In this document: positions 1 through 64,000 of the stretch, piece by piece | How the letters are laid out: the number at the start of each line of letters is the position of its first letter | Numbering within the stretch: the stretch's first letter is position 1 | Source: an uncultured Candidatus Saccharibacteria bacterium | Lineage (GTDB): Bacteria > Patescibacteriota > Minisyncoccia > Phycocordibacterales > JACOZG01 | Reading direction: 5' to 3' | Length of the DNA: 64,000 bases | NCBI GenBank assembly: GCA_964648765.1 | Contig: CAZYLF010000002.1 | Coordinates: forward strand, 3,537-67,536 | Notes under the pieces: model-generated | Databases searched by the model: none | Seen by the model: only the letters and a program-made list of their open reading frames with translations | What the model was told of the DNA's origin: nothing | Translations under genes and position numbers: made by a program

Positions 1-2
1 GC

Positions 3-221
3 GACACATACAAACTCCGGGGTTTCGATACCTTCTCAAGTGAGTGGTACGATCTCGAGGGAGAATACGACAATGAGGCTGCGGCTAAAGCGGCGGCGAA
101 GCACCGCTTAGCCAACCTGGAGAGGACTCAACCAGCCAGGACCTCAGGCGGACAGAACGGAATCCAGGATCGAGTCTTCATCGTCCGTCCCGACGGAAGT
201 CAGTATCGATACTCTGAATGA
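3..221 (+). CDS. 3' end (72 codons) of a gene starting upstream of the window; hypothetical protein
   Basis: Frame 3 is open from the window edge to TGA at 219-221 (…NGIQDRVFIVRPDGSQYRYSE*), and a hairpin+T-run terminator follows. It is absent from the ORF track because there is no start codon in the window. Confidence 0.4.
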   Translation, partial: DTYKLRGFDTFSSEWYDLEGEYDNEAAAKAAAKHRLANLERTQPARTSGGQNGIQDRVFIVRPDGSQYRYSE

Positions 222-237
222 CAAGAGACTGTCGCAA

Positions 238-273
238 GCCGCCATGTACCTTATGGTACAAGGCGGTTTTTTT
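238..273 (+). terminator. rho-independent terminator
   Basis: gccgccatgtacc-ttat-ggtacaaggcgg hairpin followed by T7. Confidence 0.6.
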
Positions 274-290
274 GTTGCCGAAAATGCCCC

Positions 291-320
291 TTGACAAGTG
301 TGTGTATAATATGCTAAAAT
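291..320 (+). promoter_or_regulatory. sigma70-like promoter (TTGACA-N18-tgcTAAAAT)
   Basis: TTGACA at 291-296 and extended -10 atgcTAAAAT at 311-320, upstream of the 390 gene. Confidence 0.5.
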
Positions 321-389
321 AGCCACGGAAATGTTCGGTAAGGTTGTGATTTGATAATCACGATTAAGCCGTAAAAAGGAGGTAAAAAA

Positions 390-596
390 ATGGGCGGACT
401 GATTATCGCTGCCAAATTTATTGTGGGGCTCTGTGTGGGGCTCTTCATTGGGTACGTGACAGAAAAATACATGGAGTCTGAATCTGGGGTAAATAAGTGC
501 CACTGTGGTTGGGACGCAGACGGTCGTACGTGGGGGTTCTGCGGCCAATGTGGCAAAAAAAGAGGAGAGCATATGCAAATCAAATCCCACTGTTAA
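390..596 (+). CDS. small membrane-anchored Cys-rich (zinc-ribbon-like) protein, 68 aa
   Basis: Strong SD AAGGAGGT 7 nt upstream of the ATG. It has an N-terminal TM helix and a CxC…CxxC motif. The antisense 165-aa ORF is rejected. Confidence 0.6.
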   Translation: MGGLIIAAKFIVGLCVGLFIGYVTEKYMESESGVNKCHCGWDADGRTWGFCGQCGKKRGEHMQIKSHC

Positions 597-692
597 CCGA
601 AGAGTTTGGGAGGTCTCACTAAAACCTCCCCCGATACTCAAGTGTGTACTTGGGCTGATGATCCTAAAAAGGTGAAATCAGGAAATTGATCT

Positions 693-1103
693 TTGGAAAA
701 ACGAAGGGAGAAATTAATGATCTGCGGTACGATTTCAGTTGAAAAGAAGCGTTTGCTTCTCTGCCATTTGATGGCTTTGGTCGGTGGCGTAATTGTTCAG
801 ATTGCGTTCCTTGGTTTTGCGAATGAAGTCAGTATCTGGGCCGGAAATGATGTGGACGGAACAGTCTTGCCATTCTTTTTAGCCGGCATACTGCTATCCA
901 TCTTCTACATTCCAGCTCGACCAATCCTCAAAACAAAGGATGCTTGGCTGTGGACGATCCTTATTTCATCCTTTGCTGGAATGGTGATTGTCTTGCAAGT
1001 ATTGGGCATCATGAGTAAAGGGTTGCTTCTTTATTCAGGCGGAATCCTACTCGTGGCAACACTTATGACAACATTTATCGTAGATCCAGAAGGTAATGTA
1101 TAG
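693..1103 (+). CDS. hypothetical integral membrane protein, 136 aa
   Basis: RBS gaaggga precedes the start; 4 predicted TM helices; terminator directly downstream. Confidence 0.55.
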   Translation: MEKRREKLMICGTISVEKKRLLLCHLMALVGGVIVQIAFLGFANEVSIWAGNDVDGTVLPFFLAGILLSIFYIPARPILKTKDAWLWTILISSFAGMVIVLQVLGIMSKGLLLYSGGILLVATLMTTFIVDPEGNV

Positions 1104-1137
1104 CAATAACCTTACCTGATCACAATTCTAACCATCG

Positions 1138-1170
1138 CCGACGCACCCAATGCGTCGGCTTTTTTCTTTT
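1138..1170 (+). terminator. rho-independent terminator
   Basis: gccgacgca-ccca-tgcgtcggc hairpin followed by a T-run. Confidence 0.7.
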
Positions 1171-1394
1171 TAATTTTCCTGCATCAACTTCGTAATCTCC
1201 GCTTGGTGCAATTGCATTACTTGCTGAGCGGCGGTTTGTTGGTCGAGGCCGGTTTTGGTTTTGGCTTCAATTTCGCCAGCGATTTTTTTAAAAAGTTCGG
1301 GATTCTTATTCACCATTTTTAAAACCATATCCACCTGCCCCTCCGGCACCCCCTGCGCCTTCAACATCTTCTTCAAAAAAAAATCTTTAAACAT
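1170..1394 (-). CDS. hypothetical small protein, 74 aa
   Basis: ORF with a K/E-rich helical sequence; weak evidence. Confidence 0.4.
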   Translation of the reverse strand: MFKDFFLKKMLKAQGVPEGQVDMVLKMVNKNPELFKKIAGEIEAKTKTGLDQQTAAQQVMQLHQAEITKLMQEN

Positions 1395-1448
1395 GTTGCC
1401 GAGTGTACCAAATTTATGCTATTTTTACCAAATCGGTTTGTGAAGAAA

Positions 1449-1524
1449 GGGCCCTTAGCTCATTTGGTAGAGCGCATCCATGGCATGGATGAGGCGACCG
1501 GTTCGATCCCGGTAGGGTCCACCA
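1449..1524 (+). tRNA. tRNA-Ala(GGC): tRNA-Ala (anticodon GGC), CCA encoded
   Basis: Cloverleaf is gggccct/agggtcc acceptor with the G3·U70 Ala identity pair. D arm is gctc-atttggta-gagc. Anticodon stem catcc/ggatg carries loop atGGCat. T arm is accgg-ttcgatc-ccggt, followed by ACCA. Confidence 0.9.
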
Positions 1525-1528
1525 CATT

Positions 1529-2875
1529 GTGCAATCAATCACGCAAATTGAGAAAGATAAATTAGAATGGCGAGAAAGAATATTTTCCGCTCCTTTACTG
1601 CGTCTTTTAATCAGCTTCACCGTCCCCTCTTTTATCTCTATTGCCGCGGTTTTTCTTTTTGGTGTTGTAGACACTTACTTCGCCTCCAAGCTTGGCACCA
1701 CCGCGCTAGCCGCCATGGGGGCAAGCTTTCCTGTGCTCTTTATGATTACCACTATTGGTCTCGGACTTGGGGTAGGAACATTAAGCTACATTGCCCCAAA
1801 AATTGGAAGGAGCGAGTTTAACCAAGCAGCTCTAGCCACAGGTCACGGCATAATTTTTATCTTAATCGTCTCGGCAATTATTGCCGTTATTGGATTTTTT
1901 GCCTCTGACATCTATCTTCAAAGTCTGGGAGTTGAGGCGGGTGTTTTTGATCTTGCAAAAACTTACAACAACATTGTTATCTATGGCGCTTTTTTATACA
2001 TTCTCCCAATCGTGCTCGCGGCCATGATCCGAGCCAGTGGCAATGCCAACATGCCAGCTATAATCATGGGAATTGGCTGTTTACTTAATATAATTTTAGA
2101 TCCCATTTTGATGTTTGGTTTAGGACCAGCTCCACGTCTTGAGTTAGCCGGCGCTGCATATGCCACTGTGGCCTCGGCAGCGGTTGCAGGGATAATTGGA
2201 CTCATCTATATGATTCGAGAGCGGATGATCCGCTTTGATTGGACAGGCTTAACAAATTCACTGAAGCACATTTCTTACGTCGGCGGGTTATCAACATTTA
2301 GTAACTTATTATTACCATTCGCTTTTTCCCTCATTACTATGAAGTTAGCTGGTTTTGGTACTGGGGTGATAGGGGGCGCCGGTTTAGGCATGAAGCTTGA
2401 ACCACTATTACTAGCTCTACCTATTGCCATGACCGCTTCAGTGCCGCCAATTGTGGGGATCACCTGGGGCGCAAACAATATTGTCCGCACTCGGCAAACT
2501 ATCAAACTAGCTAATAAAATTGTTTTTGTTTGGCAATTAATAGTTGCGGCAATAATCTGGATTTTAGCCGGATCAATAGTGTCTTTATTCACGCAGGAAG
2601 CGTCAGTGGCAGAAAGTGCTATTTTATATTTACGATTAATTAGTTTAACTTACGGATTCGAGGGTATGTTATTTGTAATTTCATCTTCACTTAATGCCAT
2701 CGGCAAACCCATCCCCTCTTTTTTAATCAACAGCATACGTCTCTTAATTTTAGTTTCTCTGTTATATATTTTTTCCACAGGCTTTTCAATGCTTTGGGTT
2801 TATGGCACAATAATGGCAAGTAATATTACTGCTGGCATACTCGCATTATGGATACAAAAATACATTATAAAATAA
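1529..2875 (+). CDS. MATE family efflux transporter (12-TM), 448 aa
   Basis: Length and 12 hydrophobic segments match the MATE/MurJ-like superfamily. The start lies 5 nt after the tRNA with no SD, so the start is uncertain. Confidence 0.7.
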   Translation: MQSITQIEKDKLEWRERIFSAPLLRLLISFTVPSFISIAAVFLFGVVDTYFASKLGTTALAAMGASFPVLFMITTIGLGLGVGTLSYIAPKIGRSEFNQAALATGHGIIFILIVSAIIAVIGFFASDIYLQSLGVEAGVFDLAKTYNNIVIYGAFLYILPIVLAAMIRASGNANMPAIIMGIGCLLNIILDPILMFGLGPAPRLELAGAAYATVASAAVAGIIGLIYMIRERMIRFDWTGLTNSLKHISYVGGLSTFSNLLLPFAFSLITMKLAGFGTGVIGGAGLGMKLEPLLLALPIAMTASVPPIVGITWGANNIVRTRQTIKLANKIVFVWQLIVAAIIWILAGSIVSLFTQEASVAESAILYLRLISLTYGFEGMLFVISSSLNAIGKPIPSFLINSIRLLILVSLLYIFSTGFSMLWVYGTIMASNITAGILALWIQKYIIK

Positions 2876-3228
2876 TTGCCGATTGCGTCGCGACAATTCA
2901 TGCTGCTTATAACATCTACCTACTTGCTGGGTCGATAATTTCAATTGCGATACCAGGATATGCCCCCTTCCACATTGCGGTTGTATTCATCAACGTTACC
3001 ATCAACCATTTCATTGGTGGCTGTCCGCTTACTCAACTTGAACGTTTTTACCGATTCCAACATGACGAAAATTGCCTATTTGGAGAAACATTTTACGGGC
3101 ATTATTTTTTTGACAAGATTCTTGGTATTGAAGCCACTAAACGCCAAGTCACGCTCTTTCTCTTTTTTACTAAGGTCTTACCGGTAGTTATTCCGATCTC
3201 GGTAGTTATAAAGACTATTCTGAAATAG
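2848..3228 (+). CDS. hypothetical small membrane protein, 126 aa
   Basis: Hydrophobic ORF that overlaps the MATE 3' end and converges with the end of the 834-aa gene by 50 nt. Confidence 0.35.
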   Translation: MDTKIHYKIIADCVATIHAAYNIYLLAGSIISIAIPGYAPFHIAVVFINVTINHFIGGCPLTQLERFYRFQHDENCLFGETFYGHYFFDKILGIEATKRQVTLFLFFTKVLPVVIPISVVIKTILK

Positions 3229-5682
3229 ATTGTTGGGATCATACTGCTGTTTGAGTGCAAAGAATTTTTCTGCTTGTGGGTAAGATTTATTAAACTGGGC
3301 TTTAGTGGCGTGAAGTTCATAAGCGAGATAAAATTTTCCTCCACAGCTGATCGCCAAGTCTATTAACTCACCTACCATCTGCGAGGCATCCGCATAACTC
3401 TCAATATCTCTTCCGCGATTACAGTAAAACATCAGTGAAAAGCAGTCTTCACTCGCGTAAGTAAGGAGGACTTTACTGTCTCCGGCAATAAAGCGCACCG
3501 TTGCTCCAATCACATTGGCATCGTGACGAGTGAGGATAGCTCGGGCTTGAGTCACAAAAGTTTGGAACTTATCAAGCGGAATAAAATATTCCTGCACATA
3601 ATCTACGTTGTAATGGGAATAACGATCAAGAAATTTAAGTGGCGTGGCTGGCGGCCGCTTAGCATTGTTGGTTGTTAATAATACCTTTTTTCCAAATTGA
3701 GAGGCGAGACCCCTTTCTAAACGCCAACAAGCGCTTTTCAACTTAGGAAAATTTCGAGAAAATCCTAAGAAAAATTTATCTCTTAAAACATTCCTTTCGT
3801 CTGTAAGAGCTATTGGTGAAGCTGTTTGGGTTTTTTTGTGGGTGACGATAGACGCCTCAAGAAGTAAGTTAGTGGGCACAATAGACAATCGCGCCGCAAA
3901 TAGTCGCAAGTCGGGGTCTGATTTTCTTAAATCAAAAAAGTACTTGGGGAGATCTTCAACTGGCATAATAGCCATGGTTTGTTCTAAAAATTCATTATCA
4001 ATTAGCTGTAGAGTGACCTCAAGCACAAGTCCAAGGAGGCCGTAGCCTCCAATTACACCGTAGAATAATTCAGGAGATTCCGTAGGTGATACGGTTTTAA
4101 TAGTGCCATCTGCAAAAAGCACACGTAGTGAGAGTATGGTGGTGCTGATAGTGCAAGTGGCAATTTGCCGCCCATGGATATTAGCGGCGATTGATCCTCC
4201 CACAGTAAAATCTATAGACGATTGCATCGCAGCCACCGCTAAGCCCGCTGGATTAATAATGCGATGAACCTCGTCCCAAGTAGTACCGCTACGTACGGTG
4301 ATTATTTTTTTACTAGGATCAAAAGAAACAACACCTCGATATTCTCTCAAATTAATTAGGTGAGAAAGTGGTGCAAATTGTTGCCCTCCCTGACTTTGGC
4401 TAGCACCACAAATCGCTACCGTTTGATGCTTTTCTGTTTTCTTAACAATATCAACAATCTCCTCTTCTTTAGTTGGAGTACTAACTTTATTTACATACCA
4501 TTTTCTTACATGATGCTTATCAGTAACGCCGACATGTGTAGGTTTAAGTTCAAAAAATTTATCGCCCTGGCCGCTATTAAAAAATTTAGGGTAACAAGGG
4601 AAAAAGCATAAATGTTCTGCAATATATTCTAGCGAGGACGGCGCCACGCCCTCACGATTAGGCACGGGGGTGAGTGACGTGGTGCCACCACGCGCCGCAT
4701 CAATCCCCAACTTCCGCTGCCCTCTCACAAACACTGCTGGATCATCAACCAAAATTGGGTATAGCCAGTAGGTTAACTCAGAACATTCCATGCCAATTCT
4801 CTTATATTGAGTTGGCAAATATTTATCATAGAGCTTGCCAATTGCTTGGCACTCCTTAAAGCGGTCAATGTTGTAAGTTCGAAATCGTCGAGCCAAAAGT
4901 TTACGAAGTGGGAGGCTTGGACGCTTTCTGATTTGATCAAGTAAATCCTGGGATTTAAACGCGCGAGTCGATGACCCAATCACCTGGTCAATATCTTTTG
5001 ATAGTAGCGTACAAAGTTGATAAAAAATTCTGTATATAAGTGGGATGGAGAGAACTTTAATCGAAGTATGCTTAATAATTGTACGAAGATAAGAAAAACG
5101 ACTTTGAACTGGATAACTATTTTGAAGGTTTCGCCACTTTTTTTCGAGTTCCGGATCACGGAAAGAAAAAATCGCACCACCCAAAGCGGTCGCAAATTTA
5201 AGCGGTCCAAAACTTACCATCGTGACATCCGCCACGCTGTTATTAAAAGTATCAAATCCAGTAAATACTTGAGCGCTATCTTCAATTAAAAATAATGAAT
5301 GCTTTTTAGCCCAATCAGCAATTTCCCCCAGATCATTTCGGCAACCAAACATATGCGTTATCACCACCGCTTTTATTTTAGGAGTTACAGCGCTCTCTAA
5401 ATCAGCGAGTGACGGCAATAGTGTGTCGGGTGAGACATCGCAACCGATAGGGATAATCTTGTGCGCCCGCACAATCTCAAGCATGCTCGGTATTGTCATC
5501 CCGGGCATAATAATCTCACTTTGTTCAGGAAAGTTTAAAGTAGACAGCAAAGCGTCAAAGCCGGTCCGAACTGAGAAACAAGGTTGGTATTTTTCTCCAA
5601 ACACTCCTCGAGGGCTGAAAAGATAGAGCGTCCCAAACGCTAAATCACGCCACCTAATATCAAGTAACTTTCTTGGATACAT
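3178..5682 (-). CDS. fusion protein: N-terminal DegT/DnrJ/EryC1-type PLP aminotransferase and C-terminal FAD-linked oxidase with an ALO-type C-terminal domain (GlcD/D-arabinono-1,4-lactone oxidase-like)
   Basis: N-terminal half carries …VVITHMFGCRNDLGEIADWAKKHSLFLIEDSAQ… and the SFGPLK PLP-lysine motif. C-terminal half has a PCMH FAD-binding region (VSFDPSKKIITVRSGTTWDEV…) and the ALO motif YPQAEKFFALKQQYDPNNLFQN. Confidence 0.8.
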   Translation of the reverse strand: MYPRKLLDIRWRDLAFGTLYLFSPRGVFGEKYQPCFSVRTGFDALLSTLNFPEQSEIIMPGMTIPSMLEIVRAHKIIPIGCDVSPDTLLPSLADLESAVTPKIKAVVITHMFGCRNDLGEIADWAKKHSLFLIEDSAQVFTGFDTFNNSVADVTMVSFGPLKFATALGGAIFSFRDPELEKKWRNLQNSYPVQSRFSYLRTIIKHTSIKVLSIPLIYRIFYQLCTLLSKDIDQVIGSSTRAFKSQDLLDQIRKRPSLPLRKLLARRFRTYNIDRFKECQAIGKLYDKYLPTQYKRIGMECSELTYWLYPILVDDPAVFVRGQRKLGIDAARGGTTSLTPVPNREGVAPSSLEYIAEHLCFFPCYPKFFNSGQGDKFFELKPTHVGVTDKHHVRKWYVNKVSTPTKEEEIVDIVKKTEKHQTVAICGASQSQGGQQFAPLSHLINLREYRGVVSFDPSKKIITVRSGTTWDEVHRIINPAGLAVAAMQSSIDFTVGGSIAANIHGRQIATCTISTTILSLRVLFADGTIKTVSPTESPELFYGVIGGYGLLGLVLEVTLQLIDNEFLEQTMAIMPVEDLPKYFFDLRKSDPDLRLFAARLSIVPTNLLLEASIVTHKKTQTASPIALTDERNVLRDKFFLGFSRNFPKLKSACWRLERGLASQFGKKVLLTTNNAKRPPATPLKFLDRYSHYNVDYVQEYFIPLDKFQTFVTQARAILTRHDANVIGATVRFIAGDSKVLLTYASEDCFSLMFYCNRGRDIESYADASQMVGELIDLAISCGGKFYLAYELHATKAQFNKSYPQAEKFFALKQQYDPNNLFQNSLYNYRDRNNYR

Positions 5683-5724
5683 CGCTCGATCCTAGCATAT
5701 TACATAAAAGAGAAAACAATTGAA

Positions 5725-6165
5725 TTAATCCCACCTCCACATCCGATCAATTCCCCAAAAGCGCCCAGCTTGAGTGGCGGCAAAAAATAACAAAACTAGT
5801 GCGTAAATAATATGCTCATCTACAATATACGCATGAGCGTTCGGATGTGGGTAATCAAGAATTACCAAATAGTAGAGAATCATCATACCTGCACCTAAGA
5901 GTGAACTTAGGCGCACAAAGGCTCCAAGAATTAAAGCGAGGCCAAGTAAAGTTAAACCCCACTCGTTTAAAAAGTTAGTGATGGGAAGAATGCTCTCACT
6001 GGCAAGCCAAGAGTAAAACCCGGTGAAGTTTTTCGCACCAGCCAAATAACCTGCAGCCGACCACTCGCTATCAAGTACTTTAGTAATACCTGCGTAGAAA
6101 AATAACCATCCCATTGCTACCCGAAGTAAGAGTAATATAAGTTTTGGGGTTTTATATAATTCCAT
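5725..6165 (-). CDS. DoxX family membrane protein
   Basis: 146 aa with 4 TM helices; DoxX-like pattern (GITKVLD…). Confidence 0.65.
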   Translation of the reverse strand: MELYKTPKLILLLLRVAMGWLFFYAGITKVLDSEWSAAGYLAGAKNFTGFYSWLASESILPITNFLNEWGLTLLGLALILGAFVRLSSLLGAGMMILYYLVILDYPHPNAHAYIVDEHIIYALVLLFFAATQAGRFWGIDRMWRWD

Positions 6166-6174
6166 ATTATTATT

Positions 6175-6729
6175 TTATTTTGATAAAACCTTCCCCTGCT
6201 CACGAATCATAATCTCTTTTACCATATCCGGACTACGCAAACCCCTGACCACAAACTCGTTCAATTCTCCCGCCGACTGAATACTTAAGTCACCATAGTG
6301 AAGCAAAGTCGGTAAGATTCCGTGTGAATTTATCGTAATATCTTGTACTGTTTCAAGTCTAATAGTTGCAATGTTACGCGAAAAAAATCCCCGCTGGTCT
6401 ATATCAATAATACGCTTATTGGTGATTTTAACCACATCAAGTGTGTAATCCGTAATCACGGCAAATCCCATAATCCAAATTACCAAAAACCATAACGAGC
6501 CAAAAAAGACCACATGGCCAAGAGAGATTTTGCCAGCAAAACTCCCAACCGTAACAGGTAAACTATTAATAATTAGCAAGATGATAAGCGGCAAGAGGAT
6601 TGCCAACGCAAGCGAAAGCAATTCTACCAAAATTAAAAACCAATGCTTACGCGCATCATGCACCACCAGCTCTCCCTCCTCTAAAATAATTGGGTTTGAG
6701 TATTTCATATAATCTGAAAGTAACTCCAA
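6175..6729 (-). CDS. membrane protein with bacterial PH domain (YdbS/YdbT-like bPH_2)
   Basis: Two N-terminal TM helices followed by a PH-like domain; family resemblance only. Confidence 0.55.
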   Translation of the reverse strand: MELLSDYMKYSNPIILEEGELVVHDARKHWFLILVELLSLALAILLPLIILLIINSLPVTVGSFAGKISLGHVVFFGSLWFLVIWIMGFAVITDYTLDVVKITNKRIIDIDQRGFFSRNIATIRLETVQDITINSHGILPTLLHYGDLSIQSAGELNEFVVRGLRSPDMVKEIMIREQGKVLSK

Positions 6730-6926
6730 ATCATCGCGCCCAAAGCCGCAAGCGACCCGAGATAATACACCGGTCGCGCTAATTTAATGGCTCTAACATC
6801 TCGACCATATCTCCCCCAGTGAAATGAGAGTACGATTGTGGCCACCAAAAATGCCAAAACTGCCGCCAACAGAAATAAGAAATATATTTGATCAACTAAA
6901 AATGTTTTGGTCATAAAAGTTGCCAA
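6705..6926 (-). CDS. small membrane protein, 73 aa
   Basis: Two TM helices; overlaps its neighbours by a few nt (operon-like). Confidence 0.4.
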   Translation of the reverse strand: MATFMTKTFLVDQIYFLFLLAAVLAFLVATIVLSFHWGRYGRDVRAIKLARPVYYLGSLAALGAMIWSYFQII

Positions 6927-7495
6927 GCTTTAATGGCTGCCACCGGGTAAATGAGCATTATAATATTAATAATTAAATTATCTTTTATCCACAGCGCAAG
7001 CAACACTTCAAGCAAAACAAAAAACAGTAGTGACTTTTTAACCGAGAGTTTGGCTGCAATTAGGAAGCCCATGATCATGGCTATCATGTCGCCAACGGAG
7101 TTTAAAATACTGTCGCCATAATAATCAAGAGATATTGTGGCTTCACGATATTTATTTATCACCATGTCGGTGTTCTCCAAAATCTCCCAGCCGCCCTCAA
7201 GCGCTACAGCGATTATTAATCTCGGACCCACCGGCAAACCACGCGCCACCAAATGAAGAAGCGCGTAAAAGCCTAAACCGTGCGTAACATGCGTAAGAGA
7301 GTAGTGGTCAGCGAGGCGTTGAGAGTTTTGTTGACTCCAGATATCTCCCGACCAAAGTCCGGGAACACCGCTTGGTCCCCAAGCAGTGCGGCCCATTTGG
7401 CCTAAGATTAGAGCAGTTGCAATAATTAATACCGTGCAGAAAAGAAAAGTTTTAACATATCTATTCGTCACTGTTGTCATCTTCACCTTCACCAC
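6911..7495 (-). CDS. DUF2585 (UPF0314) family membrane protein
   Basis: Multi-TM protein that resembles the UPF0314 family. Confidence 0.55.
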   Translation of the reverse strand: MVKVKMTTVTNRYVKTFLFCTVLIIATALILGQMGRTAWGPSGVPGLWSGDIWSQQNSQRLADHYSLTHVTHGLGFYALLHLVARGLPVGPRLIIAVALEGGWEILENTDMVINKYREATISLDYYGDSILNSVGDMIAMIMGFLIAAKLSVKKSLLFFVLLEVLLALWIKDNLIINIIMLIYPVAAIKAWQLL

Positions 7496-8090
7496 GAGTC
7501 TTGAATAACTTTATTGGACTTTGAGAAATTTTGCCGTCTACGTCTTTAGACACCGCGCGGTAAAAATACTGAGTCCCGCTTTCTAGATCATCAAGAGTAA
7601 ACGAATGGGTGAGAGATAGATCATCCTCAGAAACCTTAGACGCATCGCCCATCTCAATCTCAGTGCGAGTTTTGGTGTACCACACCATACCGTCAGCTTC
7701 TTTATTTGTCTTCCAGCTGATCATCACAGAATCTGTGCCACGCTCAGTAACTTTGAGCATTTCCACACCTGGTTTTTTGTTCTCAAACTTTAAAATTTTC
7801 CGACAACGAGCTGTTGGCTTTTCATATCCTTTTTTAATACAAAGTGGCTTTTTAACTTCTCTTCCGTCGGCTTGTCTCTGCGGCTTAATTTCAGTTCGCC
7901 CTGTCAACTCCTGAAGTTTGGCCCTTAATGCGTTAATCTGCTTAAAAATCTCTTCAATTTGCGCTTTTTTATTACTGTCAGAAATTGTCTCTTCTGCTTG
8001 AACATTTTGTGCTCCAGCAAAAAATACTACAGCCAAAAACAAAAAGGTTAATGTTATTTTTTTCATAACACTAATTATCTCACTTCTCAA
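7461..8090 (-). CDS. secreted protein with FN3/Ig-like domain and coiled-coil
   Basis: Signal peptide MKKITLTFLFLAVVFFAGAQNVQA; beta-rich C-terminal part resembles a fibronectin type III fold. Confidence 0.55.
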   Translation of the reverse strand: MRSEIISVMKKITLTFLFLAVVFFAGAQNVQAEETISDSNKKAQIEEIFKQINALRAKLQELTGRTEIKPQRQADGREVKKPLCIKKGYEKPTARCRKILKFENKKPGVEMLKVTERGTDSVMISWKTNKEADGMVWYTKTRTEIEMGDASKVSEDDLSLTHSFTLDDLESGTQYFYRAVSKDVDGKISQSPIKLFKTRGEGEDDNSDE

Positions 8091-8106
8091 ACTTTTGTCT
8101 ACAAAA

Positions 8107-9033
8107 CTAGTCGAATATTACAATTAGATACTTATCAATCTCGCGTTGTTCCACATCATAAAAATGGGCATCATCTTTGTGTAATTTAGCTGCCAGCTCC
8201 TCACCCACAAAACGCCAATGCCAAGGTTCAAACTGGTAATACGCATTATTTTCAGGATACGAAAGTACAAAGCCATAACGATAGGCGTTATCGAGTAACC
8301 ATTTATATGCCTCGGTTTTATCAATCCCCTCAAAAGCATTGCCTAGTAAAGCGGTAGTGAGGTCCACAGTTGTGCCAAGTTGGTGCTCTGAGTAACCTTG
8401 ATCGGCCGAGAATTGATTGGCTGTGCCAGCGCCATAAATAAATTTGTAACCATTTTTTACTGCGGTTTGCTCGCTAAAAGAGCGATATGCAGAGATGATT
8501 TTAAGATCATGACCGTCACGTTTAGCTCGACTTAATAAACGCTCAAGAAAAGGCAGTACCTTGGCGTGAATTTGCTCTTTATCGCCAACGGGGAAAATAT
8601 AATCAGAATCAATTTGTACCAAACGATCAGGCACATAATGCTCGTTTAAAAAGTAAACTTTAGAATATTTTTGTAAAAGTTCCTTATCGGTTTTACTTAA
8701 TTTATCTAGATTGGTAACGGTTTTTGAAATGTCTTTAATTTGATCCTCAAAATCATCATTGCGCTCGCGCTCTTCATCAAGTTCGTCATTTAATTCATCA
8801 TTAAACTCCTTTTCTTTTTCGAGATCCTGTTCAAGTTTAGCCACTTTAGCAGTAAAATCTTCAGTACTTGAAGCGAATTGCATTTTAGTTGCCTCGAGTT
8901 CAGCATTTGCCTTTTTGCCCTGAACATAGCTAAAACCCAAGCCCACGCCAAGGCCAATTGCCACGATCGTTAAGATTGAAAGATATACCTTTTCCTTACC
9001 TGCCATAGAGTCCGATTCTAGCATAGTTTCCAA
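8107..9033 (-). CDS. peptidase M15 family D-alanyl-D-alanine carboxypeptidase (VanY-like) with N-terminal TM and coiled-coil
   Basis: Motifs SEHQLGTTVDL and EPWHWRF match the M15B zinc-binding H/D/H arrangement. Confidence 0.75.
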   Translation of the reverse strand: METMLESDSMAGKEKVYLSILTIVAIGLGVGLGFSYVQGKKANAELEATKMQFASSTEDFTAKVAKLEQDLEKEKEFNDELNDELDEERERNDDFEDQIKDISKTVTNLDKLSKTDKELLQKYSKVYFLNEHYVPDRLVQIDSDYIFPVGDKEQIHAKVLPFLERLLSRAKRDGHDLKIISAYRSFSEQTAVKNGYKFIYGAGTANQFSADQGYSEHQLGTTVDLTTALLGNAFEGIDKTEAYKWLLDNAYRYGFVLSYPENNAYYQFEPWHWRFVGEELAAKLHKDDAHFYDVEQREIDKYLIVIFD

Positions 9034-9211
9034 AATAAGTTAAAACAAAAAGCTCCAGGGGCAATAAATAACCACGGGAGCTTAAGAGCGTCGGTGCAAA
9101 CCGATCAAAAAAAGAATAAACAAACCGAAAATGACGATATATAGAGAAAGACCTCCCGGTGGCATACTCGCCTCCTTTCTACATTCAATTTTAGCACCAC
9201 TTAACTACAAA

Positions 9212-9245
9212 AGAAAAAAGCGCGCGATTGTAACAATCGCGCGCT
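9212..9245 (-). terminator. rho-independent terminator (minus strand)
   Basis: Perfect palindrome agcgcgcgattg-taaca-atcgcgcgct with a T-run on the minus strand. Confidence 0.6.
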
Positions 9246-9264
9246 CGTACTTCAAAACACCAAA

Positions 9265-10176
9265 TTACGCAAACCTCACTCCATGAGCCTTTAGCCATTT
9301 CTTAAACTCTGGCACTCGACTCTTGTGAATAAAGATCCGATCGTTAAGATGGGTAATTGTCTTGCCCGCAAAAACCATTTTTTTGGTAGCTCTAATGTGG
9401 CGAGAGAAGAAAATCTCATATGACACAAACCCGAGCTTTTCAGAAATCCCTAGCACGGGGGTGTAATCCCATGGATACTCACGATCCGACTTGAGAATTA
9501 TCGCCCCAACCTCTTGCTTCCAAAGTTTGGCAAAAGTAATGCCAATACTTCCGCCGCAAACATTGGTATCCTTGAAAAGTCCAGAGCTATCTCGAGCCAT
9601 CGTTCTCACAAGTGGGTCCAATTTTTCGGGCATGTCTCGAAGCAGAAGATACTGATCTTTGAGCGGCTTCTTGACGTCAATCACCAAACCCTCAGCGTCA
9701 TCGAGTAATGTCATCCGATGAACATTCTTAGAGTCTGGGCGAAAATAATAAATCTCTTGGGTCATTACATCGCCCACAAAGGCAGCCACCACCTCACCAT
9801 TAATCACAAGTGAAAGCATGGTGCCAATGCCATCTGATTGCCGACGAATAAAAGCCTTAGTACCATCAAGTGGATCAACAGTGAAAAAAGCGTTCACACC
9901 TTTGATTGTGCACGGAATTGATAGGCCTCTCTCTTCTGCGATCACGCCATATCCTGGGAAGTTCTCACGAATAAAGCGGAGATACATTTCCTGAGCCGCA
10001 AGATCCGCACTGGTAAGATAATCTGCTTTACCATTCTTCTTCGGCTTCTCGGTAACATCAAACTTGAACTTTACTCGTCTGATCACCTTAATTGCTCGCC
10101 GCACAGCCTCTTTACCCAAAACTCCTACCGCACTGGGGGTTAACAACCCCGGCATTCGCAAAGTCTTCTTTGCCAT
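9265..10176 (-). CDS. inositol monophosphatase / CysQ-family phosphatase
   Basis: FTVDPLDGTKAF metal-binding motif and a C-terminal WDxxxG-like motif. Confidence 0.75.
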   Translation of the reverse strand: MAKKTLRMPGLLTPSAVGVLGKEAVRRAIKVIRRVKFKFDVTEKPKKNGKADYLTSADLAAQEMYLRFIRENFPGYGVIAEERGLSIPCTIKGVNAFFTVDPLDGTKAFIRRQSDGIGTMLSLVINGEVVAAFVGDVMTQEIYYFRPDSKNVHRMTLLDDAEGLVIDVKKPLKDQYLLLRDMPEKLDPLVRTMARDSSGLFKDTNVCGGSIGITFAKLWKQEVGAIILKSDREYPWDYTPVLGISEKLGFVSYEIFFSRHIRATKKMVFAGKTITHLNDRIFIHKSRVPEFKKWLKAHGVRFA

Positions 10177-10252
10177 GTCAAATCCTCCTTCTAAAGTTAA
10201 GGTTCTGTCTACCTCTTATCTACCACAAAACAACTAAAAAATCAATAGAGAA

Positions 10253-10600
10253 CTAGATCGGGAAATGTTTAGAGAATTGACCCACCACTGGGAGCTCCTT
10301 CTCTTTACCATTGAGAGCATTAATGATGCCAATAACTGCCAGAATCAATACCGCCAAATTGACGATATTTAAAATTGACCAGAAAGCATACGAGTATACT
10401 GCCATTCTTAAGAACCAACAAATGATGCTGATTGCAAAAAGCACTAAACCTTGCTTGATGTGAAATTTAACAAATGAGTTTTTGTTAGCGACTAAATAAG
10501 ACACAATCACCAACGGTCCAATGTAAGCAAGCACACTCATCAACTTATTTTGATCGTGACTTGTTACTGGCGTCGACTGCGAATTTATTGGTTGTTCCAT
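10253..10600 (-). CDS. small membrane protein (DUF4870-like)
   Basis: Three TM helices; weak family resemblance. Confidence 0.45.
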   Translation of the reverse strand: MEQPINSQSTPVTSHDQNKLMSVLAYIGPLVIVSYLVANKNSFVKFHIKQGLVLFAISIICWFLRMAVYSYAFWSILNIVNLAVLILAVIGIINALNGKEKELPVVGQFSKHFPI

Positions 10601-10605
10601 AATTA

Positions 10606-11046
10606 TTATTTATTTTTTTTAATATCCTCCCACACACCCACCACATTACCCTCCGTGTCTTTAACATAGGCATAATATCCCATGCCAGCGATCTCCTTTT
10701 TAGCCATTACTATTGTACCACCAGCGGCGGTAACTTTGCCAAGTGACTCATCAAGGTTTTGCACCACCACGGCCACGGTGGGTGTGGTGATAGGGAATTG
10801 GCCACCGCGCTTAAACATTCCGCCATTTATAAATCCTGGCTCCTTCCACATATTTTTTTCATCCACTGGACCGGTGTGAAGACCGACGTAATTAGATCCA
10901 TCGGGCATTGGCCAATCCATAGTGTTCCAACCGAAAGTGGATTCATAAAACTTTTTCGCCCTTTCCAAATCATCAGCCGGAATCTCAAAATGTTGAACTT
11001 TATCCATAAAATTTAAATTAGGTTTGTAACAGGATAATTTTAGCAT
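10606..11046 (-). CDS. VOC (glyoxalase/bleomycin-resistance) family protein
   Basis: βαβββ VOC fold pattern. The true start is probably the internal Met (MDKVQHF, ~11007), because a -10-like tatgctaaaat lies inside the 5' end of the ORF. Confidence 0.6.
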   Translation of the reverse strand: MLKLSCYKPNLNFMDKVQHFEIPADDLERAKKFYESTFGWNTMDWPMPDGSNYVGLHTGPVDEKNMWKEPGFINGGMFKRGGQFPITTPTVAVVVQNLDESLGKVTAAGGTIVMAKKEIAGMGYYAYVKDTEGNVVGVWEDIKKNK

Positions 11047-11102
11047 AAAAATACCGCCCGGATCACTAGGACCCAGGCGGCGAAATATCTTACACGACTT
11101 GT

Positions 11103-11606
11103 TTACTTCCCTAGACTATAGTCTGGGACAAGACATTCCTTATCAGTCCTGACTTCACGGACCGGCACGTAGCCACGAGGAACATCCAAAAAATTTGCCT
11201 GAAGTACCCACACTTCACCAAGCATAGAGTGCCGAACAATTTGCCCAGCATTGAAGCCCGACCAAGTTCGGCACTTGGTCTTAGCCATACTGGGATATCG
11301 ACCCGTAACTGCGTCACTGAAAGAATTATGGTTGATCAGCCACGGTTCGCCAACAACACCGCATGAGGCATCTACTCGGCATCCCTGCGGGATGAAAAAC
11401 TTTATCTGGTTACCATCTGTGGTAGTGTGAGCAACAACTCCAGAATCCACATCTCCCCAGAGAAGTGAGAAACTCCCATGTTTCTTGTAAAACACAGTAT
11501 CACCAACACCGCTAAGTATGAGGTGACCTCCCATGTTTACTTCCAACATTCCATGGACAACAATAAATGATGGTGGAGTAACCCGGAACAACGTGGTGGC
11601 CGACAT
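11103..11606 (-). CDS. hypothetical protein, 167 aa
   Basis: ORF with a Gly-rich beta-type sequence; no family recognised. Confidence 0.45.
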   Translation of the reverse strand: MSATTLFRVTPPSFIVVHGMLEVNMGGHLILSGVGDTVFYKKHGSFSLLWGDVDSGVVAHTTTDGNQIKFFIPQGCRVDASCGVVGEPWLINHNSFSDAVTGRYPSMAKTKCRTWSGFNAGQIVRHSMLGEVWVLQANFLDVPRGYVPVREVRTDKECLVPDYSLGK

Positions 11607-11806
11607 AAGTCTAACCTCCTATTTTAAGGAACCCTTCGTGGCCCGGCCATCAACCGTAACCACTAACCAACTACTACAATTCGTTGGCTTACTTAACTGC
11701 TTACATACTAGCAAATATATTAATAAATGTCAAGCGCTGATTTAATAAGCAAAAAACCCATAAAACAGAACGTTTTATGGGTTCTCGCTTGCACAAAGTT
11801 TAAAAA

Positions 11807-12007
11807 CTAAGCGCGGGTGACGTTGGTGGCGGCTGGGCCCTTCTCGCCATCGACTACTTCGAAAGAGAGAGTATCGCCAACCTTTAACTCATCGTAAGTC
11901 ACGCCTTGTAACTCCTTTGAATGAAAGAAGAGGTCCTTAGTCTCGCCATCGCGAGCGATAAAGCCAAATCCTTTTGGAGTTAAAGTCTTGATTGTTCCTG
12001 TTGCCAT
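11807..12007 (-). CDS. cold-shock protein (CspA family)
   Basis: KGFGFI RNP1 motif and an overall Csp sequence; 66 aa. Confidence 0.85.
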   Translation of the reverse strand: MATGTIKTLTPKGFGFIARDGETKDLFFHSKELQGVTYDELKVGDTLSFEVVDGEKGPAATNVTRA

Positions 12008-12136
12008 TTGATTTTTTTATAACTTTTTAAATATCCGCGGAAGTCGACTTTGCTGCTACTTCTTAGATTGCCGTATCATAACATAAAAACCCCGTAAAAG
12101 CACACTGTGCTTTTACGGGGCCCTAATTTCTCCTTT

Positions 12137-12733
12137 TTATTTAATTGCGGTTTGGAGAGTTACGCTTGCGCTCAATGCTCCGTCAATATCAAACGCACTA
12201 TTGCAAACATCAAGAAAGCTCCAACCCACATGCCAAGATAAGTGCCAATGTCCAGGCCAATTCAGCGGAATTTCCCCCGTTAGTCCTGGCGTGATGCCGT
12301 AACCCCAAAGATTATCTTTGATTTGATACTTCACTAAACCCTTAAATGTGTCTTCAATTGCGTAACTGACGTGGAAGACTTCGCCCACAATATCCACGCC
12401 AACTCGCCGACCAACTTTAGGATTATCCTCAAATGGATACCACCGCGCACCAAAACCCAAACTCTGTGCGCTACCAAATGGCTTGTCTACATCCACCGCG
12501 CCAGATTGCGCCAAAAGTTGAGCAAACTGGAGTCTAGTGTACACATCCACACCAGGCAGAACCTTGTCGTTCTCAAAACGTAACTCACTAAGCGGGAGCA
12601 AAATGCGCACATTTTTTCCGGCCACATTGGCCTTTACCTGTCGCACGCCACCTCCCAAGGCTGCACGGTTGCACCCTCCCACCAGGAGGATCAGACTTGG
12701 CAACATTGCCATTAAAATCATCACCCAATTCAT
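12137..12733 (-). CDS. putative lipoprotein, 198 aa
   Basis: Signal peptide with lipobox LLVGGC; beta-rich mature part. Confidence 0.5.
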   Translation of the reverse strand: MNWVMILMAMLPSLILLVGGCNRAALGGGVRQVKANVAGKNVRILLPLSELRFENDKVLPGVDVYTRLQFAQLLAQSGAVDVDKPFGSAQSLGFGARWYPFEDNPKVGRRVGVDIVGEVFHVSYAIEDTFKGLVKYQIKDNLWGYGITPGLTGEIPLNWPGHWHLSWHVGWSFLDVCNSAFDIDGALSASVTLQTAIK

Positions 12734-12869
12734 CCGACCCTCCTTTCGTTATAATAAAGGTCTCACTAAGAATTAAGCATGTGCTTGTTTTGATATTTAG
12801 TCAAATAAAAAACCGCGCTGGCAAATGCACCAGCGCGGCGATAATCAAAACCACATAACTAACAACTAA

Positions 12870-13424
12870 CTAGCGTCTATGGCCGGAGAAGGCTCCGAAA
12901 ATGTCTTCTAGCGTAGGAAACATTGGTCGCTCTCGCTCAAGAACAATTTGCCAGTTCTCCCTGATGCCAAGCCGCCCACTCTCCTCGTCAATCTTGCTCC
13001 GGGCTTCGTCCGAAAGTTCAAAATGAACGCAAGTAGCAGCGAGCGAATCCACCGCGTCCAGCATCAACCCCACCTTCTCCAACGCAGCAGTAGAAGTACA
13101 AGCTGCGCACTCACAAGGAGTAGGATCTTCTGGCTTAGTTTGATCGGGTGAGGCTTTCACGCCAAGATTGTCAATGACGGTGTGCATTCTCTTCTTCATA
13201 TGCTCCAGCGCAGCATCATTTCGAGCCTTTTTGATGGCATCTCGATCATCAATGAGACGATTTCGGAGAAAAACAAGCTTCCGAGTATAGGGATCCTCAA
13301 TCACTCCGAGAACCTTTTCTCCACGCTTAAGCTTGTCATCAATGCTCTTAACCTCCTCATCGGGAATGCCCTCTAGTGCCTTTTTCAGATCATCCATAAA
13401 CTTCGACATGTCCATCTCCTTCAA
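12870..13424 (-). CDS. member A of a 3-copy paralogous family of ~175-aa proteins (unknown function)
   Basis: It shares the M..(F/L)M.(W/D)L N-terminus, the EV(I/L)G(V/K)(I/L)(E/T)DPY.RKL motif and a C-terminal LGIRENWQIV motif with the ORFs at 49678..50205 and 52626..53102. Confidence 0.6.
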   Translation of the reverse strand: MKEMDMSKFMDDLKKALEGIPDEEVKSIDDKLKRGEKVLGVIEDPYTRKLVFLRNRLIDDRDAIKKARNDAALEHMKKRMHTVIDNLGVKASPDQTKPEDPTPCECAACTSTAALEKVGLMLDAVDSLAATCVHFELSDEARSKIDEESGRLGIRENWQIVLERERPMFPTLEDIFGAFSGHRR

Positions 13425-13507
13425 AGACCGCTACCTGTGAGCCTACGCGACTCACTCTGCCCATACATCTAGCATCCACCCCGATTTTTGTCAACACAAA
13501 TCTAATA

Positions 13508-13536
13508 TTGACAAAATGCAACTTTCCTACTAGTTT
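13508..13536 (+). promoter_or_regulatory. promoter TTGACA-N17-TAGTTT
   Basis: Matches the recurring promoter consensus. A divergent promoter for the 12870 gene lies on the other strand (TTGACA at ~13490-13495 on the minus strand). Confidence 0.55.
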
Positions 13537-13571
13537 ACGGTTAGGTTCATTTACATGAAAGGAGGAACCTA

Positions 13572-14834
13572 ATGATTCCGAAAAAAGTACACGTAGTAGG
13601 CGGCGGGACAATTTCCCACGTCAGGTCACATTTGGGACTTTGCGCTCCAGCATACGGTTCGACGGCTCGTTTTATCGCCACTCTGGCTCAACTTGAGTCA
13701 GAGGCAATGCAGATTGAACTCCATCTCACCAGGATGGCTGACCCAACGAGTCATATTGAAACCAGCGAAGACTTAAAAGAATTGGTTTTGGAATTGGTTG
13801 ATGATCCGCGGACCAGAATCATTTTCTGGAATCCGGCCATCGTTGATTTTGATGGCACAATTGGTAAAGTTACGTCTGACAAATATGCCACACGTCTCCA
13901 CACTTCGGATGAAGGCGGCAAACCCCTTAGCTACGAGATGCACCTCACACCTGCCGATAAATTGGTGGGGATGATAAGGAATGGTAGTGAGGGGCGCAGA
14001 CCACGCAAGGATATCTTCCTCGTGAGTTTTAAAACCACAGCTGGAGCCACACCTGAAGAACAGTATCTGGCCGGGCTTCATCTGCTTAAAAGCTCGAGTT
14101 CAAACTTGGTGTTGGCTAATGACGTGGTGACCCGGCACAATATGATTATTGTGCCTGAAGAAGCGGTTTACCATGAGACCAAAAGTCGCACAGATGCCAT
14201 TATGGCCTTGGTGCAGATGACCTATTTGCGCTCTCACCTCACCTTCACCAGAAGCACCGTGGTGGCTGGCGAACCTGTGGCTTGGGATTCTGAATTGGTC
14301 CCGCCGGTACTCCGCAAAGTTGTGGACTTCTGCATTGACCGCGGCGCGTACAAAAAGTTCCGCGGTGTTACAGCCGGGCACTTTGCGGTGAAGATTGATG
14401 ACACCACCTTTCTCACCTCACGTCGCAAAACTGACTTTAATGATATGAAGACAGTGGGCCTCGTGATGGTAAAAACGGATGGGCCGGACTCAATCATCGC
14501 CTACGGCTCCAAGCCGTCGGTGGGTGGGCAATCACAAAGGATTGTTTTCACTGATCACCCTGGCACTGATTGCATTGTGCACTTCCATTGCCCAATTAAA
14601 CCGGGCTCAATGGTACCAACGGTGTCACAGCGCGAATATGAGTGTGGTAGCCACGAGTGCGGTAAAAACACTTCTCGAGGGCTTGCTCAGTTTGGTAATT
14701 TGAAAGCGGTGTATCTGGATCAACATGGTCCGAATATCGTTTTCTCCAAGGATATCAACCCACAAGAAGTGATCGACTTTATCGAGGCCAACTTTGACCT
14801 CGAGAAAAAGACGGGTGGCTACAGCGTCACCTGA
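13572..14834 (+). CDS. two-domain protein: N-terminal Rossmann-like (VHVVGGGTISHV) and C-terminal class II aldolase/adducin-like domain
   Basis: RBS gaaaggagg precedes the start. C-terminal …FLTSRRKTDFNDMKTVGLVMV…GSKPSVGG…IVHFHCP resembles the class II aldolase/adducin N-terminal fold. Confidence 0.65.
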   Translation: MIPKKVHVVGGGTISHVRSHLGLCAPAYGSTARFIATLAQLESEAMQIELHLTRMADPTSHIETSEDLKELVLELVDDPRTRIIFWNPAIVDFDGTIGKVTSDKYATRLHTSDEGGKPLSYEMHLTPADKLVGMIRNGSEGRRPRKDIFLVSFKTTAGATPEEQYLAGLHLLKSSSSNLVLANDVVTRHNMIIVPEEAVYHETKSRTDAIMALVQMTYLRSHLTFTRSTVVAGEPVAWDSELVPPVLRKVVDFCIDRGAYKKFRGVTAGHFAVKIDDTTFLTSRRKTDFNDMKTVGLVMVKTDGPDSIIAYGSKPSVGGQSQRIVFTDHPGTDCIVHFHCPIKPGSMVPTVSQREYECGSHECGKNTSRGLAQFGNLKAVYLDQHGPNIVFSKDINPQEVIDFIEANFDLEKKTGGYSVT

Positions 14835-14902
14835 TCAACAAAGTTCTTTCTTCAAAAAAGCAATCCCGCGTTTGGAGTAATCCAAACGCGGGATTTTATT
14901 TT
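14805..14902. repeat. direct repeat copy 1 (gene 3' end + terminator), partner at 20630-20728
   Basis: …gggtggctacagcgtcacctgatcaacaaagttctttcttcaaaaaagcaatcccgcgtttggagtaatccaaacgcgggattttatttt matches the block at 20643-20728. Confidence 0.8.
14862..14902. terminator. bidirectional rho-independent terminator
   Basis: Perfect 15-bp stem aatcccgcgtttgga / tccaaacgcgggatt with loop gtaa; T-run on the + strand and A-rich on the other side. Confidence 0.8.
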
Positions 14903-14983
14903 GCATATATAAAAAAACCGCACCACCAGCCGAAGCTGTTGGTGCGGTATGACTACTTGTTTCTAAACTACAAATGGTTTGGC

Positions 14984-15292
14984 CTAGTTGCCGCGAACCT
15001 TTGTAAAGATCAAAACCTGGTCTCCTTCGTTCAGGGCGATGTCAAAGCTTGAAACTCTTTGTCCATTGAGCCGAACGTCCGAGGATGCATCAACCTTGCT
15101 CTCATACCCACTTGCCTTGAAAGCATCAACGATAGTGCTGCCCTCGGCAAGCTTGTACGCCTTCACCTGACCACCCGGAAATGCTCCCAACTTCATCTCA
15201 AACTTCTTCGCCGGAGCTTCTTTCTTCGCAACTTTCTTTCCGGTAACGCTACCACCCGCACTCTTCCGATTAGATGTCTTTGCCGTTGTCAT
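14984..15292 (-). CDS. ubiquitin-like beta-grasp protein (ThiS/MoaD-like) with Lys-rich disordered N-terminal extension; C-terminus …KVRGN
   Basis: The C-terminal ~70 aa (KLAEGSTIVDAFKASGY…VRLNGQRV…LNEGDQVLIFTKVRGN) follow the MoaD/ThiS/Ubl pattern. It is the last gene of the E2-JAB-E1 operon. Confidence 0.55.
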   Translation of the reverse strand: MTTAKTSNRKSAGGSVTGKKVAKKEAPAKKFEMKLGAFPGGQVKAYKLAEGSTIVDAFKASGYESKVDASSDVRLNGQRVSSFDIALNEGDQVLIFTKVRGN

Positions 15293-15320
15293 AACTTAAT
15301 CCTTTCCTCTAGAGTGTTCC

Positions 15321-16022
15321 CTACTTATACATTTGACCTACGACCATCGTAGGCTGTAACGAAAAGACCAATTCATTTTCAAGCTCGTCAGTGAGAGGTT
15401 TCCCCTCCTTGAGCTTGCTCTGAATTTGCTGCCACCGAATCAACTGCCAAACCGCCAAACCTGAGACAATTTCGGCAGTAGATCCAACTGTAATCGACGC
15501 TCCACACGCTGACACGGGTGCAACATCGTCACCGTAAAGAGTACTTTCCCACCCTTTGACCTGGGTGGGGGCATTGGGGTTTATGGTATAAACCCGCCCA
15601 CTATTTGCCCCCATTCTGGTCTCAATCATAAGTTTGACCGAGGGTTTCAAACGGATGCCTCTTTCCCAGATTTCCTTTCGAGATGCCATCGTGTCAGTCA
15701 ACAGAAAGACAACATCTCCCAATCTTTGTGAGCCATCTACTCGTTCTGGGTGAACAGTAACCTGAGTACCTGTTTGCTCCAGAATAATCTCCGCCAAGGC
15801 CTCTGTTTTTAACCGGCCAACATGATTGTTGCCAAAAGCTTGGTTAGGAATATTGTGCGCCTCAATCTTATCGGGATCCCAAATATCAATCTTGGATATC
15901 CCGAGTTTTGCCAACCCGATCGCAATTCGCGACCCCGTGGCTCCCACTCCGATCACACTAACTCTTTGCTCTCCAAATTGCTCTGGAGCAAAGACCTCGA
16001 GATGGCGTATGGTATCAAGCAT
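15321..16022 (-). CDS. ThiF/MoeB/HesA-family E1-like adenylyltransferase (short, adenylation domain only)
   Basis: Rossmann motif VIGVGATGSRIAIGLAKLG, DIWDPDKIEAHNIPNQ (the D.D.V..SNL.RQ motif) and a conserved Cys in VSACGAS. Confidence 0.8.
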   Translation of the reverse strand: MLDTIRHLEVFAPEQFGEQRVSVIGVGATGSRIAIGLAKLGISKIDIWDPDKIEAHNIPNQAFGNNHVGRLKTEALAEIILEQTGTQVTVHPERVDGSQRLGDVVFLLTDTMASRKEIWERGIRLKPSVKLMIETRMGANSGRVYTINPNAPTQVKGWESTLYGDDVAPVSACGASITVGSTAEIVSGLAVWQLIRWQQIQSKLKEGKPLTDELENELVFSLQPTMVVGQMYK

Positions 16023-16038
16023 CTTTTTCCTTTCATCA

Positions 16039-16809
16039 TTAATCGTCCGTCTGCTGATTAGGACTCATCCACGAAAAAGGTGTCCAGTATTTTTGCGGCT
16101 GCGGGGCGACAGTGATAAATGAATAAGCCTTCACTTTCTCCCGCATCTCCGCACGTAATTCAAACCACAGAGCACGCAACTCATCCAATGAAGGCAAAGC
16201 TGGGCCCCTTAAACGCCAGGGCACGTCATGAATTGCATATCCTCGTCGCCAGTCAAACAAAGACAGATTAACCTCTCCACGCCGATTAAAAATTCCTCGT
16301 AAGAAGAACTCCGAACCTCGGTCACGAAAGACGTCCATCTGTTCATCATCCTGAGTAGAAGGATAAACCGATCCATTAACATGAGAATGGCCCCAAAACC
16401 TGATATTGTTGAAGGCTTCTTCTCCCTTGGGTTTTCTGAGCAACTCCGAAGCAAAATTAAACAAACTATCAGTGGTGATTTCAGTATGTCCACCACTAAC
16501 CCCCTGGTTGAAAAGATAAACATCATTGACGATAGTTTGTCTTTTCTCCCGAACGGCGGTGCCCAACCAACCTACTTCGTACCCAATACCGCTCACGAAC
16601 GCATGCATCTTAAACATTGCAAGCGGTGTGACTTCCACCAAAGCTGAAATCTTGCGAGGCACCCGTAGTCTCTCAACCACGGTGGAAAATTGCTCAGGCT
16701 CATTAAACGTCACTCCTGTTTCCTCAGGATGTGTCCACCTGATCTGACGCAATTCTCGTTTAGGTTTTAACTTCCCTCCCTTTCCGACCACTCCTCTGTA
16801 ATTCCTCAT
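16039..16809 (-). CDS. JAB/MPN (JAMM) metalloprotease domain protein
   Basis: JAMM motif HSHVNGSVYPSTQD (HxH-x7-S-x2-D) in WGHSHVNGSVYPSTQDDEQM. Confidence 0.7.
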   Translation of the reverse strand: MRNYRGVVGKGGKLKPKRELRQIRWTHPEETGVTFNEPEQFSTVVERLRVPRKISALVEVTPLAMFKMHAFVSGIGYEVGWLGTAVREKRQTIVNDVYLFNQGVSGGHTEITTDSLFNFASELLRKPKGEEAFNNIRFWGHSHVNGSVYPSTQDDEQMDVFRDRGSEFFLRGIFNRRGEVNLSLFDWRRGYAIHDVPWRLRGPALPSLDELRALWFELRAEMREKVKAYSFITVAPQPQKYWTPFSWMSPNQQTDD

Positions 16810-16843
16810 AGCAAACTCTCCCTAGTAAGAGACAAAACAATAT

Positions 16844-18556
16844 CTAAGCGGCTTTTTCAGCAACTCGCAATTTCCCCATTGACTCAAGTATTGATGGATT
16901 CACTTTCTTACCATCAAACTCCTTGAGAAAATTTAGAGTCACAATAACCGCTGACTCAATTTCCAGACTTCCCAACAATTCAGGAACCACCAAACTTAAC
17001 TGACCGATACCTACTGCATCCTTTTCCGTTGCTCCCAATTGGGGAACATGTACCGCGCCAAATCTGTCGTGGTAAATTGGAAACGGATTAATGACCCTTA
17101 CTGCATCATCTCGAGTATTAAACTGGAGATGAAGAGGGCCAACTGAATATACTTGGTCAGTGCTTATGTCGGTGACCTCAAGTTGTGAGAAAACTACATG
17201 TAGGGTAGAACCCAACAAATTAATCTCTCGCACCTCTTTGAGTTTCCATAGCTTCTCCAGCTCATTATGAACTTTACTTGCCACTTCTTGGGGTTTTAAA
17301 ACTCCCAGCGTATTAGCAAGCGCAGCATAGAAAACTGACCGACGATTGGCATCAATTTGGTTTAAAAGCTCAACTACTCTAGCTTTCAAACCATGCTCCC
17401 TCGTTTGACGATTTTGAGAATACAATACCTGAAACGCTCTGAGCGTTTCAGGTGATAGCGGCGCTCTTTCCTTCGGGTACTCCATCCTTGCTACAGCCCT
17501 AGGAAAAATTTGAAGGATTCTCTGATACGCATCATCCTCATTTACAGAATCAATAGCTTTCAGAGCAAAAAGAGTTGCTGCTTCAAACTCAAAATTCTGC
17601 AAAAGTTTAATGATCCAAGCGCCTTCACCCTGGCACCAATGTCCTTTAGATCGATCCACATGGGGATGACCGTACTCAGCTGCATAACGTTCATCACGGT
17701 GGAAAGGCCTACGAGTTAGATTAGAAAATGACGCATCAGCCTTGTCTCCAAAACTTAACGTCACCTTAAACTCACCTAACTCATAGAGTTGTTTACCGTC
17801 TCCACTTAACGCATACATTACATGGGTAAACAATATAAGTTTGTCCCCCTGAACCTCAACTTTTTTTATCTCAGGAATATTAGCCAAGAGTTTGATAGCC
17901 CTGTCTGACTCACTGGTGTTATTGGTTATGTCAGCAAATTGCCGATCCAATTCTCCCCGCTGAGCCATGTGTTGCTCTAACTCTGCGCGATGTGCGTGCA
18001 TGGACATCTTGATTCGCCCCAAAAGATCCCGATCGATTGGCGGAAATTCTCCCCGCTGGCATTGCTCCAAAGTGGGCAAACCAATGCGCAAAAATTTCAC
18101 CGCTTCCAAGAGTATCCCCCTATAGATGGCATTTCTGGATTTGCGATCAGAATAACGATCACTGTTTGCGCGAAACAGAAAATACAAGCTATTGCCGACC
18201 AGTTCGGCCATAACATCTCCTGTTTTCGGGTCCACAATCACCAATCCATCACCAGACGGTTCATACATTCTTTCGCCCGATTCACAAATTGCCATTGGGT
18301 GACCCCAAATTTTCTTTGGGGTTAACCTAACTGAGGCAACTTTTGACGGAGTCGCAAAAATGTTAATGACAAATCTGTTATCACGATTTTGTGGAGGAAT
18401 ATGCTTTTGCCTTTCTGTGTCATGCATACCATCATGAATTTCAATCTCATCCATGTATGCCAGCTTATCGCCCAAGACCTCCCTCGTGATACCCTCAAAA
18501 TCCTGTTGAGTCTCCAAACTTCTTGTCCAATCAGTAGTTTTAACCACCAAAGACAT
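16844..18556 (-). CDS. 570-aa protein with central E2/UBC-like domain (putative catalytic Cys in HPHV…GHWCQG)
   Basis: …YELGEFKVTLSFGDKADASFSNLTRRPFHRDERYAAEYGHPHVDRSKGHWCQGEGAWIIKLLQNF… matches the UBC HPN-x(5-7)-G-x-(I/W)C signature. The flanking N- and C-terminal domains are unrecognised. Confidence 0.55.
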   Translation of the reverse strand: MSLVVKTTDWTRSLETQQDFEGITREVLGDKLAYMDEIEIHDGMHDTERQKHIPPQNRDNRFVINIFATPSKVASVRLTPKKIWGHPMAICESGERMYEPSGDGLVIVDPKTGDVMAELVGNSLYFLFRANSDRYSDRKSRNAIYRGILLEAVKFLRIGLPTLEQCQRGEFPPIDRDLLGRIKMSMHAHRAELEQHMAQRGELDRQFADITNNTSESDRAIKLLANIPEIKKVEVQGDKLILFTHVMYALSGDGKQLYELGEFKVTLSFGDKADASFSNLTRRPFHRDERYAAEYGHPHVDRSKGHWCQGEGAWIIKLLQNFEFEAATLFALKAIDSVNEDDAYQRILQIFPRAVARMEYPKERAPLSPETLRAFQVLYSQNRQTREHGLKARVVELLNQIDANRRSVFYAALANTLGVLKPQEVASKVHNELEKLWKLKEVREINLLGSTLHVVFSQLEVTDISTDQVYSVGPLHLQFNTRDDAVRVINPFPIYHDRFGAVHVPQLGATEKDAVGIGQLSLVVPELLGSLEIESAVIVTLNFLKEFDGKKVNPSILESMGKLRVAEKAA

Positions 18557-18607
18557 GTTTTACCTCCTTTACATAGTTTAGTTTTCAAGGTCCCGTTACC
18601 TGTATAT

Positions 18608-18635
18608 TTACTAGCATATAGAAATAATTTGTCAA
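18608..18635 (-). promoter_or_regulatory. promoter (minus strand) TTGACA-N16-tgcTAGTAA for the E2-JAB-E1-Ubl operon
   Basis: Reverse complement of 18608-18635 reads TTGACAaattatttctatatgcTAGTAA. Confidence 0.5.
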
Positions 18636-18640
18636 TAGCT

Positions 18641-18676
18641 AAAATAAAAAGCCCCCACTTTTAGGACAGTGGGGGC
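18641..18676 (-). terminator. rho-independent terminator (minus strand) after the FAD monooxygenase gene
   Basis: gcccccactgtcctaaaagtgggggc hairpin plus T-run on the minus strand. Confidence 0.7.
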
Positions 18677-18698
18677 AAAATGACTTTGTGGGTCATTT

Positions 18699-20231
18699 TT
18701 ACCTAATTCGACGCGTTTTTTTGTACTCTGCAGCTCTCATGATCACTCCAAAAACCAAATCACCCAAAGAGTGGAGCATGCCGGGAATAACAATGGCGTT
18801 GGGATTTTCAGGAGTCTCAACTACACACCCAAATCCAAAGTAACCACGACTCAACCGTTCAGGTTTACGAGGATCAAATTCGTTTGACGCAAATTCGCCA
18901 TCGTAATCAAACAAGGCACATGCCTTTTTTGTGTCGTACGAACAACCCATCATCTCCATGGTTTCTTTGGAATGTTGGTAACCAATCAAGGTCATGATTC
19001 GATCGTACGGGAGCTGATCGAGAAATTTACCCTTTGGACCGAAAATTTGGATCACACCGCCATCAACTTCCCAGTGCTTCACATTGGAGATAATTTTACC
19101 TCCATATAATGCTCGGAAATAGTCATGACGGTATTCTGGCAAATCACCTTGATAATCAACCAAGTTCGGCCGAGATAAATCTCTGAATACCCGATAAACC
19201 CTTTCTCCACTCTCGACATAAGAATTTGGATTGAAAGTCGCCGCCTCGGGGTAATGAGTAAGGATTCGATAATCAACCTCATATCCATTGTCGATAAGTT
19301 TGTGAATCTGGTGGATCATTTCAGCGGTCGAGTTACCAAGACCGATAAGAATGAATCGCTTCCCCTTTGCCTCAGCTGGCCGGAGGAAATACTGCCACCG
19401 TGCACCCGCTTCACTCACCTTTGCAGTAGTAGTCATCCGTAAAGGATCGGAGATCGGTTTGGGTTTACCCATTCCAATCGCATTTATCACAATCGGATAT
19501 GTTGCCGTTTTACCACCCGCAAAACTCAGTAAATGCTTTAGCTTACCCGGCTTAATTCCAGTAACATTCTCAGTCACTGTTTTAAGGGTAGCCAAGTTAT
19601 CCAGAAAAATCCGCACCTCATCCCCATCTCCAGGTGCAGGCTCAAGGACATCCCCGAAAAACTGTAACCGTCGGGGATTATTGCGTGACAATCCATGGAC
19701 ATTATCTTGTGCCCAGATTCCTAATGGCCTACTCTTCTCATAAACCGTGATCTTTTCAAAGCCAACTCTTTGAAGTGCGGCTGAAACAAGGATCCCGGCT
19801 GCCCCATAACCAATTACGGCGACAGGAACACTTCTGAGTGATTGGGGTATACGGACATCGGTAAAGTAAACGCCTGACGCCCCCTCACCAATAAAATTGT
19901 TACCCTCAGCAATCCCGCTACTCGCAAGGGCTTTGCCAATACGACCATTTTCTTCATGTGATCCGTTATACGGAGAAGTCTCGGCGGGTTGTATGTGGGG
20001 GAGAGCCAAAGCATAGTTGTCGATTAACCCGGTATCAGCGTTTGGTTGACGCAATACCAGATTCAACAGTGCGTTGCCAAAAAATCCCTGCTCAGCCAAT
20101 TTGTTAATAGCTGACAAATCAAAACCCTTGTCTTCAATAAACCTCCGAAGTAAACCCAAATCAAGCTGATCTGGCCTTCTAGCACCGAACATCTTTAATA
20201 GTTCAGCTGCTGTAGCTTTGGGGGTAGACAT
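18699..20231 (-). CDS. FAD-dependent monooxygenase (flavin-containing/N-hydroxylating monooxygenase-like) with ~130-aa N-terminal extension
   Basis: Two Rossmann dinucleotide motifs, VAVIGYGAAGILVSAAL and FILIGLGNSTAEM. Confidence 0.7.
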   Translation of the reverse strand: MSTPKATAAELLKMFGARRPDQLDLGLLRRFIEDKGFDLSAINKLAEQGFFGNALLNLVLRQPNADTGLIDNYALALPHIQPAETSPYNGSHEENGRIGKALASSGIAEGNNFIGEGASGVYFTDVRIPQSLRSVPVAVIGYGAAGILVSAALQRVGFEKITVYEKSRPLGIWAQDNVHGLSRNNPRRLQFFGDVLEPAPGDGDEVRIFLDNLATLKTVTENVTGIKPGKLKHLLSFAGGKTATYPIVINAIGMGKPKPISDPLRMTTTAKVSEAGARWQYFLRPAEAKGKRFILIGLGNSTAEMIHQIHKLIDNGYEVDYRILTHYPEAATFNPNSYVESGERVYRVFRDLSRPNLVDYQGDLPEYRHDYFRALYGGKIISNVKHWEVDGGVIQIFGPKGKFLDQLPYDRIMTLIGYQHSKETMEMMGCSYDTKKACALFDYDGEFASNEFDPRKPERLSRGYFGFGCVVETPENPNAIVIPGMLHSLGDLVFGVIMRAAEYKKTRRIR

Positions 20232-20281
20232 GGCATTTCCTCCTTTTTGACTTTATGACCTTGTTACGCTTAAGTGATGTT

Positions 20282-20530
20282 TCAGTTCAGAACTTTAACA
20301 TCAACAGCCCGAAGAAGACGGTTACCATTGGACACATCAAGTGAACCAATTAAAAAATCAACATTCAAACCCCTAGCAAGAGTTACGTCATCATGCGAAG
20401 ACGCAACAACAAACTTTAGCCTATCATACGAGCTGGCTTGATCTTTTACTCGCACAGTCCAATATCCTTTCTCTTTTTGGCCAGTATATCCAACCACAAA
20501 ACCTGTGTGTCGGCGGTTCTCCTCCACCAT
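20282..20530 (-). CDS. hypothetical small protein, 82 aa
   Basis: RBS aaagagg; beta-rich sequence; co-directional and upstream of the monooxygenase. Confidence 0.45.
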   Translation of the reverse strand: MVEENRRHTGFVVGYTGQKEKGYWTVRVKDQASSYDRLKFVVASSHDDVTLARGLNVDFLIGSLDVSNGNRLLRAVDVKVLN

Positions 20531-20629
20531 TATTCACCTCCTTTCTTGTTTAAGAACAACCTCTTTTATTCATGCATAATTTACCAATTTTGTCAATATG
20601 TAACTTAGAACAAAATCTCACTTGAGATG

Positions 20630-20728
20630 AGATAGCTGGTGGCTACAGCATCGCTTAAACTGTAAACAAAGTTCTTTAAGAAAAAACAATCCCGCGTTTG
20701 GAGTAATCCAAACGCGGGATTTTATTTT
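20630..20728. repeat. direct repeat copy 2 (includes a remnant of the 13572-14834 gene 3' end + identical terminator)
   Basis: …ctggtggctacagcatcgcttaaactgtaaacaaagttctttaagaaaaaacaatcccgcgtttggagtaatccaaacgcgggattttatttt. Confidence 0.8.
20688..20728. terminator. bidirectional terminator (identical copy of 14862-14902)
   Basis: Identical 34-nt palindrome plus T-run. Confidence 0.75.
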
Positions 20729-20736
20729 ATCATTGG

Positions 20737-20931
20737 CTATTTCCAGTTCACCCACTTTTGGTACAACACCCCGGCAAGAAAGATTACTCCAGTGAGCGCT
20801 ACCCACATCTTTGTCCTCTCACCCTCCTGACCATAATTCACAGCGAAGACGATAAAGAAAATAAAGAGGAGCAACACCGCAATCAAATGTAACAATCTGT
20901 TTGCCTTACCTGGCTCTTTGATATCAATCAC
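20737..20931 (-). CDS. small membrane protein, 64 aa
   Basis: Two TM helices; ORF only. Confidence 0.35.
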   Translation of the reverse strand: MIDIKEPGKANRLLHLIAVLLLFIFFIVFAVNYGQEGERTKMWVALTGVIFLAGVLYQKWVNWK

Positions 20932-21111
20932 ATGCTATCTCCTAAAAATGTTACTCAAAGTTAACTATTTATAAATTAACACATTATGGCAAAAAAGCAA
21001 ATATTAATAAAACCATAGCAATTTTGAATTTTTTTTGTTACTATCACGCTTGATATTCTGAAAGATGAATATCATATTCCGGCGTGGCGCAGTGGTAGCG
21101 CAGTCGCCTGT

Positions 21112-21693
21112 GGACAGGTTCTTGGCTTACAGATGGTATACTCAACTGAGTTATGCCACGAAAAGAAACAAGAACCTATGCTGATCGAGCAGCCTATATG
21201 GTAAGGGCCGTTTCTTTAAGAAGAATTAAGTTAAGGAAAATGGCTCGAGAATACAAAGGTGGTAAATGTGAAATTTGCGGTTACTCTAGATGTGAGCGAG
21301 CGCTAAGTTTCCATCATCGAGATCCTAAAAAGAAATCCTTCGGGATATCAGACAGAGGTCTAACGTATTCTTGGCAGAGGATAAAAAACGAAATTGATAA
21401 GTGTGTCCTCCTCTGCGCTAATTGTCATATGGAATTGCACGACGGTTTTACGCAGCTTCCCGCTGTAAAGCGGGTTGAAAAATGAGGTGAATTCGGTGAA
21501 GTCCCATGTGGATAATACCGAGCCGAGCCCGCCAACATCCGAAAGGTTGTGGCGGGAAGGTGTAGAGACTATCTCGCAAGAGAGTACTTCTCGCTAAATA
21601 AAATTAACGAGACGGAAGCGCCTCACATCCCACTCACTGAAAAGTGAAGGATGATGATCTAGTCCATCCCTTTAAGCAATTAGAGGATAAATG
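21112..21693 (+). other. group I self-splicing intron (putative) carrying an HNH homing endonuclease ORF
   Basis: It lies between the tRNA halves. The 3'-terminal G, the R/S-like elements (ggtgtagagactatc … gatgatctagtcc) and an internal HNH ORF support the call. The exact P1 and boundaries are unverified. Confidence 0.55.
21153..21485 (+). CDS. HNH homing endonuclease (intron-encoded)
   Basis: CEICG…HHRDPKKK…CANCH zinc-finger/HNH motif; 110 aa. Confidence 0.7.
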   Translation: MPRKETRTYADRAAYMVRAVSLRRIKLRKMAREYKGGKCEICGYSRCERALSFHHRDPKKKSFGISDRGLTYSWQRIKNEIDKCVLLCANCHMELHDGFTQLPAVKRVEK

Positions 21694-21719
21694 TAAGCGA
21701 TTGGTCGTAGGTTCGAATC

Positions 21720-23390
21720 CTACCGCCGGAGCCTGACTGACAAAAGTGGCACATGATGCCACTTTTGTTGTATTTGGCCTGGCTTTTTAGAGGTTCGAGC
21801 GTGCTCTATTTCCTGCATAATAGCTTCTCGTGCTTTTATGAGGCTCAAAAAGAAAGAACTGTAGGAAAGCTGGATCTTTTTGTCGGAAATGGTGAGGTTC
21901 GAGCCAAGGCATGCGAGTATCGCTCTTTTGGTCTTTTCATCTCCATTTGCGTACCAAAGATGGGCGTAGCACGCAAAGTCAAAGGTTTGCTCTGATAGTT
22001 CTGCCCATTGTTCAACTGCCTTATTCTTAATCTTCAACTCGTCTTCAAGAAGGCCCTTCTTTCTGAGTAGGTCTGATTTTAAGGACTGATATTCCTGTTC
22101 GCCAATGATGGTTCGAGCCTTGTTGGATGGTGCGGTGAAGTTTAAGGTTAAAGACTGCAGCTGCTGCGTTACTTCTTCACACTCCTTGTGTTTGGTCCTT
22201 ATTGCAATTGAATCACTCTCGGCCTCAGTCTTGCGGACCTCATGAACATGGCGGACCGCCCAGTCACGATACTCTTCTGAAATTCTTATATCTTTAAGGA
22301 TCGCTCCAATCTGTAGATGTAGCAGTTTTACTTCTACATGCTTTTCAGTACAACCGGCATCATATCTCTTTTTGGTGCAGTTATAGTAGACATAATGATG
22401 GACGTTGCCGTTCTTGCATCGCTTTACTTTTGCTTGAGCTGTAATACTACAACCACAGGTGGCGCATTTCATAAGACCAGTAAAAGCAAACATTCGCTCC
22501 TCATGTCGTGGGCGTGGTTGATTGCTTCGGCCCATAATTTTTTGGACCCTATCAAATTCCTCTTTGGTAACCATTGGCTCATGCGCTCCTTTATTCCAAT
22601 TACCACTGTGTAGCGGAAACTCAAACCAACCGTAATAAAATGGATTCCCTAGGACTGCATAAATTGCTGATCGAGAAAGATGTTCGCCGCCAATGTTTCT
22701 ACGTGGGACCGTCCGGAGATTCAATTGCTTTCTTGAAATATTCCAAATCTGGGCCATTGAATAGTTGCCGGTAAGAGCAAGGTCAAAAAGTCTTCGGACC
22801 AAGGGAAACCTTTCAGGATCTCTTTCCAAAGTCTTATAACCCTTTTGCTTGTTTGGAGTATTGAGGTATCCGATTGGTGCGCCACTTGGCATCCAGCCAT
22901 CTCTCACTTTCTTTTGCAGACCTCGCTTCACATTCACTGATAGGTCTCGAATAAACTGGTTGGCCATTCCAAGTTCCACCTGCATCATGAGGACGTTGTC
23001 TGTCGGATAATAGGTTCGGCCGAAGGTGACGATCTGGGATATCGCACTCTGCTGCAACATCCAGCTTATCTGGCCACCATCGACAGGATTACGGGCTAGG
23101 CGGTCCAGTTTCCAGCACAGGATGCCATTGGCTTCGCCTTTATAGATTCTTTCAAGCATTGAGTTGAATACTTTCCTGCCTGGCTTCTTGGCTGATTGTG
23201 ATTCTTCAAGGATATCCAGGATTTGTAGACCTTGATCCTTTGCAATCTTCATAAGCTCGTCTTTCTGAGCATCTATGGACGCCGCTTGACGGTCTTCTGC
23301 CTCGCTGGATTTACGTGCGTAGAGGAAATATTTAATTGGTTGATTTGTCTGGTTCATTGTTTGTTTGTGTGTCAGATATGTGGGTCTCAT
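21720..23390 (-). CDS. large serine recombinase (resolvase/invertase N-domain + recombinase domain + zinc ribbon)
   Basis: N-terminal YARKSSEAEDRQ…SIDAQ catalytic Ser region, central recombinase domain and C-terminal CATCGC…C cluster. The stop overlaps the tRNA 3' exon by ~12 nt. Confidence 0.85.
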   Translation of the reverse strand: MRPTYLTHKQTMNQTNQPIKYFLYARKSSEAEDRQAASIDAQKDELMKIAKDQGLQILDILEESQSAKKPGRKVFNSMLERIYKGEANGILCWKLDRLARNPVDGGQISWMLQQSAISQIVTFGRTYYPTDNVLMMQVELGMANQFIRDLSVNVKRGLQKKVRDGWMPSGAPIGYLNTPNKQKGYKTLERDPERFPLVRRLFDLALTGNYSMAQIWNISRKQLNLRTVPRRNIGGEHLSRSAIYAVLGNPFYYGWFEFPLHSGNWNKGAHEPMVTKEEFDRVQKIMGRSNQPRPRHEERMFAFTGLMKCATCGCSITAQAKVKRCKNGNVHHYVYYNCTKKRYDAGCTEKHVEVKLLHLQIGAILKDIRISEEYRDWAVRHVHEVRKTEAESDSIAIRTKHKECEEVTQQLQSLTLNFTAPSNKARTIIGEQEYQSLKSDLLRKKGLLEDELKIKNKAVEQWAELSEQTFDFACYAHLWYANGDEKTKRAILACLGSNLTISDKKIQLSYSSFFLSLIKAREAIMQEIEHARTSKKPGQIQQKWHHVPLLSVRLRR

Positions 23391-24231
23391 TTACTGGCTC
23401 TGCCCATTTTTCGCCGTTTTTAAAGGGTGGTTCCGTAGTATCTGATTGGATACTACTGACTTCCCGTAAATTTCCCGTTATATCGGGAAAATTATCTCCG
23501 TTTTCTGTGGGTCTCACTACCTCACTTAAGGGTATGTTTCCTTCATAGGCTGTCTGGACGACATCATGCCCAGAAGGGTCTTGAATAGCAACTTCTAGTG
23601 GTAGCTGCCACTTATGCATTTTTCTTTTAAGAACATCTCCAATGCTAGTTAAAGAATTCGGGGATTTATTATTTTGGTTAGTTAGAGTATCTACGTTAAT
23701 ACTACGGTTCCTGCGTTTTCGGATACTACGGAGATGTATATCTGGATACTGCGCAACTGAATCTTTAAGTTTGAGACGCCCTTTAACATGGGCAATGCTT
23801 TTCCAAAAATCGACCGACTTAAAGTAGTACAGGTTCAGAGTTTTGAATCCACTCTTTGTCTGAACCACACCAAGGATGCTGCACTCAACAAGAAGCCGGA
23901 CCGCATTGGCAACATAGTTTCTATTCTTCTCCCCAGTTAAGTCTTGAATCGTGGTTAAGCTTGGCCAGGCGACTTGTGTCTGTGTATTTCCATGTTTCAA
24001 GATTGCGCAGTAAACAAGCGTGCAGAGCTTTGGCAACTTTTCCATATAGCCATGCTCTACAAATTCATTCTCCACGAAAAATCGAGTAGGCTTTCTCTTA
24101 CCGCGCAATAAGGACCGGTCAATCTGATTCTTCAGTTCCTCGATCTTCGCCTTGTGGTAGGCATGAGCTATCTCCACTTTCTTTTTCTTCGGGTCCAACC
24201 ACTCGAGGAAATACTTCTCGTTGTTGTTCAT
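23332..24231 (-). CDS. putative replication initiator / winged-helix DNA-binding protein
   Basis: wHTH-like segment LCTLVYCAILKHGNTQTQVAWPSLTTIQDLTGEKNRNYVANAVRLL; located next to the iteron-like array. The start may be the internal Met (24045). Confidence 0.45.
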   Translation of the reverse strand: MNNNEKYFLEWLDPKKKKVEIAHAYHKAKIEELKNQIDRSLLRGKRKPTRFFVENEFVEHGYMEKLPKLCTLVYCAILKHGNTQTQVAWPSLTTIQDLTGEKNRNYVANAVRLLVECSILGVVQTKSGFKTLNLYYFKSVDFWKSIAHVKGRLKLKDSVAQYPDIHLRSIRKRRNRSINVDTLTNQNNKSPNSLTSIGDVLKRKMHKWQLPLEVAIQDPSGHDVVQTAYEGNIPLSEVVRPTENGDNFPDITGNLREVSSIQSDTTEPPFKNGEKWAEPVNETHISDTQTNNEPDKSTN

Positions 24232-24388
24232 ATTCTGTAAGCCACACCTTTTTCACAGGCCGATAGACAAGATCAAAGACCGTCAGGAGTTTGGTAGCTT
24301 CTTCAACAAGAATTTCATCTGATGGAACCTCGCCATGTTCCTGGCGATAGATCTCTCGATATTCATCTAGTGCTTGTTTACTTAGCAT
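24119..24388 (-). CDS. small protein homologous to the 33511..33735 ORF (function unknown); C-terminal part overlaps next gene
   Basis: N-terminal 45 aa (DEYREIYRQEHGEVPSDEILVEEATKLLTVFDLVYRPVKK) align with ESFQVLYKTHFNKDISRAEAVEKGTKLLTLMKAVYKPMTKE. Confidence 0.45.
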   Translation of the reverse strand: MLSKQALDEYREIYRQEHGEVPSDEILVEEATKLLTVFDLVYRPVKKVWLTEYEQQREVFPRVVGPEEKESGDSSCLPQGEDRGTEESD

Positions 24389-24499
24389 GATGGTGTAGTG
24401 TTTGGTTAATAATTTCGACCTTTAGTCTCTTCCAGAAATAGAAAGAGCTGAGTCCCAGTTGCAAGTGACTCAGCTCTTTCCATGCAACTGGATGTTATG

Positions 24500-24860
24500 T
24501 ATCGTAGATCCTATTTCGTGCAAAATTGCGTGCATTACTTTGGGACCATCCGATTTGTCTATTCTGAGGCCCTATATTTTCCTAATTGCAGGAATTACTT
24601 CGGACCAAAGAACTATCTAATCCTAGTGCTTAAAAAAAGCAAAACATGGTGTATTACTTTTTATGGCTAGGATTATGGATTTATCCTAAGGTGTATAAAG
24701 TTCCTAACTGTAGGAATTACTCTTACCCCCCGAGGACTGTCTTAATCCTATTGTCTAAAAAGTGAAAAATGCGTTGCATTACTTTCATCTCCTCGGACAG
24801 TCATATCCTAAGAGCAAATGTAGTGCATTTCGGTGTGCATTACTTTTCCTTTAGGACCAG
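24500..24860. repeat. iteron-like array: 6 degenerate tandem repeats of ~61 bp each containing ATCCTA and TGC(G)TGCATTACTTT motifs
   Basis: kGCATTACTTy occurs at 24531, 24591, 24651, 24714, 24776 and 24836. ATCCTA occurs at ~24507, 24619, 24682, 24744 and 24805. The array lies in the intergenic region upstream of the rep-like/recombinase genes. Confidence 0.7.
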
Positions 24861-24975
24861 GTAAGTATGAGGTCCGAAGAAGTGCAAATTAGTGGGTATT
24901 GGCCGAGACAACGTAAAAAGCCCTGAATAGGCTTGGAAAAGCGTACACAGGGCTGTTTAGGGTCAAATTCGGTGT

Positions 24976-27900
24976 CTACAATATGTTCTCTCGCAATAAA
25001 TAAGCTATTACCGAAGCCTTTTCCAAGAGGAAATCCAAAATGATGAGAATCTGATTTTTTAACTGCGGATTAGTCTTGATCTTTTGCCGATTTTTAAGAA
25101 TGTAACTCCTCACAAGATTCTCCAGATAATAAACAGTGTTTACTTCTAGTTCCTTACGAGAAAGATCTGGATTCTTCTGTAGCAAATCACTAATCCAAGC
25201 AATACCCTCAGGAACAAAATTACTACCTATATCATTCAGAAGTTTTGTCAAAGCATACAAGACAGGGGTATTACCTCCCATATCTTCAGATACTTTCTTA
25301 AAGAAAGTCTTTTCTCTGTCTTTCAGAGAGCGCCATTCTTTCGCCCCTTTCTTCCATTGCAATGCTAGGAGGTATTTATGAACAACACTTTCAGCGTATC
25401 TAAGGTGATTTTCATCTGAGCATAGTTCCACAATCTTCGGATAGAAAACCTTCCAAACAGTCCAAAATTCTTCGTATTGATTTATAGAATCTTCCGCAAT
25501 AACAAACGCTTCTAGTACATCAGCCACAGCTTTCCTTCGCCTGAAATCACCAATGAGTTCCGTAAATGGCTTCACATACGTTTCAATTTCTTCTTTTGGA
25601 GAATAGAGGACAAAGTAAGCAAACTTATCTAAAAATCTATGTTCAAGCATATAGTCCAGACGCTCTTCCTTGTCCTCATTCTTAAATGCTTCTATGAGCA
25701 CAGGGCAAATTTCTCGTAAAAACTTCTTATGATTCTCGTCACTAGTTTTTAGCGGTACCAGCAGAAAAGCAGTTACGAGTATGCCGGGATCTATCTCTGC
25801 AACATTCTGTAGATCTGTATAAGAGAGTTGATTTGATAAGGCTTTATTGATCTGGGCTTTGCACTCTTTTTTAAAACGCTTTATGACAGAGATTGTAGAG
25901 AAGTCATATTTTTGTTTCTTTCGACTCTCTTCTCGAATAGACTCGCTTATTTCATCAAACTTAGGTTTAAGAAATAAGTACCCATGGAATATAGCTTTTG
26001 CATCCTCGGGACTTTCTGACCACAGATGTTGCAGAACTGCCGCGACCGCATAATCAGAGACTCGTTGGCTCATACCAATCGGATAGGAGTCGAAAAGAAC
26101 GAGAAGAAGTATCACTTTGATTTTTTCAGCATCCTTGGGAAACTTTTTGATCAATAGAGGAAGGACGTTAACTGATGCTTCTAATCCGTCGCCAACCTGA
26201 TATCGAAAACCTGCCTTCAAAGGCATAGATGCATAATCGAGTACTACTTTTTTACAAAACTCTGTATCCTTAGGAGACAGTTTGTCTGAGTAGTCTCGCA
26301 AAAGTACGGCACAGACATATGATGGAACTGACCGGTAGAATAATCTGAATTGACTCTCTTCGAGTTTATCTTTATCTAGCTGTTCCAGGATTGCTTTCGT
26401 TTCAGAAAGCGCGAGCACAGGATCATTTTCATATTGTGGGTAATTTTTTACTTCTTCCTTTCTTTCAAACTTATGACTCGACCATAATTGCAAAGGTGTA
26501 TATTTCAATGCTTCGGAACTTTTTGCCTGCGCTTCTTCACTGTGTTGTCTTAACTCTGGATCAATCTCAGGGTTGAAACTAATAAGAACTTGATCGTCTT
26601 TTTTCTCTGTAGTTATCTTCATTTTTCGACGATCCATTCTTGCCAAACAAAGTCTCCAGGTTTTATCACCATCAGTCTCTTTTGATTTGTTAGGTAGTTT
26701 TGCATAGTATTCATCAAGTATTTTCCATACCTCTTCCTGTCTAGTTTTAGACACTTCTTCCGCTTCGCCCTCATTCGCAAATAACTGATAGTTAAGTGCC
26801 TGATTTTCAAGTGAGTGATTACGATGCTTATCTTCACAAGTCTGCAGCCTCTCGTTCTTGAATAAGCCCATTGGATCATGGGCCATCGAGTAAGTGAACT
26901 TCGCACTACTCATATCGAGGTACATTCTTGAAGAATCAAAGAAAAAGAAATCCTTAGTTCTGAAAAGAATTTTTGCAATATTGAATAGCTTCGACGGTTC
27001 GGCAAGAACAGCGCTGACTACTACTGCAGTAATCGAGACGGATCGAGAATTTTTGATGAGATAAAGGCACCACTTCTCTACAACTTCAGGATCCCAGGTT
27101 TTTGCTATACCGAGCAACCAATGCTCCAGAGCCATATGAATAGATTCAAGTAATGGTGGAGCAACCTGCGTTCCCCGATATAAATTCCAAATTCTGTGAC
27201 AGGCATATTGTTTGATAGTTTGACCCGAAGCATCTACTACGACATCTATTTCTTCAGCTTCGTACTGCGCGAATTCTGATTTGGCAAAATACCCGATCGA
27301 CTTATTAGTAAATGCTAAAATAAAGTTGACCGTTTCCTGAGGGGCGACTTGCAACATCGTTCCTATTGGTGTCTGAAAAGCACTAGCTGGGTAATACTCA
27401 AGATGGCCCTCCGTGAGATCAAAGTATTGCTCTATGCCATTCCTGTAATCAGAATATGAATGCCTATCTTCACGAGGTTTATAAAACCAAAATAGATTTG
27501 CAAGTTTTATGATTTCTTTCGGAAGATGACGTGCAACTTCGGTGCTATTGATAATTGAAGAAAGCATCACTTTTACCAATTCGTAATATCGAGTTCGATG
27601 GGATGTATCCTGCGCGGCAATGACTCCATCTACAATTTCAGTCAACTCTTCTTTTATTTCCCCTGAGCCACTAAGAATAGTTCTGATGAGTTGCTCTTTG
27701 GAGCTATCACGAGAACTGAAGTAAAAATCATTCTTGGCTGTAAGGGTGTTGTAATAAAACAATGCAATCTGACTTGCTTCCTTAGTAGTTTCTCCTTGCT
27801 TATTACTTCGGTTCCAATCATCCAGTACTGGGAGGATGACATGCATATACATAAGTTGAAGCCTGTCCTTATGTTTGTTGACGAAAGCAATGGCAGAAGA

Positions 27901-29814
27901 CCACCCACTACCTTTAGGAGTCGTAAATATAGTTTCTAGTGTAAGTGCATTTGCTCGAGTTAAACCCAGACGATTCAAGAAATTGTCATCTACAGTCTTG
28001 CAGGCAATTCTCAGCAAGAAGAGAATTCTGTGTAGCAGTCTTTGTTCGATCTTGTAATTAACATTAACCACCCTAATCACTTTGGAAGAGCTTTCGACAG
28101 AAACGACTCGTTCAGGTTCCTTAAGTAATTCTTCTTCAAAAAGATCAAAGAATACTTTTGAATAATCTGAGAGGAGTACTGAGACTAAAACCTCATCTTT
28201 CCAATAATTCTCAACGGAACCATCTTGCACCGTAAATGCAATCAACTTCTTTGCTTTTTCATCACTTGCAAAAAGTTTGTCGGATAGCCAATTTCTAAAG
28301 GCACGTCGAATTGGAAGCGAACTACCTATTTCAGTGTAAAAATTATCGAAGCTGGTAGCAGTGCTAAAGGCCCTCTCGATAATCATATCTAAAGCCCACT
28401 CTTCATATACATCGTGTGTTATGAAGTATCCGCCAGCGTTTGAATCAAATTTGATAATCTCGCTCGCTTCTAGTTTCTGAAGCGCTTCATGATCAGATTC
28501 TCCAGTCCTAACGAAGAATCCTCCCTCATTTGCACGTTGCTTAGCGATCTTCAAAAAAGACTCTTCTCTTCGTCTGTGTAAATTATTTGATTGAAAACCT
28601 GAATTCTGGATCTGCTTCTTCCAAATAATTTCGCGAAAATCAGTATAGCTAATATCTGCCTTCGTCTCAGTATAATCCTGTAAATACTCACTCAGATAAA
28701 GTGGCGTTGAAAGAAGGCTTGCAAGTCTGTCATTTTTAGGAAGCTTGAATTTATGTGTCCTTGCGATTAATTCAATTTCTTCACTGGAAAGATGTGGAAT
28801 ATTCAGGGATGCAAAATTCGCTCCGTAGAATTCTTTTAGTTGGAAACGGAGATCATCAAGATAGTTATGTCGCACTGTAAAAATAACTTTCCAACCATTT
28901 GTGACTAACTCAGACAGAAACATTCTGAACACATCTTGGTCTTCGATTTCTGAAAGTCTTTCAGCCGAGTCAAAGACTACATACTTCTCATTGATATCTT
29001 TATGCTCAGCAATAAATTCTGCTGCAGTGATTTCTCCATAATCCTTGAAAAGTTGGTTTATATGGGAAGCACTTTTAAATTGTGTAACCTTAAAGACGAA
29101 AAAGGGTGTGGAATCCTTTACTGTTTCGTAAAGATCTTTTATTACCGCAGTTTTACCTACCCCTGCACCACCACTTAAAACCACAAGCGGAAAAGTTTGA
29201 GCGGTATCTTTAACACCACCCACAACAGAAGAACGGTCTAGTTTGATTGCACTTTTCCCAAAAGAGATCTCTGAACGGATAGGCTGAAGTACTGAATCAG
29301 TATATTTCTGGAGTTCAATAATGGAGTCGATGATGCCCTTCTTAAGACTAAAGAAATGTTGCGCGATACTAAAGTTCTCTTCGCAAACAAATGGCGATTC
29401 AAAGTAGCTTCCTGTCCGCCATTCGATCTCGACACCTTTTGACTTAGCGTGAGCTTCTATGTCCTTTTTGTATTGAGGATCTGTTTTCTTTTTGTCCTGT
29501 CCAAATTCTTGATTCGTATAGAAAATAATTTTATTTAGCTTCGGATGTCTCTCTTTGCCTTTATCGATGGATTCTTTAAAGTCGGCAGTATGTTGAGAGA
29601 GCGCTGTCGTATAAAATTTCGACTGCCAACCTACAACTAAGCCATTCTGTTCAACAGGATTGGTTTCGATACCAGCATGATTCTTGAACCTAAAAACACC
29701 AATATTTTTATTAAACTCCTTGCAAAATAAAAGATAACAAAGTCGTTCAAAAGCCCCTTGCTTATTACTACTAAATTTCGCACCGAAGTTGTCCCAATTC
29801 ACTTCCTGAATCAT
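24976..29814 (-). CDS. 1612-aa STAND-type P-loop NTPase (Avs-like architecture): putative N-terminal PD-(D/E)xK-like nuclease, central NTPase, long C-terminal helical repeat region
   Basis: Walker A VVLSGGAGVGKTAV, Walker B KYVVFDSAE, sensor VIFTVRHNY (hhhTxR) and then ~1250 aa of helical repeats. The first ~130 aa (…GIETNP…VVGWQSKF…) are a possible E…QxK nuclease-like core, which is speculative. Confidence 0.75.
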   Translation of the reverse strand: MIQEVNWDNFGAKFSSNKQGAFERLCYLLFCKEFNKNIGVFRFKNHAGIETNPVEQNGLVVGWQSKFYTTALSQHTADFKESIDKGKERHPKLNKIIFYTNQEFGQDKKKTDPQYKKDIEAHAKSKGVEIEWRTGSYFESPFVCEENFSIAQHFFSLKKGIIDSIIELQKYTDSVLQPIRSEISFGKSAIKLDRSSVVGGVKDTAQTFPLVVLSGGAGVGKTAVIKDLYETVKDSTPFFVFKVTQFKSASHINQLFKDYGEITAAEFIAEHKDINEKYVVFDSAERLSEIEDQDVFRMFLSELVTNGWKVIFTVRHNYLDDLRFQLKEFYGANFASLNIPHLSSEEIELIARTHKFKLPKNDRLASLLSTPLYLSEYLQDYTETKADISYTDFREIIWKKQIQNSGFQSNNLHRRREESFLKIAKQRANEGGFFVRTGESDHEALQKLEASEIIKFDSNAGGYFITHDVYEEWALDMIIERAFSTATSFDNFYTEIGSSLPIRRAFRNWLSDKLFASDEKAKKLIAFTVQDGSVENYWKDEVLVSVLLSDYSKVFFDLFEEELLKEPERVVSVESSSKVIRVVNVNYKIEQRLLHRILFLLRIACKTVDDNFLNRLGLTRANALTLETIFTTPKGSGWSSAIAFVNKHKDRLQLMYMHVILPVLDDWNRSNKQGETTKEASQIALFYYNTLTAKNDFYFSSRDSSKEQLIRTILSGSGEIKEELTEIVDGVIAAQDTSHRTRYYELVKVMLSSIINSTEVARHLPKEIIKLANLFWFYKPREDRHSYSDYRNGIEQYFDLTEGHLEYYPASAFQTPIGTMLQVAPQETVNFILAFTNKSIGYFAKSEFAQYEAEEIDVVVDASGQTIKQYACHRIWNLYRGTQVAPPLLESIHMALEHWLLGIAKTWDPEVVEKWCLYLIKNSRSVSITAVVVSAVLAEPSKLFNIAKILFRTKDFFFFDSSRMYLDMSSAKFTYSMAHDPMGLFKNERLQTCEDKHRNHSLENQALNYQLFANEGEAEEVSKTRQEEVWKILDEYYAKLPNKSKETDGDKTWRLCLARMDRRKMKITTEKKDDQVLISFNPEIDPELRQHSEEAQAKSSEALKYTPLQLWSSHKFERKEEVKNYPQYENDPVLALSETKAILEQLDKDKLEESQFRLFYRSVPSYVCAVLLRDYSDKLSPKDTEFCKKVVLDYASMPLKAGFRYQVGDGLEASVNVLPLLIKKFPKDAEKIKVILLLVLFDSYPIGMSQRVSDYAVAAVLQHLWSESPEDAKAIFHGYLFLKPKFDEISESIREESRKKQKYDFSTISVIKRFKKECKAQINKALSNQLSYTDLQNVAEIDPGILVTAFLLVPLKTSDENHKKFLREICPVLIEAFKNEDKEERLDYMLEHRFLDKFAYFVLYSPKEEIETYVKPFTELIGDFRRRKAVADVLEAFVIAEDSINQYEEFWTVWKVFYPKIVELCSDENHLRYAESVVHKYLLALQWKKGAKEWRSLKDREKTFFKKVSEDMGGNTPVLYALTKLLNDIGSNFVPEGIAWISDLLQKNPDLSRKELEVNTVYYLENLVRSYILKNRQKIKTNPQLKNQILIILDFLLEKASVIAYLLRENIL

Positions 29815-29819
29815 CGTAT

Positions 29820-30983
29820 TTACCGATTTCCTTTTGCTCGATTGTGTGTCTTACACAACATTTCGCAATTTTTAATATCGGTCTTTCCACCCTTACTCCA
29901 GGCCGAGACATGGTCGGCATCCATATCTGCTAGACTCCAAATCTTATCTTTGTTCGCATCGTGACCGATCGCACAATGTGAACAGTTAGAAGTACCTTTC
30001 TTCTTTGCGGCAGCAGTTTGAGCTTCATAGACTGAACGTTTGGTTGAGTCCTCAAATACTCGAACTTCAAGTAGTTTTGTTTCGACCTCTCCTCCTAAAA
30101 CATACTCAAAAATACCTTTGCGATTTTTTACAAAACCGTCGGCATAGAGTTTCTGAACCGTAGCAGATACTTTAGCGGGATTATATTTTTTCTTATGATA
30201 CGTTTGGTAGAGTCTATTCCACTCAAGGCCTTTCATCTCGCTTTCAACTTCAGTAAATGTAGTTGAAATCCAATCAATAACAATTTCGAAATGCTTTTTT
30301 AGCTCGGTAATGTTTTTGTCGTTGCGATGCTTGCTCATGTAACTATCGATATCACCACCAGAAACCCAATCTAAGGCTCGTTCCAAATATGCCTGGCGTT
30401 TAATATCACCTGCAATGTACGCACTCCATTTCTGGACGTTAGCGTTCTGACTGTTACTAAATTCTTCACGCGCAAGTGTGACAAATGGTCCAGAATATAC
30501 CGCATTAAGAATCTCTTGTTCGGTTAAAGGAACTCCCGCAATATTGATAGTCTTAAACCAGTCTTTGATCTCCGGCTCATCACCCTCACATACATATACC
30601 AACAACTTAGTATTCATGATTTGCTCTCGTTGGCTCTCAGCCATGCCGCTGTAGTACTGTTCATGGCCATTCCTATCTTTGACAGCAAACTTTCCTGTCA
30701 CAAAGCGGCCAATACTTGTGATACGCTGCTGACCATCTAACACCTCAAACTTATCTTTGCCAGCTTGATTAAAATAAATTAAACCTATTGGGTAACCTTT
30801 CAAAATTGAGTCAATCACAGCAACGTCACGCTTACCATCAGCATAAATATAATTACGTTGATACTCTGGTTGAATAGTTAATTTTCCAGATAGACCAAAC
30901 AACCCCTTTCCTTCGAGTTCGTTGTAGACGAAGCCGTCGCAAACTTCTCTAATTGTAATGTCATTTTTTAAGGTTGTTTTCAT
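29820..30983 (-). CDS. DUF262 (ParB-like nuclease/NTPase) – HNH endonuclease fusion (GmrSD/SspE-like architecture)
   Basis: [19 protein letters not shown] motif; C-terminal CSHCAIGH…[12 protein letters not shown]…[17 protein letters not shown] motif. Confidence 0.8.
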
Positions 30984-30985
30984 AA

Positions 30986-32107
30986 TTATTTTTTCTTATG
31001 TTTGATAAATAACTTTTTAAATGTTTCTTTGCCATTTATATAGGTACTACGTCCGTAAACACCTTCAGGATCCTGACCAATTCCTCGGTTTGCACCAAGT
31101 ATCTCAAACTGCTCAGAAGAATATTTGTCCATAAAACTTATCGGCACGCCAATAACACCACCATAGTCGCTTGGGATCGCATCTACATACGAAACATCAA
31201 TGGCATCGTAATTATCATATTTATCATATGATGTTTTACCCTGCATTTTTTTGTTGAACTTTAAGTTATCTTCCATACTCATTAAGCTGAGTGGTTGATG
31301 TCTTCGCCCATGATCCAAATTAGTGTACCAACGCACACCCTGGACTCTCGTGATATAAACTTTTTTACCTTGTTCATTTACCTTTATTTCACGTACCTGG
31401 TCTAGATTAGCTATCGCCTCAGGTATTTCGTAAAACATAGCTCCACCGTTCACTTTTGCATTATTGCCAAACCATACTTTGTTTGCCTTAATCATAGGAA
31501 AAACTTCTTTGTATGTAATCGCGTTCATATTTCCAATGATCAAAAATTGCTTTTCGTAATCAAAAAGTTGCGTAATGTATTCACGAAATAAACTAAATGG
31601 AGGATTGGTGACTACAATGTCAGACTGTTTGAGTAACTCAACACATTCATCACTTCTAAAATCACCATCGCCCTCAAGCGGAGACCACTCGTTATTTTTG
31701 TTAGCTCTAAGTTGCTTAGCAATATCTTCTAGTGTAAAAGAACCATCGCCATCAACATCACCAACCTCGTTAATAATAAATTTGTTAGCAACAACTTTTG
31801 GTCGCCCTTTGACTGGTTTGAGGGTAACGTCATCGCCGAATAGTGTTATTTGAGTGTTCGCAACTGGAGAGGGTTTGTAACTAGTTGTAATAAGTCTTTT
31901 TAGTCCTAAACGATTAAAATTCAAGACGAAGTAACGAAAAAAGTTACTTTCAAACGGGTCATCACAGTTACTGTAAATTACCTTACCTTTAAAAGTATTC
32001 GGGTTATATTCAAGATATGATTCCACCTCTTTTTGAATATCAGAAAATTGAGTATAAAACTCATCATTTTTTGCTTTTTTTGCGTCTCTTAGATTCTTGT
32101 TTGCCAT
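30986..32107 (-). CDS. N6-adenine DNA methyltransferase (gamma-class; DEFYT motif X, NPPF motif IV)
   Basis: NDEFYTQF and [11 protein letters not shown] motifs. The start is set at MANKN (32107), which avoids overlap with the Fic gene; the ORF track extends to 32206. Confidence 0.75.
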
Positions 32108-32111
32108 AAAT

Positions 32112-33014
32112 TTATTTCTGTTTGCCAGGGCTATAAACAAACCCTTCTGCAATCTTCCAAACACCTTTCTCTCGGAAAGCTGGGATGTTTTGACGACGAG
32201 CGGCATTAGTTAGCGCAGATGCTGATGCGTGGCTTGTCTTTGCATAATCAGAAAGAGTAACGATCTTCTCGCCCTTAAGATAAGTAATTCTTTTGTGGAG
32301 TGATTCGGTAAGAGAAAGCGCGAGGATCTTTTCCATCTTCTTTGCAGTCTTCTTGTCTCGATATTCAGCAAAGGTGCTGTAATAATCCTTTTTTTCTTTG
32401 TCTCGAATGATAATTCCAGGGAAACCAAGTCTCTGGAGTTGGTAATTTATAAGTACACGACCAATACGACCATTGCCATCACAGAATGGGTGAATAGTTT
32501 CAAATTCAAGGTGGAATTTTGCAATCCTGTCTACAAAAAATGACTTAACATCAGCAACATACTCTGACAAAAGTGCATCAATCATTTTTTCTACTTGTTC
32601 AGGGGCCGGAGCAACGTGTGTACCAACTCTCACATATTCACCGATCTTTCTGAAACGACCGGCAATATCATCTTTAATCCCGCCAATAAGCATTTGGTGG
32701 AGGAATAAAATAACTTCTCTGTTTACTTCAGTTTCTTGAGATTTATTTCTAATGTAAGCAACAACTCGAGCAAGATTCTTAGCCTCGAACACTTCTCGGA
32801 CCGAAACTTCACGAGCTACTTCCATTTCCAAAAGAATCTTTTCCGTCTCCTGGAGAGTAAGGGTTGAGTTTTCGATGGCGTTTGAGTTATAAACCGCCTC
32901 GGCAACCTCCGCCTCATCTACCATAACCAAAAGTGACTCTTTTCCTTTTTTAAGAGCTTCGTATTCGGTCTTGAGGTTTTGGATTCTATTTACGAGGGGT
33001 TTTGTAATTGCCAT
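32112..33014 (-). CDS. Fic/Doc family protein (AMPylase-type Fic motif)
   Basis: Canonical Fic motif HPFCDGNGRIGR. Confidence 0.85.
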   Translation of the reverse strand: MAITKPLVNRIQNLKTEYEALKKGKESLLVMVDEAEVAEAVYNSNAIENSTLTLQETEKILLEMEVAREVSVREVFEAKNLARVVAYIRNKSQETEVNREVILFLHQMLIGGIKDDIAGRFRKIGEYVRVGTHVAPAPEQVEKMIDALLSEYVADVKSFFVDRIAKFHLEFETIHPFCDGNGRIGRVLINYQLQRLGFPGIIIRDKEKKDYYSTFAEYRDKKTAKKMEKILALSLTESLHKRITYLKGEKIVTLSDYAKTSHASASALTNAARRQNIPAFREKGVWKIAEGFVYSPGKQK

Positions 33015-33039
33015 ATGTTTTAGTTAATTAACCTTTAAT

Positions 33040-33068
33040 ATTATAGGGTTTTCACTACTTCTTGTCAA
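33040..33068 (-). promoter_or_regulatory. promoter (minus strand) TTGACA-N17-TATAAT driving the Fic-MTase-HNH-STAND operon
   Basis: Reverse complement reads TTGACAagaagtagtgaaaacccTATAAT. Confidence 0.6.
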
Positions 33069-33197
33069 TTTTTAGTGAATGATAGGCTATTTTAGCACCT
33101 TATTCACTAGTTTTTGCTATATAACCCAGTAATCTAAGGTACTTATAAGGTGTGGTAAGGCCTTTACTTTTTTGACTTCTAGGAATAATGTTGCGAC

Positions 33198-33506
33198 ATG
33201 AGTCAATTATTAATATCAGTTGTAGGAGGTCTTCTTGTTATAATCATCGCTGCTATATTCGGCCTTGGTGGGAACACAAAGGTAACTGTCCATGGTGGTG
33301 GAAGGGTTAAGAAGACAGGAAAATGGATAATCATTATCTCGGTAGTGATGTTTTTCATAGGACTTTCCCTATGCAAAAAGAGTGATCCAACTCAGTGGGG
33401 CTTTGATCTAAATATTTCCTCTACTCTCTACGGCGTTACAATCATGCTCTACAGTGGATTATTTTTTGTTGTCGGTAAAATTGTAGCCTGGTTTCAAAGA
33501 CCATAA
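33198..33506 (+). CDS. small membrane protein, 102 aa
   Basis: Three TM helices. Confidence 0.45.
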   Translation: MSQLLISVVGGLLVIIIAAIFGLGGNTKVTVHGGGRVKKTGKWIIIISVVMFFIGLSLCKKSDPTQWGFDLNISSTLYGVTIMLYSGLFFVVGKIVAWFQRP

Positions 33507-33510
33507 ACTT

Positions 33511-33735
33511 ATGCAGCTCGCAGACAAAGACATCGAGAGTTTTCAGGTGCTGTATAAAACGCATTTCAATAAAGATATTTCGCGTGCAGAGGCAGTAGAA
33601 AAAGGCACCAAGCTCTTAACATTGATGAAAGCTGTTTATAAACCCATGACCAAGGAACAGTTCGATGCTATCCAGAAACGGAGAAAAGATACATTACCAG
33701 CTTTGATTAAAAGACTGGAACAAGATCAACTCTGA
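33511..33735 (+). CDS. small protein homologous to the 24119..24388 ORF
   Basis: See the alignment above; 74 aa. Confidence 0.5.
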   Translation: MQLADKDIESFQVLYKTHFNKDISRAEAVEKGTKLLTLMKAVYKPMTKEQFDAIQKRRKDTLPALIKRLEQDQL

Positions 33736-34115
33736 AACTCTACCTCGAACGGATACATTCCCATTCCGCAAGTTCCTTGGAGTGTGCCGAGTTTGCCTTC
33801 ACCAATATCAATATCAGTTGAACCTGTTTGTGGAAGCGATTTGCTTATACCCATACTTGGAATTCGAACTGATGATGAACAGTCAAAGGTTCCTTTAGTG
33901 TTGAATCTGATGATTGTTGGAATACCGGCTTTTGCAATACTCTTTCGGGGTTGATATCCACCCCTCGCAGTTATTTCGATAATCTGCTTTCCGTCTACAA
34001 CGCTAACGTTGTTTGCATTTGCCACCTGTCCAGTGTCACCACCACTTCTGGTGAGCATAAAAGCTCCACCGATGAGGACTACTGCTACAATAATTGAGAT
34101 AATAGTTGCTTTCAT
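33726..34115 (-). CDS. membrane-anchored periplasmic beta-sandwich (cupredoxin/CopC-like?) protein
   Basis: N-terminal TM anchor then a beta-rich domain with a GTCGMGMYPFEVEF Met/Cys-rich end. The start is set at the internal Met, which follows TATAAT-N8 (leaderless-like). Confidence 0.45.
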   Translation of the reverse strand: MKATIISIIVAVVLIGGAFMLTRSGGDTGQVANANNVSVVDGKQIIEITARGGYQPRKSIAKAGIPTIIRFNTKGTFDCSSSVRIPSMGISKSLPQTGSTDIDIGEGKLGTLQGTCGMGMYPFEVEFQS

Positions 34116-34128
34116 AATTGGAATTATA

Positions 34129-35160
34129 CTAGAAGTTAAAGACTGGCGGAATAACCCCAATCACGACCAAACTATTAATAAGATTGAAGAGAGCGAACAT
34201 GATCACGATCAGTCCTGCCGTCTTGAAGAAGATACCTGCCTTTGAACTCTTTTGAATACTGAACGAGCTGAAGCTGATGAGAGCCAGGACCGGCAACGTA
34301 CCGAGTGCGAATGCGAGCATGGTAAGTCCTCCGGTGAGAAAACTTCCTGTGGTAAGGGTATAAAGCTGCATCGATTGAGTGAATCCGCATGGCAGGAAGA
34401 AGGTTGCAATACCAACGAGAAGCGGCGTGAGAGTGTGATTGAACTTCGATACACCATGAGCATGCTTGGCGATAAACTTCGGCATTGATGGCTGAAGTTT
34501 CTTGGCCCAGTGAAATGTGTCGAGGAGATTGATACCAAGGATAAGCATGACGATACCAATTATCAAACTCAATACAAATGTTGCAGAAGTGTTGAGTGTG
34601 AACGCCGATCCAATAGCACCTATAACTCCACCCAGGACAAAGAATGAGGCGATTCGTCCGGCATGGAACATGAGCTGAGGTCGAACCTTGTCACCCTCTT
34701 TGGCGAAAGTGGCGGACATCGATAGGACCAGACCACCGACAACTGCCATACAAGTTGAAAGCGATGCGATAATACCGATCACAAATGCGGTCCCGTAAGT
34801 TACGTTGCCTGCACTGACAAGATTTACAATTCCCATTTTCTGCAGCACTACGAAGAGCACCGCGAAGCCTAGTGCGATCGGGACGGCAATCTTGAAGTCT
34901 CCCCATTTGGCATTGTGCTGCTGTTTTTCAACCGAGACAGTATAGCCATGAGGTTTGAGCGGTATGGTGAGTTCCTCTGCAATCTGCTCCGGTGTCTTAC
35001 CACCAAAGTCTCCGGTGACTTCCATTGAATGGTGCTTTAGACTTAATTTAACATGGGTGACATTTGGCAAATCTCCAATCTCGCTTTCGGTCATAAGTAC
35101 ACATGCGTTGCAGTGCATTCCATGTACGTGAAAGGTGTATTTTTGTGTTTGTGTAGTCAT
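34129..35160 (-). CDS. heavy-metal-associated (HMA) domain fused to a multi-TM membrane domain (DsbD/CcdA- or TauE-like)
   Basis: N-terminal HVHGMHCNACV HMA motif followed by ~8 TM helices. Confidence 0.65.
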   Translation of the reverse strand: MTTQTQKYTFHVHGMHCNACVLMTESEIGDLPNVTHVKLSLKHHSMEVTGDFGGKTPEQIAEELTIPLKPHGYTVSVEKQQHNAKWGDFKIAVPIALGFAVLFVVLQKMGIVNLVSAGNVTYGTAFVIGIIASLSTCMAVVGGLVLSMSATFAKEGDKVRPQLMFHAGRIASFFVLGGVIGAIGSAFTLNTSATFVLSLIIGIVMLILGINLLDTFHWAKKLQPSMPKFIAKHAHGVSKFNHTLTPLLVGIATFFLPCGFTQSMQLYTLTTGSFLTGGLTMLAFALGTLPVLALISFSSFSIQKSSKAGIFFKTAGLIVIMFALFNLINSLVVIGVIPPVFNF

Positions 35161-35174
35161 TGGTAATTTCAGTC

Positions 35175-35390
35175 TTATCTCTGCTCTCTTTCAAGTTGTC
35201 GACGATAGAGAGCGCATACACCGGCTGAGATCGAGATGAGCGTGAGAACGATGGCATCATTGATGCAGTGCTGATACGTAAAGCCCCAGATAGTTCCGCC
35301 TTCGCCTGCAAGCCATGCGCCGATAAGCGCTAGTGCTCCCCAGATTGCCGTTGCGATTGATACTCCATGGATAAATGATGATTTTTTCAT
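35175..35390 (-). CDS. small membrane protein, 71 aa
   Basis: Two TM helices. Confidence 0.4.
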   Translation of the reverse strand: MKKSSFIHGVSIATAIWGALALIGAWLAGEGGTIWGFTYQHCINDAIVLTLISISAGVCALYRRQLEREQR

Positions 35391-35420
35391 AAGATTTATG
35401 TTAATTATTTTTAAATAAGT

Positions 35421-36062
35421 TTACTTGTACCACTGAACATACCAAGACTGCATCTGCTGAATCTCCTTTGATTGTGAGGAGATAATGTTCTTTGCGAGCT
35501 GCTGCATTTCAGGACGATTTGTACCTGACTGAAGCATGTTCGCCATCATGATCGCCAACTGGTGATGCGGAATCATTTCCTCGATAAATGCCTTGTCAAA
35601 ATCAGAGGCGTTTTCTAGTGCTGTCATATCCTCCTGTCCACCCATGTGCATTCCATATCCAGACATCATGCCGCCACCCATCATTCCTGTGCTTACCTTT
35701 GGCACAGCGCTTCCGAACCAATCCTGGTACCAGCCATTCATACTTTGAATCTCCGTTGTCTGAGCTGCAATAATGGCCGTTGCTAGAGTTTTAATTTCAG
35801 GATGCTTTGCTTTTTGAAGCGCAAGGTTTGCCATGGCGATAGCTCCCTCATGGTGAGGAATCATCTGCTCGATAAAGTGTTTGTCGATGGTGCTGGCGAC
35901 TTGGTTATTTCCAGGCACTCTTTGGTCATACGATGAGTTATTTCGCCAGTTCATCATTCCGTAGCCTCCATATCGAAACATCGGAGTGAGCACTGAAACA
36001 AGAAGAATTCCAATAACTATTCCTCCTATTCCATATAATATTTTGTTGTTTTGATTGTTCAT
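35421..36062 (-). CDS. DUF305 family protein (duplicated HH(E/Q)xAI motifs)
   Basis: MIPHHEGAIAMA and MIPHHQLAIMMA repeats are typical of DUF305, which is associated with copper resistance. Confidence 0.7.
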   Translation of the reverse strand: MNNQNNKILYGIGGIVIGILLVSVLTPMFRYGGYGMMNWRNNSSYDQRVPGNNQVASTIDKHFIEQMIPHHEGAIAMANLALQKAKHPEIKTLATAIIAAQTTEIQSMNGWYQDWFGSAVPKVSTGMMGGGMMSGYGMHMGGQEDMTALENASDFDKAFIEEMIPHHQLAIMMANMLQSGTNRPEMQQLAKNIISSQSKEIQQMQSWYVQWYK

Positions 36063-36085
36063 ATTTTTGTAGTTAGATTAATAAG

Positions 36086-36286
36086 TTACTCTCCGGCGTA
36101 CTTCACAGGATCGGCTGTGAAATGATTCTTGCAGTGGATAGCGCAAAAGTAATAGGTTTTACCTTTGTAGTCTGCGCTTGCCTTAATACTGTCTGCATCA
36201 AGTTCCATTCCGCAGACCAAGTCGAAAGCAACTGCCGGATCAAGATTTTTATACTTTTTATTGCCTTTAAGCTTTTTTGTTTGCAT
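36086..36286 (-). CDS. YHS/TRASH-domain small metal-binding protein
   Basis: VCGMELD…YYFCAIHC motif. Confidence 0.65.
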   Translation of the reverse strand: MQTKKLKGNKKYKNLDPAVAFDLVCGMELDADSIKASADYKGKTYYFCAIHCKNHFTADPVKYAGE

Positions 36287-36399
36287 AGATTTTTGAGATT
36301 AGAAATAGTAATAGAAGCTCTATGCAAAGAGGGGCTGTTTTCAAATAATGAAAGCCAACGGGTAATTTTCCGAGGACGACTAAGTTGCCGTTCTGGATC

Positions 36400-36720
36400 A
36401 AGTCGTACTCGACATAATATCCGACTGGCTAGGATAGAATCTCGATGTTTTATGTAAAGGAATCCTAGGCTGAGAAATACAGCAAATAGAAGCGCGAGTA
36501 AGAAAATAAATGGAACTGATGGGACCACGCTGAAGAACGATATGAATGCTTGGATGTGATGGACCGACATTGCCGCAATGTTTTCCGGACATGGTGTATT
36601 GTCTACGGCCGATGCAATACAACCAGTGGCATGATTAGCCCCATGACTCATTGAGGTAAAACCGAACACCCCTATTACCAGGACACTTGTGATTATTAGT
36701 AATGAGAGGAGTTTTTTCAT
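36400..36720 (-). CDS. small secreted/membrane His/Cys-rich protein (N-terminal part of ORF 36103..36720)
   Basis: Signal/TM then SMSHGANHATGCIASAVDNTPCPENIAAMSVHH. The ORF reads on through the YHS gene in another frame, and that tail looks non-coding, so the 3' end is uncertain. Confidence 0.35.
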
Positions 36721-39053
36721 TATAGTTTTTTAGCTTTAATTCGGAGCGAGTTCGACACCACAGACACCGACGACATTGCCATAGCAAAGCCCGCGAATAC
36801 TGGATTCAAAAGCCAACCGAAGACCGGATACAATGCCCCTGCTGCAAGCGGAATACCCACAATGTTGTAGATGAAAGCCCAGAAAAGATTCTGTTTGATT
36901 CCACGCATGGTTATTTTCGAAAGCTTGATAGCTTTCACGAGCTTTGAAATATCTCCACCAAGGAGCGTAATACCGGCCGATTCTATCGCTACGTCAGTTC
37001 CGGTCCCCATGGCAATACCAACATCAGCCTGGGCGAGCGCAGGGGCATCGTTTACGCCATCACCTGCCATTGCAACCACTCGACCCTGTGATTGCAGCTC
37101 CTGAATCTTTTTCAATTTATCTTCAGGAAGCACGTGAGCAACTACATCATCGATGCCGACAAGAGATGCAATGTACTTAGCGGCCTTTTCATCATCCCCA
37201 GTAAGCATAACCACTTTAATACCGAGAGTGTGGAGATTCTTTACGGCCTCAACTGATTCAGCTTTTATTTCATCAGCAACCATAACAAAGCCGAGGACTT
37301 TCTCTTTGGTAGCTAGAATGACAGGTGTTTTTCCTTGAGAAGTAAACTCATTAAGTTTTGCGGTATCAAAAGGAATTTTGAGATCACTTACAAGTTTTGC
37401 GTTTCCAACAAAGTATTCGGTGCCATTGATCGAACCCTTGAGTCCTTTGCCTTGTATGCCTTCAAAATTTGAAATATCTGAAATAGAAATATTCTTTTCT
37501 TGTGCGTAGCTCACGATCGCATGTGCAATCGGATGTTCTGATCTCTTTTCTAGTGAAGCAAGAATCGAAACAAGTTCTTCGTCTTTAATATCAGAAAGAT
37601 TTTGTGTATCGACAAGAGTTGGCTTGCCCTTAGTAATGGTTCCTGTCTTATCAACCACAACTGTATTTACCTTATGGAGTTTCTCAAGTGTTGCCGCATC
37701 TTTGATAAGAATGCCTTCCTTGGCTCCTTTACCGACTCCAACAATGATCGCTGTGGGTGTAGCTAAGCCGAGAGCACATGGACATGCAATTACGAGAATG
37801 CCGACAAATGATACAAGGCCAAATGACAGTGCCTGTGAAAATCCTAGATATTGCGAGCCGAAGATAAGCCATGCGCCAAGTGTTAGAAATGCGATTACCA
37901 AAACAATAGGCACAAAGACTGATGAGATTTTATCTGCGAGTGCCTGAATCGGCGCTTTGCTACCCTGAGCATCTTCGACCATCTTAATTATCTGAGCGAG
38001 AAGCGTTTCGGACCCGACTTTTGTAGCTTTAAATGTAAATGAGCCACTTGTATTGATAGTTCCGGATACTACGCTGTCACCAATCTTTTTCTGGGCTGGC
38101 ATAGGCTCTCCTGTGACCATTGATTCATCGATGAACGAGCTACCTTCGGTGATAACACCGTCCACCGGAATCTTTGCGCCTGGTTTAACGATGATAAGAT
38201 CTCCATGTTTTACCTCATTTACCGAAATCTCCACTTCCTTTCCATCACGAATAACCAAGGCTGTTTTAGCTTGGAGATTGAGGAGTTTTTCTATAGCGTC
38301 ACCTGTCTTTATTTTCGATCGAGCTTCAAGATATTTACCGAGAGCAATAAAGGTAATGACCACAATCGTTACATCGTAATACTGATAGTCGACGTTTATA
38401 AATGGTCGCAGTGCTTCCTCAAAAGCGGTAACCGCAAAGCTGTATAAAAAGGCTGCTGTGGTTCCAATACCGATCAGCGTATCCATGTTTGCCTTGCCGT
38501 ATCGAAGGAATCTGTAAAAGCCAAGTAGGTATGGCTTGCCGACAACGAAGAGGATATATGTCGCTAATATTGGGAGAAGATGATGGATAAACTCTTTGAT
38601 GGTGTAACTCATTTCACCTACGACTCCGTATTGTGCAAGGATATCCCAACCCATAACCAGCGCAGCAAAGATAGCGATTGGAATTGCAGAAAGCAGCATT
38701 GTTCGCATACCTGCAACCTCCGCTAGTTTCTCTTTCTTTGATTGATTGAGTCCAAGGTGTGTAGCGTGCTCATCGGCAGACATGCCCATCTCTTCTGCCG
38801 ATTGACCACCATGATCATGCGACATCTCTTGTTGATCTAGAGCCAGGGAGTAACCGAGGGGTTCTATCTTCTTTGAAAGCTCTTGTGCACTCGTTTTTGA
38901 TTCATCAAAAGCTACTTTAGCCTTTTCGGTTCCATAGTTTACTTCAGCAGAGTGGACCCCTTCAGTCTTCTTGAAAGTCTTCTCGATAATACCAGCGCAA
39001 GAAGCGCAATGCATTCCTTTTACTCTGTAAGTTTTAGTTTGAGGATGATTCAT
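36720..39053 (-). CDS. copA: copper-translocating P1B-type ATPase
   Basis: HMA GMHCASCAG, CPC motif IACPCALGLATP, DKTGTIT and GDGVNDAP. The start is placed at MNHPQT (39053), which abuts the csoR stop. Confidence 0.9.
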   Translation of the reverse strand: MNHPQTKTYRVKGMHCASCAGIIEKTFKKTEGVHSAEVNYGTEKAKVAFDESKTSAQELSKKIEPLGYSLALDQQEMSHDHGGQSAEEMGMSADEHATHLGLNQSKKEKLAEVAGMRTMLLSAIPIAIFAALVMGWDILAQYGVVGEMSYTIKEFIHHLLPILATYILFVVGKPYLLGFYRFLRYGKANMDTLIGIGTTAAFLYSFAVTAFEEALRPFINVDYQYYDVTIVVITFIALGKYLEARSKIKTGDAIEKLLNLQAKTALVIRDGKEVEISVNEVKHGDLIIVKPGAKIPVDGVITEGSSFIDESMVTGEPMPAQKKIGDSVVSGTINTSGSFTFKATKVGSETLLAQIIKMVEDAQGSKAPIQALADKISSVFVPIVLVIAFLTLGAWLIFGSQYLGFSQALSFGLVSFVGILVIACPCALGLATPTAIIVGVGKGAKEGILIKDAATLEKLHKVNTVVVDKTGTITKGKPTLVDTQNLSDIKDEELVSILASLEKRSEHPIAHAIVSYAQEKNISISDISNFEGIQGKGLKGSINGTEYFVGNAKLVSDLKIPFDTAKLNEFTSQGKTPVILATKEKVLGFVMVADEIKAESVEAVKNLHTLGIKVVMLTGDDEKAAKYIASLVGIDDVVAHVLPEDKLKKIQELQSQGRVVAMAGDGVNDAPALAQADVGIAMGTGTDVAIESAGITLLGGDISKLVKAIKLSKITMRGIKQNLFWAFIYNIVGIPLAAGALYPVFGWLLNPVFAGFAMAMSSVSVVSNSLRIKAKKL

Positions 39054-39057
39054 ATTT

Positions 39058-39330
39058 TTATTTGCGCTTAAGCTTATAAACCTTAAGGATTTCATCGACA
39101 GCCTTCTTTTCACTGCCATGCTTCATTTGATGAACAACGTGTGTTGAAAGATGGTTCTCAAGAACCAAGTCCTCAATGCCGGTGAGTGCCTCTTTAATGG
39201 CGGACACTTGGGTGATAATGTCGATACAATATTTTTCCTCCTCAACCATCTTTTGCAAACCTCTGATTTGTCCCTCAGTAATTTTTAATCGGCGAATAGC
39301 TTTTGTTTTGATATCTTGTCTCATATACAT
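39058..39330 (-). CDS. csoR: CsoR/RcnR-family metal-sensing transcriptional repressor
   Basis: 90-aa helical protein with the conserved C…H…C (YCIDI…HLSTHVVH) CsoR pattern; lies upstream of copA. Confidence 0.75.
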   Translation of the reverse strand: MYMRQDIKTKAIRRLKITEGQIRGLQKMVEEEKYCIDIITQVSAIKEALTGIEDLVLENHLSTHVVHQMKHGSEKKAVDEILKVYKLKRK

Positions 39331-39335
39331 ACATA

Positions 39336-39352
39336 ATACCCCCTAGGGGTAT
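39336..39352. promoter_or_regulatory. candidate CsoR operator (GC-tract palindrome ATACCCCCTAGGGGTAT)
   Basis: Near-perfect inverted repeat immediately upstream of the csoR start. It resembles known CsoR operators (TACCC-N-GGGTA type). Confidence 0.55.
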
Positions 39353-39609
39353 AGGAGTCAATCGCAAGATATCAACATTTTTTAAACCAGAGCCAGCTGT
39401 TCGCTTGTTGGCCGGACCAAAGGATAGATCCCATCCTTCAAATTAGGGATGTAATGGTAGTTACTTGTGGTCCTGAAATAGGTAGTTATTTCATCAACAA
39501 CGCGGAGCAAAATTAAGCGCCCATTGAGGGCGTTTTAATTTTGCGAACGGCGGAGCAATAAAGATTAGACACTGTGTTTTACCTTTTAAATTGAGTCTTT
39601 TTATGGTTA

Positions 39610-39639
39610 TTGACAAGTATAGTAACTTCGTGTATAATG
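39610..39639 (+). promoter_or_regulatory. promoter TTGACA-N18-TATAAT
   Basis: Consensus hexamers upstream of the 39720 gene. Confidence 0.6.
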
Positions 39640-39719
39640 CGACACAGAGCATAAGGTTATCTTGGGTATAACCCCCAAACCTACGTTCATTCACAAAACT
39701 TTAAATAGGGAGGTCAGAG

Positions 39720-40184
39720 ATGAGATTACCTGATGAGAATCGCTCTATCGCACTTGGTACGTTGTTCCAATTACCCATGATAGGCATCTACCTCACAATC
39801 ATCTATCTATACGAACCACTAGTTAAGGTGTCGCCGTGGATCTGGTTGTCTCACGCAGGTTTTGTCCTTTTTTGCTACTGTCTCGTACACTTGTATGTAA
39901 TGAGGAAAAGAGACAATCAGCTGATAGTAACAGGACCTTTTCGGTACACCAGGCACCCTATGTACACTGGCATAATGCTGATGAATTTGCAGTTCTGGTT
40001 ACCCTTCCCCGTCTCGTTCGCACCGTCGTTCATTTTTATTCAACTTGCTTTTGTTGGTTGCCTTATTATGGCGGCCTACTTCCAAGAGAAGGAAACGGTC
40101 GCGAGATTTGGTAAGATAGCGGAAGAATATTATGAAAGAACTCCTCGGTTGTTCTTTCTCTATCCGCTAATCCGAACTGGATGA
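39720..40184 (+). CDS. isoprenylcysteine carboxyl methyltransferase (ICMT)/phospholipid methyltransferase family membrane protein
   Basis: RBS agggagg; TM helices; C-terminal motif YTRHPMYTG. Confidence 0.7.
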   Translation: MRLPDENRSIALGTLFQLPMIGIYLTIIYLYEPLVKVSPWIWLSHAGFVLFCYCLVHLYVMRKRDNQLIVTGPFRYTRHPMYTGIMLMNLQFWLPFPVSFAPSFIFIQLAFVGCLIMAAYFQEKETVARFGKIAEEYYERTPRLFFLYPLIRTG

Positions 40185-40349
40185 TACTACAGCCGCCCCA
40201 GCGAAAAGTCGCTCCCGGGCGGCTTTTCTTTTTAATAATTTTCTCCGACAAATTGAGAGCTAATCATTTTCTTTACCTCCATCCAACTCTGTGCTAGTTA
40301 TTTAGTCAGATGTTTGGACACAATAACGACATTTAAAAAGGAGCCCAAC

Positions 40350-40697
40350 ATGTCGAATCCAAGAGGAGGAAGTCCAATAAATCCGCACTTCTTCAACACA
40401 CCAGAAAATGAGCAAGTGGTCAGCAGAAAAGTTTGGACGGAAGACGAAATTCTTAAAATATGGGAGCAATCAGCTGGAGAATTACGCGGTTTCCAGGCCC
40501 ACCTTCAACCAAAATCTCCAATCACTGCCAGCCAACTTGGTTTAGCCCTACAACTGGCAAACGCTGAATTCGAACGATTACGGGATAGCCGAGCTAATCA
40601 TTCAAGTGGTCGTCGGTGTGAAAATTGTAGTGCCCCTCTCCCTTCAGGACACACGGCCATTTACTGCTCGAATGAATGTGCACATGACGATGCCTAA
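40350..40697 (+). CDS. hypothetical protein with C-terminal zinc ribbon (CENCSAPLP…CSNEC)
   Basis: RBS aaaaggag; the start is set at MSNPRGG. Confidence 0.5.
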   Translation: MSNPRGGSPINPHFFNTPENEQVVSRKVWTEDEILKIWEQSAGELRGFQAHLQPKSPITASQLGLALQLANAEFERLRDSRANHSSGRRCENCSAPLPSGHTAIYCSNECAHDDA

Positions 40698-40983
40698 TCC
40701 TTACCCCTGCCCCAGAGATCACATCAAAGGGGCTTTTTTCTTTAGTTGACGCAGATTAAGAATTTGCTAAGATGTTGAGGTAACGTTCTTTGACAACAGA
40801 ATATATATCAAGAGTGAGCTGAGGGAATGGCCCGATGAAGCTCCGACAACCTGCCCCATAATCTGTGGGCAAGGTGCCAAATCCAACCCCTGCGGGAAGA
40901 TATCTATCTGTTTAAAGTAATTCAATAGAAACAACACCGCACTCGCGGTGTTGTTTCGTGTTTATCTTTAATAAGGAGAGAAA

Positions 40984-41640
40984 ATGGAAGATCTAAACCT
41001 CGATGAGAGAAAAAATGACTTGCTTGGCGAGCTTGATTATTTAAACTCTTTTATCGGTCTGGCAAAATCTTTTATCACAGAAAGTAGGACCAAGAAAATG
41101 TTGACTGACATTCAAAATGACATCTTTATCATCCAAGCCAACGTCGCCAGCCCAACCAACGTAAGATACTTACCGGAAAATATTGGTCGTCAACGTATCA
41201 TTGATATTCAAAAAGAAACCTTTTACATCGAAAAGGGCCTTAGGAATATCAACCACTTCATCATTCCTGAAGGTACTACTGCGGCCTCAGCTGTTAATTG
41301 TGTCAGGACAATCGCTAGAAAGGTTGAAAGAAAAATTGTTGGCTACCTTAAGCAACCGAGCACCTTATCTATGTACCTTGATCAAGTCGCCTGCTTGATG
41401 TTTGCTCTGAGTCGCCAGATTAACCAAAAACAGGGCATTCAAGAAAAGGCTCCGAGTTATTTTGTTTCTAGAAACCTTAAGTCAAACAAAGGAGATCGTC
41501 ATGGACAGAAAAGAAATGGGTCTAAAGAATCTGCAAAAATGCGCGCAAAAAATGGAAGAGGTCAAAAAGCAGGCCGATCAAAGGAGAGAAGAAGAATTTC
41601 GTCTCCGAGAAGCCGAACGCCAAGAAACCGAAAAAAATAG
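40984..41640 (+). CDS. hypothetical protein; highly basic C-terminal tail overlaps next gene (3' end uncertain)
   Basis: RBS taaggagag. The last ~45 aa are K/R-rich and overlap the 41501 gene in another frame. Confidence 0.45.
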   Translation: MEDLNLDERKNDLLGELDYLNSFIGLAKSFITESRTKKMLTDIQNDIFIIQANVASPTNVRYLPENIGRQRIIDIQKETFYIEKGLRNINHFIIPEGTTAASAVNCVRTIARKVERKIVGYLKQPSTLSMYLDQVACLMFALSRQINQKQGIQEKAPSYFVSRNLKSNKGDRHGQKRNGSKESAKMRAKNGRGQKAGRSKERRRISSPRSRTPRNRKK

Positions 41641-42028
41641 ACGAGAGTGGTTGCGCCAAAATGAAATTCCTGCCAGGGAAGCCGCAACCACCATCTGGCG
41701 GTGGTACAAAGACCTTATTGTTCTACCGGAGTTTCAGAAAATCACGACGTCGATGAAAAAGATTAATCACGCATGGTTGGCTGTCTCTCGAGAGATCAAG
41801 GTCAGTAACATTGCTGGTTACGGAAGTTTTTTTGAAGGAACCTACCTCTTTACTCTTGATATCCGAGAAAATAAATTGCACATACACAGACTGGTAAAAT
41901 ACGGCAAAAGCAAGATGATAGATACGATGGAGGATCTTCTCCGTTTGGTGCCAATCCCCATCCTGATTGAGTTTGCCAAGACCATAACTGATGACAGCAT
42001 TTGGGACGTTATCAATTTTGAGACTTGA
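41501..42028 (+). CDS. hypothetical protein with N-terminal E/K/R-rich coiled coil
   Basis: Strong RBS aaaggag 6 nt before ATG at 41501. Confidence 0.55.
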   Translation: MDRKEMGLKNLQKCAQKMEEVKKQADQRREEEFRLREAERQETEKNRREWLRQNEIPAREAATTIWRWYKDLIVLPEFQKITTSMKKINHAWLAVSREIKVSNIAGYGSFFEGTYLFTLDIRENKLHIHRLVKYGKSKMIDTMEDLLRLVPIPILIEFAKTITDDSIWDVINFET

Positions 42029-42042
42029 CCCCATCGGAACAA

Positions 42043-42090
42043 CCGCGTCAGAAGTAGGCCTCCAAGCCTGCCTCTGACGCGGTTTTTTAT
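42043..42090 (+). terminator. rho-independent terminator
   Basis: ccgcgtcagaagtaggcc…ggcctgcctctgacgcgg hairpin plus T6. Confidence 0.7.
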
Positions 42091-42182
42091 TTCAAATCCA
42101 GTGCGTAGATATAGCTGCCTTACTCTCGTTAGGGTAAAAACGCCGGAGCCAAACCAAAAATAAATCATGATATAATTCAGGC

Positions 42183-42455
42183 ATGATAAAAGATCCGCTA
42201 CATGAGATAGAGAATGCCACAATGAGGGCGAATCATTTTATGAGAGACAAAACTCGGAGTGTGTTTAGTCGGTACCCAGTGATCTTCTCCTTCTTAGTCC
42301 TGTTTGGAGTGATGTCTGTTTTGCACGGCTTTGATGAGGTTATTTTTAAAATCCCACTACTGCAAAATCACCCGATAATCGTTTTCATAATTGGCCTCTT
42401 TATTTTAATCTTTACTGGCACCTTATATAAACGTCTCCAAAAAAGGATTGATTAA
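42183..42455 (+). CDS. small membrane protein, 90 aa
   Basis: Two TM helices. Confidence 0.45.
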   Translation: MIKDPLHEIENATMRANHFMRDKTRSVFSRYPVIFSFLVLFGVMSVLHGFDEVIFKIPLLQNHPIIVFIIGLFILIFTGTLYKRLQKRID

Positions 42456-42466
42456 GCCGAAAATAT

Positions 42467-43006
42467 TTAATCGGCCTTAAGAATAATCTTTGCCACTTCG
42501 CGGGCTATTGTTTCCGGTGTCTTGTTGTCTGTATCTACGATCGGTAAATTATATCGTTCAAAAACTTTGCGGAGTTCGGGTAAAAACGAAACGCACTGCT
42601 CCACAAACTCATCAAGTGAGACTCCCGCGGCTCTCTCAATTTCCTTCCGGCTTTCAGGGGTCACATGCCGGCCGTATAGACGCTTTTTTAAAGCATCCAC
42701 AGACGCATCCAATAATATAATTTGCGCTGGAACATCTTTGTCTGGATTATGAATCTTTTTAAATTGCTCTGGATTCGTAAAGCCAGTTATAACAGTATTT
42801 TTGCCAGTTAGCGCATTTAAATTTGCTATATCAATCCAATGTCGCGTCTCGGCATCGAGCCACACTTGTCCCCCACCATCGGGCACACCCCTTTCATCAA
42901 TGTCGCGAACTTCATACTCGTCTGCTGGTAATATTTTTTTAAGATGTTCAAGAATTGATGTTTTACCCACACCAGAACTTCCTGAAATAAAATAGATTTT
43001 AATCAT
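42467..43006 (-). CDS. P-loop NTPase/kinase (AAA_18 / nucleoside-kinase-like)
   Basis: Walker A ISGSSGVGKTS in a 179-aa protein. Confidence 0.6.
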   Translation of the reverse strand: MIKIYFISGSSGVGKTSILEHLKKILPADEYEVRDIDERGVPDGGGQVWLDAETRHWIDIANLNALTGKNTVITGFTNPEQFKKIHNPDKDVPAQIILLDASVDALKKRLYGRHVTPESRKEIERAAGVSLDEFVEQCVSFLPELRKVFERYNLPIVDTDNKTPETIAREVAKIILKAD

Positions 43007-43019
43007 ATTGGTTTAATTA

Positions 43020-43241
43020 TTACCGATGCCCGCAACCCGCCCAGCAGCAGGGTCGGCGCATTCCGCCAGCAAGCTTGGAGAGTGCCTTCTCAATTCGGAT
43101 CAGCCTAGTCTCGGCTTTTTTACCGGAAGTGACCCAACAGATCCACTCATTACGCGCGAGCGGTGTGATATCCTCCCACACCACTAGAGCTCTTGGGGTT
43201 TCCGTTATGGCCTTTCGGAAATCCTCTGGTAATTTATGCAT
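43020..43241 (-). CDS. YdeI/OmpD-associated family small protein
   Basis: Resembles the PF13376 pattern (…RNEWICWVTSGKKAETRLIRIEK…). Confidence 0.5.
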   Translation of the reverse strand: MHKLPEDFRKAITETPRALVVWEDITPLARNEWICWVTSGKKAETRLIRIEKALSKLAGGMRRPCCWAGCGHR

Positions 43242-43380
43242 AACTCTATTTTATCATTAAAACAGCTTTACAGATCAGAAAAAAAGTTCCGGTAGCTCAT
43301 TTGACAAAGACGGAGTAAATATGCTAGTTAAATAGTGGTGTTTTTGGGATTCGATGTTCTTTTCACAGAAAGAGGAAAAA

Positions 43381-44139
43381 ATGAAGAAGGAATTGTGGTC
43401 ACGGTTGCAGGGTTATCAGTTTGAAAATTTGGTCTCACCCAGTCTGCTGGATCAGATCAAGAGTGTCTTTGTTGGGTCAAATCCATCAATGAAGGCATTT
43501 GCAGGGAAACTCTCTCGCAAGCTGGGCTGGACCACCTCTTTTGCCATGAGAGCAATCGAGGAGTACAAGAGGTTTGTCTATCTTGGTATTGTAAGTGATT
43601 CTGGTGTTACTCCGTCAAGAATAATTGATCAAGTCTGGCACGAGCATCAACTTTTTACTCGGGCATATCGAGAGTTTTGTAATGACGTACTCCGTAAAAA
43701 TTTTGATCACTTTCCGGAACTAGTTCCGATTGATGAACAAACGAGTGCCTTCCAAGATCAATACACCGAGACAGTTGCCCTTTACCAGCGTGAGTTCAAC
43801 TCTGCACCACCGGCCGACATATGGGCAACAACCAAGTTTAAAACTGAAAAGAAAGTAGGGGTTGTTAAACGCTCAACTGCGGTTACACAACCTGCACCTT
43901 CTTCACCCCATGATTCATGCGGATCAGATGATCTGCCGCTGCACATGCTTTGGCATGACACAAATCATCACTCTCGAAGTAGTCATACAGACTATAACGA
44001 GCCGATAGGCAATCACGTTCCTGATCACTCGCCTACCCACGACTCTCATCATAGTGATGTGGGGAGTGACAGTGGAAGCAGTGGTGATAGTGGTGGGGGC
44101 AGTTCCTGTTCTTCAAGCTGTGGCGGCGGAGGAGATTAG
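43381..44139 (+). CDS. glycine-rich-domain (GRDP/DUF1399)-like protein with S/G/H/D low-complexity tail
   Basis: DQVWHEHQL motif; tail SDSGSSGDSGGGSSCSSSCGGGG. The start is set at MKKELW after the agaggaaaaa RBS. Confidence 0.5.
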   Translation: MKKELWSRLQGYQFENLVSPSLLDQIKSVFVGSNPSMKAFAGKLSRKLGWTTSFAMRAIEEYKRFVYLGIVSDSGVTPSRIIDQVWHEHQLFTRAYREFCNDVLRKNFDHFPELVPIDEQTSAFQDQYTETVALYQREFNSAPPADIWATTKFKTEKKVGVVKRSTAVTQPAPSSPHDSCGSDDLPLHMLWHDTNHHSRSSHTDYNEPIGNHVPDHSPTHDSHHSDVGSDSGSSGDSGGGSSCSSSCGGGGD

Positions 44140-44170
44140 CTAGATTCTAGACCTTTTTAGTAACTATTAG

Positions 44171-44205
44171 CACCGAGAGAATTATCTCTCGGTGCTTTTT
44201 ATTTA
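44171..44205 (+). terminator. rho-independent terminator
   Basis: gcaccgagagaattatctctcggtgc hairpin plus T-run. Confidence 0.7.
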
Positions 44206-44215
44206 AACTAAAGAA

Positions 44216-44244
44216 TTGACAAAAAAGTTGTTCTGTGCTAGTAA
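44216..44244 (+). promoter_or_regulatory. promoter TTGACA-N17-tgcTAGTAA
   Basis: Consensus match. Confidence 0.55.
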
Positions 44245-44334
44245 ATAGGTAGTCCAAAAAGTCATCAGACAAATCGTTCTGATGTGGTATCCGTGCCATC
44301 CACGGACCTGAACCAGTTAACGGCAGGAGGAAGA

Positions 44335-44880
44335 ATGTACATTGTTAAGACGTTAAAGAATGGTGTGCGAGTGTGGATCATCGTTCGTCGAAAGACCAAG
44401 GAACGTTTGCGGACCAAATGTTTCCGCGGCCTCGCTCAGCCGCTGGCGGGCAACTTCTCGCACTGGGAATCAGCTGAGGGACTGTTTAATGACCCCGAAA
44501 TGATGAAGCAGTTCTTGGCTGAACTCAGCGAGGTGTGGTCCGATCAAGACTTCAGCACTCACAGCGTTAGCCTGGTGCACACCACGCCTGTTGGATGGGA
44601 AAGTTCAGCTCCGCTTGAAAGCTATGCGCCAGAGGATCTCGAACGGTTTAAACCAAACCGCAAGAGTTCGGGTCTGCGAGTGAAGCCTACTCGCATTGAC
44701 CTGCTGGCCCCACAAACAAATGAGCTCACGATTGTGTATGAGTTCAAACCGGAAGATGGTCAAGCTGTCGCCATCATCCATTCCATTTACCCCGGCCGTG
44801 ATATTGGTAATTTGGATGGTGATGTGACCAACCGAGAGAAGCGGATCTTCTTTGACTGGAATCATCCCGGGAAACCCTGA
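44335..44880 (+). CDS. hypothetical protein, 181 aa
   Basis: SD aggagga 6 nt upstream of the ATG at 44335; the ORF track start at 44284 lacks an RBS. Confidence 0.5.
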   Translation: MYIVKTLKNGVRVWIIVRRKTKERLRTKCFRGLAQPLAGNFSHWESAEGLFNDPEMMKQFLAELSEVWSDQDFSTHSVSLVHTTPVGWESSAPLESYAPEDLERFKPNRKSSGLRVKPTRIDLLAPQTNELTIVYEFKPEDGQAVAIIHSIYPGRDIGNLDGDVTNREKRIFFDWNHPGKP

Positions 44881-44907
44881 CAAAAAAGAAAGAAAGGATG
44901 GTAGAAA

Positions 44908-45219
44908 ATGCCAAGAAAGAAGGTACCCGAAACTCTTGGGAAACGTATCTTGATGGGGCTTTTCCATGGAGGATGTCGCACTTGGGAGGATCGCATGGTA
45001 TTACGGAATGAGGCGATAAGCCTTTATTTTAAAACCAGGGCGGTCAGGATGGACGATAAAGAGATCGTCTACGAGCCTGATGATTCAGAGGCTGTGGAGG
45101 CTCATAAGTGGTACGGTGGTCTACTGAATGTTATACGGCGAGCATCTGGTGAATTTAATGCGGAAGTAGACGCAGCCCAAAGATATCTAGAGACCAAACC
45201 AGAGACCGCCACTGTATAA
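44908..45219 (+). CDS. hypothetical protein, 103 aa
   Basis: RBS aaaggatgg. Confidence 0.5.
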   Translation: MPRKKVPETLGKRILMGLFHGGCRTWEDRMVLRNEAISLYFKTRAVRMDDKEIVYEPDDSEAVEAHKWYGGLLNVIRRASGEFNAEVDAAQRYLETKPETATV

Positions 45220-45246
45220 TTTATTTTCCAAACCACAGTAAAACAA

Positions 45247-45280
45247 AGCCCCGCAAATCATCGCGGGGCTTTTTCTTTTT
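45247..45280 (+). terminator. rho-independent terminator
   Basis: gccccgcaaatcatcgcggggc hairpin plus T-run. Confidence 0.75.
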
Positions 45281-45297
45281 CTAAAATCCCATAAAAA

Positions 45298-45306
45298 TGC
45301 TAGAAT
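45298..45306 (+). promoter_or_regulatory. extended -10 (TGcTAGAAT) placed 6 nt before ATG: leaderless-type promoter
   Basis: The same module recurs at 45998-46006 and 57697-57705. Confidence 0.45.
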
Positions 45307-45312
45307 CAAAAT

Positions 45313-45588
45313 ATGAATAAAAAAATAATTTATATTGTCATCATTTTAATAGTAATTATTGGCGGTTATTTTATTTCCAAACAAAAAGCGGTGGAACCGC
45401 CCACCGACTCCGACTCGCAATCCAAACTCAACATTAATGTGGTCTGCGAGAGCGCGCTGGCTTACATGACCTTCCCCGATCAAGTTAGCGCCGACAAATT
45501 TGTGGAAGAATGCAAAAATGGAGAACACCCTGACGTGATCGAACGCTACAAAGCCGACATGAATCTCGGCGATGGCGCTGCGATTTAA
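45313..45588 (+). CDS. small secreted/membrane-anchored protein, 91 aa
   Basis: N-terminal TM/signal segment; no SD (leaderless). Confidence 0.5.
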   Translation: MNKKIIYIVIILIVIIGGYFISKQKAVEPPTDSDSQSKLNINVVCESALAYMTFPDQVSADKFVEECKNGEHPDVIERYKADMNLGDGAAI

Positions 45589-45600
45589 AACGGCACTAGT

Positions 45601-45630
45601 TTGACAAAAAAGTAAATATTCATATAGTTA
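45601..45630 (+). promoter_or_regulatory. promoter TTGACA-N18-TAGTTA
   Basis: Consensus match. Confidence 0.5.
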
Positions 45631-45701
45631 CTTTAGATGAGATCTGCGATGAAATGTAAGTAATCGCCACATGCTGTTTTGATAAAATAAGGAAGTGAAA
45701 A

Positions 45702-45932
45702 ATGACCAAAGAAAAGTACCCACCAATTTCTCCTGGAACAAAGGTGAGGACTACCCAAGAGAACCCTTCTTCCATTAACCAGTGGACCAACGAAGGCCGC
45801 GCCAAGAAAAAATGGGGTATTCGAGGGAACGTCCTCGCTCATCACGACTCACATGGCCTGTGTTATGACGTACAACATGAAGACGGAACAAAGGGCTGTT
45901 ACGATCCCGCTGAACTGGCAGTTATACCATAA
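45702..45932 (+). CDS. hypothetical small protein, 76 aa
   Basis: RBS aaggaagtg. Confidence 0.5.
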   Translation: MTKEKYPPISPGTKVRTTQENPSSINQWTNEGRAKKKWGIRGNVLAHHDSHGLCYDVQHEDGTKGCYDPAELAVIP

Positions 45933-45997
45933 CCACCACCCACCGAAAGCCACACGGCTCTGGTCGGGTGGTTTTCTTTTTCTAAAATCCCCTAAAA

Positions 45998-46006
45998 TGC
46001 TATAAT
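45998..46006 (+). promoter_or_regulatory. extended -10 (TGcTATAAT) placed 6 nt before ATG: leaderless-type promoter
   Basis: Paralogous to the 45270-45312 module. Confidence 0.45.
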
Positions 46007-46012
46007 CAGCAT

Positions 46013-46318
46013 ATGCAAAACAAATCAATTAAGAATGCCATATTCGCGGCGGTTTATATTGCCGTGGTGGCAACAGTGATGTTTTATGGACCAAAATTAG
46101 CTGGCAAAGAGAACACTCCCGACACACTCCTCGCCCCTATCGCCATGATCTCCCTCCTCACGCTCTCCGTGGCTGTGATGGGTTATCTCTTCTTCTGGAC
46201 CCCGTTCGAACTTTACCAAAGTGGTGATAAATTGGGCGCCGTCAAAACCTTACTCCACACTATCGCTACATTTGGAGTTATCACCGTCATCTTTTTGGCG
46301 TTGCTGATTTTGATTTAA
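46013..46318 (+). CDS. small membrane protein, 101 aa
   Basis: Three TM helices; its 3' end is duplicated at 46979-47050. Confidence 0.5.
   Translation: MQNKSIKNAIFAAVYIAVVATVMFYGPKLAGKENTPDTLLAPIAMISLLTLSVAVMGYLFFWTPFELYQSGDKLGAVKTLLHTIATFGVITVIFLALLILI
46249..46318 (+). repeat. duplicated segment copy 1 (3' end of the 46013 gene)
   Basis: ctactccacactatcgctacatttggagttatcaccgtcatctttttggcgttgctgattttgatttaa. Confidence 0.8.
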
Positions 46319-46440
46319 GAGGCCTAAGGTTGAAAGTTAAACGTATTGACAAATAATTGCCGGTATGCTAGTCTGATTATTGCGGTTTTCTCTCTCCGCG
46401 AAACAGAGAGTGCTCTTTTATAGGAAGGAAAGGAGTTTCA

Positions 46441-46668
46441 ATGAATCTTGAGCTTGTGATTTTGTTGGTGCTGTATGCCCTCTTGGTTATTGGTGCAGTA
46501 CTCCTTGAGATATCTATAAGGGTTCTCAAGAGAAGTTGCGATTTTCCCAAATATCGCCGAATCTCGAGATGGGGTTGGCGAATCATAACAATCGCAATTA
46601 TGGGCATAAGTTTGCACATGGGCATCTTCATCTGGGTACATGACATACCCACCCCGTGGTTACCGTAA
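46441..46668 (+). CDS. small membrane protein, 75 aa
   Basis: RBS aaaggag; two TM helices. Confidence 0.45.
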   Translation: MNLELVILLVLYALLVIGAVLLEISIRVLKRSCDFPKYRRISRWGWRIITIAIMGISLHMGIFIWVHDIPTPWLP

Positions 46669-46708
46669 ACAAAATTTACTACCGCTTTTAGCTGAAAGGA
46701 GATAGGGA

Positions 46709-46894
46709 GTGACAATACTTTCTAAGTTCTTCAGACTTTTGCACGCAGTGTTCGTGTATTTTGTTTACGATTCACACAAACACAAGTGCCCTAACTGTAG
46801 TCATATATGGGAGCATGGTGACGAGTGTGCTGGGAGCCGAGAAGAACACACCTGTGTAAAATGCGGCACCCTTCAGTGTGAGAAGTACTTCTAA
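46709..46894 (+). CDS. small zinc-ribbon protein, 61 aa (GTG start)
   Basis: RBS aaaggag; CPNC…C…CVKC. Confidence 0.45.
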   Translation: MTILSKFFRLLHAVFVYFVYDSHKHKCPNCSHIWEHGDECAGSREEHTCVKCGTLQCEKYF

Positions 46895-46978
46895 ATATTA
46901 GAACATCAGTAAATCCATCAGGATTAACGAGGCCCTAGCGATAATATCAACGGGGCATTTTTCTTTTTTTAAATTCGC

Positions 46979-47050
46979 TACTCTTCCACACTATCGCTAC
47001 ATTTGGAGTTATCACCGTCATCTTTTTGGCGTTACTGATTTTGGTTTAAG
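46979..47050 (+). repeat. duplicated segment copy 2 (orphan gene-3'-end fragment, ~95% identical to 46249-46318)
   Basis: ctactcttccacactatcgctacatttggagttatcaccgtcatctttttggcgttactgattttggtttaa with no upstream ORF. Confidence 0.8.
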
Positions 47051-47117
47051 TTGACTTATTTATTTGATATGGTAGTATAGATATCGGCAATAGTGCCTTG
47101 AAAGAAAGAGGAAAAAG

Positions 47118-47411
47118 GTGGCGACAAGATTAGATCAAGACCTTGCAAATTTCCGGAACAAGTCTAGCTACTGGGAGCACGATGGAGCGTTCTCTGTTGA
47201 ACTTACGCCTGAGGCAGACATGGGCATTGTACCAAGCAGCGCAGAGATTCGCGGCAACACTGTCCATGTTCGACAAGGAAGAATCAAGCAAAAAATGGGC
47301 GCAATTCAATTTCATTCTGTCGAATCTCCATTTTATTGGGGTTACAAGTTTATCAAGGTCATCCGCGATGGAGATGGGAACTTACTTTGGGTAAATTATG
47401 ATCACAGATGA
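47118..47411 (+). CDS. hypothetical protein, 97 aa (GTG start)
   Basis: RBS agaggaaaaagg. Confidence 0.45.
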   Translation: MATRLDQDLANFRNKSSYWEHDGAFSVELTPEADMGIVPSSAEIRGNTVHVRQGRIKQKMGAIQFHSVESPFYWGYKFIKVIRDGDGNLLWVNYDHR

Positions 47412-47438
47412 TTCATGTCTGTCCATGGCCTACAATCA

Positions 47439-47480
47439 CCGGGCGTTAGCTTCGCTAACGCCCGGTTTTTTCTTTTTCTC
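47439..47480 (+). terminator. rho-independent terminator
   Basis: ccgggcgttagcttcgctaacgcccgg hairpin plus T-run. Confidence 0.75.
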
Positions 47481-47518
47481 ATTTGCCACTCATCCACAAA
47501 TAAGCTAACTTTAAACAA

Positions 47519-47896
47519 ATGCCACCGGAAAAAGATAAAAAGAGATTGTGGAGGGAGAGGAAGTTTATAGACATGTGGTCATTGGTGCACTTGTTCGCCG
47601 GCTTTGCGATTTGTGGTGCCTTAATGCTTTTAAATATTGAGGTCTACATTGCTTCGGCCATAGCCGTAGCCCTCTTAGTAAGTTGGGAAATTACGGAGAT
47701 TGTCACCAGAATTCACGAGCATGCATCCAACAGCTTAAGCGACGTGATCGTAGGTTACGCCGGCTTCTTCATCGCTCAACTTTACGTCTTCGCCTTTGGC
47801 GCCACCATGACTTGGCAACTCCCCCTCACCGTCGCCATCATCGCCATCGCCCTCGAAGTTTGGGGTGTCATCGACTTTTTGAATCGAAAGAGGTGA
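47519..47896 (+). CDS. small membrane protein, 125 aa
   Basis: Four TM helices. Confidence 0.5.
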   Translation: MPPEKDKKRLWRERKFIDMWSLVHLFAGFAICGALMLLNIEVYIASAIAVALLVSWEITEIVTRIHEHASNSLSDVIVGYAGFFIAQLYVFAFGATMTWQLPLTVAIIAIALEVWGVIDFLNRKR

Positions 47897-47933
47897 TTTA
47901 TGAATCCCGGTCGGTTGAAGTTAGAGATGTTTT

Positions 47934-48377
47934 TTGAGTATAATTATCCAAATGAGATTTTCTCGATTTTATTATCTCTACTGCTTAGTGTTTATTTTTG
48001 CTATCCCGGCACTCGCCCTAGGCTACCTAATTTATCCACTCATCGATAAGCAAAATCTATTAATCTTTATGATTGGGATAACCATTATAGGTAGTCTATG
48101 GGATGTTTGGGCCACTCGCCATGGCAAACGTGACCCAGTCTGGTTATGGCAGTTTAATAAAAAAGATACTCTCGGGCTAACGTTTTTGGGCTTACCAATC
48201 GAGGAGTATCTGTTTTATCTGGTCACTAGCGGTTACATTATTTTTACCTGGGAGTCCTTGAGGCTAGTCCAGGAGCTACCCGTGATGCAAACAATATTAC
48301 CTTGTGTGGCCGTTTGGACTTTATTTTTTATCGGCCTACCTTATGCTGTGGGGTATAAAAACAAGGATAAATTTTAA
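47934..48377 (+). CDS. lycopene-cyclase-domain (CrtYcd-like) membrane protein
   Basis: LPIEEYLFYL matches the PxEE(x)2FF motif of lycopene cyclase domain proteins. Confidence 0.5.
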   Translation: MSIIIQMRFSRFYYLYCLVFIFAIPALALGYLIYPLIDKQNLLIFMIGITIIGSLWDVWATRHGKRDPVWLWQFNKKDTLGLTFLGLPIEEYLFYLVTSGYIIFTWESLRLVQELPVMQTILPCVAVWTLFFIGLPYAVGYKNKDKF

Positions 48378-48379
48378 TT

Positions 48380-49156
48380 ATGAACAAGAAAAATAACACA
48401 TCGTGGGGGAAGGTGGCGGAGTGGTATGGTGAATATTTGGAAGGTGATGACACTTACCAAAGTAAAGTAATTTTGCCGAACTTAATTCGGCTTTTGAGCG
48501 ATCAAAAAAATAAAGAAAACCTGCCTGGCTCGCAGAGACGGGTTTTAGACCTCGCCTGTGGCCAGGGATTTTTTACAAAAGAAATCACAAAGCTCGGCGC
48601 CAACTGCGTTGGCGCCGACATTTCTCCTGAATTAATCGCGCAAGCGCGCAAACTTGTTCCTACCGCCAGTTTTTATATTACATCTGCCTCTGCACTCGCC
48701 TTTGCCAAGGATGGTGAATTCGATCTCGCCTACTGCATTCTCGCTCTCCAAAATATTGAAGACATCGCCAAAACTTTCGCCGAAGTGAAGCGAGTATTGA
48801 AGCCCGGCGGAAGATTCATCATGGTGCTTAATCACCCCACCTTCCGTGTGATTAAAGGTTCGAGTTGGGGTTATGACCCTGAAAATAATGCGCAATATCG
48901 TCGCATAGACACTTATCTCACCGCCGGCAAATTTGGCATTGAGATGAATCCCGGCGCGGAGAAAGTTGAACAAACCATCTCCTACCATCGCTCGCTCCAA
49001 GACTTCTTCAAACCGCTCACCAAAGCCGGGCTCAGTGTTACCCGCCTCGAGGAGTGGGTCTCACATAAAAAGAGCGCCCCCGGCCCCCGCCAAAAAGCTG
49101 AAGATAAAGCCCGCAAAGAGATTCCCCTGTTCTTAATGCTTGAAGCGCGAGGTTAA
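48380..49156 (+). CDS. class I SAM-dependent methyltransferase
   Basis: Motif I VLDLACGQGFF; post-I acidic residue D. Confidence 0.75.
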   Translation: MNKKNNTSWGKVAEWYGEYLEGDDTYQSKVILPNLIRLLSDQKNKENLPGSQRRVLDLACGQGFFTKEITKLGANCVGADISPELIAQARKLVPTASFYITSASALAFAKDGEFDLAYCILALQNIEDIAKTFAEVKRVLKPGGRFIMVLNHPTFRVIKGSSWGYDPENNAQYRRIDTYLTAGKFGIEMNPGAEKVEQTISYHRSLQDFFKPLTKAGLSVTRLEEWVSHKKSAPGPRQKAEDKARKEIPLFLMLEARG

Positions 49157-49203
49157 GTGTGGTAGTTATAGATGAGCAATGTTCATTTTTTTGGAGATAT
49201 AGA

Positions 49204-49569
49204 ATGTTGAATTTGGTAATTACCTTTAGGGAAAAAATCGTGCGCTTAGTTTCTAAGGGTGAAGGTGAGGTCAAAACTATCGTGGTGGCAACCGGAGAAG
49301 TGGTAGAGGCCACGGGAGAAGAGAAAGCAAAATTCGCTAAGTTTCCATTAGTTGGTGATAGTTACGCGGCTGGACCTGGGGCCGTTTACCCTGAGGATAT
49401 AATTAAACATTTCGACGAAGAAAGAAACTCCCTCACTTTTGAGAAAGGTTGGACTATATCAGGAGATGGGAAGATCTTCAGGATCACCTGTCCTGGTCGG
49501 AACATTGGGCGACTGCAATGCAATCTCCTGACTGAAAACATTGTGAGTATAAACTTCGTCAACTCCTAG
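49204..49569 (+). CDS. hypothetical protein, 121 aa
   Basis: The start is set at MLNLV after ggag; the ORF track start at 49159 is a GTG without an RBS. Confidence 0.45.
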   Translation: MLNLVITFREKIVRLVSKGEGEVKTIVVATGEVVEATGEEKAKFAKFPLVGDSYAAGPGAVYPEDIIKHFDEERNSLTFEKGWTISGDGKIFRITCPGRNIGRLQCNLLTENIVSINFVNS

Positions 49570-49589
49570 TTTCGTCTGTTAACCCAGAG

Positions 49590-49616
49590 CTCCGCAACAC
49601 ATCGCGGAGTTTTTTT
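49590..49616 (+). terminator. rho-independent terminator
   Basis: ctccgcaacacatcgcggag hairpin plus T7. Confidence 0.65.
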
Positions 49617-49639
49617 AAAAATAAAAATGGGGCTGGTCA

Positions 49640-49675
49640 TAAAATAAATTATGACCAGCCCCGTAAATTTCCAAT
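49640..49675 (-). terminator. rho-independent terminator (minus strand)
   Basis: ggggctggtcat…atgaccagcccc hairpin with a T-run on the minus strand. Confidence 0.65.
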
Positions 49676-49677
49676 AA

Positions 49678-50205
49678 CTACTTGCGACACATAGCACCGA
49701 GCAAGATGCCAAACGGTGGCATACCAAATCCCAAGCCGCCAATCGAGATTTCTGGTTCAGGTTCCTGAGGTATGGCTACAATTTGCCAACCCTTACGAAT
49801 GCCAATGTCCCCGCTTTTTTTATCCACCTTCTCTTGGCTTTCGGGAGGCAACTCCTCCCTCAAAGCAGCCCAAAAGAGGTTATCAATGGCGCTCTTTCTA
49901 GCAATGATGGATTCAATTTCACGCAGAGCTTTAGAAGCCATACTCCTGACGGACTCACCGTCATCCTCTCGGCCAGATCTGCTCTTTTCAGTTATTAGAT
50001 CCTCAGCATCACGTGCCAACTTCCTGGACATTTCCAAGATAGAATCAGTAAGAGTAAGACGCACGGTGTTCATGCGGCGAAGATCTGGGCTCTCCAACAC
50101 ACCAATTACTTCGTCACCTTCCTGAATATCATCAGGCGGCTCCATGATATCTGCCGGCCTGATAGACGCCATTGCATCTCGCAACCATCCCATTAACTTT
50201 GACAT
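49678..50205 (-). CDS. member B of the 3-copy paralogous family (unknown function)
   Basis: MSKLMGWLRD…EVIGVLESPDL…IGIRKGWQIVAI; placed upstream of the AAA ATPase. Confidence 0.6.
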   Translation of the reverse strand: MSKLMGWLRDAMASIRPADIMEPPDDIQEGDEVIGVLESPDLRRMNTVRLTLTDSILEMSRKLARDAEDLITEKSRSGREDDGESVRSMASKALREIESIIARKSAIDNLFWAALREELPPESQEKVDKKSGDIGIRKGWQIVAIPQEPEPEISIGGLGFGMPPFGILLGAMCRK

Positions 50206-50295
50206 GACTTGCCTCCCACTTAAATGTACATAGACAGATCTCCTTGATCTATCTCCGCTAATACAACTACCATACCCGGTGAGTTTATGTCAACT

Positions 50296-50334
50296 ACAAA
50301 AAAACGGGCCTGTCCGTGAAAACGAACAGGCCCG
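50296..50334 (-). terminator. rho-independent terminator (minus strand) after AAA ATPase gene
   Basis: cgggcctgttcgttttcacggacaggcccg hairpin plus T-run on the minus strand. Confidence 0.7.
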
Positions 50335-50363
50335 CGTACTAACTACAAAGAACAAAAAGTGGA

Positions 50364-51893
50364 TCAGCTAGCCGCAACGGCATGAGCACGACCATTACTG
50401 GCCACCTCCTCGCGAAGCGAGTCTGCAATACCACCAAGGGCATCAGCCAGAACTTGGCGGTGAACATGTGTCGTGTCCACCTTCTGGGGTTGGAAGAGAT
50501 TGAACTCGTCCGTAACCTCTTTGGCAACTGCGGCCAAATCCTCACCAGTGATCAAACCACCAACATCTCCAGTCCGACGGATCGACTCCAAGCGAGCTCG
50601 ACCCACCGTCTCACGCACTCGAGCGGGTACCTGACCAGCCAAAATAGACTTGGCCAAATCAAGATCTGTCCCCGGCTCAAGAGCCTCACCAGTGAACTCT
50701 TCAATCATCCGACCAACAGTTTCTTCATCGGGAGGCTTGACCTCAAGCACGAGATCAATACGACCAGGGCGCCGCATAGCAGCGTTAATCCGATCAGCAT
50801 GATTTGACGTAACAATCGTCATGATCTTGACGGCCTTGCCATCAATACCATCGAGCTGATTGAGGAGCTGGTTGACTGACTCGGTCCGCTCCAAACCAGC
50901 AATTCGATCCACATCTTCAGCAAACACCACCACTGGTTGATACTGCTGCGCATAACGCAGCGCCATCGGCAGTTCCGCTGAATTCTTGACGTAGATGAAG
51001 GTCCAGCCAGCCGCCGTTGCCGCGCGAGCCACATGACTCGCAAGCAACGTCTTGCCAACACCGTACTCACCCACAAAAGCCACACCACGCTTAAGCGACT
51101 CGCCCTTCGCCGCCAACTTTTCAGCATGACGGATCGGGACAAAGATATTGCGCTCAATCGCAGTGGAGAGCTCTCGACTAAAAATCGGTTGCTCGGGAGT
51201 GAGGCGGAAGAACTTGGGCATCGGCATCTTGATCGGTTGACCCGACTCATCATTGAAGGCAATGCTGAAGGCCTTGCCGCGATGCAAACTCTCCTTTTCT
51301 GCAATGTCTCGGATTGTGTCGAGCAAACGACGCAACCGCGACTCAAATCGACGTTCACATTTCACCTCGCACTGGAACACCATCCGACCATCCTTCATGG
51401 TCACACCAGTAGAGATGGTCGCCCCAGACATCGTGGCGAGAGCGAAAGTTCCCCAAGGTACTGAGGTGGTTTTCCCTACACCAATTTCAACATCAAATTG
51501 AGTTGGTGGGCAGCAACCAGCATCGCAACCGTTGTGGATCACCACGCCGAGTTCCCGCTGCAAGGCCTCGCGCAAAGCATAGGCCCCATCCCAAGGTGAT
51601 ACAGGCAGTTCAGTCACAAATCTGACCACTTGCCCTTCACTCTGCTGTTGACGCTTAAGAGCACTGATCACTTCTCCCAGATCCGCCCCCTCGGGAATCA
51701 AGATCTTGTCGCCCTCGCGGACAACTGTGGGATTGTAGACCTTGCCGTCTCCGGCAGTGCCACCAGCAAGTACCGCCAGAGCATTTACAAGACCTTGCGC
51801 CCGAGCGTCTCCACCAAACATCTTCCTGAGCATTTCCACTTCGTTCGACATAACTACGCTACTCCTTTCGTCATCTGTAACGCTCCTTAACAC
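50364..51893 (-). CDS. classical-clade AAA ATPase with ~250-aa N-terminal domain
   Basis: Walker A GEYGVGKTLLA, Walker B VVVFAEDVD and second region of homology TSNHADRINAAMRRPGRID. Confidence 0.85.
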   Translation of the reverse strand: MLRSVTDDERSSVVMSNEVEMLRKMFGGDARAQGLVNALAVLAGGTAGDGKVYNPTVVREGDKILIPEGADLGEVISALKRQQQSEGQVVRFVTELPVSPWDGAYALREALQRELGVVIHNGCDAGCCPPTQFDVEIGVGKTTSVPWGTFALATMSGATISTGVTMKDGRMVFQCEVKCERRFESRLRRLLDTIRDIAEKESLHRGKAFSIAFNDESGQPIKMPMPKFFRLTPEQPIFSRELSTAIERNIFVPIRHAEKLAAKGESLKRGVAFVGEYGVGKTLLASHVARAATAAGWTFIYVKNSAELPMALRYAQQYQPVVVFAEDVDRIAGLERTESVNQLLNQLDGIDGKAVKIMTIVTSNHADRINAAMRRPGRIDLVLEVKPPDEETVGRMIEEFTGEALEPGTDLDLAKSILAGQVPARVRETVGRARLESIRRTGDVGGLITGEDLAAVAKEVTDEFNLFQPQKVDTTHVHRQVLADALGGIADSLREEVASNGRAHAVAAS

Positions 51894-51909
51894 CTGGACC
51901 GCCCAAGCA

Positions 51910-52386
51910 TTAACTTACGTTTACACCTTGGTTCAATTCTTTTGCAACAATTTCCACCATACGGCGAACCACCAAAAGCCGAGCTTCACAATTATCGGGC
52001 AGACCGTCTATAAGTTCATCTGCCTCATCGATTGTGTTAATGTCGCCCAACTTTTGGGTAACCAATTGCTGAAGCTTGATTCGTAAAACCAATATCTCGG
52101 GGACATCAAGTCTCCAATCATTGAGGAAATCAGAAAGTTCAGATATGTCGGTATCTATTTCTAAATACCGACGAAGAACTACACTCCTGACCTCACTTCC
52201 AGCCGGACACTGATTGTACAGATAGTTTACACCACTAAGAGTTACTGCTTCCGGGATTCCCCTAATAATATCTTCTTGTTCCTCAAAAGGTAAACCTAGC
52301 GCAACAAGGACCTCTGAATGATTAATGTAGCTCGACTCAATGTCAATTTTACCAGCAATGGCTTCGGCTTCATCTTTAGTCCACAA
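51910..52386 (-). CDS. hypothetical acidic protein, 158 aa (first gene of operon with the AAA ATPase)
   Basis: There is a 16-nt gap to the ATPase gene; no recognised domain. Confidence 0.5.
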   Translation of the reverse strand: MWTKDEAEAIAGKIDIESSYINHSEVLVALGLPFEEQEDIIRGIPEAVTLSGVNYLYNQCPAGSEVRSVVLRRYLEIDTDISELSDFLNDWRLDVPEILVLRIKLQQLVTQKLGDINTIDEADELIDGLPDNCEARLLVVRRMVEIVAKELNQGVNVS

Positions 52387-52541
52387 AACATCCTCCCTTC
52401 TGAGTAAAATAGCCCGAAATCGACTGTCGATTTCAATGACCTGATCAACCTACACACCTAGCACGACTGTGTTTTTTTGTCAAATTCCACCGGCCCCCGC
52501 GGGGTATCACCTCAATGGGACTTTCATTATTTTAAATCAAT

Positions 52542-52570
52542 TTGACACTTATTTGTTTCTGAGTTAGTTA
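52542..52570 (+). promoter_or_regulatory. promoter TTGACA-N17-TAGTTA
   Basis: Consensus match upstream of paralog C. Confidence 0.55.
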
Positions 52571-52580
52571 TATAGATAGA

Positions 52581-52598
52581 GCAAATCACGTGATTTGC
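52581..52598. promoter_or_regulatory. perfect 18-bp palindrome GCAAATCACGTGATTTGC (candidate operator) between -10 and start codon
   Basis: Exact inverted repeat with a CACGTG core. Confidence 0.5.
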
Positions 52599-52625
52599 AA
52601 AGGACACTCATATAGGAGACGAGAC

Positions 52626-53102
52626 ATGCCAAATTTGATGAAGTGGCTGGGGGATGAATTGGAGACCATCAAGCAATCGGAGATTGAAGTTTCTCCCGGT
52701 GGCGATCTGGGAAGCGAAGAAGAAGAAGTCATCGGCAAACTCACCGACCCCTACCTCAAGAAGCTTTTTGTCTTTCGGACAATCTGGAGTGGTCGGTGCA
52801 AGACGGCAATGAGGGAACTCTCCCATCGAGCCGTTGAGATTATGGACGAGCCTCACAAAAAGGAGGACCATGACCCGACGACATGTGAAGAATGTTCGAT
52901 TAAGCGAGAGATGTTTATGATGCAGATAAAGTCAGAATTTATCAACAATTTCTTTTGGACGGCACTACGCCACGAGCTCACAGTCGAAGCGCAAGCTAAA
53001 ATGCTTGCGGCTGGTGGCCAGATTGGTGTTCTCAAAAACTGGGAAGTCGTAGCGGTCACTCCGACCCATCCGAACTTGAAAGAAATGCTGATGCGCACGT
53101 AA
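52626..53102 (+). CDS. member C of the 3-copy paralogous family (unknown function)
   Basis: MPNLMKWLGDE…EVIGKLTDPYLKKLFVF…IGVLKNWEVVAV. The start is set at the ATG after the aggagacgag RBS. Confidence 0.6.
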   Translation: MPNLMKWLGDELETIKQSEIEVSPGGDLGSEEEEVIGKLTDPYLKKLFVFRTIWSGRCKTAMRELSHRAVEIMDEPHKKEDHDPTTCEECSIKREMFMMQIKSEFINNFFWTALRHELTVEAQAKMLAAGGQIGVLKNWEVVAVTPTHPNLKEMLMRT

Positions 53103-53135
53103 CCCAACTACTAAATCGTTCTGTTTTCGATCACT

Positions 53136-53170
53136 GGCGACCGTATTACTACGGTCGCCTTTTTCTTTTC
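53136..53170 (+). terminator. rho-independent terminator
   Basis: ggcgaccgtattactacggtcgcc hairpin plus T-run. Confidence 0.75.
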
Positions 53171-53232
53171 CTCAAAATTTCTCAAATTTCTGCTACAATA
53201 AGCTAAAGTTTAAAAATTTAAATAAAATTAAT

Positions 53233-53613
53233 ATGGCAAAATATGTTGACGGATTTGTGCTTGTGGTGCCGGCGGATAAAGTGGCAGATTATAAAGTAAT
53301 GGCCGAGGAGGGCGCCAAAACTTGGATGGAGTGCGGGGCGTTAGAATATTATGAATGCCAGGGTGATGATCTCAAGCCTGCCAGCATGGGCCCAATGACA
53401 GCACTCTCCTTCCCCGAGCTCACCAACTTAAAGGACGGTGAGACGGTGTGGTTCTCGTTTATCACTTTCAACTCCCGCGAGCATCGCGATGAGGTTAATA
53501 AAAAAGTAATGGAGAAGATGGGCCAAGATGCCGAAAAGCACAAGGACTTCGTGATGCCCTTCGACATGAAGCGTATGGCCTACGGCGGCTTTAAGGTTGA
53601 GGTTAGTGGGTAG
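53233..53613 (+). CDS. DUF1428 family protein
   Basis: MAKYVDGFVLVVP… N-terminus is typical of DUF1428. Confidence 0.6.
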   Translation: MAKYVDGFVLVVPADKVADYKVMAEEGAKTWMECGALEYYECQGDDLKPASMGPMTALSFPELTNLKDGETVWFSFITFNSREHRDEVNKKVMEKMGQDAEKHKDFVMPFDMKRMAYGGFKVEVSG

Positions 53614-53766
53614 AGTTTCCCCCCTACAACTGCTTTACAAAGATTCTATCCTGTGGTAGCTTTGGGATTGGATATCTGTCATGTTGGCAGAACGCAAGCA
53701 ACTTATGGTGCTTGTAAGAGGAAAGCCCTTCCTAAACATGGGCAAGTTCTTGGCAAGGAGTTCCTT

Positions 53767-54162
53767 ATGGAACCTACAAAGAGGTTGGAAGTAGTTGGCG
53801 GACCATCAAAGTTCGATCTGATGAATGCGGTGTTTTTTAGAAAGCACCCGCGACAGTCGATCGAGCTGAAAATCTTGGATGAAAACGGCAAAGAAAAGAT
53901 AATCTCGTTTAATGTTGAATGCATTATGCCGTACGATCAAGGCAAGTCTCCTGGCGATGAAGGAAGTTCCTGGAGAATGTGTGGTTCAACGTACGATCTT
54001 GAATACAATCATCGGTCAGTCATAACGACTCACTGCCTACTCGATTACTCAACAAAAACCAGGGTTGGTTGGTTGGAGTCGTTAGGTCGTAAGTGGATGC
54101 GAGTCTACCACTCATTGGGCATTAAGTTTGCCTACGCAACAGAGGAAGATTTGTCTTGGTGA
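53767..54162 (+). CDS. hypothetical protein, 131 aa
   Basis: The start is set at MEPTK after aaggag; the track start at 53653 lacks an RBS. Confidence 0.45.
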   Translation: MEPTKRLEVVGGPSKFDLMNAVFFRKHPRQSIELKILDENGKEKIISFNVECIMPYDQGKSPGDEGSSWRMCGSTYDLEYNHRSVITTHCLLDYSTKTRVGWLESLGRKWMRVYHSLGIKFAYATEEDLSW

Positions 54163-54191
54163 ATAATTCCACCAATTAACTGAGCAAGATC

Positions 54192-54225
54192 GCCCCGCAA
54201 CTCACCGCGGGGCTTTTTTCTTTTC
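54192..54225 (+). terminator. rho-independent terminator
   Basis: gccccgcaactcaccgcggggc hairpin plus T-run; the same hairpin recurs at 54979. Confidence 0.75.
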
Positions 54226-54281
54226 TTTTCGATCTGTATCTTACTTCCACAACAGTCGTATAATCACTAAGATATTGAATA

Positions 54282-54309
54282 TTGACAAACTACCTAGGCA
54301 TGATAGTTT
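54282..54309 (+). promoter_or_regulatory. promoter TTGACA-N16-TAGTTT
   Basis: Consensus match. Confidence 0.5.
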
Positions 54310-54357
54310 GAAAGCAGAAATTGTGATCCAGAGTCATTCTGATTAAAGGAGGAGCGA

Positions 54358-54639
54358 ATGCCCCAAACTGTTTACTTGTGTGAAGTGTGTAAGGCTGTGT
54401 ATAAAAAACATGAAGACGCGGTGAAATGTGAAGCAAAAAAACCAAAGTATACTGTTGGTGAAAAAGTTTGTTTTGAATCTGCGGCGGGGGACCGCCTGGC
54501 TACCATAAAAGAGTGGTATGCCGAAGATCTCAGTTACCTTATGATAGATTGCACCCACGTAATAATGTATGTTGTCGAATGGGGAAGCGGCAGGATTGGT
54601 CGCGTCGCGGAAAATTTCCTTTCTCGCGCAACCCGTTAA
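54358..54639 (+). CDS. hypothetical Cys-containing small protein, 93 aa
   Basis: Strong RBS aaaggagga; CEVC…C. Confidence 0.5.
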   Translation: MPQTVYLCEVCKAVYKKHEDAVKCEAKKPKYTVGEKVCFESAAGDRLATIKEWYAEDLSYLMIDCTHVIMYVVEWGSGRIGRVAENFLSRATR

Positions 54640-54771
54640 TTGCTTCCTTCAGCAAAATTAACCGTCACATCTCTCAAGGTGCGGCGGTTTTTTCTTTTTA
54701 ATAAATGTCTAGTTGAAATCAATAAATAAATTAGTTACCTTAAATATGGAATAGTTCAAGAAAGGAGAACG

Positions 54772-54954
54772 ATGATGAGTCCACAATTACTGAAGTTGAT
54801 CGAGATGTCACGAGGTTACAAAATGAGCCGAGAGGAGAGACGGGCTCAGAGGGTCAGCTTTGCCTTTGGCAATGCGGCAATTGAGAATCCAAACATCACT
54901 CGCGAAATGGTAGAAAAGGAGGATCAAAAAATCCACCCTGAAGATTACAAGTAA
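54772..54954 (+). CDS. hypothetical small protein, 60 aa
   Basis: RBS gaaaggag. Confidence 0.45.
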   Translation: MMSPQLLKLIEMSRGYKMSREERRAQRVSFAFGNAAIENPNITREMVEKEDQKIHPEDYK

Positions 54955-54978
54955 CACAAAGTATTCACCTACCACCAA

Positions 54979-55009
54979 GCCCCGCAACTCACCGCGGGGC
55001 TTTTTCTTT
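54979..55009 (+). terminator. rho-independent terminator
   Basis: gccccgcaactcaccgcggggc hairpin plus T-run. Confidence 0.75.
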
Positions 55010-55044
55010 ATAGTTGATGTCAAGAGGAACCCTTGCTGTGGGTA

Positions 55045-55073
55045 TTGACAAGTTCTATTTGGAATGCTAGCAT
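55045..55073 (+). promoter_or_regulatory. promoter TTGACA-N17-tgcTAGCAT
   Basis: Consensus match. Confidence 0.5.
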
Positions 55074-55141
55074 CCAATAAGAGTTCCAGGGTCGTCCTGA
55101 GAACAATTTAACCCGCAGGATGCTCACGAAAGGAGCGCAAG

Positions 55142-55657
55142 ATGGGTAGTATATTGTCGCAGGTGTTGTTGGCACACAAGTTCATGCCAGTTCAGGGTAC
55201 AACCGAGAAGGTTGGAGTAGAAAAAAAGACAGTCTCGAAAGGTGCCCCGTTTACTTGGGACACCAACAACGGTGTGTCTGTGGTCTACGATGAGAATGGT
55301 CACCCTTGGATTGTGCGCGGAGAGTTCAATCCACGCCGCCTCTATATGAGCTATAAGGTTGATCTACTCACGCGAGGTGCATACGTCCCACACTCGAACG
55401 ATGGCGGGCAATACATCCAGATGATTGCCAGGACGGAAGAAGGGACTACACCATCACCCGCGAGAAAAATGAAAAGTCTATCTATCGTACTTGCCAAGAT
55501 TCTGGCTCGGGCAGAAAAGGTTGCAAACACTACAACCTCGGGTGGAGATAACCACATAGGAAAAATCATGGACCTGTGTGAACTCGGCCAATCAATTTGT
55601 TCCGAGAAAGACGAGGCTCATTTCCTGGAAGATCTTAATAAACTGATTTTGATCTGA
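55142..55657 (+). CDS. hypothetical protein, 171 aa
   Basis: RBS aaaggagcg. Confidence 0.5.
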   Translation: MGSILSQVLLAHKFMPVQGTTEKVGVEKKTVSKGAPFTWDTNNGVSVVYDENGHPWIVRGEFNPRRLYMSYKVDLLTRGAYVPHSNDGGQYIQMIARTEEGTTPSPARKMKSLSIVLAKILARAEKVANTTTSGGDNHIGKIMDLCELGQSICSEKDEAHFLEDLNKLILI

Positions 55658-55661
55658 AAAA

Positions 55662-55696
55662 GTTCAAAAGTGGGGCGATCAAAAATGATCGCCCCT
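55662..55696 (+). terminator. rho-independent terminator
   Basis: ggggcgatcaaaaatgatcgcccc hairpin plus T-rich tail. Confidence 0.7.
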
Positions 55697-55703
55697 TTCC
55701 TTT

Positions 55704-55768
55704 TTCATAAAACCCTGATTTCCCGCCCACTTTAGCATTTCTGGTGATGGGTTTCCAGCCGGTTGACA
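55704..55768. repeat. ~65-bp repeated promoter-region element, copy 1 (partner 56685-56744)
   Basis: ttttcataaaaccctgatttcccgcccactttagcatttctggtgatgggtttccagccggttgaca. Confidence 0.7.
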
Positions 55769-55790
55769 GGATGTATTTCCATGCTAGTTT
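55763..55790 (+). promoter_or_regulatory. promoter TTGACA-N16-tgcTAGTTT
   Basis: Consensus match. Confidence 0.5.
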
Positions 55791-55846
55791 GACATAAGTC
55801 TTGGAGACAATTGGGTCTCCAAACTTGAAAACAAAGGAGAAGTGGA

Positions 55847-56164
55847 ATGGCAAAAGAAAATGGGGTTCGCCCGATTACACCTGATGAGGTCGCATCCGTG
55901 AAGGAGAATATTCTACCAGATGCGATGATTGAGGCGTTCAATGAGATGATCGCTCGGCGTTGGAGTGGTGGTAAGTCCAAGTTTGCGTCGCATGAAATTG
56001 TAAGTCTAATGAAAGAAAAAGGACTTTCTGATGATGATATAAGCAATAATCGCTGGCGTGGTGTGCTCGATGTTTTTGAGAAGCATGGCTGGGATGTGGA
56101 GACTGACACCCCGTCATGGGACGAGAACGGCGAAGAAACGTTAACCTTCCGTAGAAAAAAATAG
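55847..56164 (+). CDS. hypothetical protein, 105 aa
   Basis: RBS aaaggagaag. Confidence 0.5.
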   Translation: MAKENGVRPITPDEVASVKENILPDAMIEAFNEMIARRWSGGKSKFASHEIVSLMKEKGLSDDDISNNRWRGVLDVFEKHGWDVETDTPSWDENGEETLTFRRKK

Positions 56165-56187
56165 TCTCGCTCTACCGCGGGGCAAAA

Positions 56188-56220
56188 AGCCGCTCTTGGG
56201 TTGAGAGCGGTTTTTCTTTT
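56188..56220 (+). terminator. rho-independent terminator
   Basis: agccgctct-tgggttg-agagcggtt hairpin plus T-run. Confidence 0.65.
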
Positions 56221-56257
56221 TCATATTTGATGTCAAGGTTACACCTTGCTAGAACTA

Positions 56258-56692
56258 CTATCCTGGATTAACTAGTAAATACGCGATTCCGACAGGAATT
56301 AGATACATTGATTGTATAATCCTGTCAGTGTCCTTTTTTCTGTATTCATTTCTGTCCCCACCGTTGTTTACATTTCCACCAATATAAAATTCCTCGCGTC
56401 TTTCAGGAGAAAAATAGTCTTTATCTGATTGATAAACACCAGCTCCTAAATATACACTAAATGAAAAAAATATTAATCCAAAAATAGCAAAGATTCTAGT
56501 AAAAAATTCTTGGTTAGTGAGAAAGACATAAAGAGGAAAAATAAAAAATAAAAAAATAAAAATTGCCGGAAATACTATAAATACAAGCGATACTTCTAGA
56601 TCATAGACTTTCATCAAAATAAGCCCGTAAGAAGAATATAGGATAGCTCCAGTTAGAAGAAGAATGGGGGTTACAAATTTTTTCATAACCAT
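56258..56692 (-). CDS. membrane protein, 144 aa
   Basis: Four TM helices, with a Gly/Asn-rich loop. Confidence 0.5.
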   Translation of the reverse strand: MVMKKFVTPILLLTGAILYSSYGLILMKVYDLEVSLVFIVFPAIFIFLFFIFPLYVFLTNQEFFTRIFAIFGLIFFSFSVYLGAGVYQSDKDYFSPERREEFYIGGNVNNGGDRNEYRKKDTDRIIQSMYLIPVGIAYLLVNPG

Positions 56693-56744
56693 TATTTTCC
56701 ACCCATTTTAGCATTTTTGGTGATGGGTTTCGAGTTGGTTGACA
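56685..56744. repeat. ~65-bp repeated promoter-region element, copy 2
   Basis: ttttcataaccattattttccacccattttagcatttttggtgatgggtttcgagttggttgaca. Confidence 0.7.
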
Positions 56745-56767
56745 AATATGTACTTATATGATAAGAT
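56739..56767 (+). promoter_or_regulatory. promoter TTGACA-N17-TAAGAT
   Basis: Consensus match. Confidence 0.5.
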
Positions 56768-56832
56768 TACAGAGGAGACGGAGCTAATGTGGCTCAAAAT
56801 CAGTACATTTAAACCTAAAGAGGAGAAAACTC

Positions 56833-57621
56833 ATGTGCAAGGCGATATATTTTGCCGGTGTGGCTCTGGTTATTTATTGGGTGCTACTTCAGACGCAAAA
56901 CGACAAAAGAGCGAATGATACACCCGTATCTGCGACAGAATACCAGACTGAGAAGGCGTCTCATATTCGCGAGATCCCGCCAAAGTCAGGAGCAACTGAA
57001 GTTGGTTACCAGGCAGTGGTGCCCCAATGGAAGTGGGTTGAAGTCTTAAACGAAGAGCCTGTCGTTCAGCGTTTCAGAAACAGTAACTACGAACTGACCA
57101 CAGGCAGAAATTGCGGAATCGAATTCGGCGGCTTGGTCACAGTTAAAGAGGTGCTGGGAGACAACTTGCTCGTGGAATACACAGCTCCCGGAAATCCCCT
57201 AGGCACGCCATGTCCATCAGGAGTAAGATTCAACATGAGCACAACGGAGTTTGGTACGATGAGCGACCATTACGTTGTGATCCGCGACACCATTGAATCC
57301 GAGAAAGAATTGGTTAAGCGACTGCTTGCCCAAAATTTCTACGGTGAAAAGAAAGACGCGGGCAACTGGCACTGGATCGAGGTAGTAAACATTGACCCAG
57401 TCGTCCAGAATTATTCCAACGTCAACAGTTATCTCTCCTACGGTGACACGTGTGGTGCCGGGCGATCCGACCACGGAGATGACAGCTACACCATCGAGGG
57501 CGGAACTATCCAGGTCAGAGGTATGGAGGGCAGCATGGTACTCTACGAGTACACTGCTTATGGCAAACCATTGGGAACGCCATGTCCATCTGGAGTTCTC
57601 TTCTTCGGTGGAGTAAAGTAA
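56833..57621 (+). CDS. membrane-anchored/secreted protein made of two tandem homologous ~100-aa domains each ending …PLGTPCPSGV
   Basis: Repeat 1 is WKWVEVLNEEPVVQRF…GNPLGTPCPSGVRF. Repeat 2 is WHWIEVVNIDPVVQNY…GKPLGTPCPSGVLF. The RBS is agaggagaa. Confidence 0.6.
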   Translation: MCKAIYFAGVALVIYWVLLQTQNDKRANDTPVSATEYQTEKASHIREIPPKSGATEVGYQAVVPQWKWVEVLNEEPVVQRFRNSNYELTTGRNCGIEFGGLVTVKEVLGDNLLVEYTAPGNPLGTPCPSGVRFNMSTTEFGTMSDHYVVIRDTIESEKELVKRLLAQNFYGEKKDAGNWHWIEVVNIDPVVQNYSNVNSYLSYGDTCGAGRSDHGDDSYTIEGGTIQVRGMEGSMVLYEYTAYGKPLGTPCPSGVLFFGGVK

Positions 57622-57643
57622 ATAAAAAGGAAAGGGAAAACGA

Positions 57644-57676
57644 GAGGCAATCAAGGATGATTGCCTCTTTCTTTTT
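57644..57676 (+). terminator. rho-independent terminator
   Basis: gaggcaatcaaggatgattgcctc hairpin plus T-run. Confidence 0.7.
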
Positions 57677-57711
57677 GTAAATTTATATTTAACTTTTGCT
57701 ATACTGAAAAT

Positions 57712-58632
57712 ATGCAAAATCAAAAAATTGTTCCGCATTTGTGGTTTGATAAGGAGGCGAAGGAAGCGGCAGGGTTTTATGCGACGTTGTTTTCCGCCCA
57801 CGGCGAATCGAGTGTGGATAATGTGACCACGCTCCACGACACGCCGTCGGGTGACTGTGACATTGTGTCGTTTACTTTGGCTGGGCAAAAGTTTATGGCC
57901 ATCTCGGCCGGCCCGTACTTTAAGATCAATCCGTCCATTTCTTTTTTCGTTAACTTCGATCCATCACGTAACCCTAAGGCTGAAGAAGACTTGAACGCTT
58001 TGTGGGCCGGGCTCTCGGCGGGAGGCAAGGCGCTGATGCCGCTCGATAAATATCCATTTAGCCAGCGCTATGGTTGGATCCAAGATAAGTATGGCGTCTC
58101 GTGGCAATTAATGCTCACTGATCCGAGTGGCGAGCCGCGACCGTTTATTGTGCCATCACTGATGTTTACCCAAAGTGTGGCCAGCAAAGCAGAAGAAGCC
58201 ACGGATTTTTATTTATCTGTTTTTAAGAATAGTAAGAGGGGCGCGCTGGCGCGTTATCCGGCTGGCATGGCGCCCGACAAAGAAGGTACGCTGATGTTCA
58301 CCGACTTTATACTTGAGGGTCAGTGGTTTGCGGCGATGGACTCGGCTCACGCTCACGAATTTATTTTTACTGAAGCAGTTTCTCTGATCGTCAATTGTGA
58401 GGATCAAAAAGAGATTGATTATTATTGGGAAAAGTTGAGCGCCGTGCCGGAGAGTGAGCAATGCGGCTGGCTGAAGGATAAATACGGCGTCTCGTGGCAG
58501 ATCACCTCGCGCGCGATGGACGAGATGATGAAGAATGGTGACCAGGCCAAAATCAACCGCCTCACCCAATCGCTCCTCAAAATGAAGAAGATTGATATAG
58601 CTGAATTGGAGAAGGCTGCAGAGGGGAAGTAA
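57712..58632 (+). CDS. tandem two-domain VOC-superfamily protein (PhnB/3-demethylubiquinone-9 3-methyltransferase-like domains)
   Basis: [23 protein letters not shown] is the typical start of a PF06983-like domain; a second repeat follows at [10 protein letters not shown]…. The start is set at the ATG 6 nt after tgcTATACT (leaderless); the track start at 57661 lies inside the terminator. Confidence 0.65.
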
Positions 58633-58778
58633 CCCTTGACAAATACATTTATATAAACTACAATCGAGAGCAGAAGCTCCTTGAATTTGGAGTCTCAATT
58701 TTAGCTGCAACTAGTCTCAATGTGAGTTAGTTGGAACAGCTAAATCTGTAAAAACGGTCAATTTAAAAGGAGAAAAAA

Positions 58779-59582
58779 ATGGCCGAACAACAGACCCCCA
58801 AGCTGATCGGGGTGTTAGCAGAACATCAGCAATACTTTGGGGCAATGTCGAAAGGTGACGCCCAGTGGGTCATCCAAAACACAGCCACAGCAATTGCCCT
58901 CTTTGTGAGCGCTGTTAAAATGCGAAACAAGGGCAAATCAATCATTGGTTCGCTAGTAAGAAATATTCAACAGAAATCGAAAAATATCTGGTGGACCGCT
59001 GTCGCTCATTCGGAAGAATATGCTAGCGCACTTAGGATGATGAAGGTAGATATCGATACCTTGAAAAACAAAAGAATGGTGATCAAAGTCACTACGACAA
59101 TAGGTGTCGTCTACCTCGTACCTGAACATACTTGCGGTTCCCCTTATGGTGGTGATTGGCAAATGATTCTGCAGGCCAGACTTGAGTACGGCGAGCAGAC
59201 CCAAATTGGCGGCGGTACAACCAGCGTTCACATCCTTGAGGATGAGATGTTCGCCGAGGTCATGCAGGCCATTGTAGAAAATAAAACAGAGATCGTATCT
59301 GAGCGCTGGAGATTTAATCAACCTGTCGCGAAACCAGCCACTCCTCCGTCCTCTGGAAACAATGATCTCACAGTAGTAAGCGAGGTTATCAGAGATTGGA
59401 GGAACGGTGCTGGTGTGGGGGTTGTTGTACCAACAATTTTGGGTATGCTTGAGCAATTAATGCGCGCATACCAGAATGATTTTTCGGCAGACAAAGCTAT
59501 GGAAGCACTTGGAGACTTATCCAAAACTGCGATGCAAATTCGAGAAAATATCTCGAAAGCTAAGTCAGTTGCTCAATCTTGA
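58779..59582 (+). CDS. hypothetical protein, 267 aa
   Basis: RBS aaaaggagaaaaaa. Confidence 0.5.
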   Translation: MAEQQTPKLIGVLAEHQQYFGAMSKGDAQWVIQNTATAIALFVSAVKMRNKGKSIIGSLVRNIQQKSKNIWWTAVAHSEEYASALRMMKVDIDTLKNKRMVIKVTTTIGVVYLVPEHTCGSPYGGDWQMILQARLEYGEQTQIGGGTTSVHILEDEMFAEVMQAIVENKTEIVSERWRFNQPVAKPATPPSSGNNDLTVVSEVIRDWRNGAGVGVVVPTILGMLEQLMRAYQNDFSADKAMEALGDLSKTAMQIRENISKAKSVAQS

Positions 59583-59597
59583 TTCAAATCCAACAAG

Positions 59598-59627
59598 GCC
59601 CCACCCACGGTGGGGCCTTTAATTTTG
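59598..59627 (+). terminator. rho-independent terminator
   Basis: ggccccacccacggtggggcc hairpin plus T-rich tail. Confidence 0.65.
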
Positions 59628-59739
59628 TAAAACCACGAAGAAGTAATTTGACTCCCCAACTAATTTGGCGTAGTTTGGATGTGGATGATTGATGCCTGAC
59701 GACATCAACAAATGACCTTTGTTTTGGGAGGAAATAGTC

Positions 59740-59934
59740 ATGTCAGAAAGATCCAAAACTAAAGTGAACTTCAAGGCAGTCGCAGCAATGGTGATACTGC
59801 TTGGAATCGGCTTTATTGGTGGCGCAATGTGGTGTCTGTTTTATATCCAAAGTTCGCTAGGTCCAAACTATGACCACAACCCCGAAAACAATGTTTCCAC
59901 AGCCGAAGCCATGAAAAATCTGGAGAAACTGTGA
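59740..59934 (+). CDS. small membrane protein, 64 aa
   Basis: RBS gggagg; the start is set at MSERSK. Confidence 0.45.
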   Translation: MSERSKTKVNFKAVAAMVILLGIGFIGGAMWCLFYIQSSLGPNYDHNPENNVSTAEAMKNLEKL

Positions 59935-59940
59935 TCACCA

Positions 59941-59996
59941 CCCCGCGACGTCGTCGCGGGGTTTTTGTTTGTGAAAAAGTAAGAAAAATGGTAGTA
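59941..59996 (+). repeat. terminator–promoter module copy 1 (CCCCGCGACGTCGTCGCGGGG hairpin + tttgtttgtgaaaaagtaagaaaaatggTAGTAA)
   Basis: Near-identical to 61347-61397; the hairpin alone recurs at 60561-60582. Confidence 0.75.
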
Positions 59997-60109
59997 AGAG
60001 GGTTGGAGAACCTTGTCCAATTTGGAGAAAAAAGATGGGAAGAAAGAGGAGTCCAAGAAAGATGTTCCGTATTCCATACTATTTTTAATGAAGTCAGAAG
60101 GAGAATCTG

Positions 60110-60544
60110 ATGAAGATTAAAGTTCGTGAGATGAAGCTTTCGGATTGGGAGGGTGGGTTACGGGATGTATTGGCCAACCTAAGCACAGTAGAGAGAATTC
60201 CAAAAAGGAAGTACGAGCAGATCTTTAAGGATCGTCGTAAAACTGGTCACCACACTTTTGTGGCAGAAGTAGATGGACAGATTGTGGGTACAGCCACGCT
60301 CATTGTGGGCTACAAATTACTCCGAGGTGGAGTACGATCCGGACGAGTGTCTGATGTGGCCACGCATCCCAATTGGCAGCGGCGAGGTGTTGGCCGAGCT
60401 CTAATGAAGAAGATCATTAAAGTTGCCAAAGCTCAAAACTGCTACAAGTTGACTCTTAATTGCCAAGAGAAGAACGTTGAGTTTTATGAGAATTTTGGCT
60501 TCACACGACACGAAGTGTCTATGAGGAATTGCTCCATTAAATGA
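60110..60544 (+). CDS. GNAT family N-acetyltransferase
   Basis: Motif A QRRGVGRALMKKI; RBS gaaggag. Confidence 0.7.
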   Translation: MKIKVREMKLSDWEGGLRDVLANLSTVERIPKRKYEQIFKDRRKTGHHTFVAEVDGQIVGTATLIVGYKLLRGGVRSGRVSDVATHPNWQRRGVGRALMKKIIKVAKAQNCYKLTLNCQEKNVEFYENFGFTRHEVSMRNCSIK

Positions 60545-60560
60545 TCGTTCATTTACCACA

Positions 60561-60590
60561 CCCCGCGACGTACGTCGCGGGGTTTTTTCT
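60561..60590 (+). terminator. rho-independent terminator
   Basis: ccccgcgacgtacgtcgcgggg hairpin plus T-run. Confidence 0.8.
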
Positions 60591-60657
60591 TGCTCATAAT
60601 TGCGCAAAATGCTAGTACATAATTAGTTATTTAGGACAAAACATAGGAGGTATTGAA

Positions 60658-61332
60658 ATGAGTAGACCGAAAATTTTGGTTTTGGCTTCTGGCACAGCAG
60701 AAGGTGGTGGTTCAGGATTTGAAAATTTAGTAAAAGCTTCTCGTGGTGGAGTTCTGGAAGCTGAAATTGTGGCGGTGGTATCTAATTATCAAAGTGGAGG
60801 AGTGAGAATGCGGGCCAACAAGCTTGGCATCCCTTTTATCCACTTTCCGGCCCCTTGGGACGCAACAAGTTATCAGAATTTGGCCCAGGAATCTGGAGCA
60901 GAATTTTTTGCCAGTTCAGGCTGGTTAAAGTTGATTACTGGACTTGATCCAAACACCAACTTTAATTCGCAAACCGTCTTCAATATCCATCCAGCTCCCC
61001 TGCCACAATTTGGTGGGAGAGGTTTCTTTGGTCAACATGTCCACGAGCGAGTCCTGGCCGCATTCCGTGAGCGTCAGATTTCACACTCTGCGGTATGCAT
61101 GCACTTTGTGACTGGTGAGTATGATCTTGGGCCAATCTTTTTTCATTGCCCGGTTGAGATTAAGGAAGATGACACGCCAAGTACGCTACAAGCTCGAGTT
61201 AACCGAATCGAGCACATTTATCAGCCAGCGGTCACCAATATGGTGGTTAATGGTTCGATCAAATGGGATGGTGTTAATCCCCAATCACTGGCCCTCCCAC
61301 GAGACTACTCAATCAGTCGAGAAATTTGCTAA
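60658..61332 (+). CDS. formyltransferase-domain protein (PurN/Fmt-like)
   Basis: N-terminal KILVLASG…, and the FNIHPAPLPQFGGRG formyl-transferase active-site motif (N…H…D). Confidence 0.65.
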   Translation: MSRPKILVLASGTAEGGGSGFENLVKASRGGVLEAEIVAVVSNYQSGGVRMRANKLGIPFIHFPAPWDATSYQNLAQESGAEFFASSGWLKLITGLDPNTNFNSQTVFNIHPAPLPQFGGRGFFGQHVHERVLAAFRERQISHSAVCMHFVTGEYDLGPIFFHCPVEIKEDDTPSTLQARVNRIEHIYQPAVTNMVVNGSIKWDGVNPQSLALPRDYSISREIC

Positions 61333-61346
61333 AGTTTTATCCCCCA

Positions 61347-61397
61347 CCCCGCGACGTACGTCGCGGGGTTTTTGTTTGTGAAAAAGTGAGAAAAATG
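61347..61397 (+). repeat. terminator–promoter module copy 2
   Basis: ccccgcgacgtacgtcgcggggtttttgtttgtgaaaaagtgagaaaaatggtagttaa. Confidence 0.75.
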
Positions 61398-61450
61398 GTA
61401 GTTAATAGTTAGAGTTAATTGAACAATGGACATTAATAAGGAGATCGATC

Positions 61451-61822
61451 ATGTTGCCAGTAATCAAGGTTTGGGGTTTGGACGGAAAACAATCTGAAGA
61501 TGACCTGAGGATACTACATCAGAAAATTGTTGCGGCAGTGGTGGGTGTGAGCGAACTAGAATGCAAAGATGAGAACGATATGACGGTTCTCTTCCCCACT
61601 GATCTGATGAAGTACGGTCAGGGTCAAGAAATTATTGTTGAAATTTCTGGCCTTTTTGGAAAAAATGCCCAGAAGCAATGGGTACAAAATCGCCTAGCCA
61701 GAGACGTTGGAATCACAATTGCTTCCCTTTATTCTGAAGCCTGCGTGGATGTAATGGTTCAACTACCACTTACATCCCAGCTTGGGTTTTGGTCTAACAT
61801 CAACTACTCGTGGCCCCCGTGA
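61451..61822 (+). CDS. hypothetical protein, 123 aa
   Basis: RBS taaggagat. Confidence 0.5.
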   Translation: MLPVIKVWGLDGKQSEDDLRILHQKIVAAVVGVSELECKDENDMTVLFPTDLMKYGQGQEIIVEISGLFGKNAQKQWVQNRLARDVGITIASLYSEACVDVMVQLPLTSQLGFWSNINYSWPP

Positions 61823-61868
61823 TGACGCCGAAGGAGTAAACAAGATCACCAAACAAGGAGATAAGTTT

Positions 61869-62330
61869 ATGAATGGGAGAGTTGAGGCAATCTGCATCTG
61901 CGCAGTGGCAGGTGCTCCAATGCAACTAGTTTCAAAGGTTGAAGCCATTGTAGGTCAAGGGTTAATGGGCGACAGATACGCCACTGGCGAAGGTAGCTTT
62001 AACAAAGGGAAACCAGGAGAACGCCAAGTGACGTTGATCAACGAAATATTTTTTGCAGGTAGCGGCTTTGGGTACGCCGACAGTCGACGCAACATTGTAA
62101 CAAGTGGTGTTGAATTGGTGTGGCTAATCGGGAGAAATTTTGAAATTGGTAATGCTCGATTCCGAGGTGTGAAATACTGCGATCCCTGCACTCGCCCGAG
62201 CAAGTTGGCCGGTAAACAAAAAAGTTTTAGAGAGACCTTCTTTGATCGCGGAGGAATTATTGCAGAAGTCATCGAGGGTGGTCTGATTAAACAAGGAGAC
62301 TTGATCATCCCACCGACAAAAGGGTATTAA
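61869..62330 (+). CDS. MOSC domain-containing protein
   Basis: MOSC pattern with the conserved Cys (…GVKYCDPCTRPS…). The start is set at MNGRVE after the caaggag RBS. Confidence 0.6.
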   Translation: MNGRVEAICICAVAGAPMQLVSKVEAIVGQGLMGDRYATGEGSFNKGKPGERQVTLINEIFFAGSGFGYADSRRNIVTSGVELVWLIGRNFEIGNARFRGVKYCDPCTRPSKLAGKQKSFRETFFDRGGIIAEVIEGGLIKQGDLIIPPTKGY

Positions 62331-62336
62331 CGCCCA

Positions 62337-62366
62337 CCCCGCACCACAATGGTGCGGGGCTTTTTA
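62337..62366 (+). terminator. rho-independent terminator
   Basis: ccccgcaccacaatggtgcgggg hairpin plus T-run. Confidence 0.75.
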
Positions 62367-62450
62367 TATTCAGATTTTAACAATGGTAATAATTTTAATC
62401 ACCAAACGGCATAGGATATAGCTAGTTTAATAAAAAAATAATAAATATAT

Positions 62451-62681
62451 ATGACAACAATAATCAACACACCGCCAACAACAAATGTAACCCACGAGAA
62501 TGCAGATTCTGGTTTAGGAGTATTACTCGGGGTAATAATCGGCATTATTGCGATTGTGCTTTTCTTTGTTTACGCCTTTCCTCAAGCTCGCATAAACACT
62601 ACACCAGAAACAAACAACGTAGATTTTAATGTAACCGTTCCTACCCCAGCCCCAATCGCTCCCATTACCAACACAAACTAA
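62451..62681 (+). CDS. small membrane protein, 76 aa
   Basis: Single TM helix; A/T-rich context. Confidence 0.4.
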   Translation: MTTIINTPPTTNVTHENADSGLGVLLGVIIGIIAIVLFFVYAFPQARINTTPETNNVDFNVTVPTPAPIAPITNTN

Positions 62682-62735
62682 ATAATACCCACTTGCTATT
62701 TTGTCGGTCAATTTTGATCATGCTATAATTTAGAC

Positions 62736-63719
62736 ATGAAAAAATTAACATTATCTTTAATCGTTTTGGCGGGACTTGGTTTGGGATTTATTTCAACTGA
62801 AAAAGTTGATGCTCAAACTCCTCCCACCTGCGACTTTACGAGAGATTTAGATGTGGGTGACACTGGTGAGGATGTGCTTTGTTTACAAAAGTTTTTAAAC
62901 GCGGGTGGCTTTATCATTACCAGCACTGGCGCTGGCTCGCCCGGTAATGAAACTGACCTTTTTGGCACACTTACTAAAGAAGCTTTGGCCAAATGGCAAA
63001 CCGCTCAGGGGCTCTCCCCTGCTAGCGGTTACTTTGGTCCTAAGTCACGTGCGACCTACAAAACTCCCGGCACGCCGGCCGTAAATCCTGCTTCCCCTTC
63101 AACAGCCACTCCAGGGATGCCATCAATTCAAGAAGTTGTAGCCAAATTAAGTGAATACGCTGACTTAATTAAAAAGCTCCAAGATGAAAATGCCGAGCTA
63201 AAACAAAATACGAGCCAAGGCAGTGGCAACGACACCGTAAGAGAGATGCTAAAAGATGCTCACAATATGGTTGAGGATGCTGAAGATGCAATCGACGACG
63301 CAGAGGACGATGGTGAGGATGTGAGCGAAGATAAGGACAATCTGAGCGATGCAGAAGAAGAAATTTCTGATGGTCTTATCGCTTTCATTGAAGAAGATTA
63401 TGTGAAGGCTGAAAGTCATGCTGAGGACGCAATTGAGGCACTTGAGGATATTATTAGTGACTTAGGCGGCGATGAAGAGGACGCTCAAGACGCCCTTGAT
63501 GATGCTGAAGAAGCTATTGATGATGCTAAAGATGAAATCAATGAAGCCGATGACGACGATGATGATGTAGATGAGGCTGAAGATTTACTCGACGATGCGG
63601 AAGATAAATTTGAAGATGCGGAAGATGCCTTTGATGATGAGGACTTCGACGACGCTATCGAGCTTGCTGAAGAGGCTCAAGACCTTGCCGAACAAGCTGT
63701 GGACGCCATCGGGAATTAG
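62736..63719 (+). CDS. secreted peptidoglycan-binding-domain protein with long poly-acidic (D/E-rich) C-terminal tail
   Basis: Signal peptide, then a PG_binding_1-like segment (DVGDTGEDVLCLQKFLN…GYFGPKSRATY), then ~170 aa that are >50% D/E. Confidence 0.65.
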   Translation: MKKLTLSLIVLAGLGLGFISTEKVDAQTPPTCDFTRDLDVGDTGEDVLCLQKFLNAGGFIITSTGAGSPGNETDLFGTLTKEALAKWQTAQGLSPASGYFGPKSRATYKTPGTPAVNPASPSTATPGMPSIQEVVAKLSEYADLIKKLQDENAELKQNTSQGSGNDTVREMLKDAHNMVEDAEDAIDDAEDDGEDVSEDKDNLSDAEEEISDGLIAFIEEDYVKAESHAEDAIEALEDIISDLGGDEEDAQDALDDAEEAIDDAKDEINEADDDDDDVDEAEDLLDDAEDKFEDAEDAFDDEDFDDAIELAEEAQDLAEQAVDAIGN

Positions 63720-63744
63720 TTAATAATTTATTTTAAAACAACAA

Positions 63745-63775
63745 TGCTCCAATCCGGGGCATTTTTGTTTTATTA
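63745..63775 (+). terminator. rho-independent terminator
   Basis: atgctccaatccggggcat hairpin plus T-run. Confidence 0.55.
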
Positions 63776-63793
63776 AACTGCTATAATAATCTA

Positions 63794-64000
63794 ATGAATG
63801 AAAATTATGAGGTACAGAAAAATACAGAATTTATATCCCTTGCAACAGAGTTAAGTGTGGAAATAAGTGGTGAGAGATTCCCTTTCCCAGGTATTGATCC
63901 AGATGCTTACCTCAAACTTAAAGCAGTTGATGCCGAGTATCCCGGCTACACTACTCCCACCGATGAACTGATCACTAGATTGGAAAATGAGGGATTTAAA
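63794..64000 (+). CDS. 5' part of a gene continuing beyond window end; hypothetical
   Basis: ATG follows a TATAAT element and the frame stays open to the window edge (MNENYEVQKNTEF…). Confidence 0.4.
   Translation, partial: MNENYEVQKNTEFISLATELSVEISGERFPFPGIDPDAYLKLKAVDAEYPGYTTPTDELITRLENEGFK

Follow-up and report, generated by a model that had tools for sequence, protein, structure and literature searches.

In the window (the 64-kb stretch of DNA analysed, from a candidate-phyla bacterium), a 5.8-kb cassette at 14903-20637 lies between two direct repeats of the 3' end and terminator of a gene for a 420-aa protein. The six cassette genes encode p82, a flavoprotein, a 570-aa protein, a candidate JAB peptidase, an E1-like adenylyltransferase and a candidate ubiquitin-like protein (Ubl). 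On balance, the cassette probably came from a very close relative, as circular or otherwise incoming DNA whose recombination in the terminator hairpin gave rise to the attL/attR-like repeats. Insertion of an acquired Ubl/flavoprotein module at the 3' end of this gene, as put forward in the original prediction, is the best-supported explanation, although the evidence is circumstantial, the cassette has no recombinase and its composition is host-like. A repeat-flanked cassette is the usual scar of insertion by recombination; the event would be an ordinary one with a poorly known cargo.

Table 1 Features of the cassette, its repeats and the neighbouring host genes (positions in the window).
Feature	Position	Strand	Remarks
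Target gene, 420 aa	13572..14834	+	DFP/CoaB-like N-terminal region, class II aldolase C-terminal domain; ends ...KKTGGYSVT*
Proximal direct repeat, attL-like	14814..14902	+	True last 6 codons and stop, spacer, terminator hairpin with T-tract
Intrinsic terminator hairpin, proximal, bidirectional	14862..14895	.	15-bp stem, GTAA loop
Ubl operon terminator	14917..14950	-	Fold dG -25 kcal/mol, z -5.4; first cassette-specific sequence
Ubl candidate, 102 aa	14984..15292	-	No Pfam match
E1-like adenylyltransferase, 233 aa	15321..16022	-	Single ThiF domain, Pfam ThiF 3.6e-19; PADLOC E1-E2 models
JAB/MPN+ metallopeptidase candidate, 256 aa	16039..16809	-	Motif FWGHSHxxGxxxPSxQD
570-aa protein	16844..18556	-	Three repeated alpha/beta units
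Internal terminator	18651..18676	-	Between flavoprotein gene and 570-aa gene
Flavoprotein, 510 aa	18699..20231	-	FAD/NAD(P)-binding fold with two dinucleotide-binding domains; unique 130-aa helical N-terminal region
p82, 82 aa	20282..20530	-	First gene of the cassette; homologue in L024 module
Distal direct repeat, attR-like	20638..20728	+	Pseudo-3' end GGYSIA* (20638-20658), spacer, hairpin (20688-20721) that is the terminator of the 64-aa gene
64-aa membrane protein gene	20737..20931	-	Host side of distal repeat; stop codon 9 nt from T-tract
tRNA-Asn(GUU), intron-split	21078..21731	+	582-nt group I intron 21112-21693; HNH ORF 21153-21485
Large serine recombinase (LSR)	21720..23390	-	Pfam Resolvase, Recombinase, Zn_ribbon_recom

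The repeats (89 nt proximal, 91 nt distal) are in direct orientation and their starts lie 5,826 bp apart. They fit exactly around a full expression unit, which has a promoter region and terminators of its own. The pair was confirmed to be real and far beyond chance. The right 42 nt are identical in both copies (CAATCCCGCGTTTGGAGTAATCCAAACGCGGGATTTTATTTT), and with up to 3 mismatches allowed this core occurs twice in the 64-kb window, compared with 0 expected (100 shuffles); no further repeat copies were found in the window, the JGI metagenome contigs or IMG/VR. The repeat predicted at 14805-14902 and 20630-20728 is present, but its copies start at 14814 and 20638, and they are nearly verbatim, as had been stated, only in the terminator half; in the left 47-49 nt the similarity falls to about 72-75% (38 identical versus 15 differing or gap columns). 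With gap columns counted, 15/53 columns differ in the left part and 0/42 in the hairpin half (Fisher p = 8e-5). Outside the repeats there is no collinear similarity, either to the left (12 of 300 shuffles score equally and the best alignment is not collinear) or to the right (106 of 300).

The 420-aa protein has a Pfam Aldolase_II match and 3,403 homologues at E<=1e-50, some of which also match PF04127; the closest is 77% identical. Its gene end is repeated as predicted, although the shared part is the last 6 codons and the stop (GGYSVT*) and not the last ~8 codons. The predicted GGYSIA* coding remnant is indeed found in the distal copy, diverged from the host ending; it reads AGGYSIA*, and 3 codons before the first Gly there is an in-frame stop. 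Four substitutions separate the coding tails, all of them transitions and conservative (V>I, T>A, TGA>TAA), and the stop is retained. GGYSIA* fits GGYxI[A/S/V]*, the commonest ending type in the 420-aa family (L008, L010, L012-L015). The family-type ending and the conservative changes suggest that the pseudo-end derives from a once-functional orthologue and not from random decay.

The core consists of a 15-bp stem and 4-nt loop with an A-tract upstream and a T-tract downstream, and each of the two copies is predicted to act as an intrinsic terminator for either strand (dG -27 to -30 kcal/mol, z about -7). Orthologous AATCCC...GGGATT hairpins with compensatory stem changes lie 3' of the 420-aa gene in L026, L031 and L032, which indicates that the hairpin belongs to that gene.

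Five or six further genomes of Paceibacterota carry the module, and its housekeeping surroundings differ in each. The genes for the flavoprotein, 570-aa protein, JAB candidate, E1 and Ubl are found at L020, L021, L022/23/29 and L027/28, and with variations at L024 and L030; none of these loci has flanking repeats or a 420-aa homologue nearby. In L026 the 420-aa gene is followed by one orthologous terminator and a tRNA-Asn with the intron and HNH gene, and the module is absent. The distance from the 420-aa stop to the tRNA is 1,065 bp in L026 and 6,244 bp in the window, or 418 bp after subtraction of one repeat unit. Public data hold no same-species empty site for the comparison suggested in the original prediction (the closest 420-aa homologue being the one at 77% identity). 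The presence of the module in unrelated contexts without repeats, and its absence from the L026 interval, argue for an acquired module, and the restriction of the hairpin to two copies in the window argues for insertion. At L031, a different element, with homologues of the window LSR, HTH and p89 genes, starts within 95 nt of the T-tract of the orthologous terminator, so that the terminator junction is one in repeated use.

Insertion would have begun at a site where the 420-aa gene (+) and the 64-aa gene (-) ran towards each other and shared one bidirectional terminator hairpin. The incoming DNA, probably circular and from a very closely related lineage, would have carried the module and a ~90-bp look-alike of the site, comprising the GGYSIA* pseudo-end, a spacer and the identical hairpin. 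Campbell-type integration, by a single crossover within the 42-48 bp of hairpin identity, would give a proximal repeat made of host left arm and core, followed by the cassette, and a distal repeat made of cassette-borne pseudo-end, core and host right arm. Such a crossover between diverged sites would leave divergence confined to the left half, as seen. Neither flanking gene would lose its end or its terminator, and the cassette would be shielded from read-through; what is present now would be a recombinase-less element like CIME or pseudo-SCC elements. The repeat anatomy, the predicted terminators, the autonomy and patchy occurrence of the module, its absence from the L026 interval and the renewed use of the junction in L031 are shown, whereas the enzyme, the place of the crossover and a circular intermediate are inferred. 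As to the enzyme, the weight is divided about equally between RecA-type recombination, acting on the 42-48-bp identity, and site-specific recombination in trans; in the latter case the cassette would be a decayed integrative element of the CIME/pseudo-SCC kind, for which an LSR like that 1 kb away may have provided the enzyme. Against the model, the cassette holds no recombinase or transposase and no relic of one, and the model does not account for how the cassette first came by a copy of the gene end.

The tetranucleotide composition of the cassette is host-like (z = 0.09), as is its GC content, so that the donor must have been very closely related or the event must be old. These values exclude a recent transfer out of a distant donor, while an old origin in situ is compatible with them. 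In such an origin, which we regard as rather unlikely although it deserves consideration, the ~90-bp gene end and terminator would have been duplicated in place by a long target-site duplication, by staggered-break repair or by tandem duplication of the 420-aa gene with later replacement of the second copy by the cassette, after which the coding remnant drifted and selection kept both hairpins. The native-like composition would fit, as would the hairpin and much of the spacer, which are the window lineage's own sequence and unlike that of any sampled relative; since the 420-aa gene and the 64-aa gene each need one copy as their terminator, selection could explain the conservation of the hairpin. 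However, the contrast between ~25% divergence on the left and none on the right, loop, A-tract and T-tract included, exceeds what terminator function needs, and the four coding-tail changes keep the stop and lead towards the family consensus, which is not expected of neutral decay. No transposase was found in the cassette, no terminal inverted repeats at its ends and no trace of a second 420-aa copy to the left of 20638. We know of no transposition product with a ~90-bp target duplication, which also counts against duplication in situ.

Insertion by recombination remains the preferred reading, and its closest published parallels are CIMEs, which are decayed ICEs or IMEs that retain attL and attR after loss of the integrase and transfer genes (PMC5704250). 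Like CIMEs, the cassette has direct repeats on both sides, and one of these takes in the 3' end of the target gene; the cassette also lacks recombinase and transfer genes, and lies in a region where other integrative elements accumulate. Unlike CIMEs, it shows no relic of an integrase or conjugation module, no cognate ICE or IME with its att is known, and its repeat is ~90 nt long, imperfect and centred on a terminator hairpin. To our knowledge, CIME-type elements are undescribed in Patescibacteria.

The adjacent LSR may itself have acted, in the manner of SCC and pseudo-SCC elements, with the hairpin region as an att site of its recombinase family and the cassette as a recombinase-less passenger moved in trans. 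This is a sub-case of the preferred insertion, separated because the enzyme is named, and we consider it improbable. The LSR is the sole recombinase found in the window, where no tyrosine recombinase occurs among the annotated ORFs; it lies 1 kb past the distal repeat, its homologue belongs to the L031 element beside the orthologous terminator, and the hairpin has the perfect dyad symmetry that is common among sites for recombinase dimers. Precedent exists at ssrA in Dehalococcoides, where serine-recombinase islands flanked by repeats of the target-gene 3' end occur in tandem with islands without integration genes, with SCCmec cited as a parallel case (PMC3146451). As in these islands, the cassette targets the 3' end of a conserved gene, is bounded by direct repeats of it and lacks integration genes, and the 3' end of the nearby LSR gene overlaps that of the tRNA-Asn gene, as attL is embedded in dsiB in the ssrA islands. 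By contrast, the documented islands are contiguous and their repeats, of 15-20 bp, are much shorter, whereas here 1 kb of host DNA (the 64-aa and tRNA-Asn genes) separates the cassette from the LSR element, so that there is no contiguous tandem array. The LSR element also has unrelated junctions, on the left at the tRNA-Asn 3' end and on the right near 24953-24975. Both are unlike the hairpin, and the element is not bounded by a third copy of the repeat.

An assembly artefact, in which a cassette from another strain or an episome was threaded in through the shared 42-nt hairpin, is very unlikely. Logan unitigs built with k=31 from the same samples break inside the core into four arms and give the cassette as a unitig of its own (5,844 bp, with an overlap of 18 nt between its ends), so that the graph topology alone would allow an empty site plus a circle; it fits this and the integrated form equally well and lends neither of them independent support. 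A repeat of 42-48 nt is, however, shorter than typical reads and the large k values of MAG assemblies, and the deposited 222,593-bp contig should therefore rest on core-spanning reads. All unitig pieces are 100% identical to the window, the cassette matches the host in composition, and its own arm carries the pseudo-end of a host gene, showing a real historical link to the site. Chance reuse of a dispersed terminator or REP-like element, unrelated to cassette movement, is scarcely credible: strong palindromic terminators can repeat in genomes, but the common dispersed element named in the original prediction as a possible refutation is contradicted by the count of two copies in the 64 kb and none in the JGI metagenome contigs or IMG/VR, the similarity runs 47-49 nt past the hairpin into the spacer and the neighbour's coding end, and orthologues of the hairpin terminate the same gene in other genera.

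The cargo couples a TrxR/FMO-like flavoprotein to a Ubl system that is Bil-like but of distinct architecture. As in BilABCD, the gene set comprises a Ubl, an E1, a JAB-type peptidase and a protein with an HP[NH]...C E2-like motif, and one residue follows the Gly in the Ubl, which fits pre-processing by the JAB protein as shown for BilC and BilA (PMC10557695). The Ubl C-terminus, ...(K/Q)(V/I)RGN, is invariant across 6 aligned orthologues, and this RGN ending differs from BilABCD. The E1-like protein, with PDB matches to ThiF, MccB and SUMO E1 and a conserved SACG cysteine, has a single ThiF domain in 233 residues instead of IAD, AAD and CYS domains. The JAB motif is invariant in 6 orthologues; the candidate has no sequence match in Pfam or PDB and its assignment is therefore based on the motif. 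The putative E2, unlike that of BilABCD, is the three-repeat 570-aa protein, whose middle unit has the invariant motif GHPHVDR-x5-WC-x-G-x-G; it may be E2/UBC- or RWD-like, although neither its sequence nor its fold gives a detectable match to UBC. Also unlike BilABCD, the cassette has no PADLOC matches apart from the E1, and the operon is constantly linked to the flavoprotein (L020, L021, L022/23/29 and L027/28) and, in L020, L021 and L027/28, to DUF6008 too.

The AF2 model of the flavoprotein has a pLDDT of 92, and its top Foldseek matches in the PDB are TrxR-like FNR, Bdr/YpdA, small FMOs and SidA; the protein has no invariant Cys. The earlier label of FAD monooxygenase is inexact, FMO being just one option within the TrxR/FNR/YpdA/FMO-type fold. 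The cargo may have a role in defence.

On the host side, the LSR gene beyond the distal repeat and the split tRNA-Asn gene between the two had been overlooked previously. The spliced tRNA exons are called tRNA-Asn(gtt) by ARAGORN, the group I intron matches Rfam RF00028 (54 bits) and the HNH ORF within it was identified by Pfam. This intron-bearing tRNA-Asn gene serves as a synteny anchor with L026, where the arrangement is identical.

The segment that carries the ubiquitin-like (Ubl) genes is flanked by a direct repeat with a spacing of 5,826 bp, identified by direct reading, by a repeat finder and by pairwise alignments, and contains six genes, all on the minus strand. The right 42 nt of the two copies are identical (CAATCCCGCGTTTGGAGTAATCCAAACGCGGGATTTTATTTT), and this core was found at two sites in the window at ≤3 mismatches, which are the two repeat copies, versus none in 100 shuffles. 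The left 47–49 nt are ~72–75% alike, so that the original prediction of a nearly verbatim repeat holds for the terminator half only; the repeat itself stands but its left edge had been placed ~9 nt too far left. The left part includes GGTGGCTACAGC, followed by GTCACCTGA in the proximal copy, which reads ...GGYSVT* and is the true end of the 420-aa ORF, and by ATCGCTTAA in the distal copy, which reads ...GGYSIA* and confirms that a pseudo-3′-end of the neighbouring gene is present there. After the coding tail, both copies contain a partly conserved spacer with small indels. The differences are confined to one side, with 15 of 53 columns differing in the left part and 0 of 42 in the core (p = 8e-5). 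No extended collinear homology was found in either flank, to the left or to the right of the repeat.

Features of the cassette, its flanking repeats and the neighbouring region
Feature	Position	Strand	Description
420-aa gene	13572-14834	+	target gene
Proximal repeat copy	14814-14902		contains the end of the 420-aa gene
Ubl operon terminator	14917-14950	-	the operon's own terminator
Ubl candidate	14984-15292	-	102 aa, invariant C-terminal RGN
E1		-	233 aa, ThiF-type
Candidate JAB		-	256 aa, invariant JAMM-type motif
570-aa protein	16844-18556	-	three internal repeats, invariant motif GHPHVDR...WC.GEG
Internal cassette terminator	18651-18676		
Flavoprotein		-	510 aa, confident model (pLDDT 92)
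82-aa protein		-	between the repeats
Distal repeat copy	20638-20728		
64-aa gene	20737-20931	-	membrane protein
tRNA-Asn(GUU)	21078-21731	+	split by a group I intron
HNH endonuclease ORF	21153-21485		110 aa, inside the intron
Mini-element	21720-24975	-	includes the large serine recombinase (LSR)
LSR	21720-23390	-	556 aa
Defence island	24976-33014	-	
Copper/heavy-metal cluster	33726-39119	-	
SAM (S-box) riboswitch	40802-40906	+	RF00162, 66.6 bits
Second direct-repeat pair	45245-45296 / 45946-45997		52 nt, 75% alike, 701 bp apart

The core comprises a 15-bp stem and a 4-nt loop, with an A-tract before and a T-tract after, and is a predicted intrinsic terminator on both strands at both sites (dG -27 to -30 kcal/mol, z ~ -7). 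The proximal hairpin is predicted to terminate the 420-aa gene and the distal hairpin the convergent 64-aa gene, the stop codon of which is 9 nt from the T-tract. In the loci of the closest relatives, L026, L031 and L032, the 420-aa gene is likewise followed by orthologous hairpins (AATCCC...GGGATT or AACCCC...GGGGTT), with compensatory changes in the inner stem. Judged from these sequences, the hairpin belongs to the 420-aa gene. Within the window the hairpin occurs only at the two repeat copies, and a scan with its 28 nt gave no matches in JGI metagenome contigs and none in IMG/VR; within this scope the repeat is not a dispersed terminator element, the alternative named with the original prediction, and the label of a REP-like terminator family was rejected. 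These collections thus provided no external copy, empty site or dispersed family for comparison.

The distal copy matches the window lineage, and no sampled relative, in its hairpin and in much of its spacer, which makes the donor either a very close relative or the lineage itself. In-situ duplication, in which the second copy would derive from the lineage itself, is the main rival to cassette insertion and is considered unlikely. The distal coding tail differs by four transitions, which result in V>I, T>A and TGA>TAA, and GGYSIA* is nearer to the usual ending of the family (GGYxI[A/S/V]*) than is the host end. This pattern appears to be one of divergence under coding constraint and not of free decay, which favours the cassette having carried the end of an orthologous gene. 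The tetranucleotide composition of the cassette is native (z = 0.09), as would follow from a near relative as donor or from long residence, and that of the nearby island encoding Avs4 and restriction-modification proteins is atypical (z = 2.2-2.8).

The repeat is probably the scar of a recombinational insertion of the cassette at the terminator of the 420-aa gene, a reading held with moderate confidence. In such an event, the chromosomal site and a look-alike on circular DNA would undergo a single crossover within the identical core, leaving host-left sequence, core and cassette at one end and the cassette-borne mimic, core and host-right sequence at the other. A single crossover in the core is proposed because the repeat ends show that anatomy, with all of the divergence to the left of the core. 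Homology-driven or site-specific insertion at a gene 3′ end, as originally put forward, is the best reading of the repeat anatomy. No recombinase was found in the cassette with Pfam and PADLOC. An identity of 42-48 bp should suffice for low-frequency RecA recombination. Recombinase-less elements that keep attL and attR are known as cis-mobilizable elements (CIMEs) (PMC5704250), and serine-recombinase islands flanked by repeats of the target gene 3′ end have been found arrayed with islands that lack integration genes (PMC3146451).

The LSR of the neighbouring mini-element is the sole recombinase found here. Its own junctions are unlike the hairpin and lack the repeat, it lies outside the repeat-bounded segment with 1 kb of host DNA in between, and a search for a third, shorter repeat copy bounding the LSR island (16-mers, ≤2 mismatches) gave, on a rough estimate, only about the number expected by chance; the cassette was therefore rejected as an LSR element of the SCC or ssrA-GI type. 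The iteron-like motifs of the LSR element were not found near the cassette. It is conceivable, though unlikely, that the LSR is involved in movement of the cassette, acting in trans. A more elaborate alternative, which is unlikely, is that the hairpin past the 420-aa gene, with its perfect dyad and palindromic TA at the centre, serves as a true recombination site and is repeatedly used, perhaps by the local LSR family in trans, for the loading, unloading and inverting of recombinase-less cassettes, one of which delivered a new Ubl-conjugation system. Jointly with this, and at the same long odds, the cargo delivered would be a Ubl ending in RGN, a short E1, a JAB, a triple E2-like protein and a TrxR/FMO-like flavoprotein. 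If true, this would be a terminator-targeted cassette-exchange system in candidate-phyla bacteria.

Insertion of the cassette was also considered by comparison with relatives. The 420-aa family has 3,403 homologues, and since the nearest is 77% identical there is no same-species empty site in public data. Synteny was sought in 15 GTDB loci and in the contigs of four close homologues and was mostly not found; the tRNA-Asn neighbourhood is kept only in L026 among the relatives compared. In L026 the 420-aa gene (74% identity) is followed by one orthologous terminator, two small minus-strand genes and a tRNA-Asn(GUU) (12325-12952) split by the same intron with an HNH gene (68% amino acid identity to that of the window), without the module of flavoprotein, 570-aa, JAB, E1 and Ubl genes. 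Between stop codon and tRNA, L026 has 1,065 bp and the window 6,244 bp, a value that falls to 418 bp once one repeat unit is taken out of the window. The empty-site comparison suggested with the original prediction gave no allele from the same species and is answered in part by L026, which has the neighbourhood with a single terminator and no module.

In L031 (75% identity) homologues of the LSR mini-element start within 95 nt of the orthologous terminator and comprise the ori-like region (78% nucleotide identity), p89, the HTH protein and the LSR N-terminus, in the orientation opposite to that in the window. The point just past the terminator is therefore a junction for different elements in different genomes. 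The L031 element (11385-12899) is preceded by iteron-like CTAATTTGC repeats, and from its orientation an inversion about the terminator is a possibility. Both L026 and L031 are in GCA_040384425.1, with two different 420-aa genes in different contexts; the bin is probably a mixture of two related genomes.

Exact-protein look-ups in Logan gave k=31 unitigs of the same samples (runs SRR14271335 and SRR14271332 among others), which reproduced every piece of the locus at 100% identity, with breaks inside the 42-nt core, and the cassette forms a 5,844-bp unitig with overlapping ends. Because the breaks fall inside the core, the unitigs fit the integrated form and an empty site plus circle alike; the deposited 222,593-bp contig presumably rests on reads that span the core. 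Exact primers or k-mers can be taken from the two repeats to look for excision circles and empty sites among the original reads.

In kind, the cassette is an att-flanked islet without a recombinase and thus belongs to a known class, here in a phylum that has been little explored. As in CIMEs, it is bounded by direct repeats, of which the proximal one is a real target gene 3′ end, and carries no genes for integration or transfer: Pfam and PADLOC detected no domain of a recombinase, relaxase or transposase in the six cassette ORFs. No ICE or IME relic genes were seen in the cassette and no cognate element was identified. Other classes were rejected: a tyrosine-integrase genomic island, as no Phage_integrase-type domain turned up in the scanned ORFs, whether inside the cassette or elsewhere in the window; a transposon or IS with a target-site duplication, as there is no transposase and the repeat is ~90 nt and imperfect; and an integron cassette, as no tyrosine recombinase was found and the hairpin has the perfect GC-rich stem and T-tract of a terminator. 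No inverted repeats besides the hairpin were found at the cassette ends. Xer-dependent IMEX have dif-like 28-bp sites with two ~11-bp arms and a 6-8-bp spacer, whereas the sequence of the cassette core reads as two 15-bp arms around a 4-nt loop, a geometry other than that of dif.

Among bacterial Ubl systems the cargo is a variant not described before, coupled to a flavoprotein. The flavoprotein model matches TrxR-like ferredoxin-NADP reductases, the bacillithiol-disulfide reductase YpdA, small FMOs and SidA-type hydroxylases about equally, and the protein has no invariant cysteine. Its earlier assignment as an FMO is therefore only one possibility within the two-dinucleotide-binding flavoprotein fold. 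The 570-aa protein is suggested to be E2-like from an HP[NH]...C motif and a weak RWD match, a suggestion that the statistics do not support: the best Foldseek match of the model is the Knl1 RWD domain (E = 0.04), with none at E ≤ 0.001, and hhalign of the family against human UBE2D2 was not significant (probability 0.1%). PDB sequence searches with the 570-aa protein, the JAB candidate and the flavoprotein gave nothing useful. The 570-aa family profile matched 1,599 cluster representatives at E ≤ 0.001 (P0248-P0391 among the proteins), many of them as two or three repeated stretches, and none of eight members scanned has a Pfam domain. The family is large, uncharacterised and built from a repeated unit with an HPH...C motif.

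The JAMM-like motif HxHx7Sx2D of the JAB candidate and the C-terminal RGN of the Ubl candidate are each invariant in six orthologues, and neither protein has a Pfam or PDB match. The Ubl candidate and its orthologues (L020-L024 and L027) end in (K/Q)(V/I)RGN and not in GG. MccB, which acts on a C-terminal Asn, and PaaA are among the PDB sequence matches of the E1. The terminal Asn of the Ubl may be trimmed by the JAB or may itself be the reactive residue. Only the E1 gave matches in the PADLOC scan of the cargo proteins, and no other cargo family was matched in the Pfam and PADLOC libraries scanned.

The cargo was compared with the bacterial ubiquitination-like defence system BilABCD. The E1 of that system combines an inactive and an active adenylation domain in tandem with a mobile Cys domain; by contrast, the E1 of the cassette has a single ThiF domain, and the BilABCD-type architecture was rejected for it. 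The BilABCD E2 has a UBC fold and a catalytic Cys; the invariant GHPHVDR...WC of the 570-aa protein resembles HPN...C, but its best fold match is the weak RWD one, and the UBE2D2 and PDB sequence comparisons gave no significant match. For the JAB/MPN+ peptidase of BilABCD, and for its Ubl, the C-terminal Gly of which can be processed, the cassette has putative counterparts, recognised from the HxHx7Sx2D motif and the RGN end respectively.

The five module genes are also found together in L020, L021, L022/L023/L029 and L027/L028. L024 encodes a homologue of the 82-aa protein and has an AAA ATPase in place of the flavoprotein, and in L030 the 570-aa gene is duplicated. All of the carriers are Paceibacterota-type genomes or metagenomes. 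The housekeeping context differs at each locus and a 420-aa homologue adjoins none; flanking direct repeats were found at none of the four other loci L020, L021, L022 and L024. The module was not found on viral contigs, and the JGI metagenome scan gave two loci only. A DUF6008 protein (~190 aa) is encoded between the flavoprotein and 570-aa genes in L020 and L021 and between the 570-aa and JAB genes in L027/L028; in the window the 82-aa protein, encoded upstream of the flavoprotein gene, takes its place. The variation in DUF6008, the 82-aa protein, the AAA ATPase and the flavoprotein indicates that the accessory parts of the module are exchangeable.

The genomes of Patescibacteria are tiny, and few mobile elements have been described from them. 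The locus offers a concrete and testable example of a cassette being gained as a module. The hotspot concerned, with a conserved metabolic gene on one side and tRNA-Asn on the other, has also collected a serine-recombinase element and a defence island with Avs4, restriction-modification and Fic genes. As a signature the repeat scar is ordinary, and most of the interest lies in the hotspot behaviour of the site and in the cargo, a conserved operon, so far in Paceibacterota only, in which a flavoprotein is coupled to parts of a ubiquitin-like conjugation pathway. Should the cargo serve in defence or stress, it would widen the range of bacterial ubiquitin-like pathways.

A 582-nt group I intron (Rfam RF00028, 54 bits) interrupts the anticodon loop of the tRNA-Asn, on direct reading between positions 35 and 36. 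This split gene was missed by ARAGORN and by the Rfam gathering scan, and the spliced exons were called as tRNA-Asn(gtt). A full-text literature search found no description of a group I intron in a bacterial tRNA-Asn. The LSR ORF overlaps the last 12 nt of the tRNA, and the mini-element further comprises genes for an HTH_36 protein (299 aa) and an 89-aa protein as well as a non-coding, ori-like region. The defence island starts at the exact end of the homology between the LSR element and L031 and encodes Avs4 (1,612 aa, PADLOC 1,964 bits), a type II restriction enzyme and methyltransferase and a Fic/PDC-S04 protein; with a GC content of 0.37-0.40 and its atypical tetranucleotide composition, it is clearly more foreign than the Ubl cassette. 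After it comes the copper/heavy-metal cluster (cupredoxin-like, DsbD_2-HMA, DUF305 and a P-type ATPase with HMA), and the SAM riboswitch lies upstream of a cobalamin-adenosyltransferase-like gene. Two small genes (91 and 76 aa) lie inside the second direct-repeat pair and a third (101 aa) comes after it; the terminator hairpins of the two copies differ, the promoter-like TTTCTTTTTCTAAAATCCC.TAAAA.TGCTA.AATCA behind them is shared, and the pair has the look of a promoter region that was duplicated or of a further small cassette.

Follow-up and report, generated by a model that had tools for sequence, protein, structure and literature searches.

The window (the whole stretch of 64,000 nt of DNA that was analysed) carries on its minus strand a compact operon of four open reading frames, which encode a multidomain E2-like protein of 570 aa (16844..18556), a JAB/JAMM metallopeptidase of 256 aa (16039..16809), a minimal E1 of 233 aa (15321..16022) and a ubiquitin-like protein (Ubl) of 102 aa (14984..15292). 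As the initial annotation had described, the genes are co-directional and tightly spaced, with intergenic gaps of 28, 16 and 34 nt. Two hairpins resembling intrinsic terminators lie after the Ubl gene on the same strand (14862..14948). The one directly after the Ubl stop codon (~14911-14948) was read from the sequence as a 14-bp stem with one mismatch, followed by T7, whereas the other (14862-14895), found by a terminator scan, is a 15-bp bidirectional stem followed by a T-run and agrees with the terminator previously placed at 14862-14902.

The control region at the opposite end of the operon (18563..18676, minus strand), delimited by scan and sequence, contains a strong Shine-Dalgarno motif (AAGGAGG, 18563-18570) ahead of the ATG of the 570-aa protein, and a terminator-like hairpin (18651-18676) that parts the operon from the upstream gene for a 510-aa flavoprotein-like product. 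The operon had also been credited with its own promoter at 18608-18635. A perfect TTGACA is indeed present (18630-18635), but the -10 hexamer is weak and the scan does not pick it up as a promoter.

The four proteins of the cassette

The 570-aa protein has no matching model in Pfam, NCBIfam, PADLOC or PHROGs, and is the tip of a superfamily with about 1,600 cluster representatives. Its modules are, in order, an N-terminal alpha/beta domain, a helical hairpin, a putatively active UBC-like domain, a long helix and a Cys-less UBC-like domain. The N-terminal domain (residues 1-156; 18089..18556, minus strand) bears an invariant PSGxG motif and is conserved superfamily-wide, even distant members being matched over positions 4-155 of the profile; fold searches with this domain were uninformative. 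The central UBC-like (E2) domain (residues 212-352; 17501..17923, minus strand), assigned by profile comparison, holds the catalytic motif G296-H-P-H-V-D-R-S-K-G-H-W-C308-Q-G (17627..17671, minus strand), which aligns to HPNIDEKGQVC86L of UbcH7 and has the superfamily consensus [HA]-P-H-[VI]-x3-5-G-x-x-C-L-G-N. Two independent profile comparisons (UbcH7; HHalign E = 9.9e-5) place Cys308 on the catalytic Cys of UBC domains, in line with the UBC signature noticed earlier in the central segment, and all 63 loci encode one or more E2-like proteins with PH...C. However, because about eight strands are predicted for the central domain, against four in canonical E2s, it could conceivably be a scaffold of the RWD type, devoid of catalytic activity, whose Cys is there by coincidence.

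The second, C-terminal UBC-like domain (residues ~428-565; 16862..17275, minus strand), which had been missed at first, is UEV-like and lacks both Cys and His (HVPQL...GIG). Its pattern of strands and helices is the same as that of the central domain, whose HMM matches the C-terminal domains of orthologues with i-E values from 2e-5 to 3e-12. The E2 and its Cys-less paralogue are fused in the window protein and encoded by separate genes in two other loci (L006 and L007).

The E1 is a minimal, unfused, single-domain enzyme of the ThiF type (PF00899, E = 3.6e-19; ThiF domain at residues 15-198), with GxGxxG, D49-P-D51-K-I-E54-A-H-N57, D110, R115 and a single Cys, C173. Among 66 orthologues GxGxxG, DxD, N57, Q61, K72, D110, R115 and R136 are invariant, and Cys173, together with the adenylation residues, is invariant in 65-66; the description of a 233-aa ThiF-type protein with DxDxxExxN and a conserved Cys was accurate. 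The nearest solved relatives of the E1 family profile are MccB (the best, E = 6e-9), Uba5, PaaA, ThiF and BubCD (E = 1.6e-6), in all cases over the Rossmann half only, and the matches to MccB and PaaA fall within about 5 bits of those to Uba5 and ThiF. In the case of MccB, E1 residues 15-95 pair with MccB residues 112-194, the E1 starting directly at the Rossmann fold.

The JAB peptidase shows an upstream E78 followed by H141-S-H143-x7-S151-x2-D154. This motif is invariant in 65 of the 65 aligned orthologues, and the HxH-x7-S-x2-D noted previously belongs to a complete JAMM site. The match to the Prok-JAB model of Pfam is weak (E = 0.056), and the seven solved-structure matches of the family profile are all to Rpn11, the sole solved relative found, aligned on the JAMM motif with E = 0.05.

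The window Ubl starts with a Lys-rich extension of about 30 residues, after which comes a beta-grasp domain ending in ...FTKVRGN-stop. The Lys-rich tail of the initial annotation is thus real, but it is N-terminal; the same extension is present in locus L002 and absent from L001 and L003. The profile matches of the window Ubl to ThiS (E = 0.018) and MoaD (E = 0.011) are weak, and the best solved-structure matches of the family profile are SAMP2, which ranks first, ThiS and MoaD; weak as they are, these matches consistently point to a beta-grasp of the ThiS/MoaD/SAMP kind, as had been suggested. Across the family the Ubl, a folded protein of 70-100 aa, is encoded singly, with a cap, as a tandem poly-Ubl or as part of a fusion. 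All 57 distinct Ubl domains end in GN, the Gly being in register with the penultimate Gly of SAMP2, ThiS and MoaD and the Asn taking the place of their terminal Gly, whereas distant versions have GG or GA. We know of no precedent for a C-terminal Asn among E1-activated Ubls, and this invariant Gly-Asn end was not remarked upon in the initial annotation. In some relatives the GN is followed by a cap residue, by further Ubl repeats or by a fused domain, and therefore processing at this site would be required there.

Distribution and gene neighbourhoods

The survey set consisted of 64 non-redundant loci from Patescibacteria, Melainabacteria and IMG/VR phage contigs. The genes for the E2-like protein, JAB and E1 lie on one strand in all 64 and follow this order in 60, and a Ubl was detected in 57. 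Recurrence of the same cassette in 64 non-redundant loci is far beyond chance. The cassette family is large and apparently undescribed, being present in ultra-small bacteria, Melainabacteria and phages. Its size had gone unnoticed in the initial annotation.

The distribution of the cassette is sporadic, and its flanking genes vary between genomes. In 23 melainabacterial loci a gene for a ClpC/ClpB-type double-AAA+ protein comes immediately after the E1 gene; no Clp gene was found near the cassette in the window. The phage (IMG/VR) contigs carry the cassette beside genes for DnaB, DNA polymerase, primase and SSB, and three other Paceibacterota copies are flanked by housekeeping genes. The window cassette itself lies about 1.5-5 kb from a recombinase-associated island with a full-length Avs4, a type II restriction-modification pair and a Fic/SoFic-like gene. 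The upstream gene (18699..20231, minus strand) encodes an FAD/NAD(P)-binding, flavin-monooxygenase-like protein of 510 aa, assigned by its dinucleotide-binding motif only. This conserved neighbour, also overlooked at first, adjoins the cassette in seven of seven Paceibacterota-clade loci and in that clade only; the flavoprotein family is absent from most of the cassette family and occurs elsewhere without the cassette. A DUF6008 membrane protein is likewise a clade-specific neighbour.

Relation to known systems

The cassette shares with the generic prokaryotic E1/E2/JAB/Ubl operons (Iyer-Burroughs-Aravind class 6) an E1 of the ThiF/MoeB type whose adenylation site is intact, a protein of the UBC fold in which the catalytic position is held by a conserved Cys, and the JAMM motif E...HxH-x7-S-x2-D. 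The class 6 Ubl is a beta-grasp ending in Gly; that of the cassette, recognised through weak but consistent profile matches, is encoded with a Gly-Asn end, and its mature form may end in either residue. The ISG15-like Bil systems of types I and II (BilABCD) have separate genes for a Ubl, a standalone E2 with a catalytic Cys, a JAB/JAMM peptidase and an E1, with no E3, and their E2 is presumed to choose targets directly. The cassette too is made of four separate Ubl, E2, JAB and E1 genes without an E3. However, its E1 departs from that of Bil in being a single domain of 233 aa, and, whereas BilB is a small standalone E2, its UBC-like domain is embedded at residues 212-352 of a 570-aa protein of four modules, where it is accompanied by a coiled coil and by N-terminal and UEV-like domains. 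The Ubl, unlike that of Bil, is one beta-grasp with a GN end, and no sequence model in Pfam, NCBIfam or PADLOC links both systems.

In type II CBASS, which has Cap3 as its JAB, Cap2 is an E2-E1 fusion that acts on an adjacent CD-NTase, whereas the E1 and E2 of the cassette are unfused and served by a dedicated beta-grasp Ubl. The E1-E2 (Cap2-type) models of PADLOC match only E1 residues ~15-96; no CD-NTase was seen among the neighbours scanned and no CBASS effector at the cassette. The Bub (6E/DUF6527) operons resemble the cassette as bacterial Ubl/E1/E2 operons, with or without JAB, outside CBASS and Bil. Bub systems, however, form Tyr/Ser oxyesters, lack catalytic cysteines and always include the DUF6527 serine protease BubE, whereas C173 of the E1 and C308 of the E2-like protein are both invariant in the cassette, and no neighbour gene matches DUF6527 (PF20137). 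The 6A-MBL/PRTRC ThiF cassettes were rejected on scores of 48.6 bits for NF058523 (cutoff 320) and 37.6 for TIGR03736 (cutoff 144.75).

A small beta-grasp protein, a minimal single-domain E1 and a JAMM peptidase are also found in archaeal SAMP/UbaA/JAMM1 and ThiS/MoaD systems, but these have no E2, their tags end in GG and they double as sulfur carriers, whereas the cassette always includes a UBC-like Cys protein and has a GN-terminated tag. Some likenesses are to eukaryotes: an active E2 (putative in the cassette) paired with a Cys-less variant, fused or adjacent, recalls Ubc13-Mms2/Uev1a; Ubls as head-to-tail repeats, capped forms or N-terminal fusions recall polyubiquitin genes; and the motif [HA]-P-H-[VI]-x-G-x-x-C-L mirrors HPN[IV]xxxGxICL of eukaryotic E2s. 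On the other hand, sequence homology is not detectable outside the motif region, the sheet has grown to eight strands, and a minimal E1 and an Asn-terminated tag further set the cassette apart. Since the hallmarks of Bil, Bub and Cap2/3 are missing from the cassette, the initial suggestion of an undescribed variant is upheld, and we regard it as a new form of Ubl conjugation in bacteria, distinct from Bil, Bub, Cap2/3, PRTRC and sulfur-carrier systems.

Candidate functions and proposed mechanism

The cassette is probably a self-contained machine for conjugating a Ubl to proteins, with a general role in protein tagging or proteostasis that phages have co-opted, and we favour this role over that of a dedicated antiphage effector system. 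A Bil-type defence, in which the Ubl would be conjugated to structural or replication proteins of the phage upon infection to block assembly, with the JAB restraining the system or maturing the Ubl, would be in keeping with the characterised bacterial E1/E2/JAB/Ubl operons (type II CBASS, Bil and probably Bub), all of which are immune systems, with the nearby Avs4, restriction-modification and Fic island and with the sporadic distribution amid differing flanks. It is nevertheless unlikely, given that phages themselves encode the cassette beside replication genes, that the other three Paceibacterota copies sit amid housekeeping genes and that the melainabacterial copies form an operon with a ClpC-like ATPase, observations that leave the antiphage framing of the initial annotation unsupported as a general role. 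In addition, neither the E2-like protein nor the Ubl matches any PADLOC model, and no regulator of the CapW or CapH-CapP type was seen. The link to proteostasis would be carried over to the window cassette by analogy with the melainabacterial clade and its ClpC-like ATPase.

Two other chemistries deserve consideration. A C-terminal Asn is the hallmark of the MccA (microcin C) and PaaP (pantocin) precursors, and its invariance in the 57 Ubl domains, exactly at the position expected to be activated, together with MccB as best solved relative of the E1 profile and PaaA among the matches, could indicate MccB/PaaA-like chemistry on a protein-sized substrate. The Asn would be adenylated, cyclised to a succinimide and then nucleotidylated or opened by a nucleophile. 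The product would be either a Ubl altered so as to act as a toxin or signal, or a non-canonical bond made via the Asn side chain, while the E2-like Cys would catch this intermediate or play some other role. We consider this very improbable: those matches cover the generic Rossmann half and are hardly separated from Uba5 and ThiF, the E1 has no MccB N-terminal peptide-clamp domain, a folded protein of 70-100 aa takes the place of a short peptide precursor, GG or GA replaces GN in distant relatives, no transporter or immunity genes occur among the neighbours, and such chemistry would leave no role for the UBC-like Cys and the JAMM isopeptidase, both of them strictly co-inherited. Even less credible is a sulfur-carrier pathway of the ThiS/MoaD/CysO/QbsE type, in which the E1 would adenylate the carrier, the JAB would unmask its C-terminus and sulfur would pass to a small molecule, with the adjacent flavoprotein as tailoring enzyme. 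ThiS and MoaD are indeed the nearest families of the Ubl, the best NCBIfam models of the E1 are ThiF, JAB-processed carriers exist (CysO/Mec+, QbsE/QbsD), and both clade-specific neighbours would suit such a pathway. However, no NCBIfam ThiF or MoeB score comes near its cutoff (56 bits against 159), the carrier has GN in place of a terminal GG, the UBC-like Cys protein is inherited with the cassette without exception, the flavoprotein is not a constant partner, and no rhodanese domain or sulfurtransferase, ThiG, MoaE or CysM was found among the neighbours, in agreement with the earlier separation of the operon from these pathways.

The most likely pathway for Ubl-to-protein conjugation can be drawn from the established E1/E2/JAMM mechanism. 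In relatives whose Ubl is capped, repeated in tandem or fused, the JAMM peptidase would trim the precursor at the Gly-Asn junction; the window Ubl, already ending in GN, would probably need no such step. The E1 would then bind ATP and adenylate the Ubl C-terminus, most likely at Asn102, since the sequence alignment puts this Asn at the terminal-Gly position of ThiS, MoaD and SAMP2; a cut after the Gly, leaving it as the terminal residue, fits the data almost as well. From there the Ubl would pass as a thioester to Cys173 of the E1 or Cys308 of the 570-aa protein, or to the one and then the other, a step suggested by the conservation of both residues and the UBC fold, themselves based on sequence and structure comparisons. 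The E2-like protein would transfer the Ubl to target lysines without a separate E3, its N-terminal and UEV-like domains perhaps binding the substrate or an acceptor Ubl, as Mms2 does for Ubc13, and the JAMM peptidase would also undo the modification. In the clade of the window, candidate targets are the adjacent 510-aa flavoprotein and the Lys-rich tail of the Ubl itself.

Components of the four-gene cassette

Four tightly spaced genes on the minus strand of the window encode a 102-aa beta-grasp tag (Ubl, 14984-15292), a 233-aa ThiF-type E1 (15321-16022), a 256-aa JAMM peptidase (JAB, 16039-16809) and a 570-aa E2-like protein (16844-18556), with intergenic gaps of 28, 16 and 34 nt. The initial annotation had proposed a complete ubiquitin-like conjugation operon on the basis of these ORFs and a set of motifs, all of which were found in the sequence. 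A terminator-like hairpin with a T7 run lies directly 3′ of the Ubl stop codon (~14911-14948, minus strand), followed by a bidirectional one with a 15-bp stem detected by the terminator scan (14862-14895, minus strand). On the other side, a strong Shine-Dalgarno sequence is found 5′ of the cassette, and a further terminator-like hairpin called by the scan (18651-18676, minus strand) ends the preceding gene. As for the sigma-70 promoter suggested initially, only its -35 hexamer is convincing, a perfect TTGACA at 18630-18635 (minus strand), whereas the -10 is weak and the scan makes no call. The bidirectional terminator is common to the cassette and a convergent 420-aa gene (13572-14834, plus strand), in which a match to the class II aldolase/adducin domain (E = 1.3e-6) covers the C-terminal half and only a faint phosphopantothenate-cysteine-ligase-like one the N-terminal half; this gene shows no conserved adjacency to the cassette at other loci.

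The E1 matches Pfam ThiF (E = 3.6e-19), falls far under the curated cutoffs of every named E1 family (NCBIfam ThiF, MoeB, 6A-MBL Cap2_3 and PRTRC), and is covered by the PADLOC Cap2 'E1-E2' models only in its Rossmann half. Its adenylation residues and Cys173 are invariant in 65-66 sequences. The JAB is barely detected by Pfam Prok-JAB (E = 0.056), its profile finding Rpn11 as the sole match among solved structures, aligned at the JAMM motif. In an alignment of seven orthologues the residues E78...H141-S-H143-x7-S151-x2-D154 are invariant, and the JAMM residues are kept in 65 of 65 sequences from the locus survey. The Ubl matches ThiS and MoaD weakly, and the best solved relatives of its family profile (18 sequences) are SAMP2, ThiS and MoaD.

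When searched directly by sequence, the 570-aa protein had no match in Pfam, NCBIfam, PADLOC or PHROGs, nor among PDB sequences. Its six close homologues all come from Parcubacteria/Paceibacterota MAGs and share with it an invariant G-H-P-H-V-D-R...W-C-x-G motif. Searching 1.84 billion representatives by profile revealed a superfamily of 1,599 proteins at E <= 1e-3 (637 at E <= 1e-10) with the motif N-L-T-R...[HA]-P-H-[VI]-x3-5-G-x-x-C-L-G-N; ten distant members that were scanned matched no Pfam family. Three independent lines support a UBC-like central domain with a Cys at the catalytic position. An AlphaFold model of residues 212-352, built from a 45-sequence alignment, is confident (pLDDT 92.2, pTM 0.86). 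The only recurrent PDB match of the central-domain profile, weak as it is (E ~0.6), is UbcH7, with hPHVd.eGeaCL paired to HPNIDEKGQVC86L. Finally, an HHalign comparison with seven canonical E2s extends over 108 columns (E = 9.9e-5, probability 58%) and places the Cys on UbcH5 Cys85. The UBC-like fold that had been suspected in this protein is supported at residues 212-352, with the sheet expanded to about eight strands.

The AF2 model of the whole protein is of limited use (pLDDT 73, pTM 0.39). In it, residues 1-156 form the N-terminal alpha/beta domain, which bears an invariant PSGxG, two long helical hairpins come next, and a C-terminal domain (~428-565) repeats the strand and helix pattern of the central one. 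Foldseek searches of the PDB with this model gave nothing significant, the top match being the KNL1 RWD domain (E = 0.04), followed by weak glutamine-amidotransferase-like matches, and no fold could be assigned to the N-terminal domain from the fold searches. The central-domain HMM matches the C-terminal domains of orthologues (i-E = 2e-5 to 3e-12), in which Pro or Gly replaces the Cys and Gln replaces the His, so that this domain is predicted to be a UEV-like inactive copy.

The Gly-Asn terminus and Ubl precursors

Gly-Asn (GN) closes every one of the 57 distinct Ubl domains that aligned well. In the window Ubl and many others the stop codon follows directly, some carry one to three cap residues (GNN, GNK, GNEEV...), and in other cases GN is followed by a further Ubl repeat, as in a melainabacterial tri-Ubl ('...RPVRGN|VDL...'), or, in Saccharibacteria, by a fused downstream protein. 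A few distant phage Ubls have GG or GA at these positions. In alignments with Pfam ThiS, NCBIfam MoaD, SAMP2, ThiS and MoaD, the family Gly pairs with the penultimate Gly, and the Asn stands where those sequences have their terminal Gly. The mature tag most likely ends in this Asn; alternatively, cleavage may occur between Gly and Asn. No such terminus was reported in the literature searched, whose coverage is incomplete.

The precursors take eukaryote-like forms. Tandem di- and tri-Ubl genes with GN closing each repeat recall polyubiquitin, and in Saccharibacteria the Ubl-GN precedes a second beta-grasp-like domain and a coiled-coil protein, as in ubiquitin fusion genes. Tandem or fused forms were found at L021:2311-3219, L015:2320-3207, L050:5953-6984, L051:9100-9936 and L006:10135-10677 (loci of the homologue and E1 surveys).

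Distribution and relation to known systems

A search with the conserved E1 as probe recovered 76 loci among the species representatives of GTDB and 80 contigs from IMG/VR, all of which were scanned with custom HMMs of the cassette families. The family occurs chiefly in Patescibacteria (CPR), Melainabacteria and phages, the genome loci being mostly from Patescibacteria, including Saccharibacteria, and Melainabacteria/Obscuribacterales. Of the loci that have both a strong E1 and an E2-like gene, 64 are non-redundant. In all 64 the JAB is present and the three genes lie on the same strand, in the order E2-like, JAB, E1 at 60 of them; a Ubl was detected at 57. At least one E2-like copy retaining PH...C occurs at 63 of 63 loci, and many loci also encode a second paralogue in which the His or the Cys is missing. 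The same type of operon houses more remote members of the E2-like superfamily. Sister E1 sequences (~30% identity) from gut MAGs of Clostridia and Bacteroidota (L064-L083) and from IMG/VR (L109-L164) are always partnered by a JAB-like gene, and the custom HMMs detected neither the E2-like protein nor a GN-Ubl at these loci, which may represent a related system with different partners. In one Cytophagia MAG, a divergent 712-aa JAB and an E1 form a second pair (L054:13565-16353) ~5 kb downstream of the complete cassette.

To our knowledge, characterised bacterial ubiquitin-like conjugation comprises three operon families, type II CBASS, Bil and Bub, all from cultivated lineages and all tied to phage defence. 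The cassette resembles Bil in having four separate genes and no E3, but not in the E1 architecture that defines Bil. It also lacks the E2-E1 fusion and CD-NTase substrate of Cap2, the DUF6527 protease and Cys-less enzymes of Bub, and the hallmarks of sulfur-carrier systems, and its E1 does not reach the model cutoffs for PRTRC and 6A-MBL. A substrate ending in Asn would be shared with MccB/PaaA, and MccB is the best solved relative of the E1 family profile; however, this match is confined to the generic Rossmann half, and the cassette E1 has no peptide clamp. The HPx...C UBC motif, the pairing of E2 and UEV, and the polyubiquitin-like and fusion precursors are eukaryote-like traits, here combined with a minimal E1 and the Gly-Asn terminus. 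The cassette is regarded as a further family of bacterial Ubl conjugation. No paper describing it was found, within an incomplete coverage of the literature, and an earlier description elsewhere is possible. The family is large, its E2-like protein numbering ~1,600 cluster representatives. If active, it would broaden both the chemistry and the range of biological roles known for prokaryotic Ubl systems, and inform the origin of E2/UEV modules and polyubiquitin gene structures. Most deserving of attention are the Gly-Asn terminus, the combination of E2 and UEV domains, the link to ClpC and the occurrence of copies in phages.

Genomic context and proposed function

In the window, a defence or mobile island (21153-33014) is found just upstream of the cassette, at a distance of 1.5-5 kb. 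It encodes an HNH endonuclease (21153-21485, plus strand) and, on the minus strand, a large serine recombinase (21720-23390), an HTH_36 protein (23332-24231), a full-length Avs4 STAND NTPase (24976-29814; PADLOC 1964 bits), a type II restriction enzyme (29820-30983) with its methyltransferase (30986-32206) and a Fic/SoFic-like PDC-S04 protein (32112-33014). This location is compatible with a defence role, and the initial annotation had noted a resemblance to antiphage ubiquitination-like systems. The operon it described is confirmed and its reading as a conjugation system is supported; the antiphage role is unproven, and three other contexts speak against a dedicated antiphage function for the family. 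Three further Paceibacterota contigs carry the same cassette with an adjoining ~512-aa flavoprotein-like gene and differ in their outer flanks, which consist of housekeeping genes. Phage contigs carry the cassette beside genes for DnaB, DNA polymerase, primase and SSB. It is also present on a 206-kb phage-like contig (L007/L008/L085) encoding Thg1, an Apyc1-like anti-Pycsar metallo-beta-lactamase-fold protein, RlaP and ThyX, and therefore at least one carrier would be a jumbo phage equipped with counter-defence. Lastly, at 23 loci of Melainabacteria/Obscuribacterales (among L014-L049) a gene for a ClpC/ClpB-type double-AAA+ protein begins 0-16 nt after the E1 stop codon, in the same operon, as exemplified by L032:4225-6678 (plus strand; Clp_N, two AAA+ modules and ClpB_D2-small). 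This immediate succession hints that an unfoldase reads the tag in these operons.

Folds, motifs, invariance and co-inheritance have been computed for the cassette; the chemistry of every step, where cleavage falls, which proteins are targeted and what the system does biologically we infer as follows. The JAB would trim Ubl precursors at the GN junction and undo conjugation. The minimal E1 would adenylate the Ubl C-terminus, and the thioester would then pass via E1 Cys173, E2 Cys308 or both. The multidomain E2-like protein would itself choose the targets, its N-terminal and UEV-like domains binding substrate or acceptor Ubl. A broader reading, which taken as a whole seems rather unlikely, is that the family constitutes a bacterial and phage ubiquitin-like degradation-tag system with its own chemistry. 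Under such a scheme, the Ubl would be activated at its C-terminal asparagine, not at a glycine, possibly through a succinimide route analogous to that of MccB; the E2/UEV-type module may add it to targets or form chains on its Lys-rich tail, and a ClpC-type unfoldase may act as the reader. The clade of the window has no Clp gene, and there the tag would instead serve to regulate the flavoprotein next door or some other target. If this reading is true, ubiquitin-proteasome logic would have been invented a second time, independently of Pup.

The 510-aa flavoprotein-like gene was rejected as a core component for three reasons: it is restricted to 7 loci of the Paceibacterota clade, members of its wider family exist where the cassette is absent, and a terminator-like hairpin separates it from the operon. 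It is a possible partner or target. At two Paceibacterota loci (L001:7352-7924 and L003:5535-6131) this gene adjoins one for a His-rich DUF6008 membrane protein, of which no equivalent was recognised in the window. The Rfam matches in the window are limited to a tRNA-Ala (1449-1524) and a SAM (S-box) riboswitch at 40802-40906 (plus strand), which scores 66.6 bits (gathering score 44.4).

Follow-up and report, generated by a model that had tools for sequence, protein, structure and literature searches.

An IA-type group I intron with an HNH gene, predicted to self-splice, in the tRNA-Asn(GUU) gene of a Patescibacteria genome

Introns of the Asn.4Ug type, which interrupt tRNA-Asn at position 35/36, were already catalogued with tFind in the preprint of Williams (2020; bioRxiv 10.1101/2020.01.27.920355). 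More recently, Nakagawa et al. (mSystems 2026, PMC13011429; preprint 10.1101/2025.07.03.662931) described subgroup IA introns at the same site of the Patescibacteria tRNA-Asn(GUU), with 25 of the 28 introns at 35/36 assigned to IA and a PF01844 HNH gene in four of 15 tRNA-Asn introns. In that work, IC introns made up 81% of tRNA introns, none of those of Patescibacteria being IC, and a homologous Patescibacteria intron at 35/36 of tRNA-Asn self-spliced in vitro, in an experiment that included an omega-G-to-C control and sequencing of the product (PMC13011429). The initial annotation of the locus described here held that tRNA-Asn was not among the hosts of group I introns of which it was aware, a view that has to be corrected, because this host is a documented one (10.1101/2020.01.27.920355; PMC13011429). 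The arrangement itself is already known: its type has been described in Patescibacteria and a close relative has been shown to splice. In this regard, our copy shares with the introns of Nakagawa et al. the host tRNA, the site, the U-1 and omega-G boundaries, the phylum and an IA-type core, and differs in coming from a draft genome, on an NCBI contig of 222,593 bp, outside their 95 complete genomes. The main text of PMC13011429 mentions neither free-standing gene copies nor an internal guide sequence, and the word 'phage' occurs there in a reference title only; as far as that main text goes, the location and overlap of an ORF in the P1 loop, free-standing copies and phage relatives seem not to be covered. 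Here we analyse a window of 64 kb (the whole stretch of DNA under study), in which a Paceibacterota-like bacterium (Patescibacteria/CPR) very probably has, inside its tRNA-Asn(GUU) gene, a self-splicing subgroup IA intron with an HNH gene, working as proposed in the last section.

Anatomy of the split gene and its intron

Removal of the 582 nt at positions 21112-21693 joins 21078-21111 and 21694-21731 into a canonical tRNA-Asn(GUU), all on the forward strand, as are the features below unless indicated. Exon 1 (21078-21111; TCCGGCGTGGCGCAGTGGTAGCGCAGTCGCCTGT) comprises the 5' strand of the acceptor, the D arm, the 5' strand of the anticodon stem and the loop nucleotides C32, U33, G34 and U35. 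Exon 2 (21694-21731; TAAGCGATTGGTCGTAGGTTCGAATCCTACCGCCGGAG) continues with U36, A37 and A38, the 3' strand of the anticodon stem, the variable loop, the T arm, the 3' strand of the acceptor and G73, after which CCA is only incompletely encoded. The insertion site lies in the anticodon loop between positions 35 and 36, directly after a U, and the last intron base is a G (omega-G, 21693). ARAGORN in its default mode made no tRNA call at the locus in a run over the whole window, and an Rfam scan of the same window at gathering thresholds missed the intron. A feature that escapes standard annotation in this way would leave the genome seemingly without tRNA-Asn, and the estimated completeness of Patescibacteria genomes is distorted as a result. 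With introns allowed, ARAGORN reported a tRNA-Asn(gtt) whose intron, i(35,582), follows position 35 and measures 582 nt, and on the joined exons it returned a cloverleaf of about 72-74 nt with U1-A72, G73 and the loop CUGUUAA. The initial annotation had given these same exon limits, gap and terminal G and the same canonical tRNA-Asn with its U1-A72, G73 and loop, and had proposed an intron-aware tRNA search as a check; all of this was borne out.

The same split tRNA-Asn was found in 68 of 80 homologous loci, as was an exon 1 with the same CTGT end, and both the U at the 5' boundary (U-1) and the omega-G preceding TAA were kept in every one of the 68 related split genes. Compared with intronless tRNA-Asn genes of related genomes, 54-57 of 72 tRNA positions are identical. 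Upstream, a consensus scan picked out a promoter-like site, TTGATA-17-CATATT (21050-21078), ending on the first tRNA base; the scan found three such sites versus 2.4 expected, which is not above chance, so that position alone makes this one suggestive.

The 582 nt between tRNA positions 35 and 36 (21112-21693) form a group I intron of the IA-like subgroup, as delimited by ARAGORN, RF00028 and covariation. In a local scan, the Rfam model RF00028 (Intron_gpI) scored 54 bits against a gathering cut-off of 50 (E 8e-13), and of the 19 homologous loci with an intron that were tested, 16 reached 67-91 bits. Relative to shuffles, the fold of the ribozyme part has z = -5.0, a value that, together with the Rfam score and the 68 of 80 loci sharing the split tRNA, indicates that the match did not arise by chance. 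Covariation was followed in an alignment of 62 ribozyme parts from homologous copies, for which RNAalifold gave compensatory changes in 30 of 39 pairs. For the structure composed of the named helices, 84.3% of the cells were paired, compared with 69.4% in shuffles and 34-47% when the structure was slid along the alignment; double-change cells numbered 665 against 250 in shuffles, and none of 500 shuffles equalled the real alignment on any measure.

Helices P2 to P8, including P7.1 and P7.2, are backed by compensatory changes in the 62 copies. The P2 hairpin CCCGC/GCGGG (21459-21474) shows them in all five of its pairs, and the catalytic core P3-P9 (21484-21686), traced from the Rfam alignment, RNAalifold and the named structure, is made of P3 (21484-89/21619-24), P4 (21493-97/21517-21), P5 (21501-04/21510-13), P6 (21522-24/21559-61), P6a (21528-36/21546-56), P7 (GACUA 21567-21571/UAGUC 21660-21664), P7.1 (21572-75/21580-83), P7.2 (21587-93/21608-15), P8 (21626-30/21649-53) and P9 (21669-75/21680-86). 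The same core helices appear in the single-sequence centroid fold. With P3-P8 present and P3 and P7 forming a pseudoknot, the core is that of a group I intron, and P7.1 and P7.2, which follow the 5' strand of P7 and precede the 3' strand of P3, place it by its helices in subgroup IA. P7 is invariant and 99.7% paired among the 62 copies, P9 is poorly aligned (60% paired), and inspection for P10 gave no convincing pairing. The initial annotation had proposed a group I intron, had pointed to the elements gagacta and ctagtcc, which turn out to be the two strands of P7, and had suggested a covariance-model search, allowing that the call would fall if no group I structure could be folded. The RF00028 score above the cut-off and the covarying helices agree with that proposal. 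Both the anatomy of the gene and the conservation and covariation of its fold are established here.

The 5' strand of P1 is CUGU (21108-21111), formed by anticodon-loop nucleotides, which pairs with GCAG (21452-21455) as 3' strand and internal guide sequence (IGS). Both strands of this 4-bp helix are invariant in the 62 aligned copies, a fact that removes any covariation support, so the pairing is read from the sequence, with U21111 and G21452 as the putative U.G wobble at the 5' splice site. In ORF-less homologues, 7-23 nt separate the IGS from this splice site, compared with about 325-349 nt in ORF-bearing homologues, the IGS position following the presence or absence of the ORF, and on the basis of the ORF-less homologues the GCAG downstream of the ORF was taken as the IGS. 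Candidate P1 helices built on ACAG motifs close to the intron's 5' end were discarded, as either the loop was too small or the splice-site U stood opposite an A.

The HNH reading frame and its relatives

The loop of P1 (L1) contains an intact ORF of 110 aa (21153-21485), identified through Pfam HNH, phrog_2255 and its homologues; the initial annotation had likewise noted a 110-aa HNH ORF in the insert. The ORF is more than 'carried' by the intron: besides being located in the P1 loop, it overlaps the IGS, all of P2 and the beginning of P3. Its last 11 codons cover the IGS, P2 and J2/3; its stop codon, TGA, overlaps P3 at that helix's first two bases, and the GCAG of the IGS is at the same time the Gln codon region of a conserved TQLP motif (ACGCAGCUUCC). 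The match to Pfam PF01844 (HNH) is borderline, with 21.5 bits for a threshold of 21.4, the match to the phrog_2255 HNH endonuclease has an E of 8e-30, and there are 432 homologues of the protein with identities of 65-80%. None of the residues C39, C42, C88, C91, H54, H55, N90, H92 and H96 varies among 29 sequences compared, and the predicted protein has the HNH motif and zinc-binding cysteines. Against 66 homologues, pN is 0.19 and pS 0.84, with synonymous differences saturated, and the protein, catalytic residues included, is under strong purifying selection. Looked up as an exact sequence, the protein of 110 aa gave no match; public gene calls begin at Met16, which yields a 95-aa protein. 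A profile search of PDB sequences returned none that was significant, the best being a maturase endonuclease domain from a group II intron (E 0.028), and the best fold matches of Foldseek were all HNH nucleases, although weak (E of at least 0.05).

An inverted repeat, UGGUAUA...UAUGCCA (21134-21158; 91% of cells paired in 64 sequences), encloses the AUG start codon (21153-21155) and includes TATACT, a -10-like hexamer. It is common to intronic and free-standing copies of the HNH gene. The covariation of this hairpin is weak (8 double-change cells versus 2.9 expected), which makes its role speculative.

The same architecture occurs in 63 of 80 related public loci, and both ORF-less and ORF-bearing introns occur. 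In three related genomes (L085, L086 and L087), intronless tRNA-Asn genes adjoin the same recombinase element as here, which establishes for the intron the presence/absence polymorphism that is looked for in a homing element.

Two other placements of the HNH gene were seen. In 12 of the 80 loci it is free-standing near a tRNA-Asn with an ORF-less intron at the same site, about 40-130 nt apart, and phage tRNA arrays contain viral relatives, with identities of up to 62%, in between their tRNA genes. A large serine recombinase (21720-23390, reverse strand; Pfam Resolvase, Recombinase and Zn_ribbon_recom), a gene separate from the intron, overlaps with its 3' end the final 12 nt of tRNA-Asn and is the first gene of a serine-recombinase defence island adjoining the 3' end of the tRNA. 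Downstream of the tRNA, a terminator-like hairpin with a T-run (21742-21772), recognised by its sequence, received no call in a simple terminator scan; it is part of the conserved end of the recombinase element and also flanks the intronless tRNA-Asn genes of L085 and L087. The far end of the island was looked for in the form of a repeat or a further piece of tRNA-Asn, with no convincing result. The free-standing HNH copies, the phage relatives in tRNA arrays and the island at the tRNA 3' end are possibly unreported.

Tentatively, the HNH family could be arranged as a natural series of three states that are otherwise mostly observed apart, a reading to which we give somewhat less than even chances: free-standing in phage tRNA arrays, free-standing beside an ORF-less tRNA-Asn intron (collaborative homing), and captured in the P1 loop, with its frame fused to the ribozyme and the invariant TQLP motif dictated by IGS and P2. 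If the series were true, mobilisation in trans could be frequent for those Patescibacteria tRNA-Asn introns that seem immobile and without an ORF, and the published inference of limited horizontal transfer would be contradicted.

Alternative explanations

The splice boundary is formally ambiguous: with both limits moved 2 nt upstream (CT|...|TGTAA), the gene could be a tRNA-Thr(UGU) split at 33/34, its exon 1 ending in ...CU, its intron running from GUGG... to ...AAA and its exon 2 beginning with UGUAA. As identity elements, U1-A72 and G73 are typical for tRNA-Asn of bacteria, but not for tRNA-Thr, and the tRNA body, having both, would be Asn. In about 30 homologous loci, where the sequence context is the same, ARAGORN calls a tRNA-Thr(tgt), i(33,...), and tFind gives tRNA-Thr for several published cases (PMC13011429, Table 1), Asn-versus-Thr miscalls of both programs being likewise reported in that paper. 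The threonine intron, however, would end in A instead of G, against the G directly before TAA kept in 68 of 68 copies; intronless relatives have a contiguous ...CUGUUAA... that is called Asn; and the sequenced ligated product of a homologue placed the excision at 35/36 (PMC13011429). Altogether, we regard a tRNA-Thr as extremely improbable. The His, Thr and Glu calls of ARAGORN in homologues were set aside as boundary artefacts of one Asn gene.

A gene that reads as tRNA-Asn might still be a dead one, disrupted by a decayed insertion that does not splice, with tRNA-Asn supplied by another gene; the Rfam score only 4 bits above the cut-off, the failure of the default scan to find the intron and the fact that the genome was inspected as a 64-kb window would fit such a case. 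Yet all core helices are intact in this copy, the exons form a perfect cloverleaf, the HNH ORF is uninterrupted with every invariant residue present, the architecture is kept in 63 species-level genomes with compensatory changes, and intron-bearing and intronless copies of one anticodon rarely coexist in a genome (PMC13011429), all of which makes a dead gene very unlikely. Less remote, but still unlikely, is an intron that splices while its HNH protein no longer mobilises it, being an inactive passenger or retained for another role, for example as an aid to RNA folding or in action against competing elements. Homing requires intronless targets, meetings with which may be rare in these bacteria, and horizontal transfer of Patescibacteria tRNA introns has been argued to be limited (Nakagawa et al., PMC13011429). 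The purifying selection on the protein, which extends to its catalytic residues, argues against an idle passenger; the presence of the intron differs among related genomes, and an HNH gene free-standing beside ORF-less introns and in phage tRNA arrays is what would be expected of an active selfish nuclease. As for a maturase, a homologous ORF-less intron splices without protein (PMC13011429), so that no such role is needed.

Proposed mechanism and known systems

For a self-splicing intron in tRNA-Asn(GUU) with a homing nuclease, we infer the splicing of this copy, the activity and target of the nuclease and the regulation as follows. The gene would be transcribed as a precursor of roughly 656 nt, in which C32-U35 would pair with GCAG (21452-21455) to form P1, whose U35.G wobble would mark the splice site. 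The core P3-P9, comprising the P3/P7 pseudoknot as well as the IA-specific helices P7.1 and P7.2, would bind free guanosine, which would attack after U21111; omega-G21693 would next occupy the guanosine site and the exons would be ligated, restoring the CUGUUAA loop. The 110-aa HNH nuclease of the P1 loop is predicted to be most likely a homing endonuclease that would cleave or nick tRNA-Asn alleles that have no intron, close to the insertion site, repair of the cut allele copying in the intron with the HNH gene. Since the 3' end of the ORF also serves as IGS, as P2 and as the first part of P3, any one transcript should be either translated or folded into the ribozyme, but not both, and the conserved start-codon hairpin may enforce this choice.

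Among other known systems, the cyanobacterial tRNA-fMet(CAU) intron (cited in PMC3984707 and also counted in PMC13011429), which encodes the PD-(D/E)XK endonuclease I-Ssp6803I, differs from the present intron in its site (33/34), endonuclease family and IC-type core. The IA introns of phages (T4 td/I-TevI, T4 nrdB/I-TevIII, SPO1 I-HmuI and the Twort ribozyme) likewise combine P7.1 and P7.2 with an endonuclease ORF placed in a peripheral loop, I-TevIII of T4 nrdB being an HNH, but their hosts are protein-coding genes. The ORFs of these phage introns are known from P6, P8 or P9 loops, not from the P1 loop, and their endonucleases are larger, with separate DNA-binding domains. A possible parallel is the expression of the ORF apart from splicing ('Genes within genes', Gott et al. 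1988, as cited in PMC2330249). Collaborative or trans homing, as in cyanophage F-CphI/psbA and T4 mobE/I-TevIII (PMC3984707, section 12; PMC2790892), resembles the 12 of 80 related loci with a free-standing gene; this layout is a feature of the relatives, whereas in the window the HNH gene is inside the intron. The free-standing endonucleases of phage tRNA clusters (T5 F-TflI/II/IV and T4 SegB; PMC2330249) are placed like the viral HNH relatives, although SegB belongs to the GIY-YIG family, unlike the HNH protein described here. In this line, the locus adds one further copy to an already described and partly experimentally validated family, and the sharing of sequence between ORF, guide, P2 and P3, together with the free-standing and phage-array copies, offers a testable system for the assembly of mobile introns.

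A split tRNA-Asn gene

The observation at 21078-21731 is confirmed by inspection of the locus, where the sequence described in the initial annotation was found as stated. Exon 1 (21078-21111) and exon 2 (21694-21731) join into a 74-nt cloverleaf with U1-A72, G73 and the loop CUGUUAA, which is the canonical tRNA-Asn that had been proposed, and ARAGORN with introns allowed placed a 582-nt intron (21112-21693) behind position 35 of a tRNA-Asn(gtt). Moreover, a local Rfam scan of 21000-21800 (801 nt) matched the group I intron model Intron_gpI (RF00028) at 21360-21686 with 54 bits (E 8e-13; gathering score 50 bits). The interpretation of the feature as a tRNA-Asn gene carrying a group I intron with an HNH ORF is therefore supported. 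Default ARAGORN over the window missed the split gene and found a tRNA-Ala as the sole tRNA, and the whole-window (64 kb) Rfam gathering scan matched only this tRNA-Ala and a SAM riboswitch, the intron being hidden from that scan by speed filters and by a 340-nt insertion in P1. Since the tRNA is invisible without intron-aware settings, routine annotation would list tRNA-Asn as missing. The SAM (S-box) riboswitch lies at 40802-40906 (66.6 bits), upstream of plus-strand ORFs.

Scanning a single genome from each species gave 80 related loci, with titles nearly all from Patescibacteria/CPR lineages and a single contig labelled Burkholderiales (L033). For the HNH protein, 432 homologues were found (roughly 65-80% identity), and the source names given for them are all Patescibacteria (Nomurabacteria, Kaiserbacteria, Paceibacterota). 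The ARAGORN labels of the interrupted tRNAs vary among Asn, Thr, His and Glu. A uniform search found a common architecture in 68 of the 80 loci, with exon 1 ending in CTGT, the intron ending in G, exon 2 starting with TAA and a U1-A72/G73 body; as these loci share one Asn architecture, the Thr, His and Glu labels are boundary artefacts. A Thr(UGU) reading would place both boundaries 2 nt upstream, turning CUGU/UAA into CU/UGUAA, and the intron would then end in A. In intronless relatives, CUGUUAA is uninterrupted.

The belief that tRNA-Asn was not a known host of group I introns is out of date. Williams (bioRxiv 2020, 10.1101/2020.01.27.920355) raised the number of group I intron types known from bacterial tRNAs to 21, including an 'Asn.4Ug' type cited by Nakagawa et al. 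(mSystems 2026, PMC13011429; preprint July 2025). Among 95 complete Patescibacteria genomes, the latter authors reported group I introns at position 35/36 of 15 tRNA-Asn(GUU) genes, classed 25 of 28 35/36 introns as IA, described PF01844 HNH genes in four tRNA-Asn introns and documented Asn/Thr miscalls (PMC13011429). One of their tRNA-Asn introns self-spliced precisely in vitro, with a control in which omega-G, the last intron nucleotide, was changed to C (PMC13011429). Homology to this experimentally spliced relative strongly suggests that the window copy would also splice. The window intron is one more member of an already published kind. A term search of the main text of PMC13011429 found no mention of free-standing HNH genes or of the internal guide sequence (IGS), and 'phage' occurred there in a reference title only.

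Ribozyme fold and the overlapping HNH gene

In homologous introns of 216-317 nt lacking the ORF, exon CUGU pairs with a GCAG located 7-23 nt into the intron to form P1, followed by P2, GAAAA and P3. In ORF-bearing copies, a GCAGC-P2-GAAAA-P3 block occurs ~325-349 nt into the intron, where it directly follows the conserved HNH gene end. For the window, P1 comprises C32-U35 (21108-21111) and GCAG (21452-21455), with a U21111.G21452 wobble at the splice site, whereas P2 is formed by 21459-63/21470-74 and the 5′ strand of P3 by 21484-89. When 62 distinct ribozyme parts were aligned, 30 of the 39 pairs in the RNAalifold consensus showed compensatory changes. The named structure, including the P3/P7 pseudoknot, has 84.3% of cells paired (vs 69.4% for shuffles and 34-47% for slid partners) and 665 double-change cells (250 expected), and none of 500 shuffles matched it in any measure. 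Covariation is found in P2, P3, P4, P5, P6a, P7.1, P7.2 and P8, with P7 and P6 essentially invariant and P9 poorly aligned among the 62 copies. P7.1 and P7.2 are two hairpins between the P7 5′ strand and the P3 3′ strand, such a pair being the hallmark of subgroup IA. A group I fold can also be drawn for the window copy alone, as its single-sequence centroid yields the same helices (z = -5.0), and RF00028 scores reach 67-91 bits in 16 of the 19 intron-bearing homologous loci tested. The 216-nt intron of two relatives (L051/L053) shares the P1, P2, P7-3′ and P9 ends and has a divergent middle, aligns poorly with the remaining 61 copies and scores under the gathering threshold of RF00028; a second intron lineage may occupy this tRNA-Asn site.

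The announced HNH ORF occupies 21153-21485 (110 aa) and fills the P1 loop, with a Pfam HNH match just above threshold (21.5 vs 21.4 bits) and a match to PHROG 2255 'HNH endonuclease' (E 8e-30). Four cysteines (C39, C42, C88, C91) are invariant, together with H54, H55, N90, H92 and H96. A comparison with 66 homologues gave 0.19 non-synonymous differences per site and saturated synonymous sites (0.84), so the protein is under purifying selection. The best PDB matches of its AlphaFold model (pLDDT 76) are all HNH-type nucleases (Cap5, Gme HNH nicking enzyme, T4 endonuclease VII and Cas9 HNH), although weak (E at least 0.05), and we infer nuclease activity for the window protein.

The last 11 HNH codons (within 21450-21485) coincide with the IGS (the P1 3′ strand), P2 and J2/3 and extend two bases into P3, so that the TGA stop codon (21483-85) overlaps this helix. 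In 61 of 62 intronic copies, nCGCAGCUyCCn, a stretch comprising the IGS and the opening bases of P2, codes for the invariant C-terminal TQLP motif, whereas GCAG is found at this site in none of 12 free-standing copies, which read TKIP and similar; the protein motif is therefore dictated by the RNA.

A conserved inverted repeat, UGGUAUA/UAUGCCA (21134-21158), holds the HNH start codon (21153-21155) inside its stem. It is 91% paired in 64 sequences, with weak covariation, is common to intronic and free-standing copies, and its 5′ arm contains a -10-like hexamer (TATACT). For T4 intron ORFs, masking of the start codon in the precursor RNA has been proposed. Speculatively, the repeat could mask translation on a read-through precursor RNA, be the gene's own promoter, or both.

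A recombinase island at the tRNA

The final 12 nt of the tRNA-Asn are shared with a minus-strand gene (21720-23390) for a large serine recombinase, whose product groups at ≥90% identity with proteins bearing the names Candidatus Pacebacteria/Paceibacterota; the window is therefore assigned to a Paceibacterota-like bacterium. A protein encoded nearby recurs with 100% identity on an NCBI contig of 222,593 bp and in Logan assemblies of SRR14271335. The recombinase gene heads a minus-strand block (21720-33014) that resembles a defence island and further encodes HTH_36, a 1612-aa NACHT-like protein, GmrSD+HNH, an EcoRI-like methyltransferase and Fic. In three other Paceibacterota contigs (L085, L086, L087), this recombinase (≥90% identity) and a junction of identical sequence adjoin intronless tRNA-Asn genes, where the cargo (HsdR, ResIII) differs from that in the window. 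A mobile island therefore also uses the tRNA-Asn as its insertion point, seemingly as its attachment site, and related genomes are polymorphic for the intron. A search for the far end of the island did not find it.

Free-standing and phage copies of the HNH gene

The HNH gene lies inside the intron in 63 of the 80 loci and is free-standing in 12 (L038, L044, L050, L051, L052, L053, L054, L066, L076, L078, L079, L080), a count that leaves out five loci, mostly at contig ends. The free-standing genes are ~40-130 nt from a tRNA-Asn with an ORF-less intron (216-331 nt) at the same 35/36 site. In L078, part of the tRNA-Asn 3′ end is repeated in inverted orientation (GCTCCGGCGGCAGGATTCGAA, 2350-2380) in the interval that separates the intron-bearing tRNA-Asn from the free-standing gene; this copy may be the scar of a rearrangement or repair event.

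Viral relatives of the protein (IMG/VR contigs L088-L167; of special note, L088-L092 and L095:1125-1725) show 34-62% identity and are almost always encoded inside phage tRNA gene arrays. In five viral contigs, the HNH gene is ~90 nt downstream of an intronless tRNA-Asn, and on one 436-kb phage contig a 227-nt group I intron (RF00028, 76.6 bits) interrupts tRNA-Asn at 35/36, with a free-standing HNH copy after it. The free-standing, intronic and phage genes may form a series, which is the part of moderate interest. T5 and T4 offer known examples of free-standing endonucleases within phage tRNA clusters (PMC2330249), and the layout of the 12 relatives, with a free-standing HNH gene adjoining an ORF-less tRNA-Asn intron, is similar to the arrangement of free-standing endonuclease and ORF-less intron termed collaborative homing (PMC3984707).
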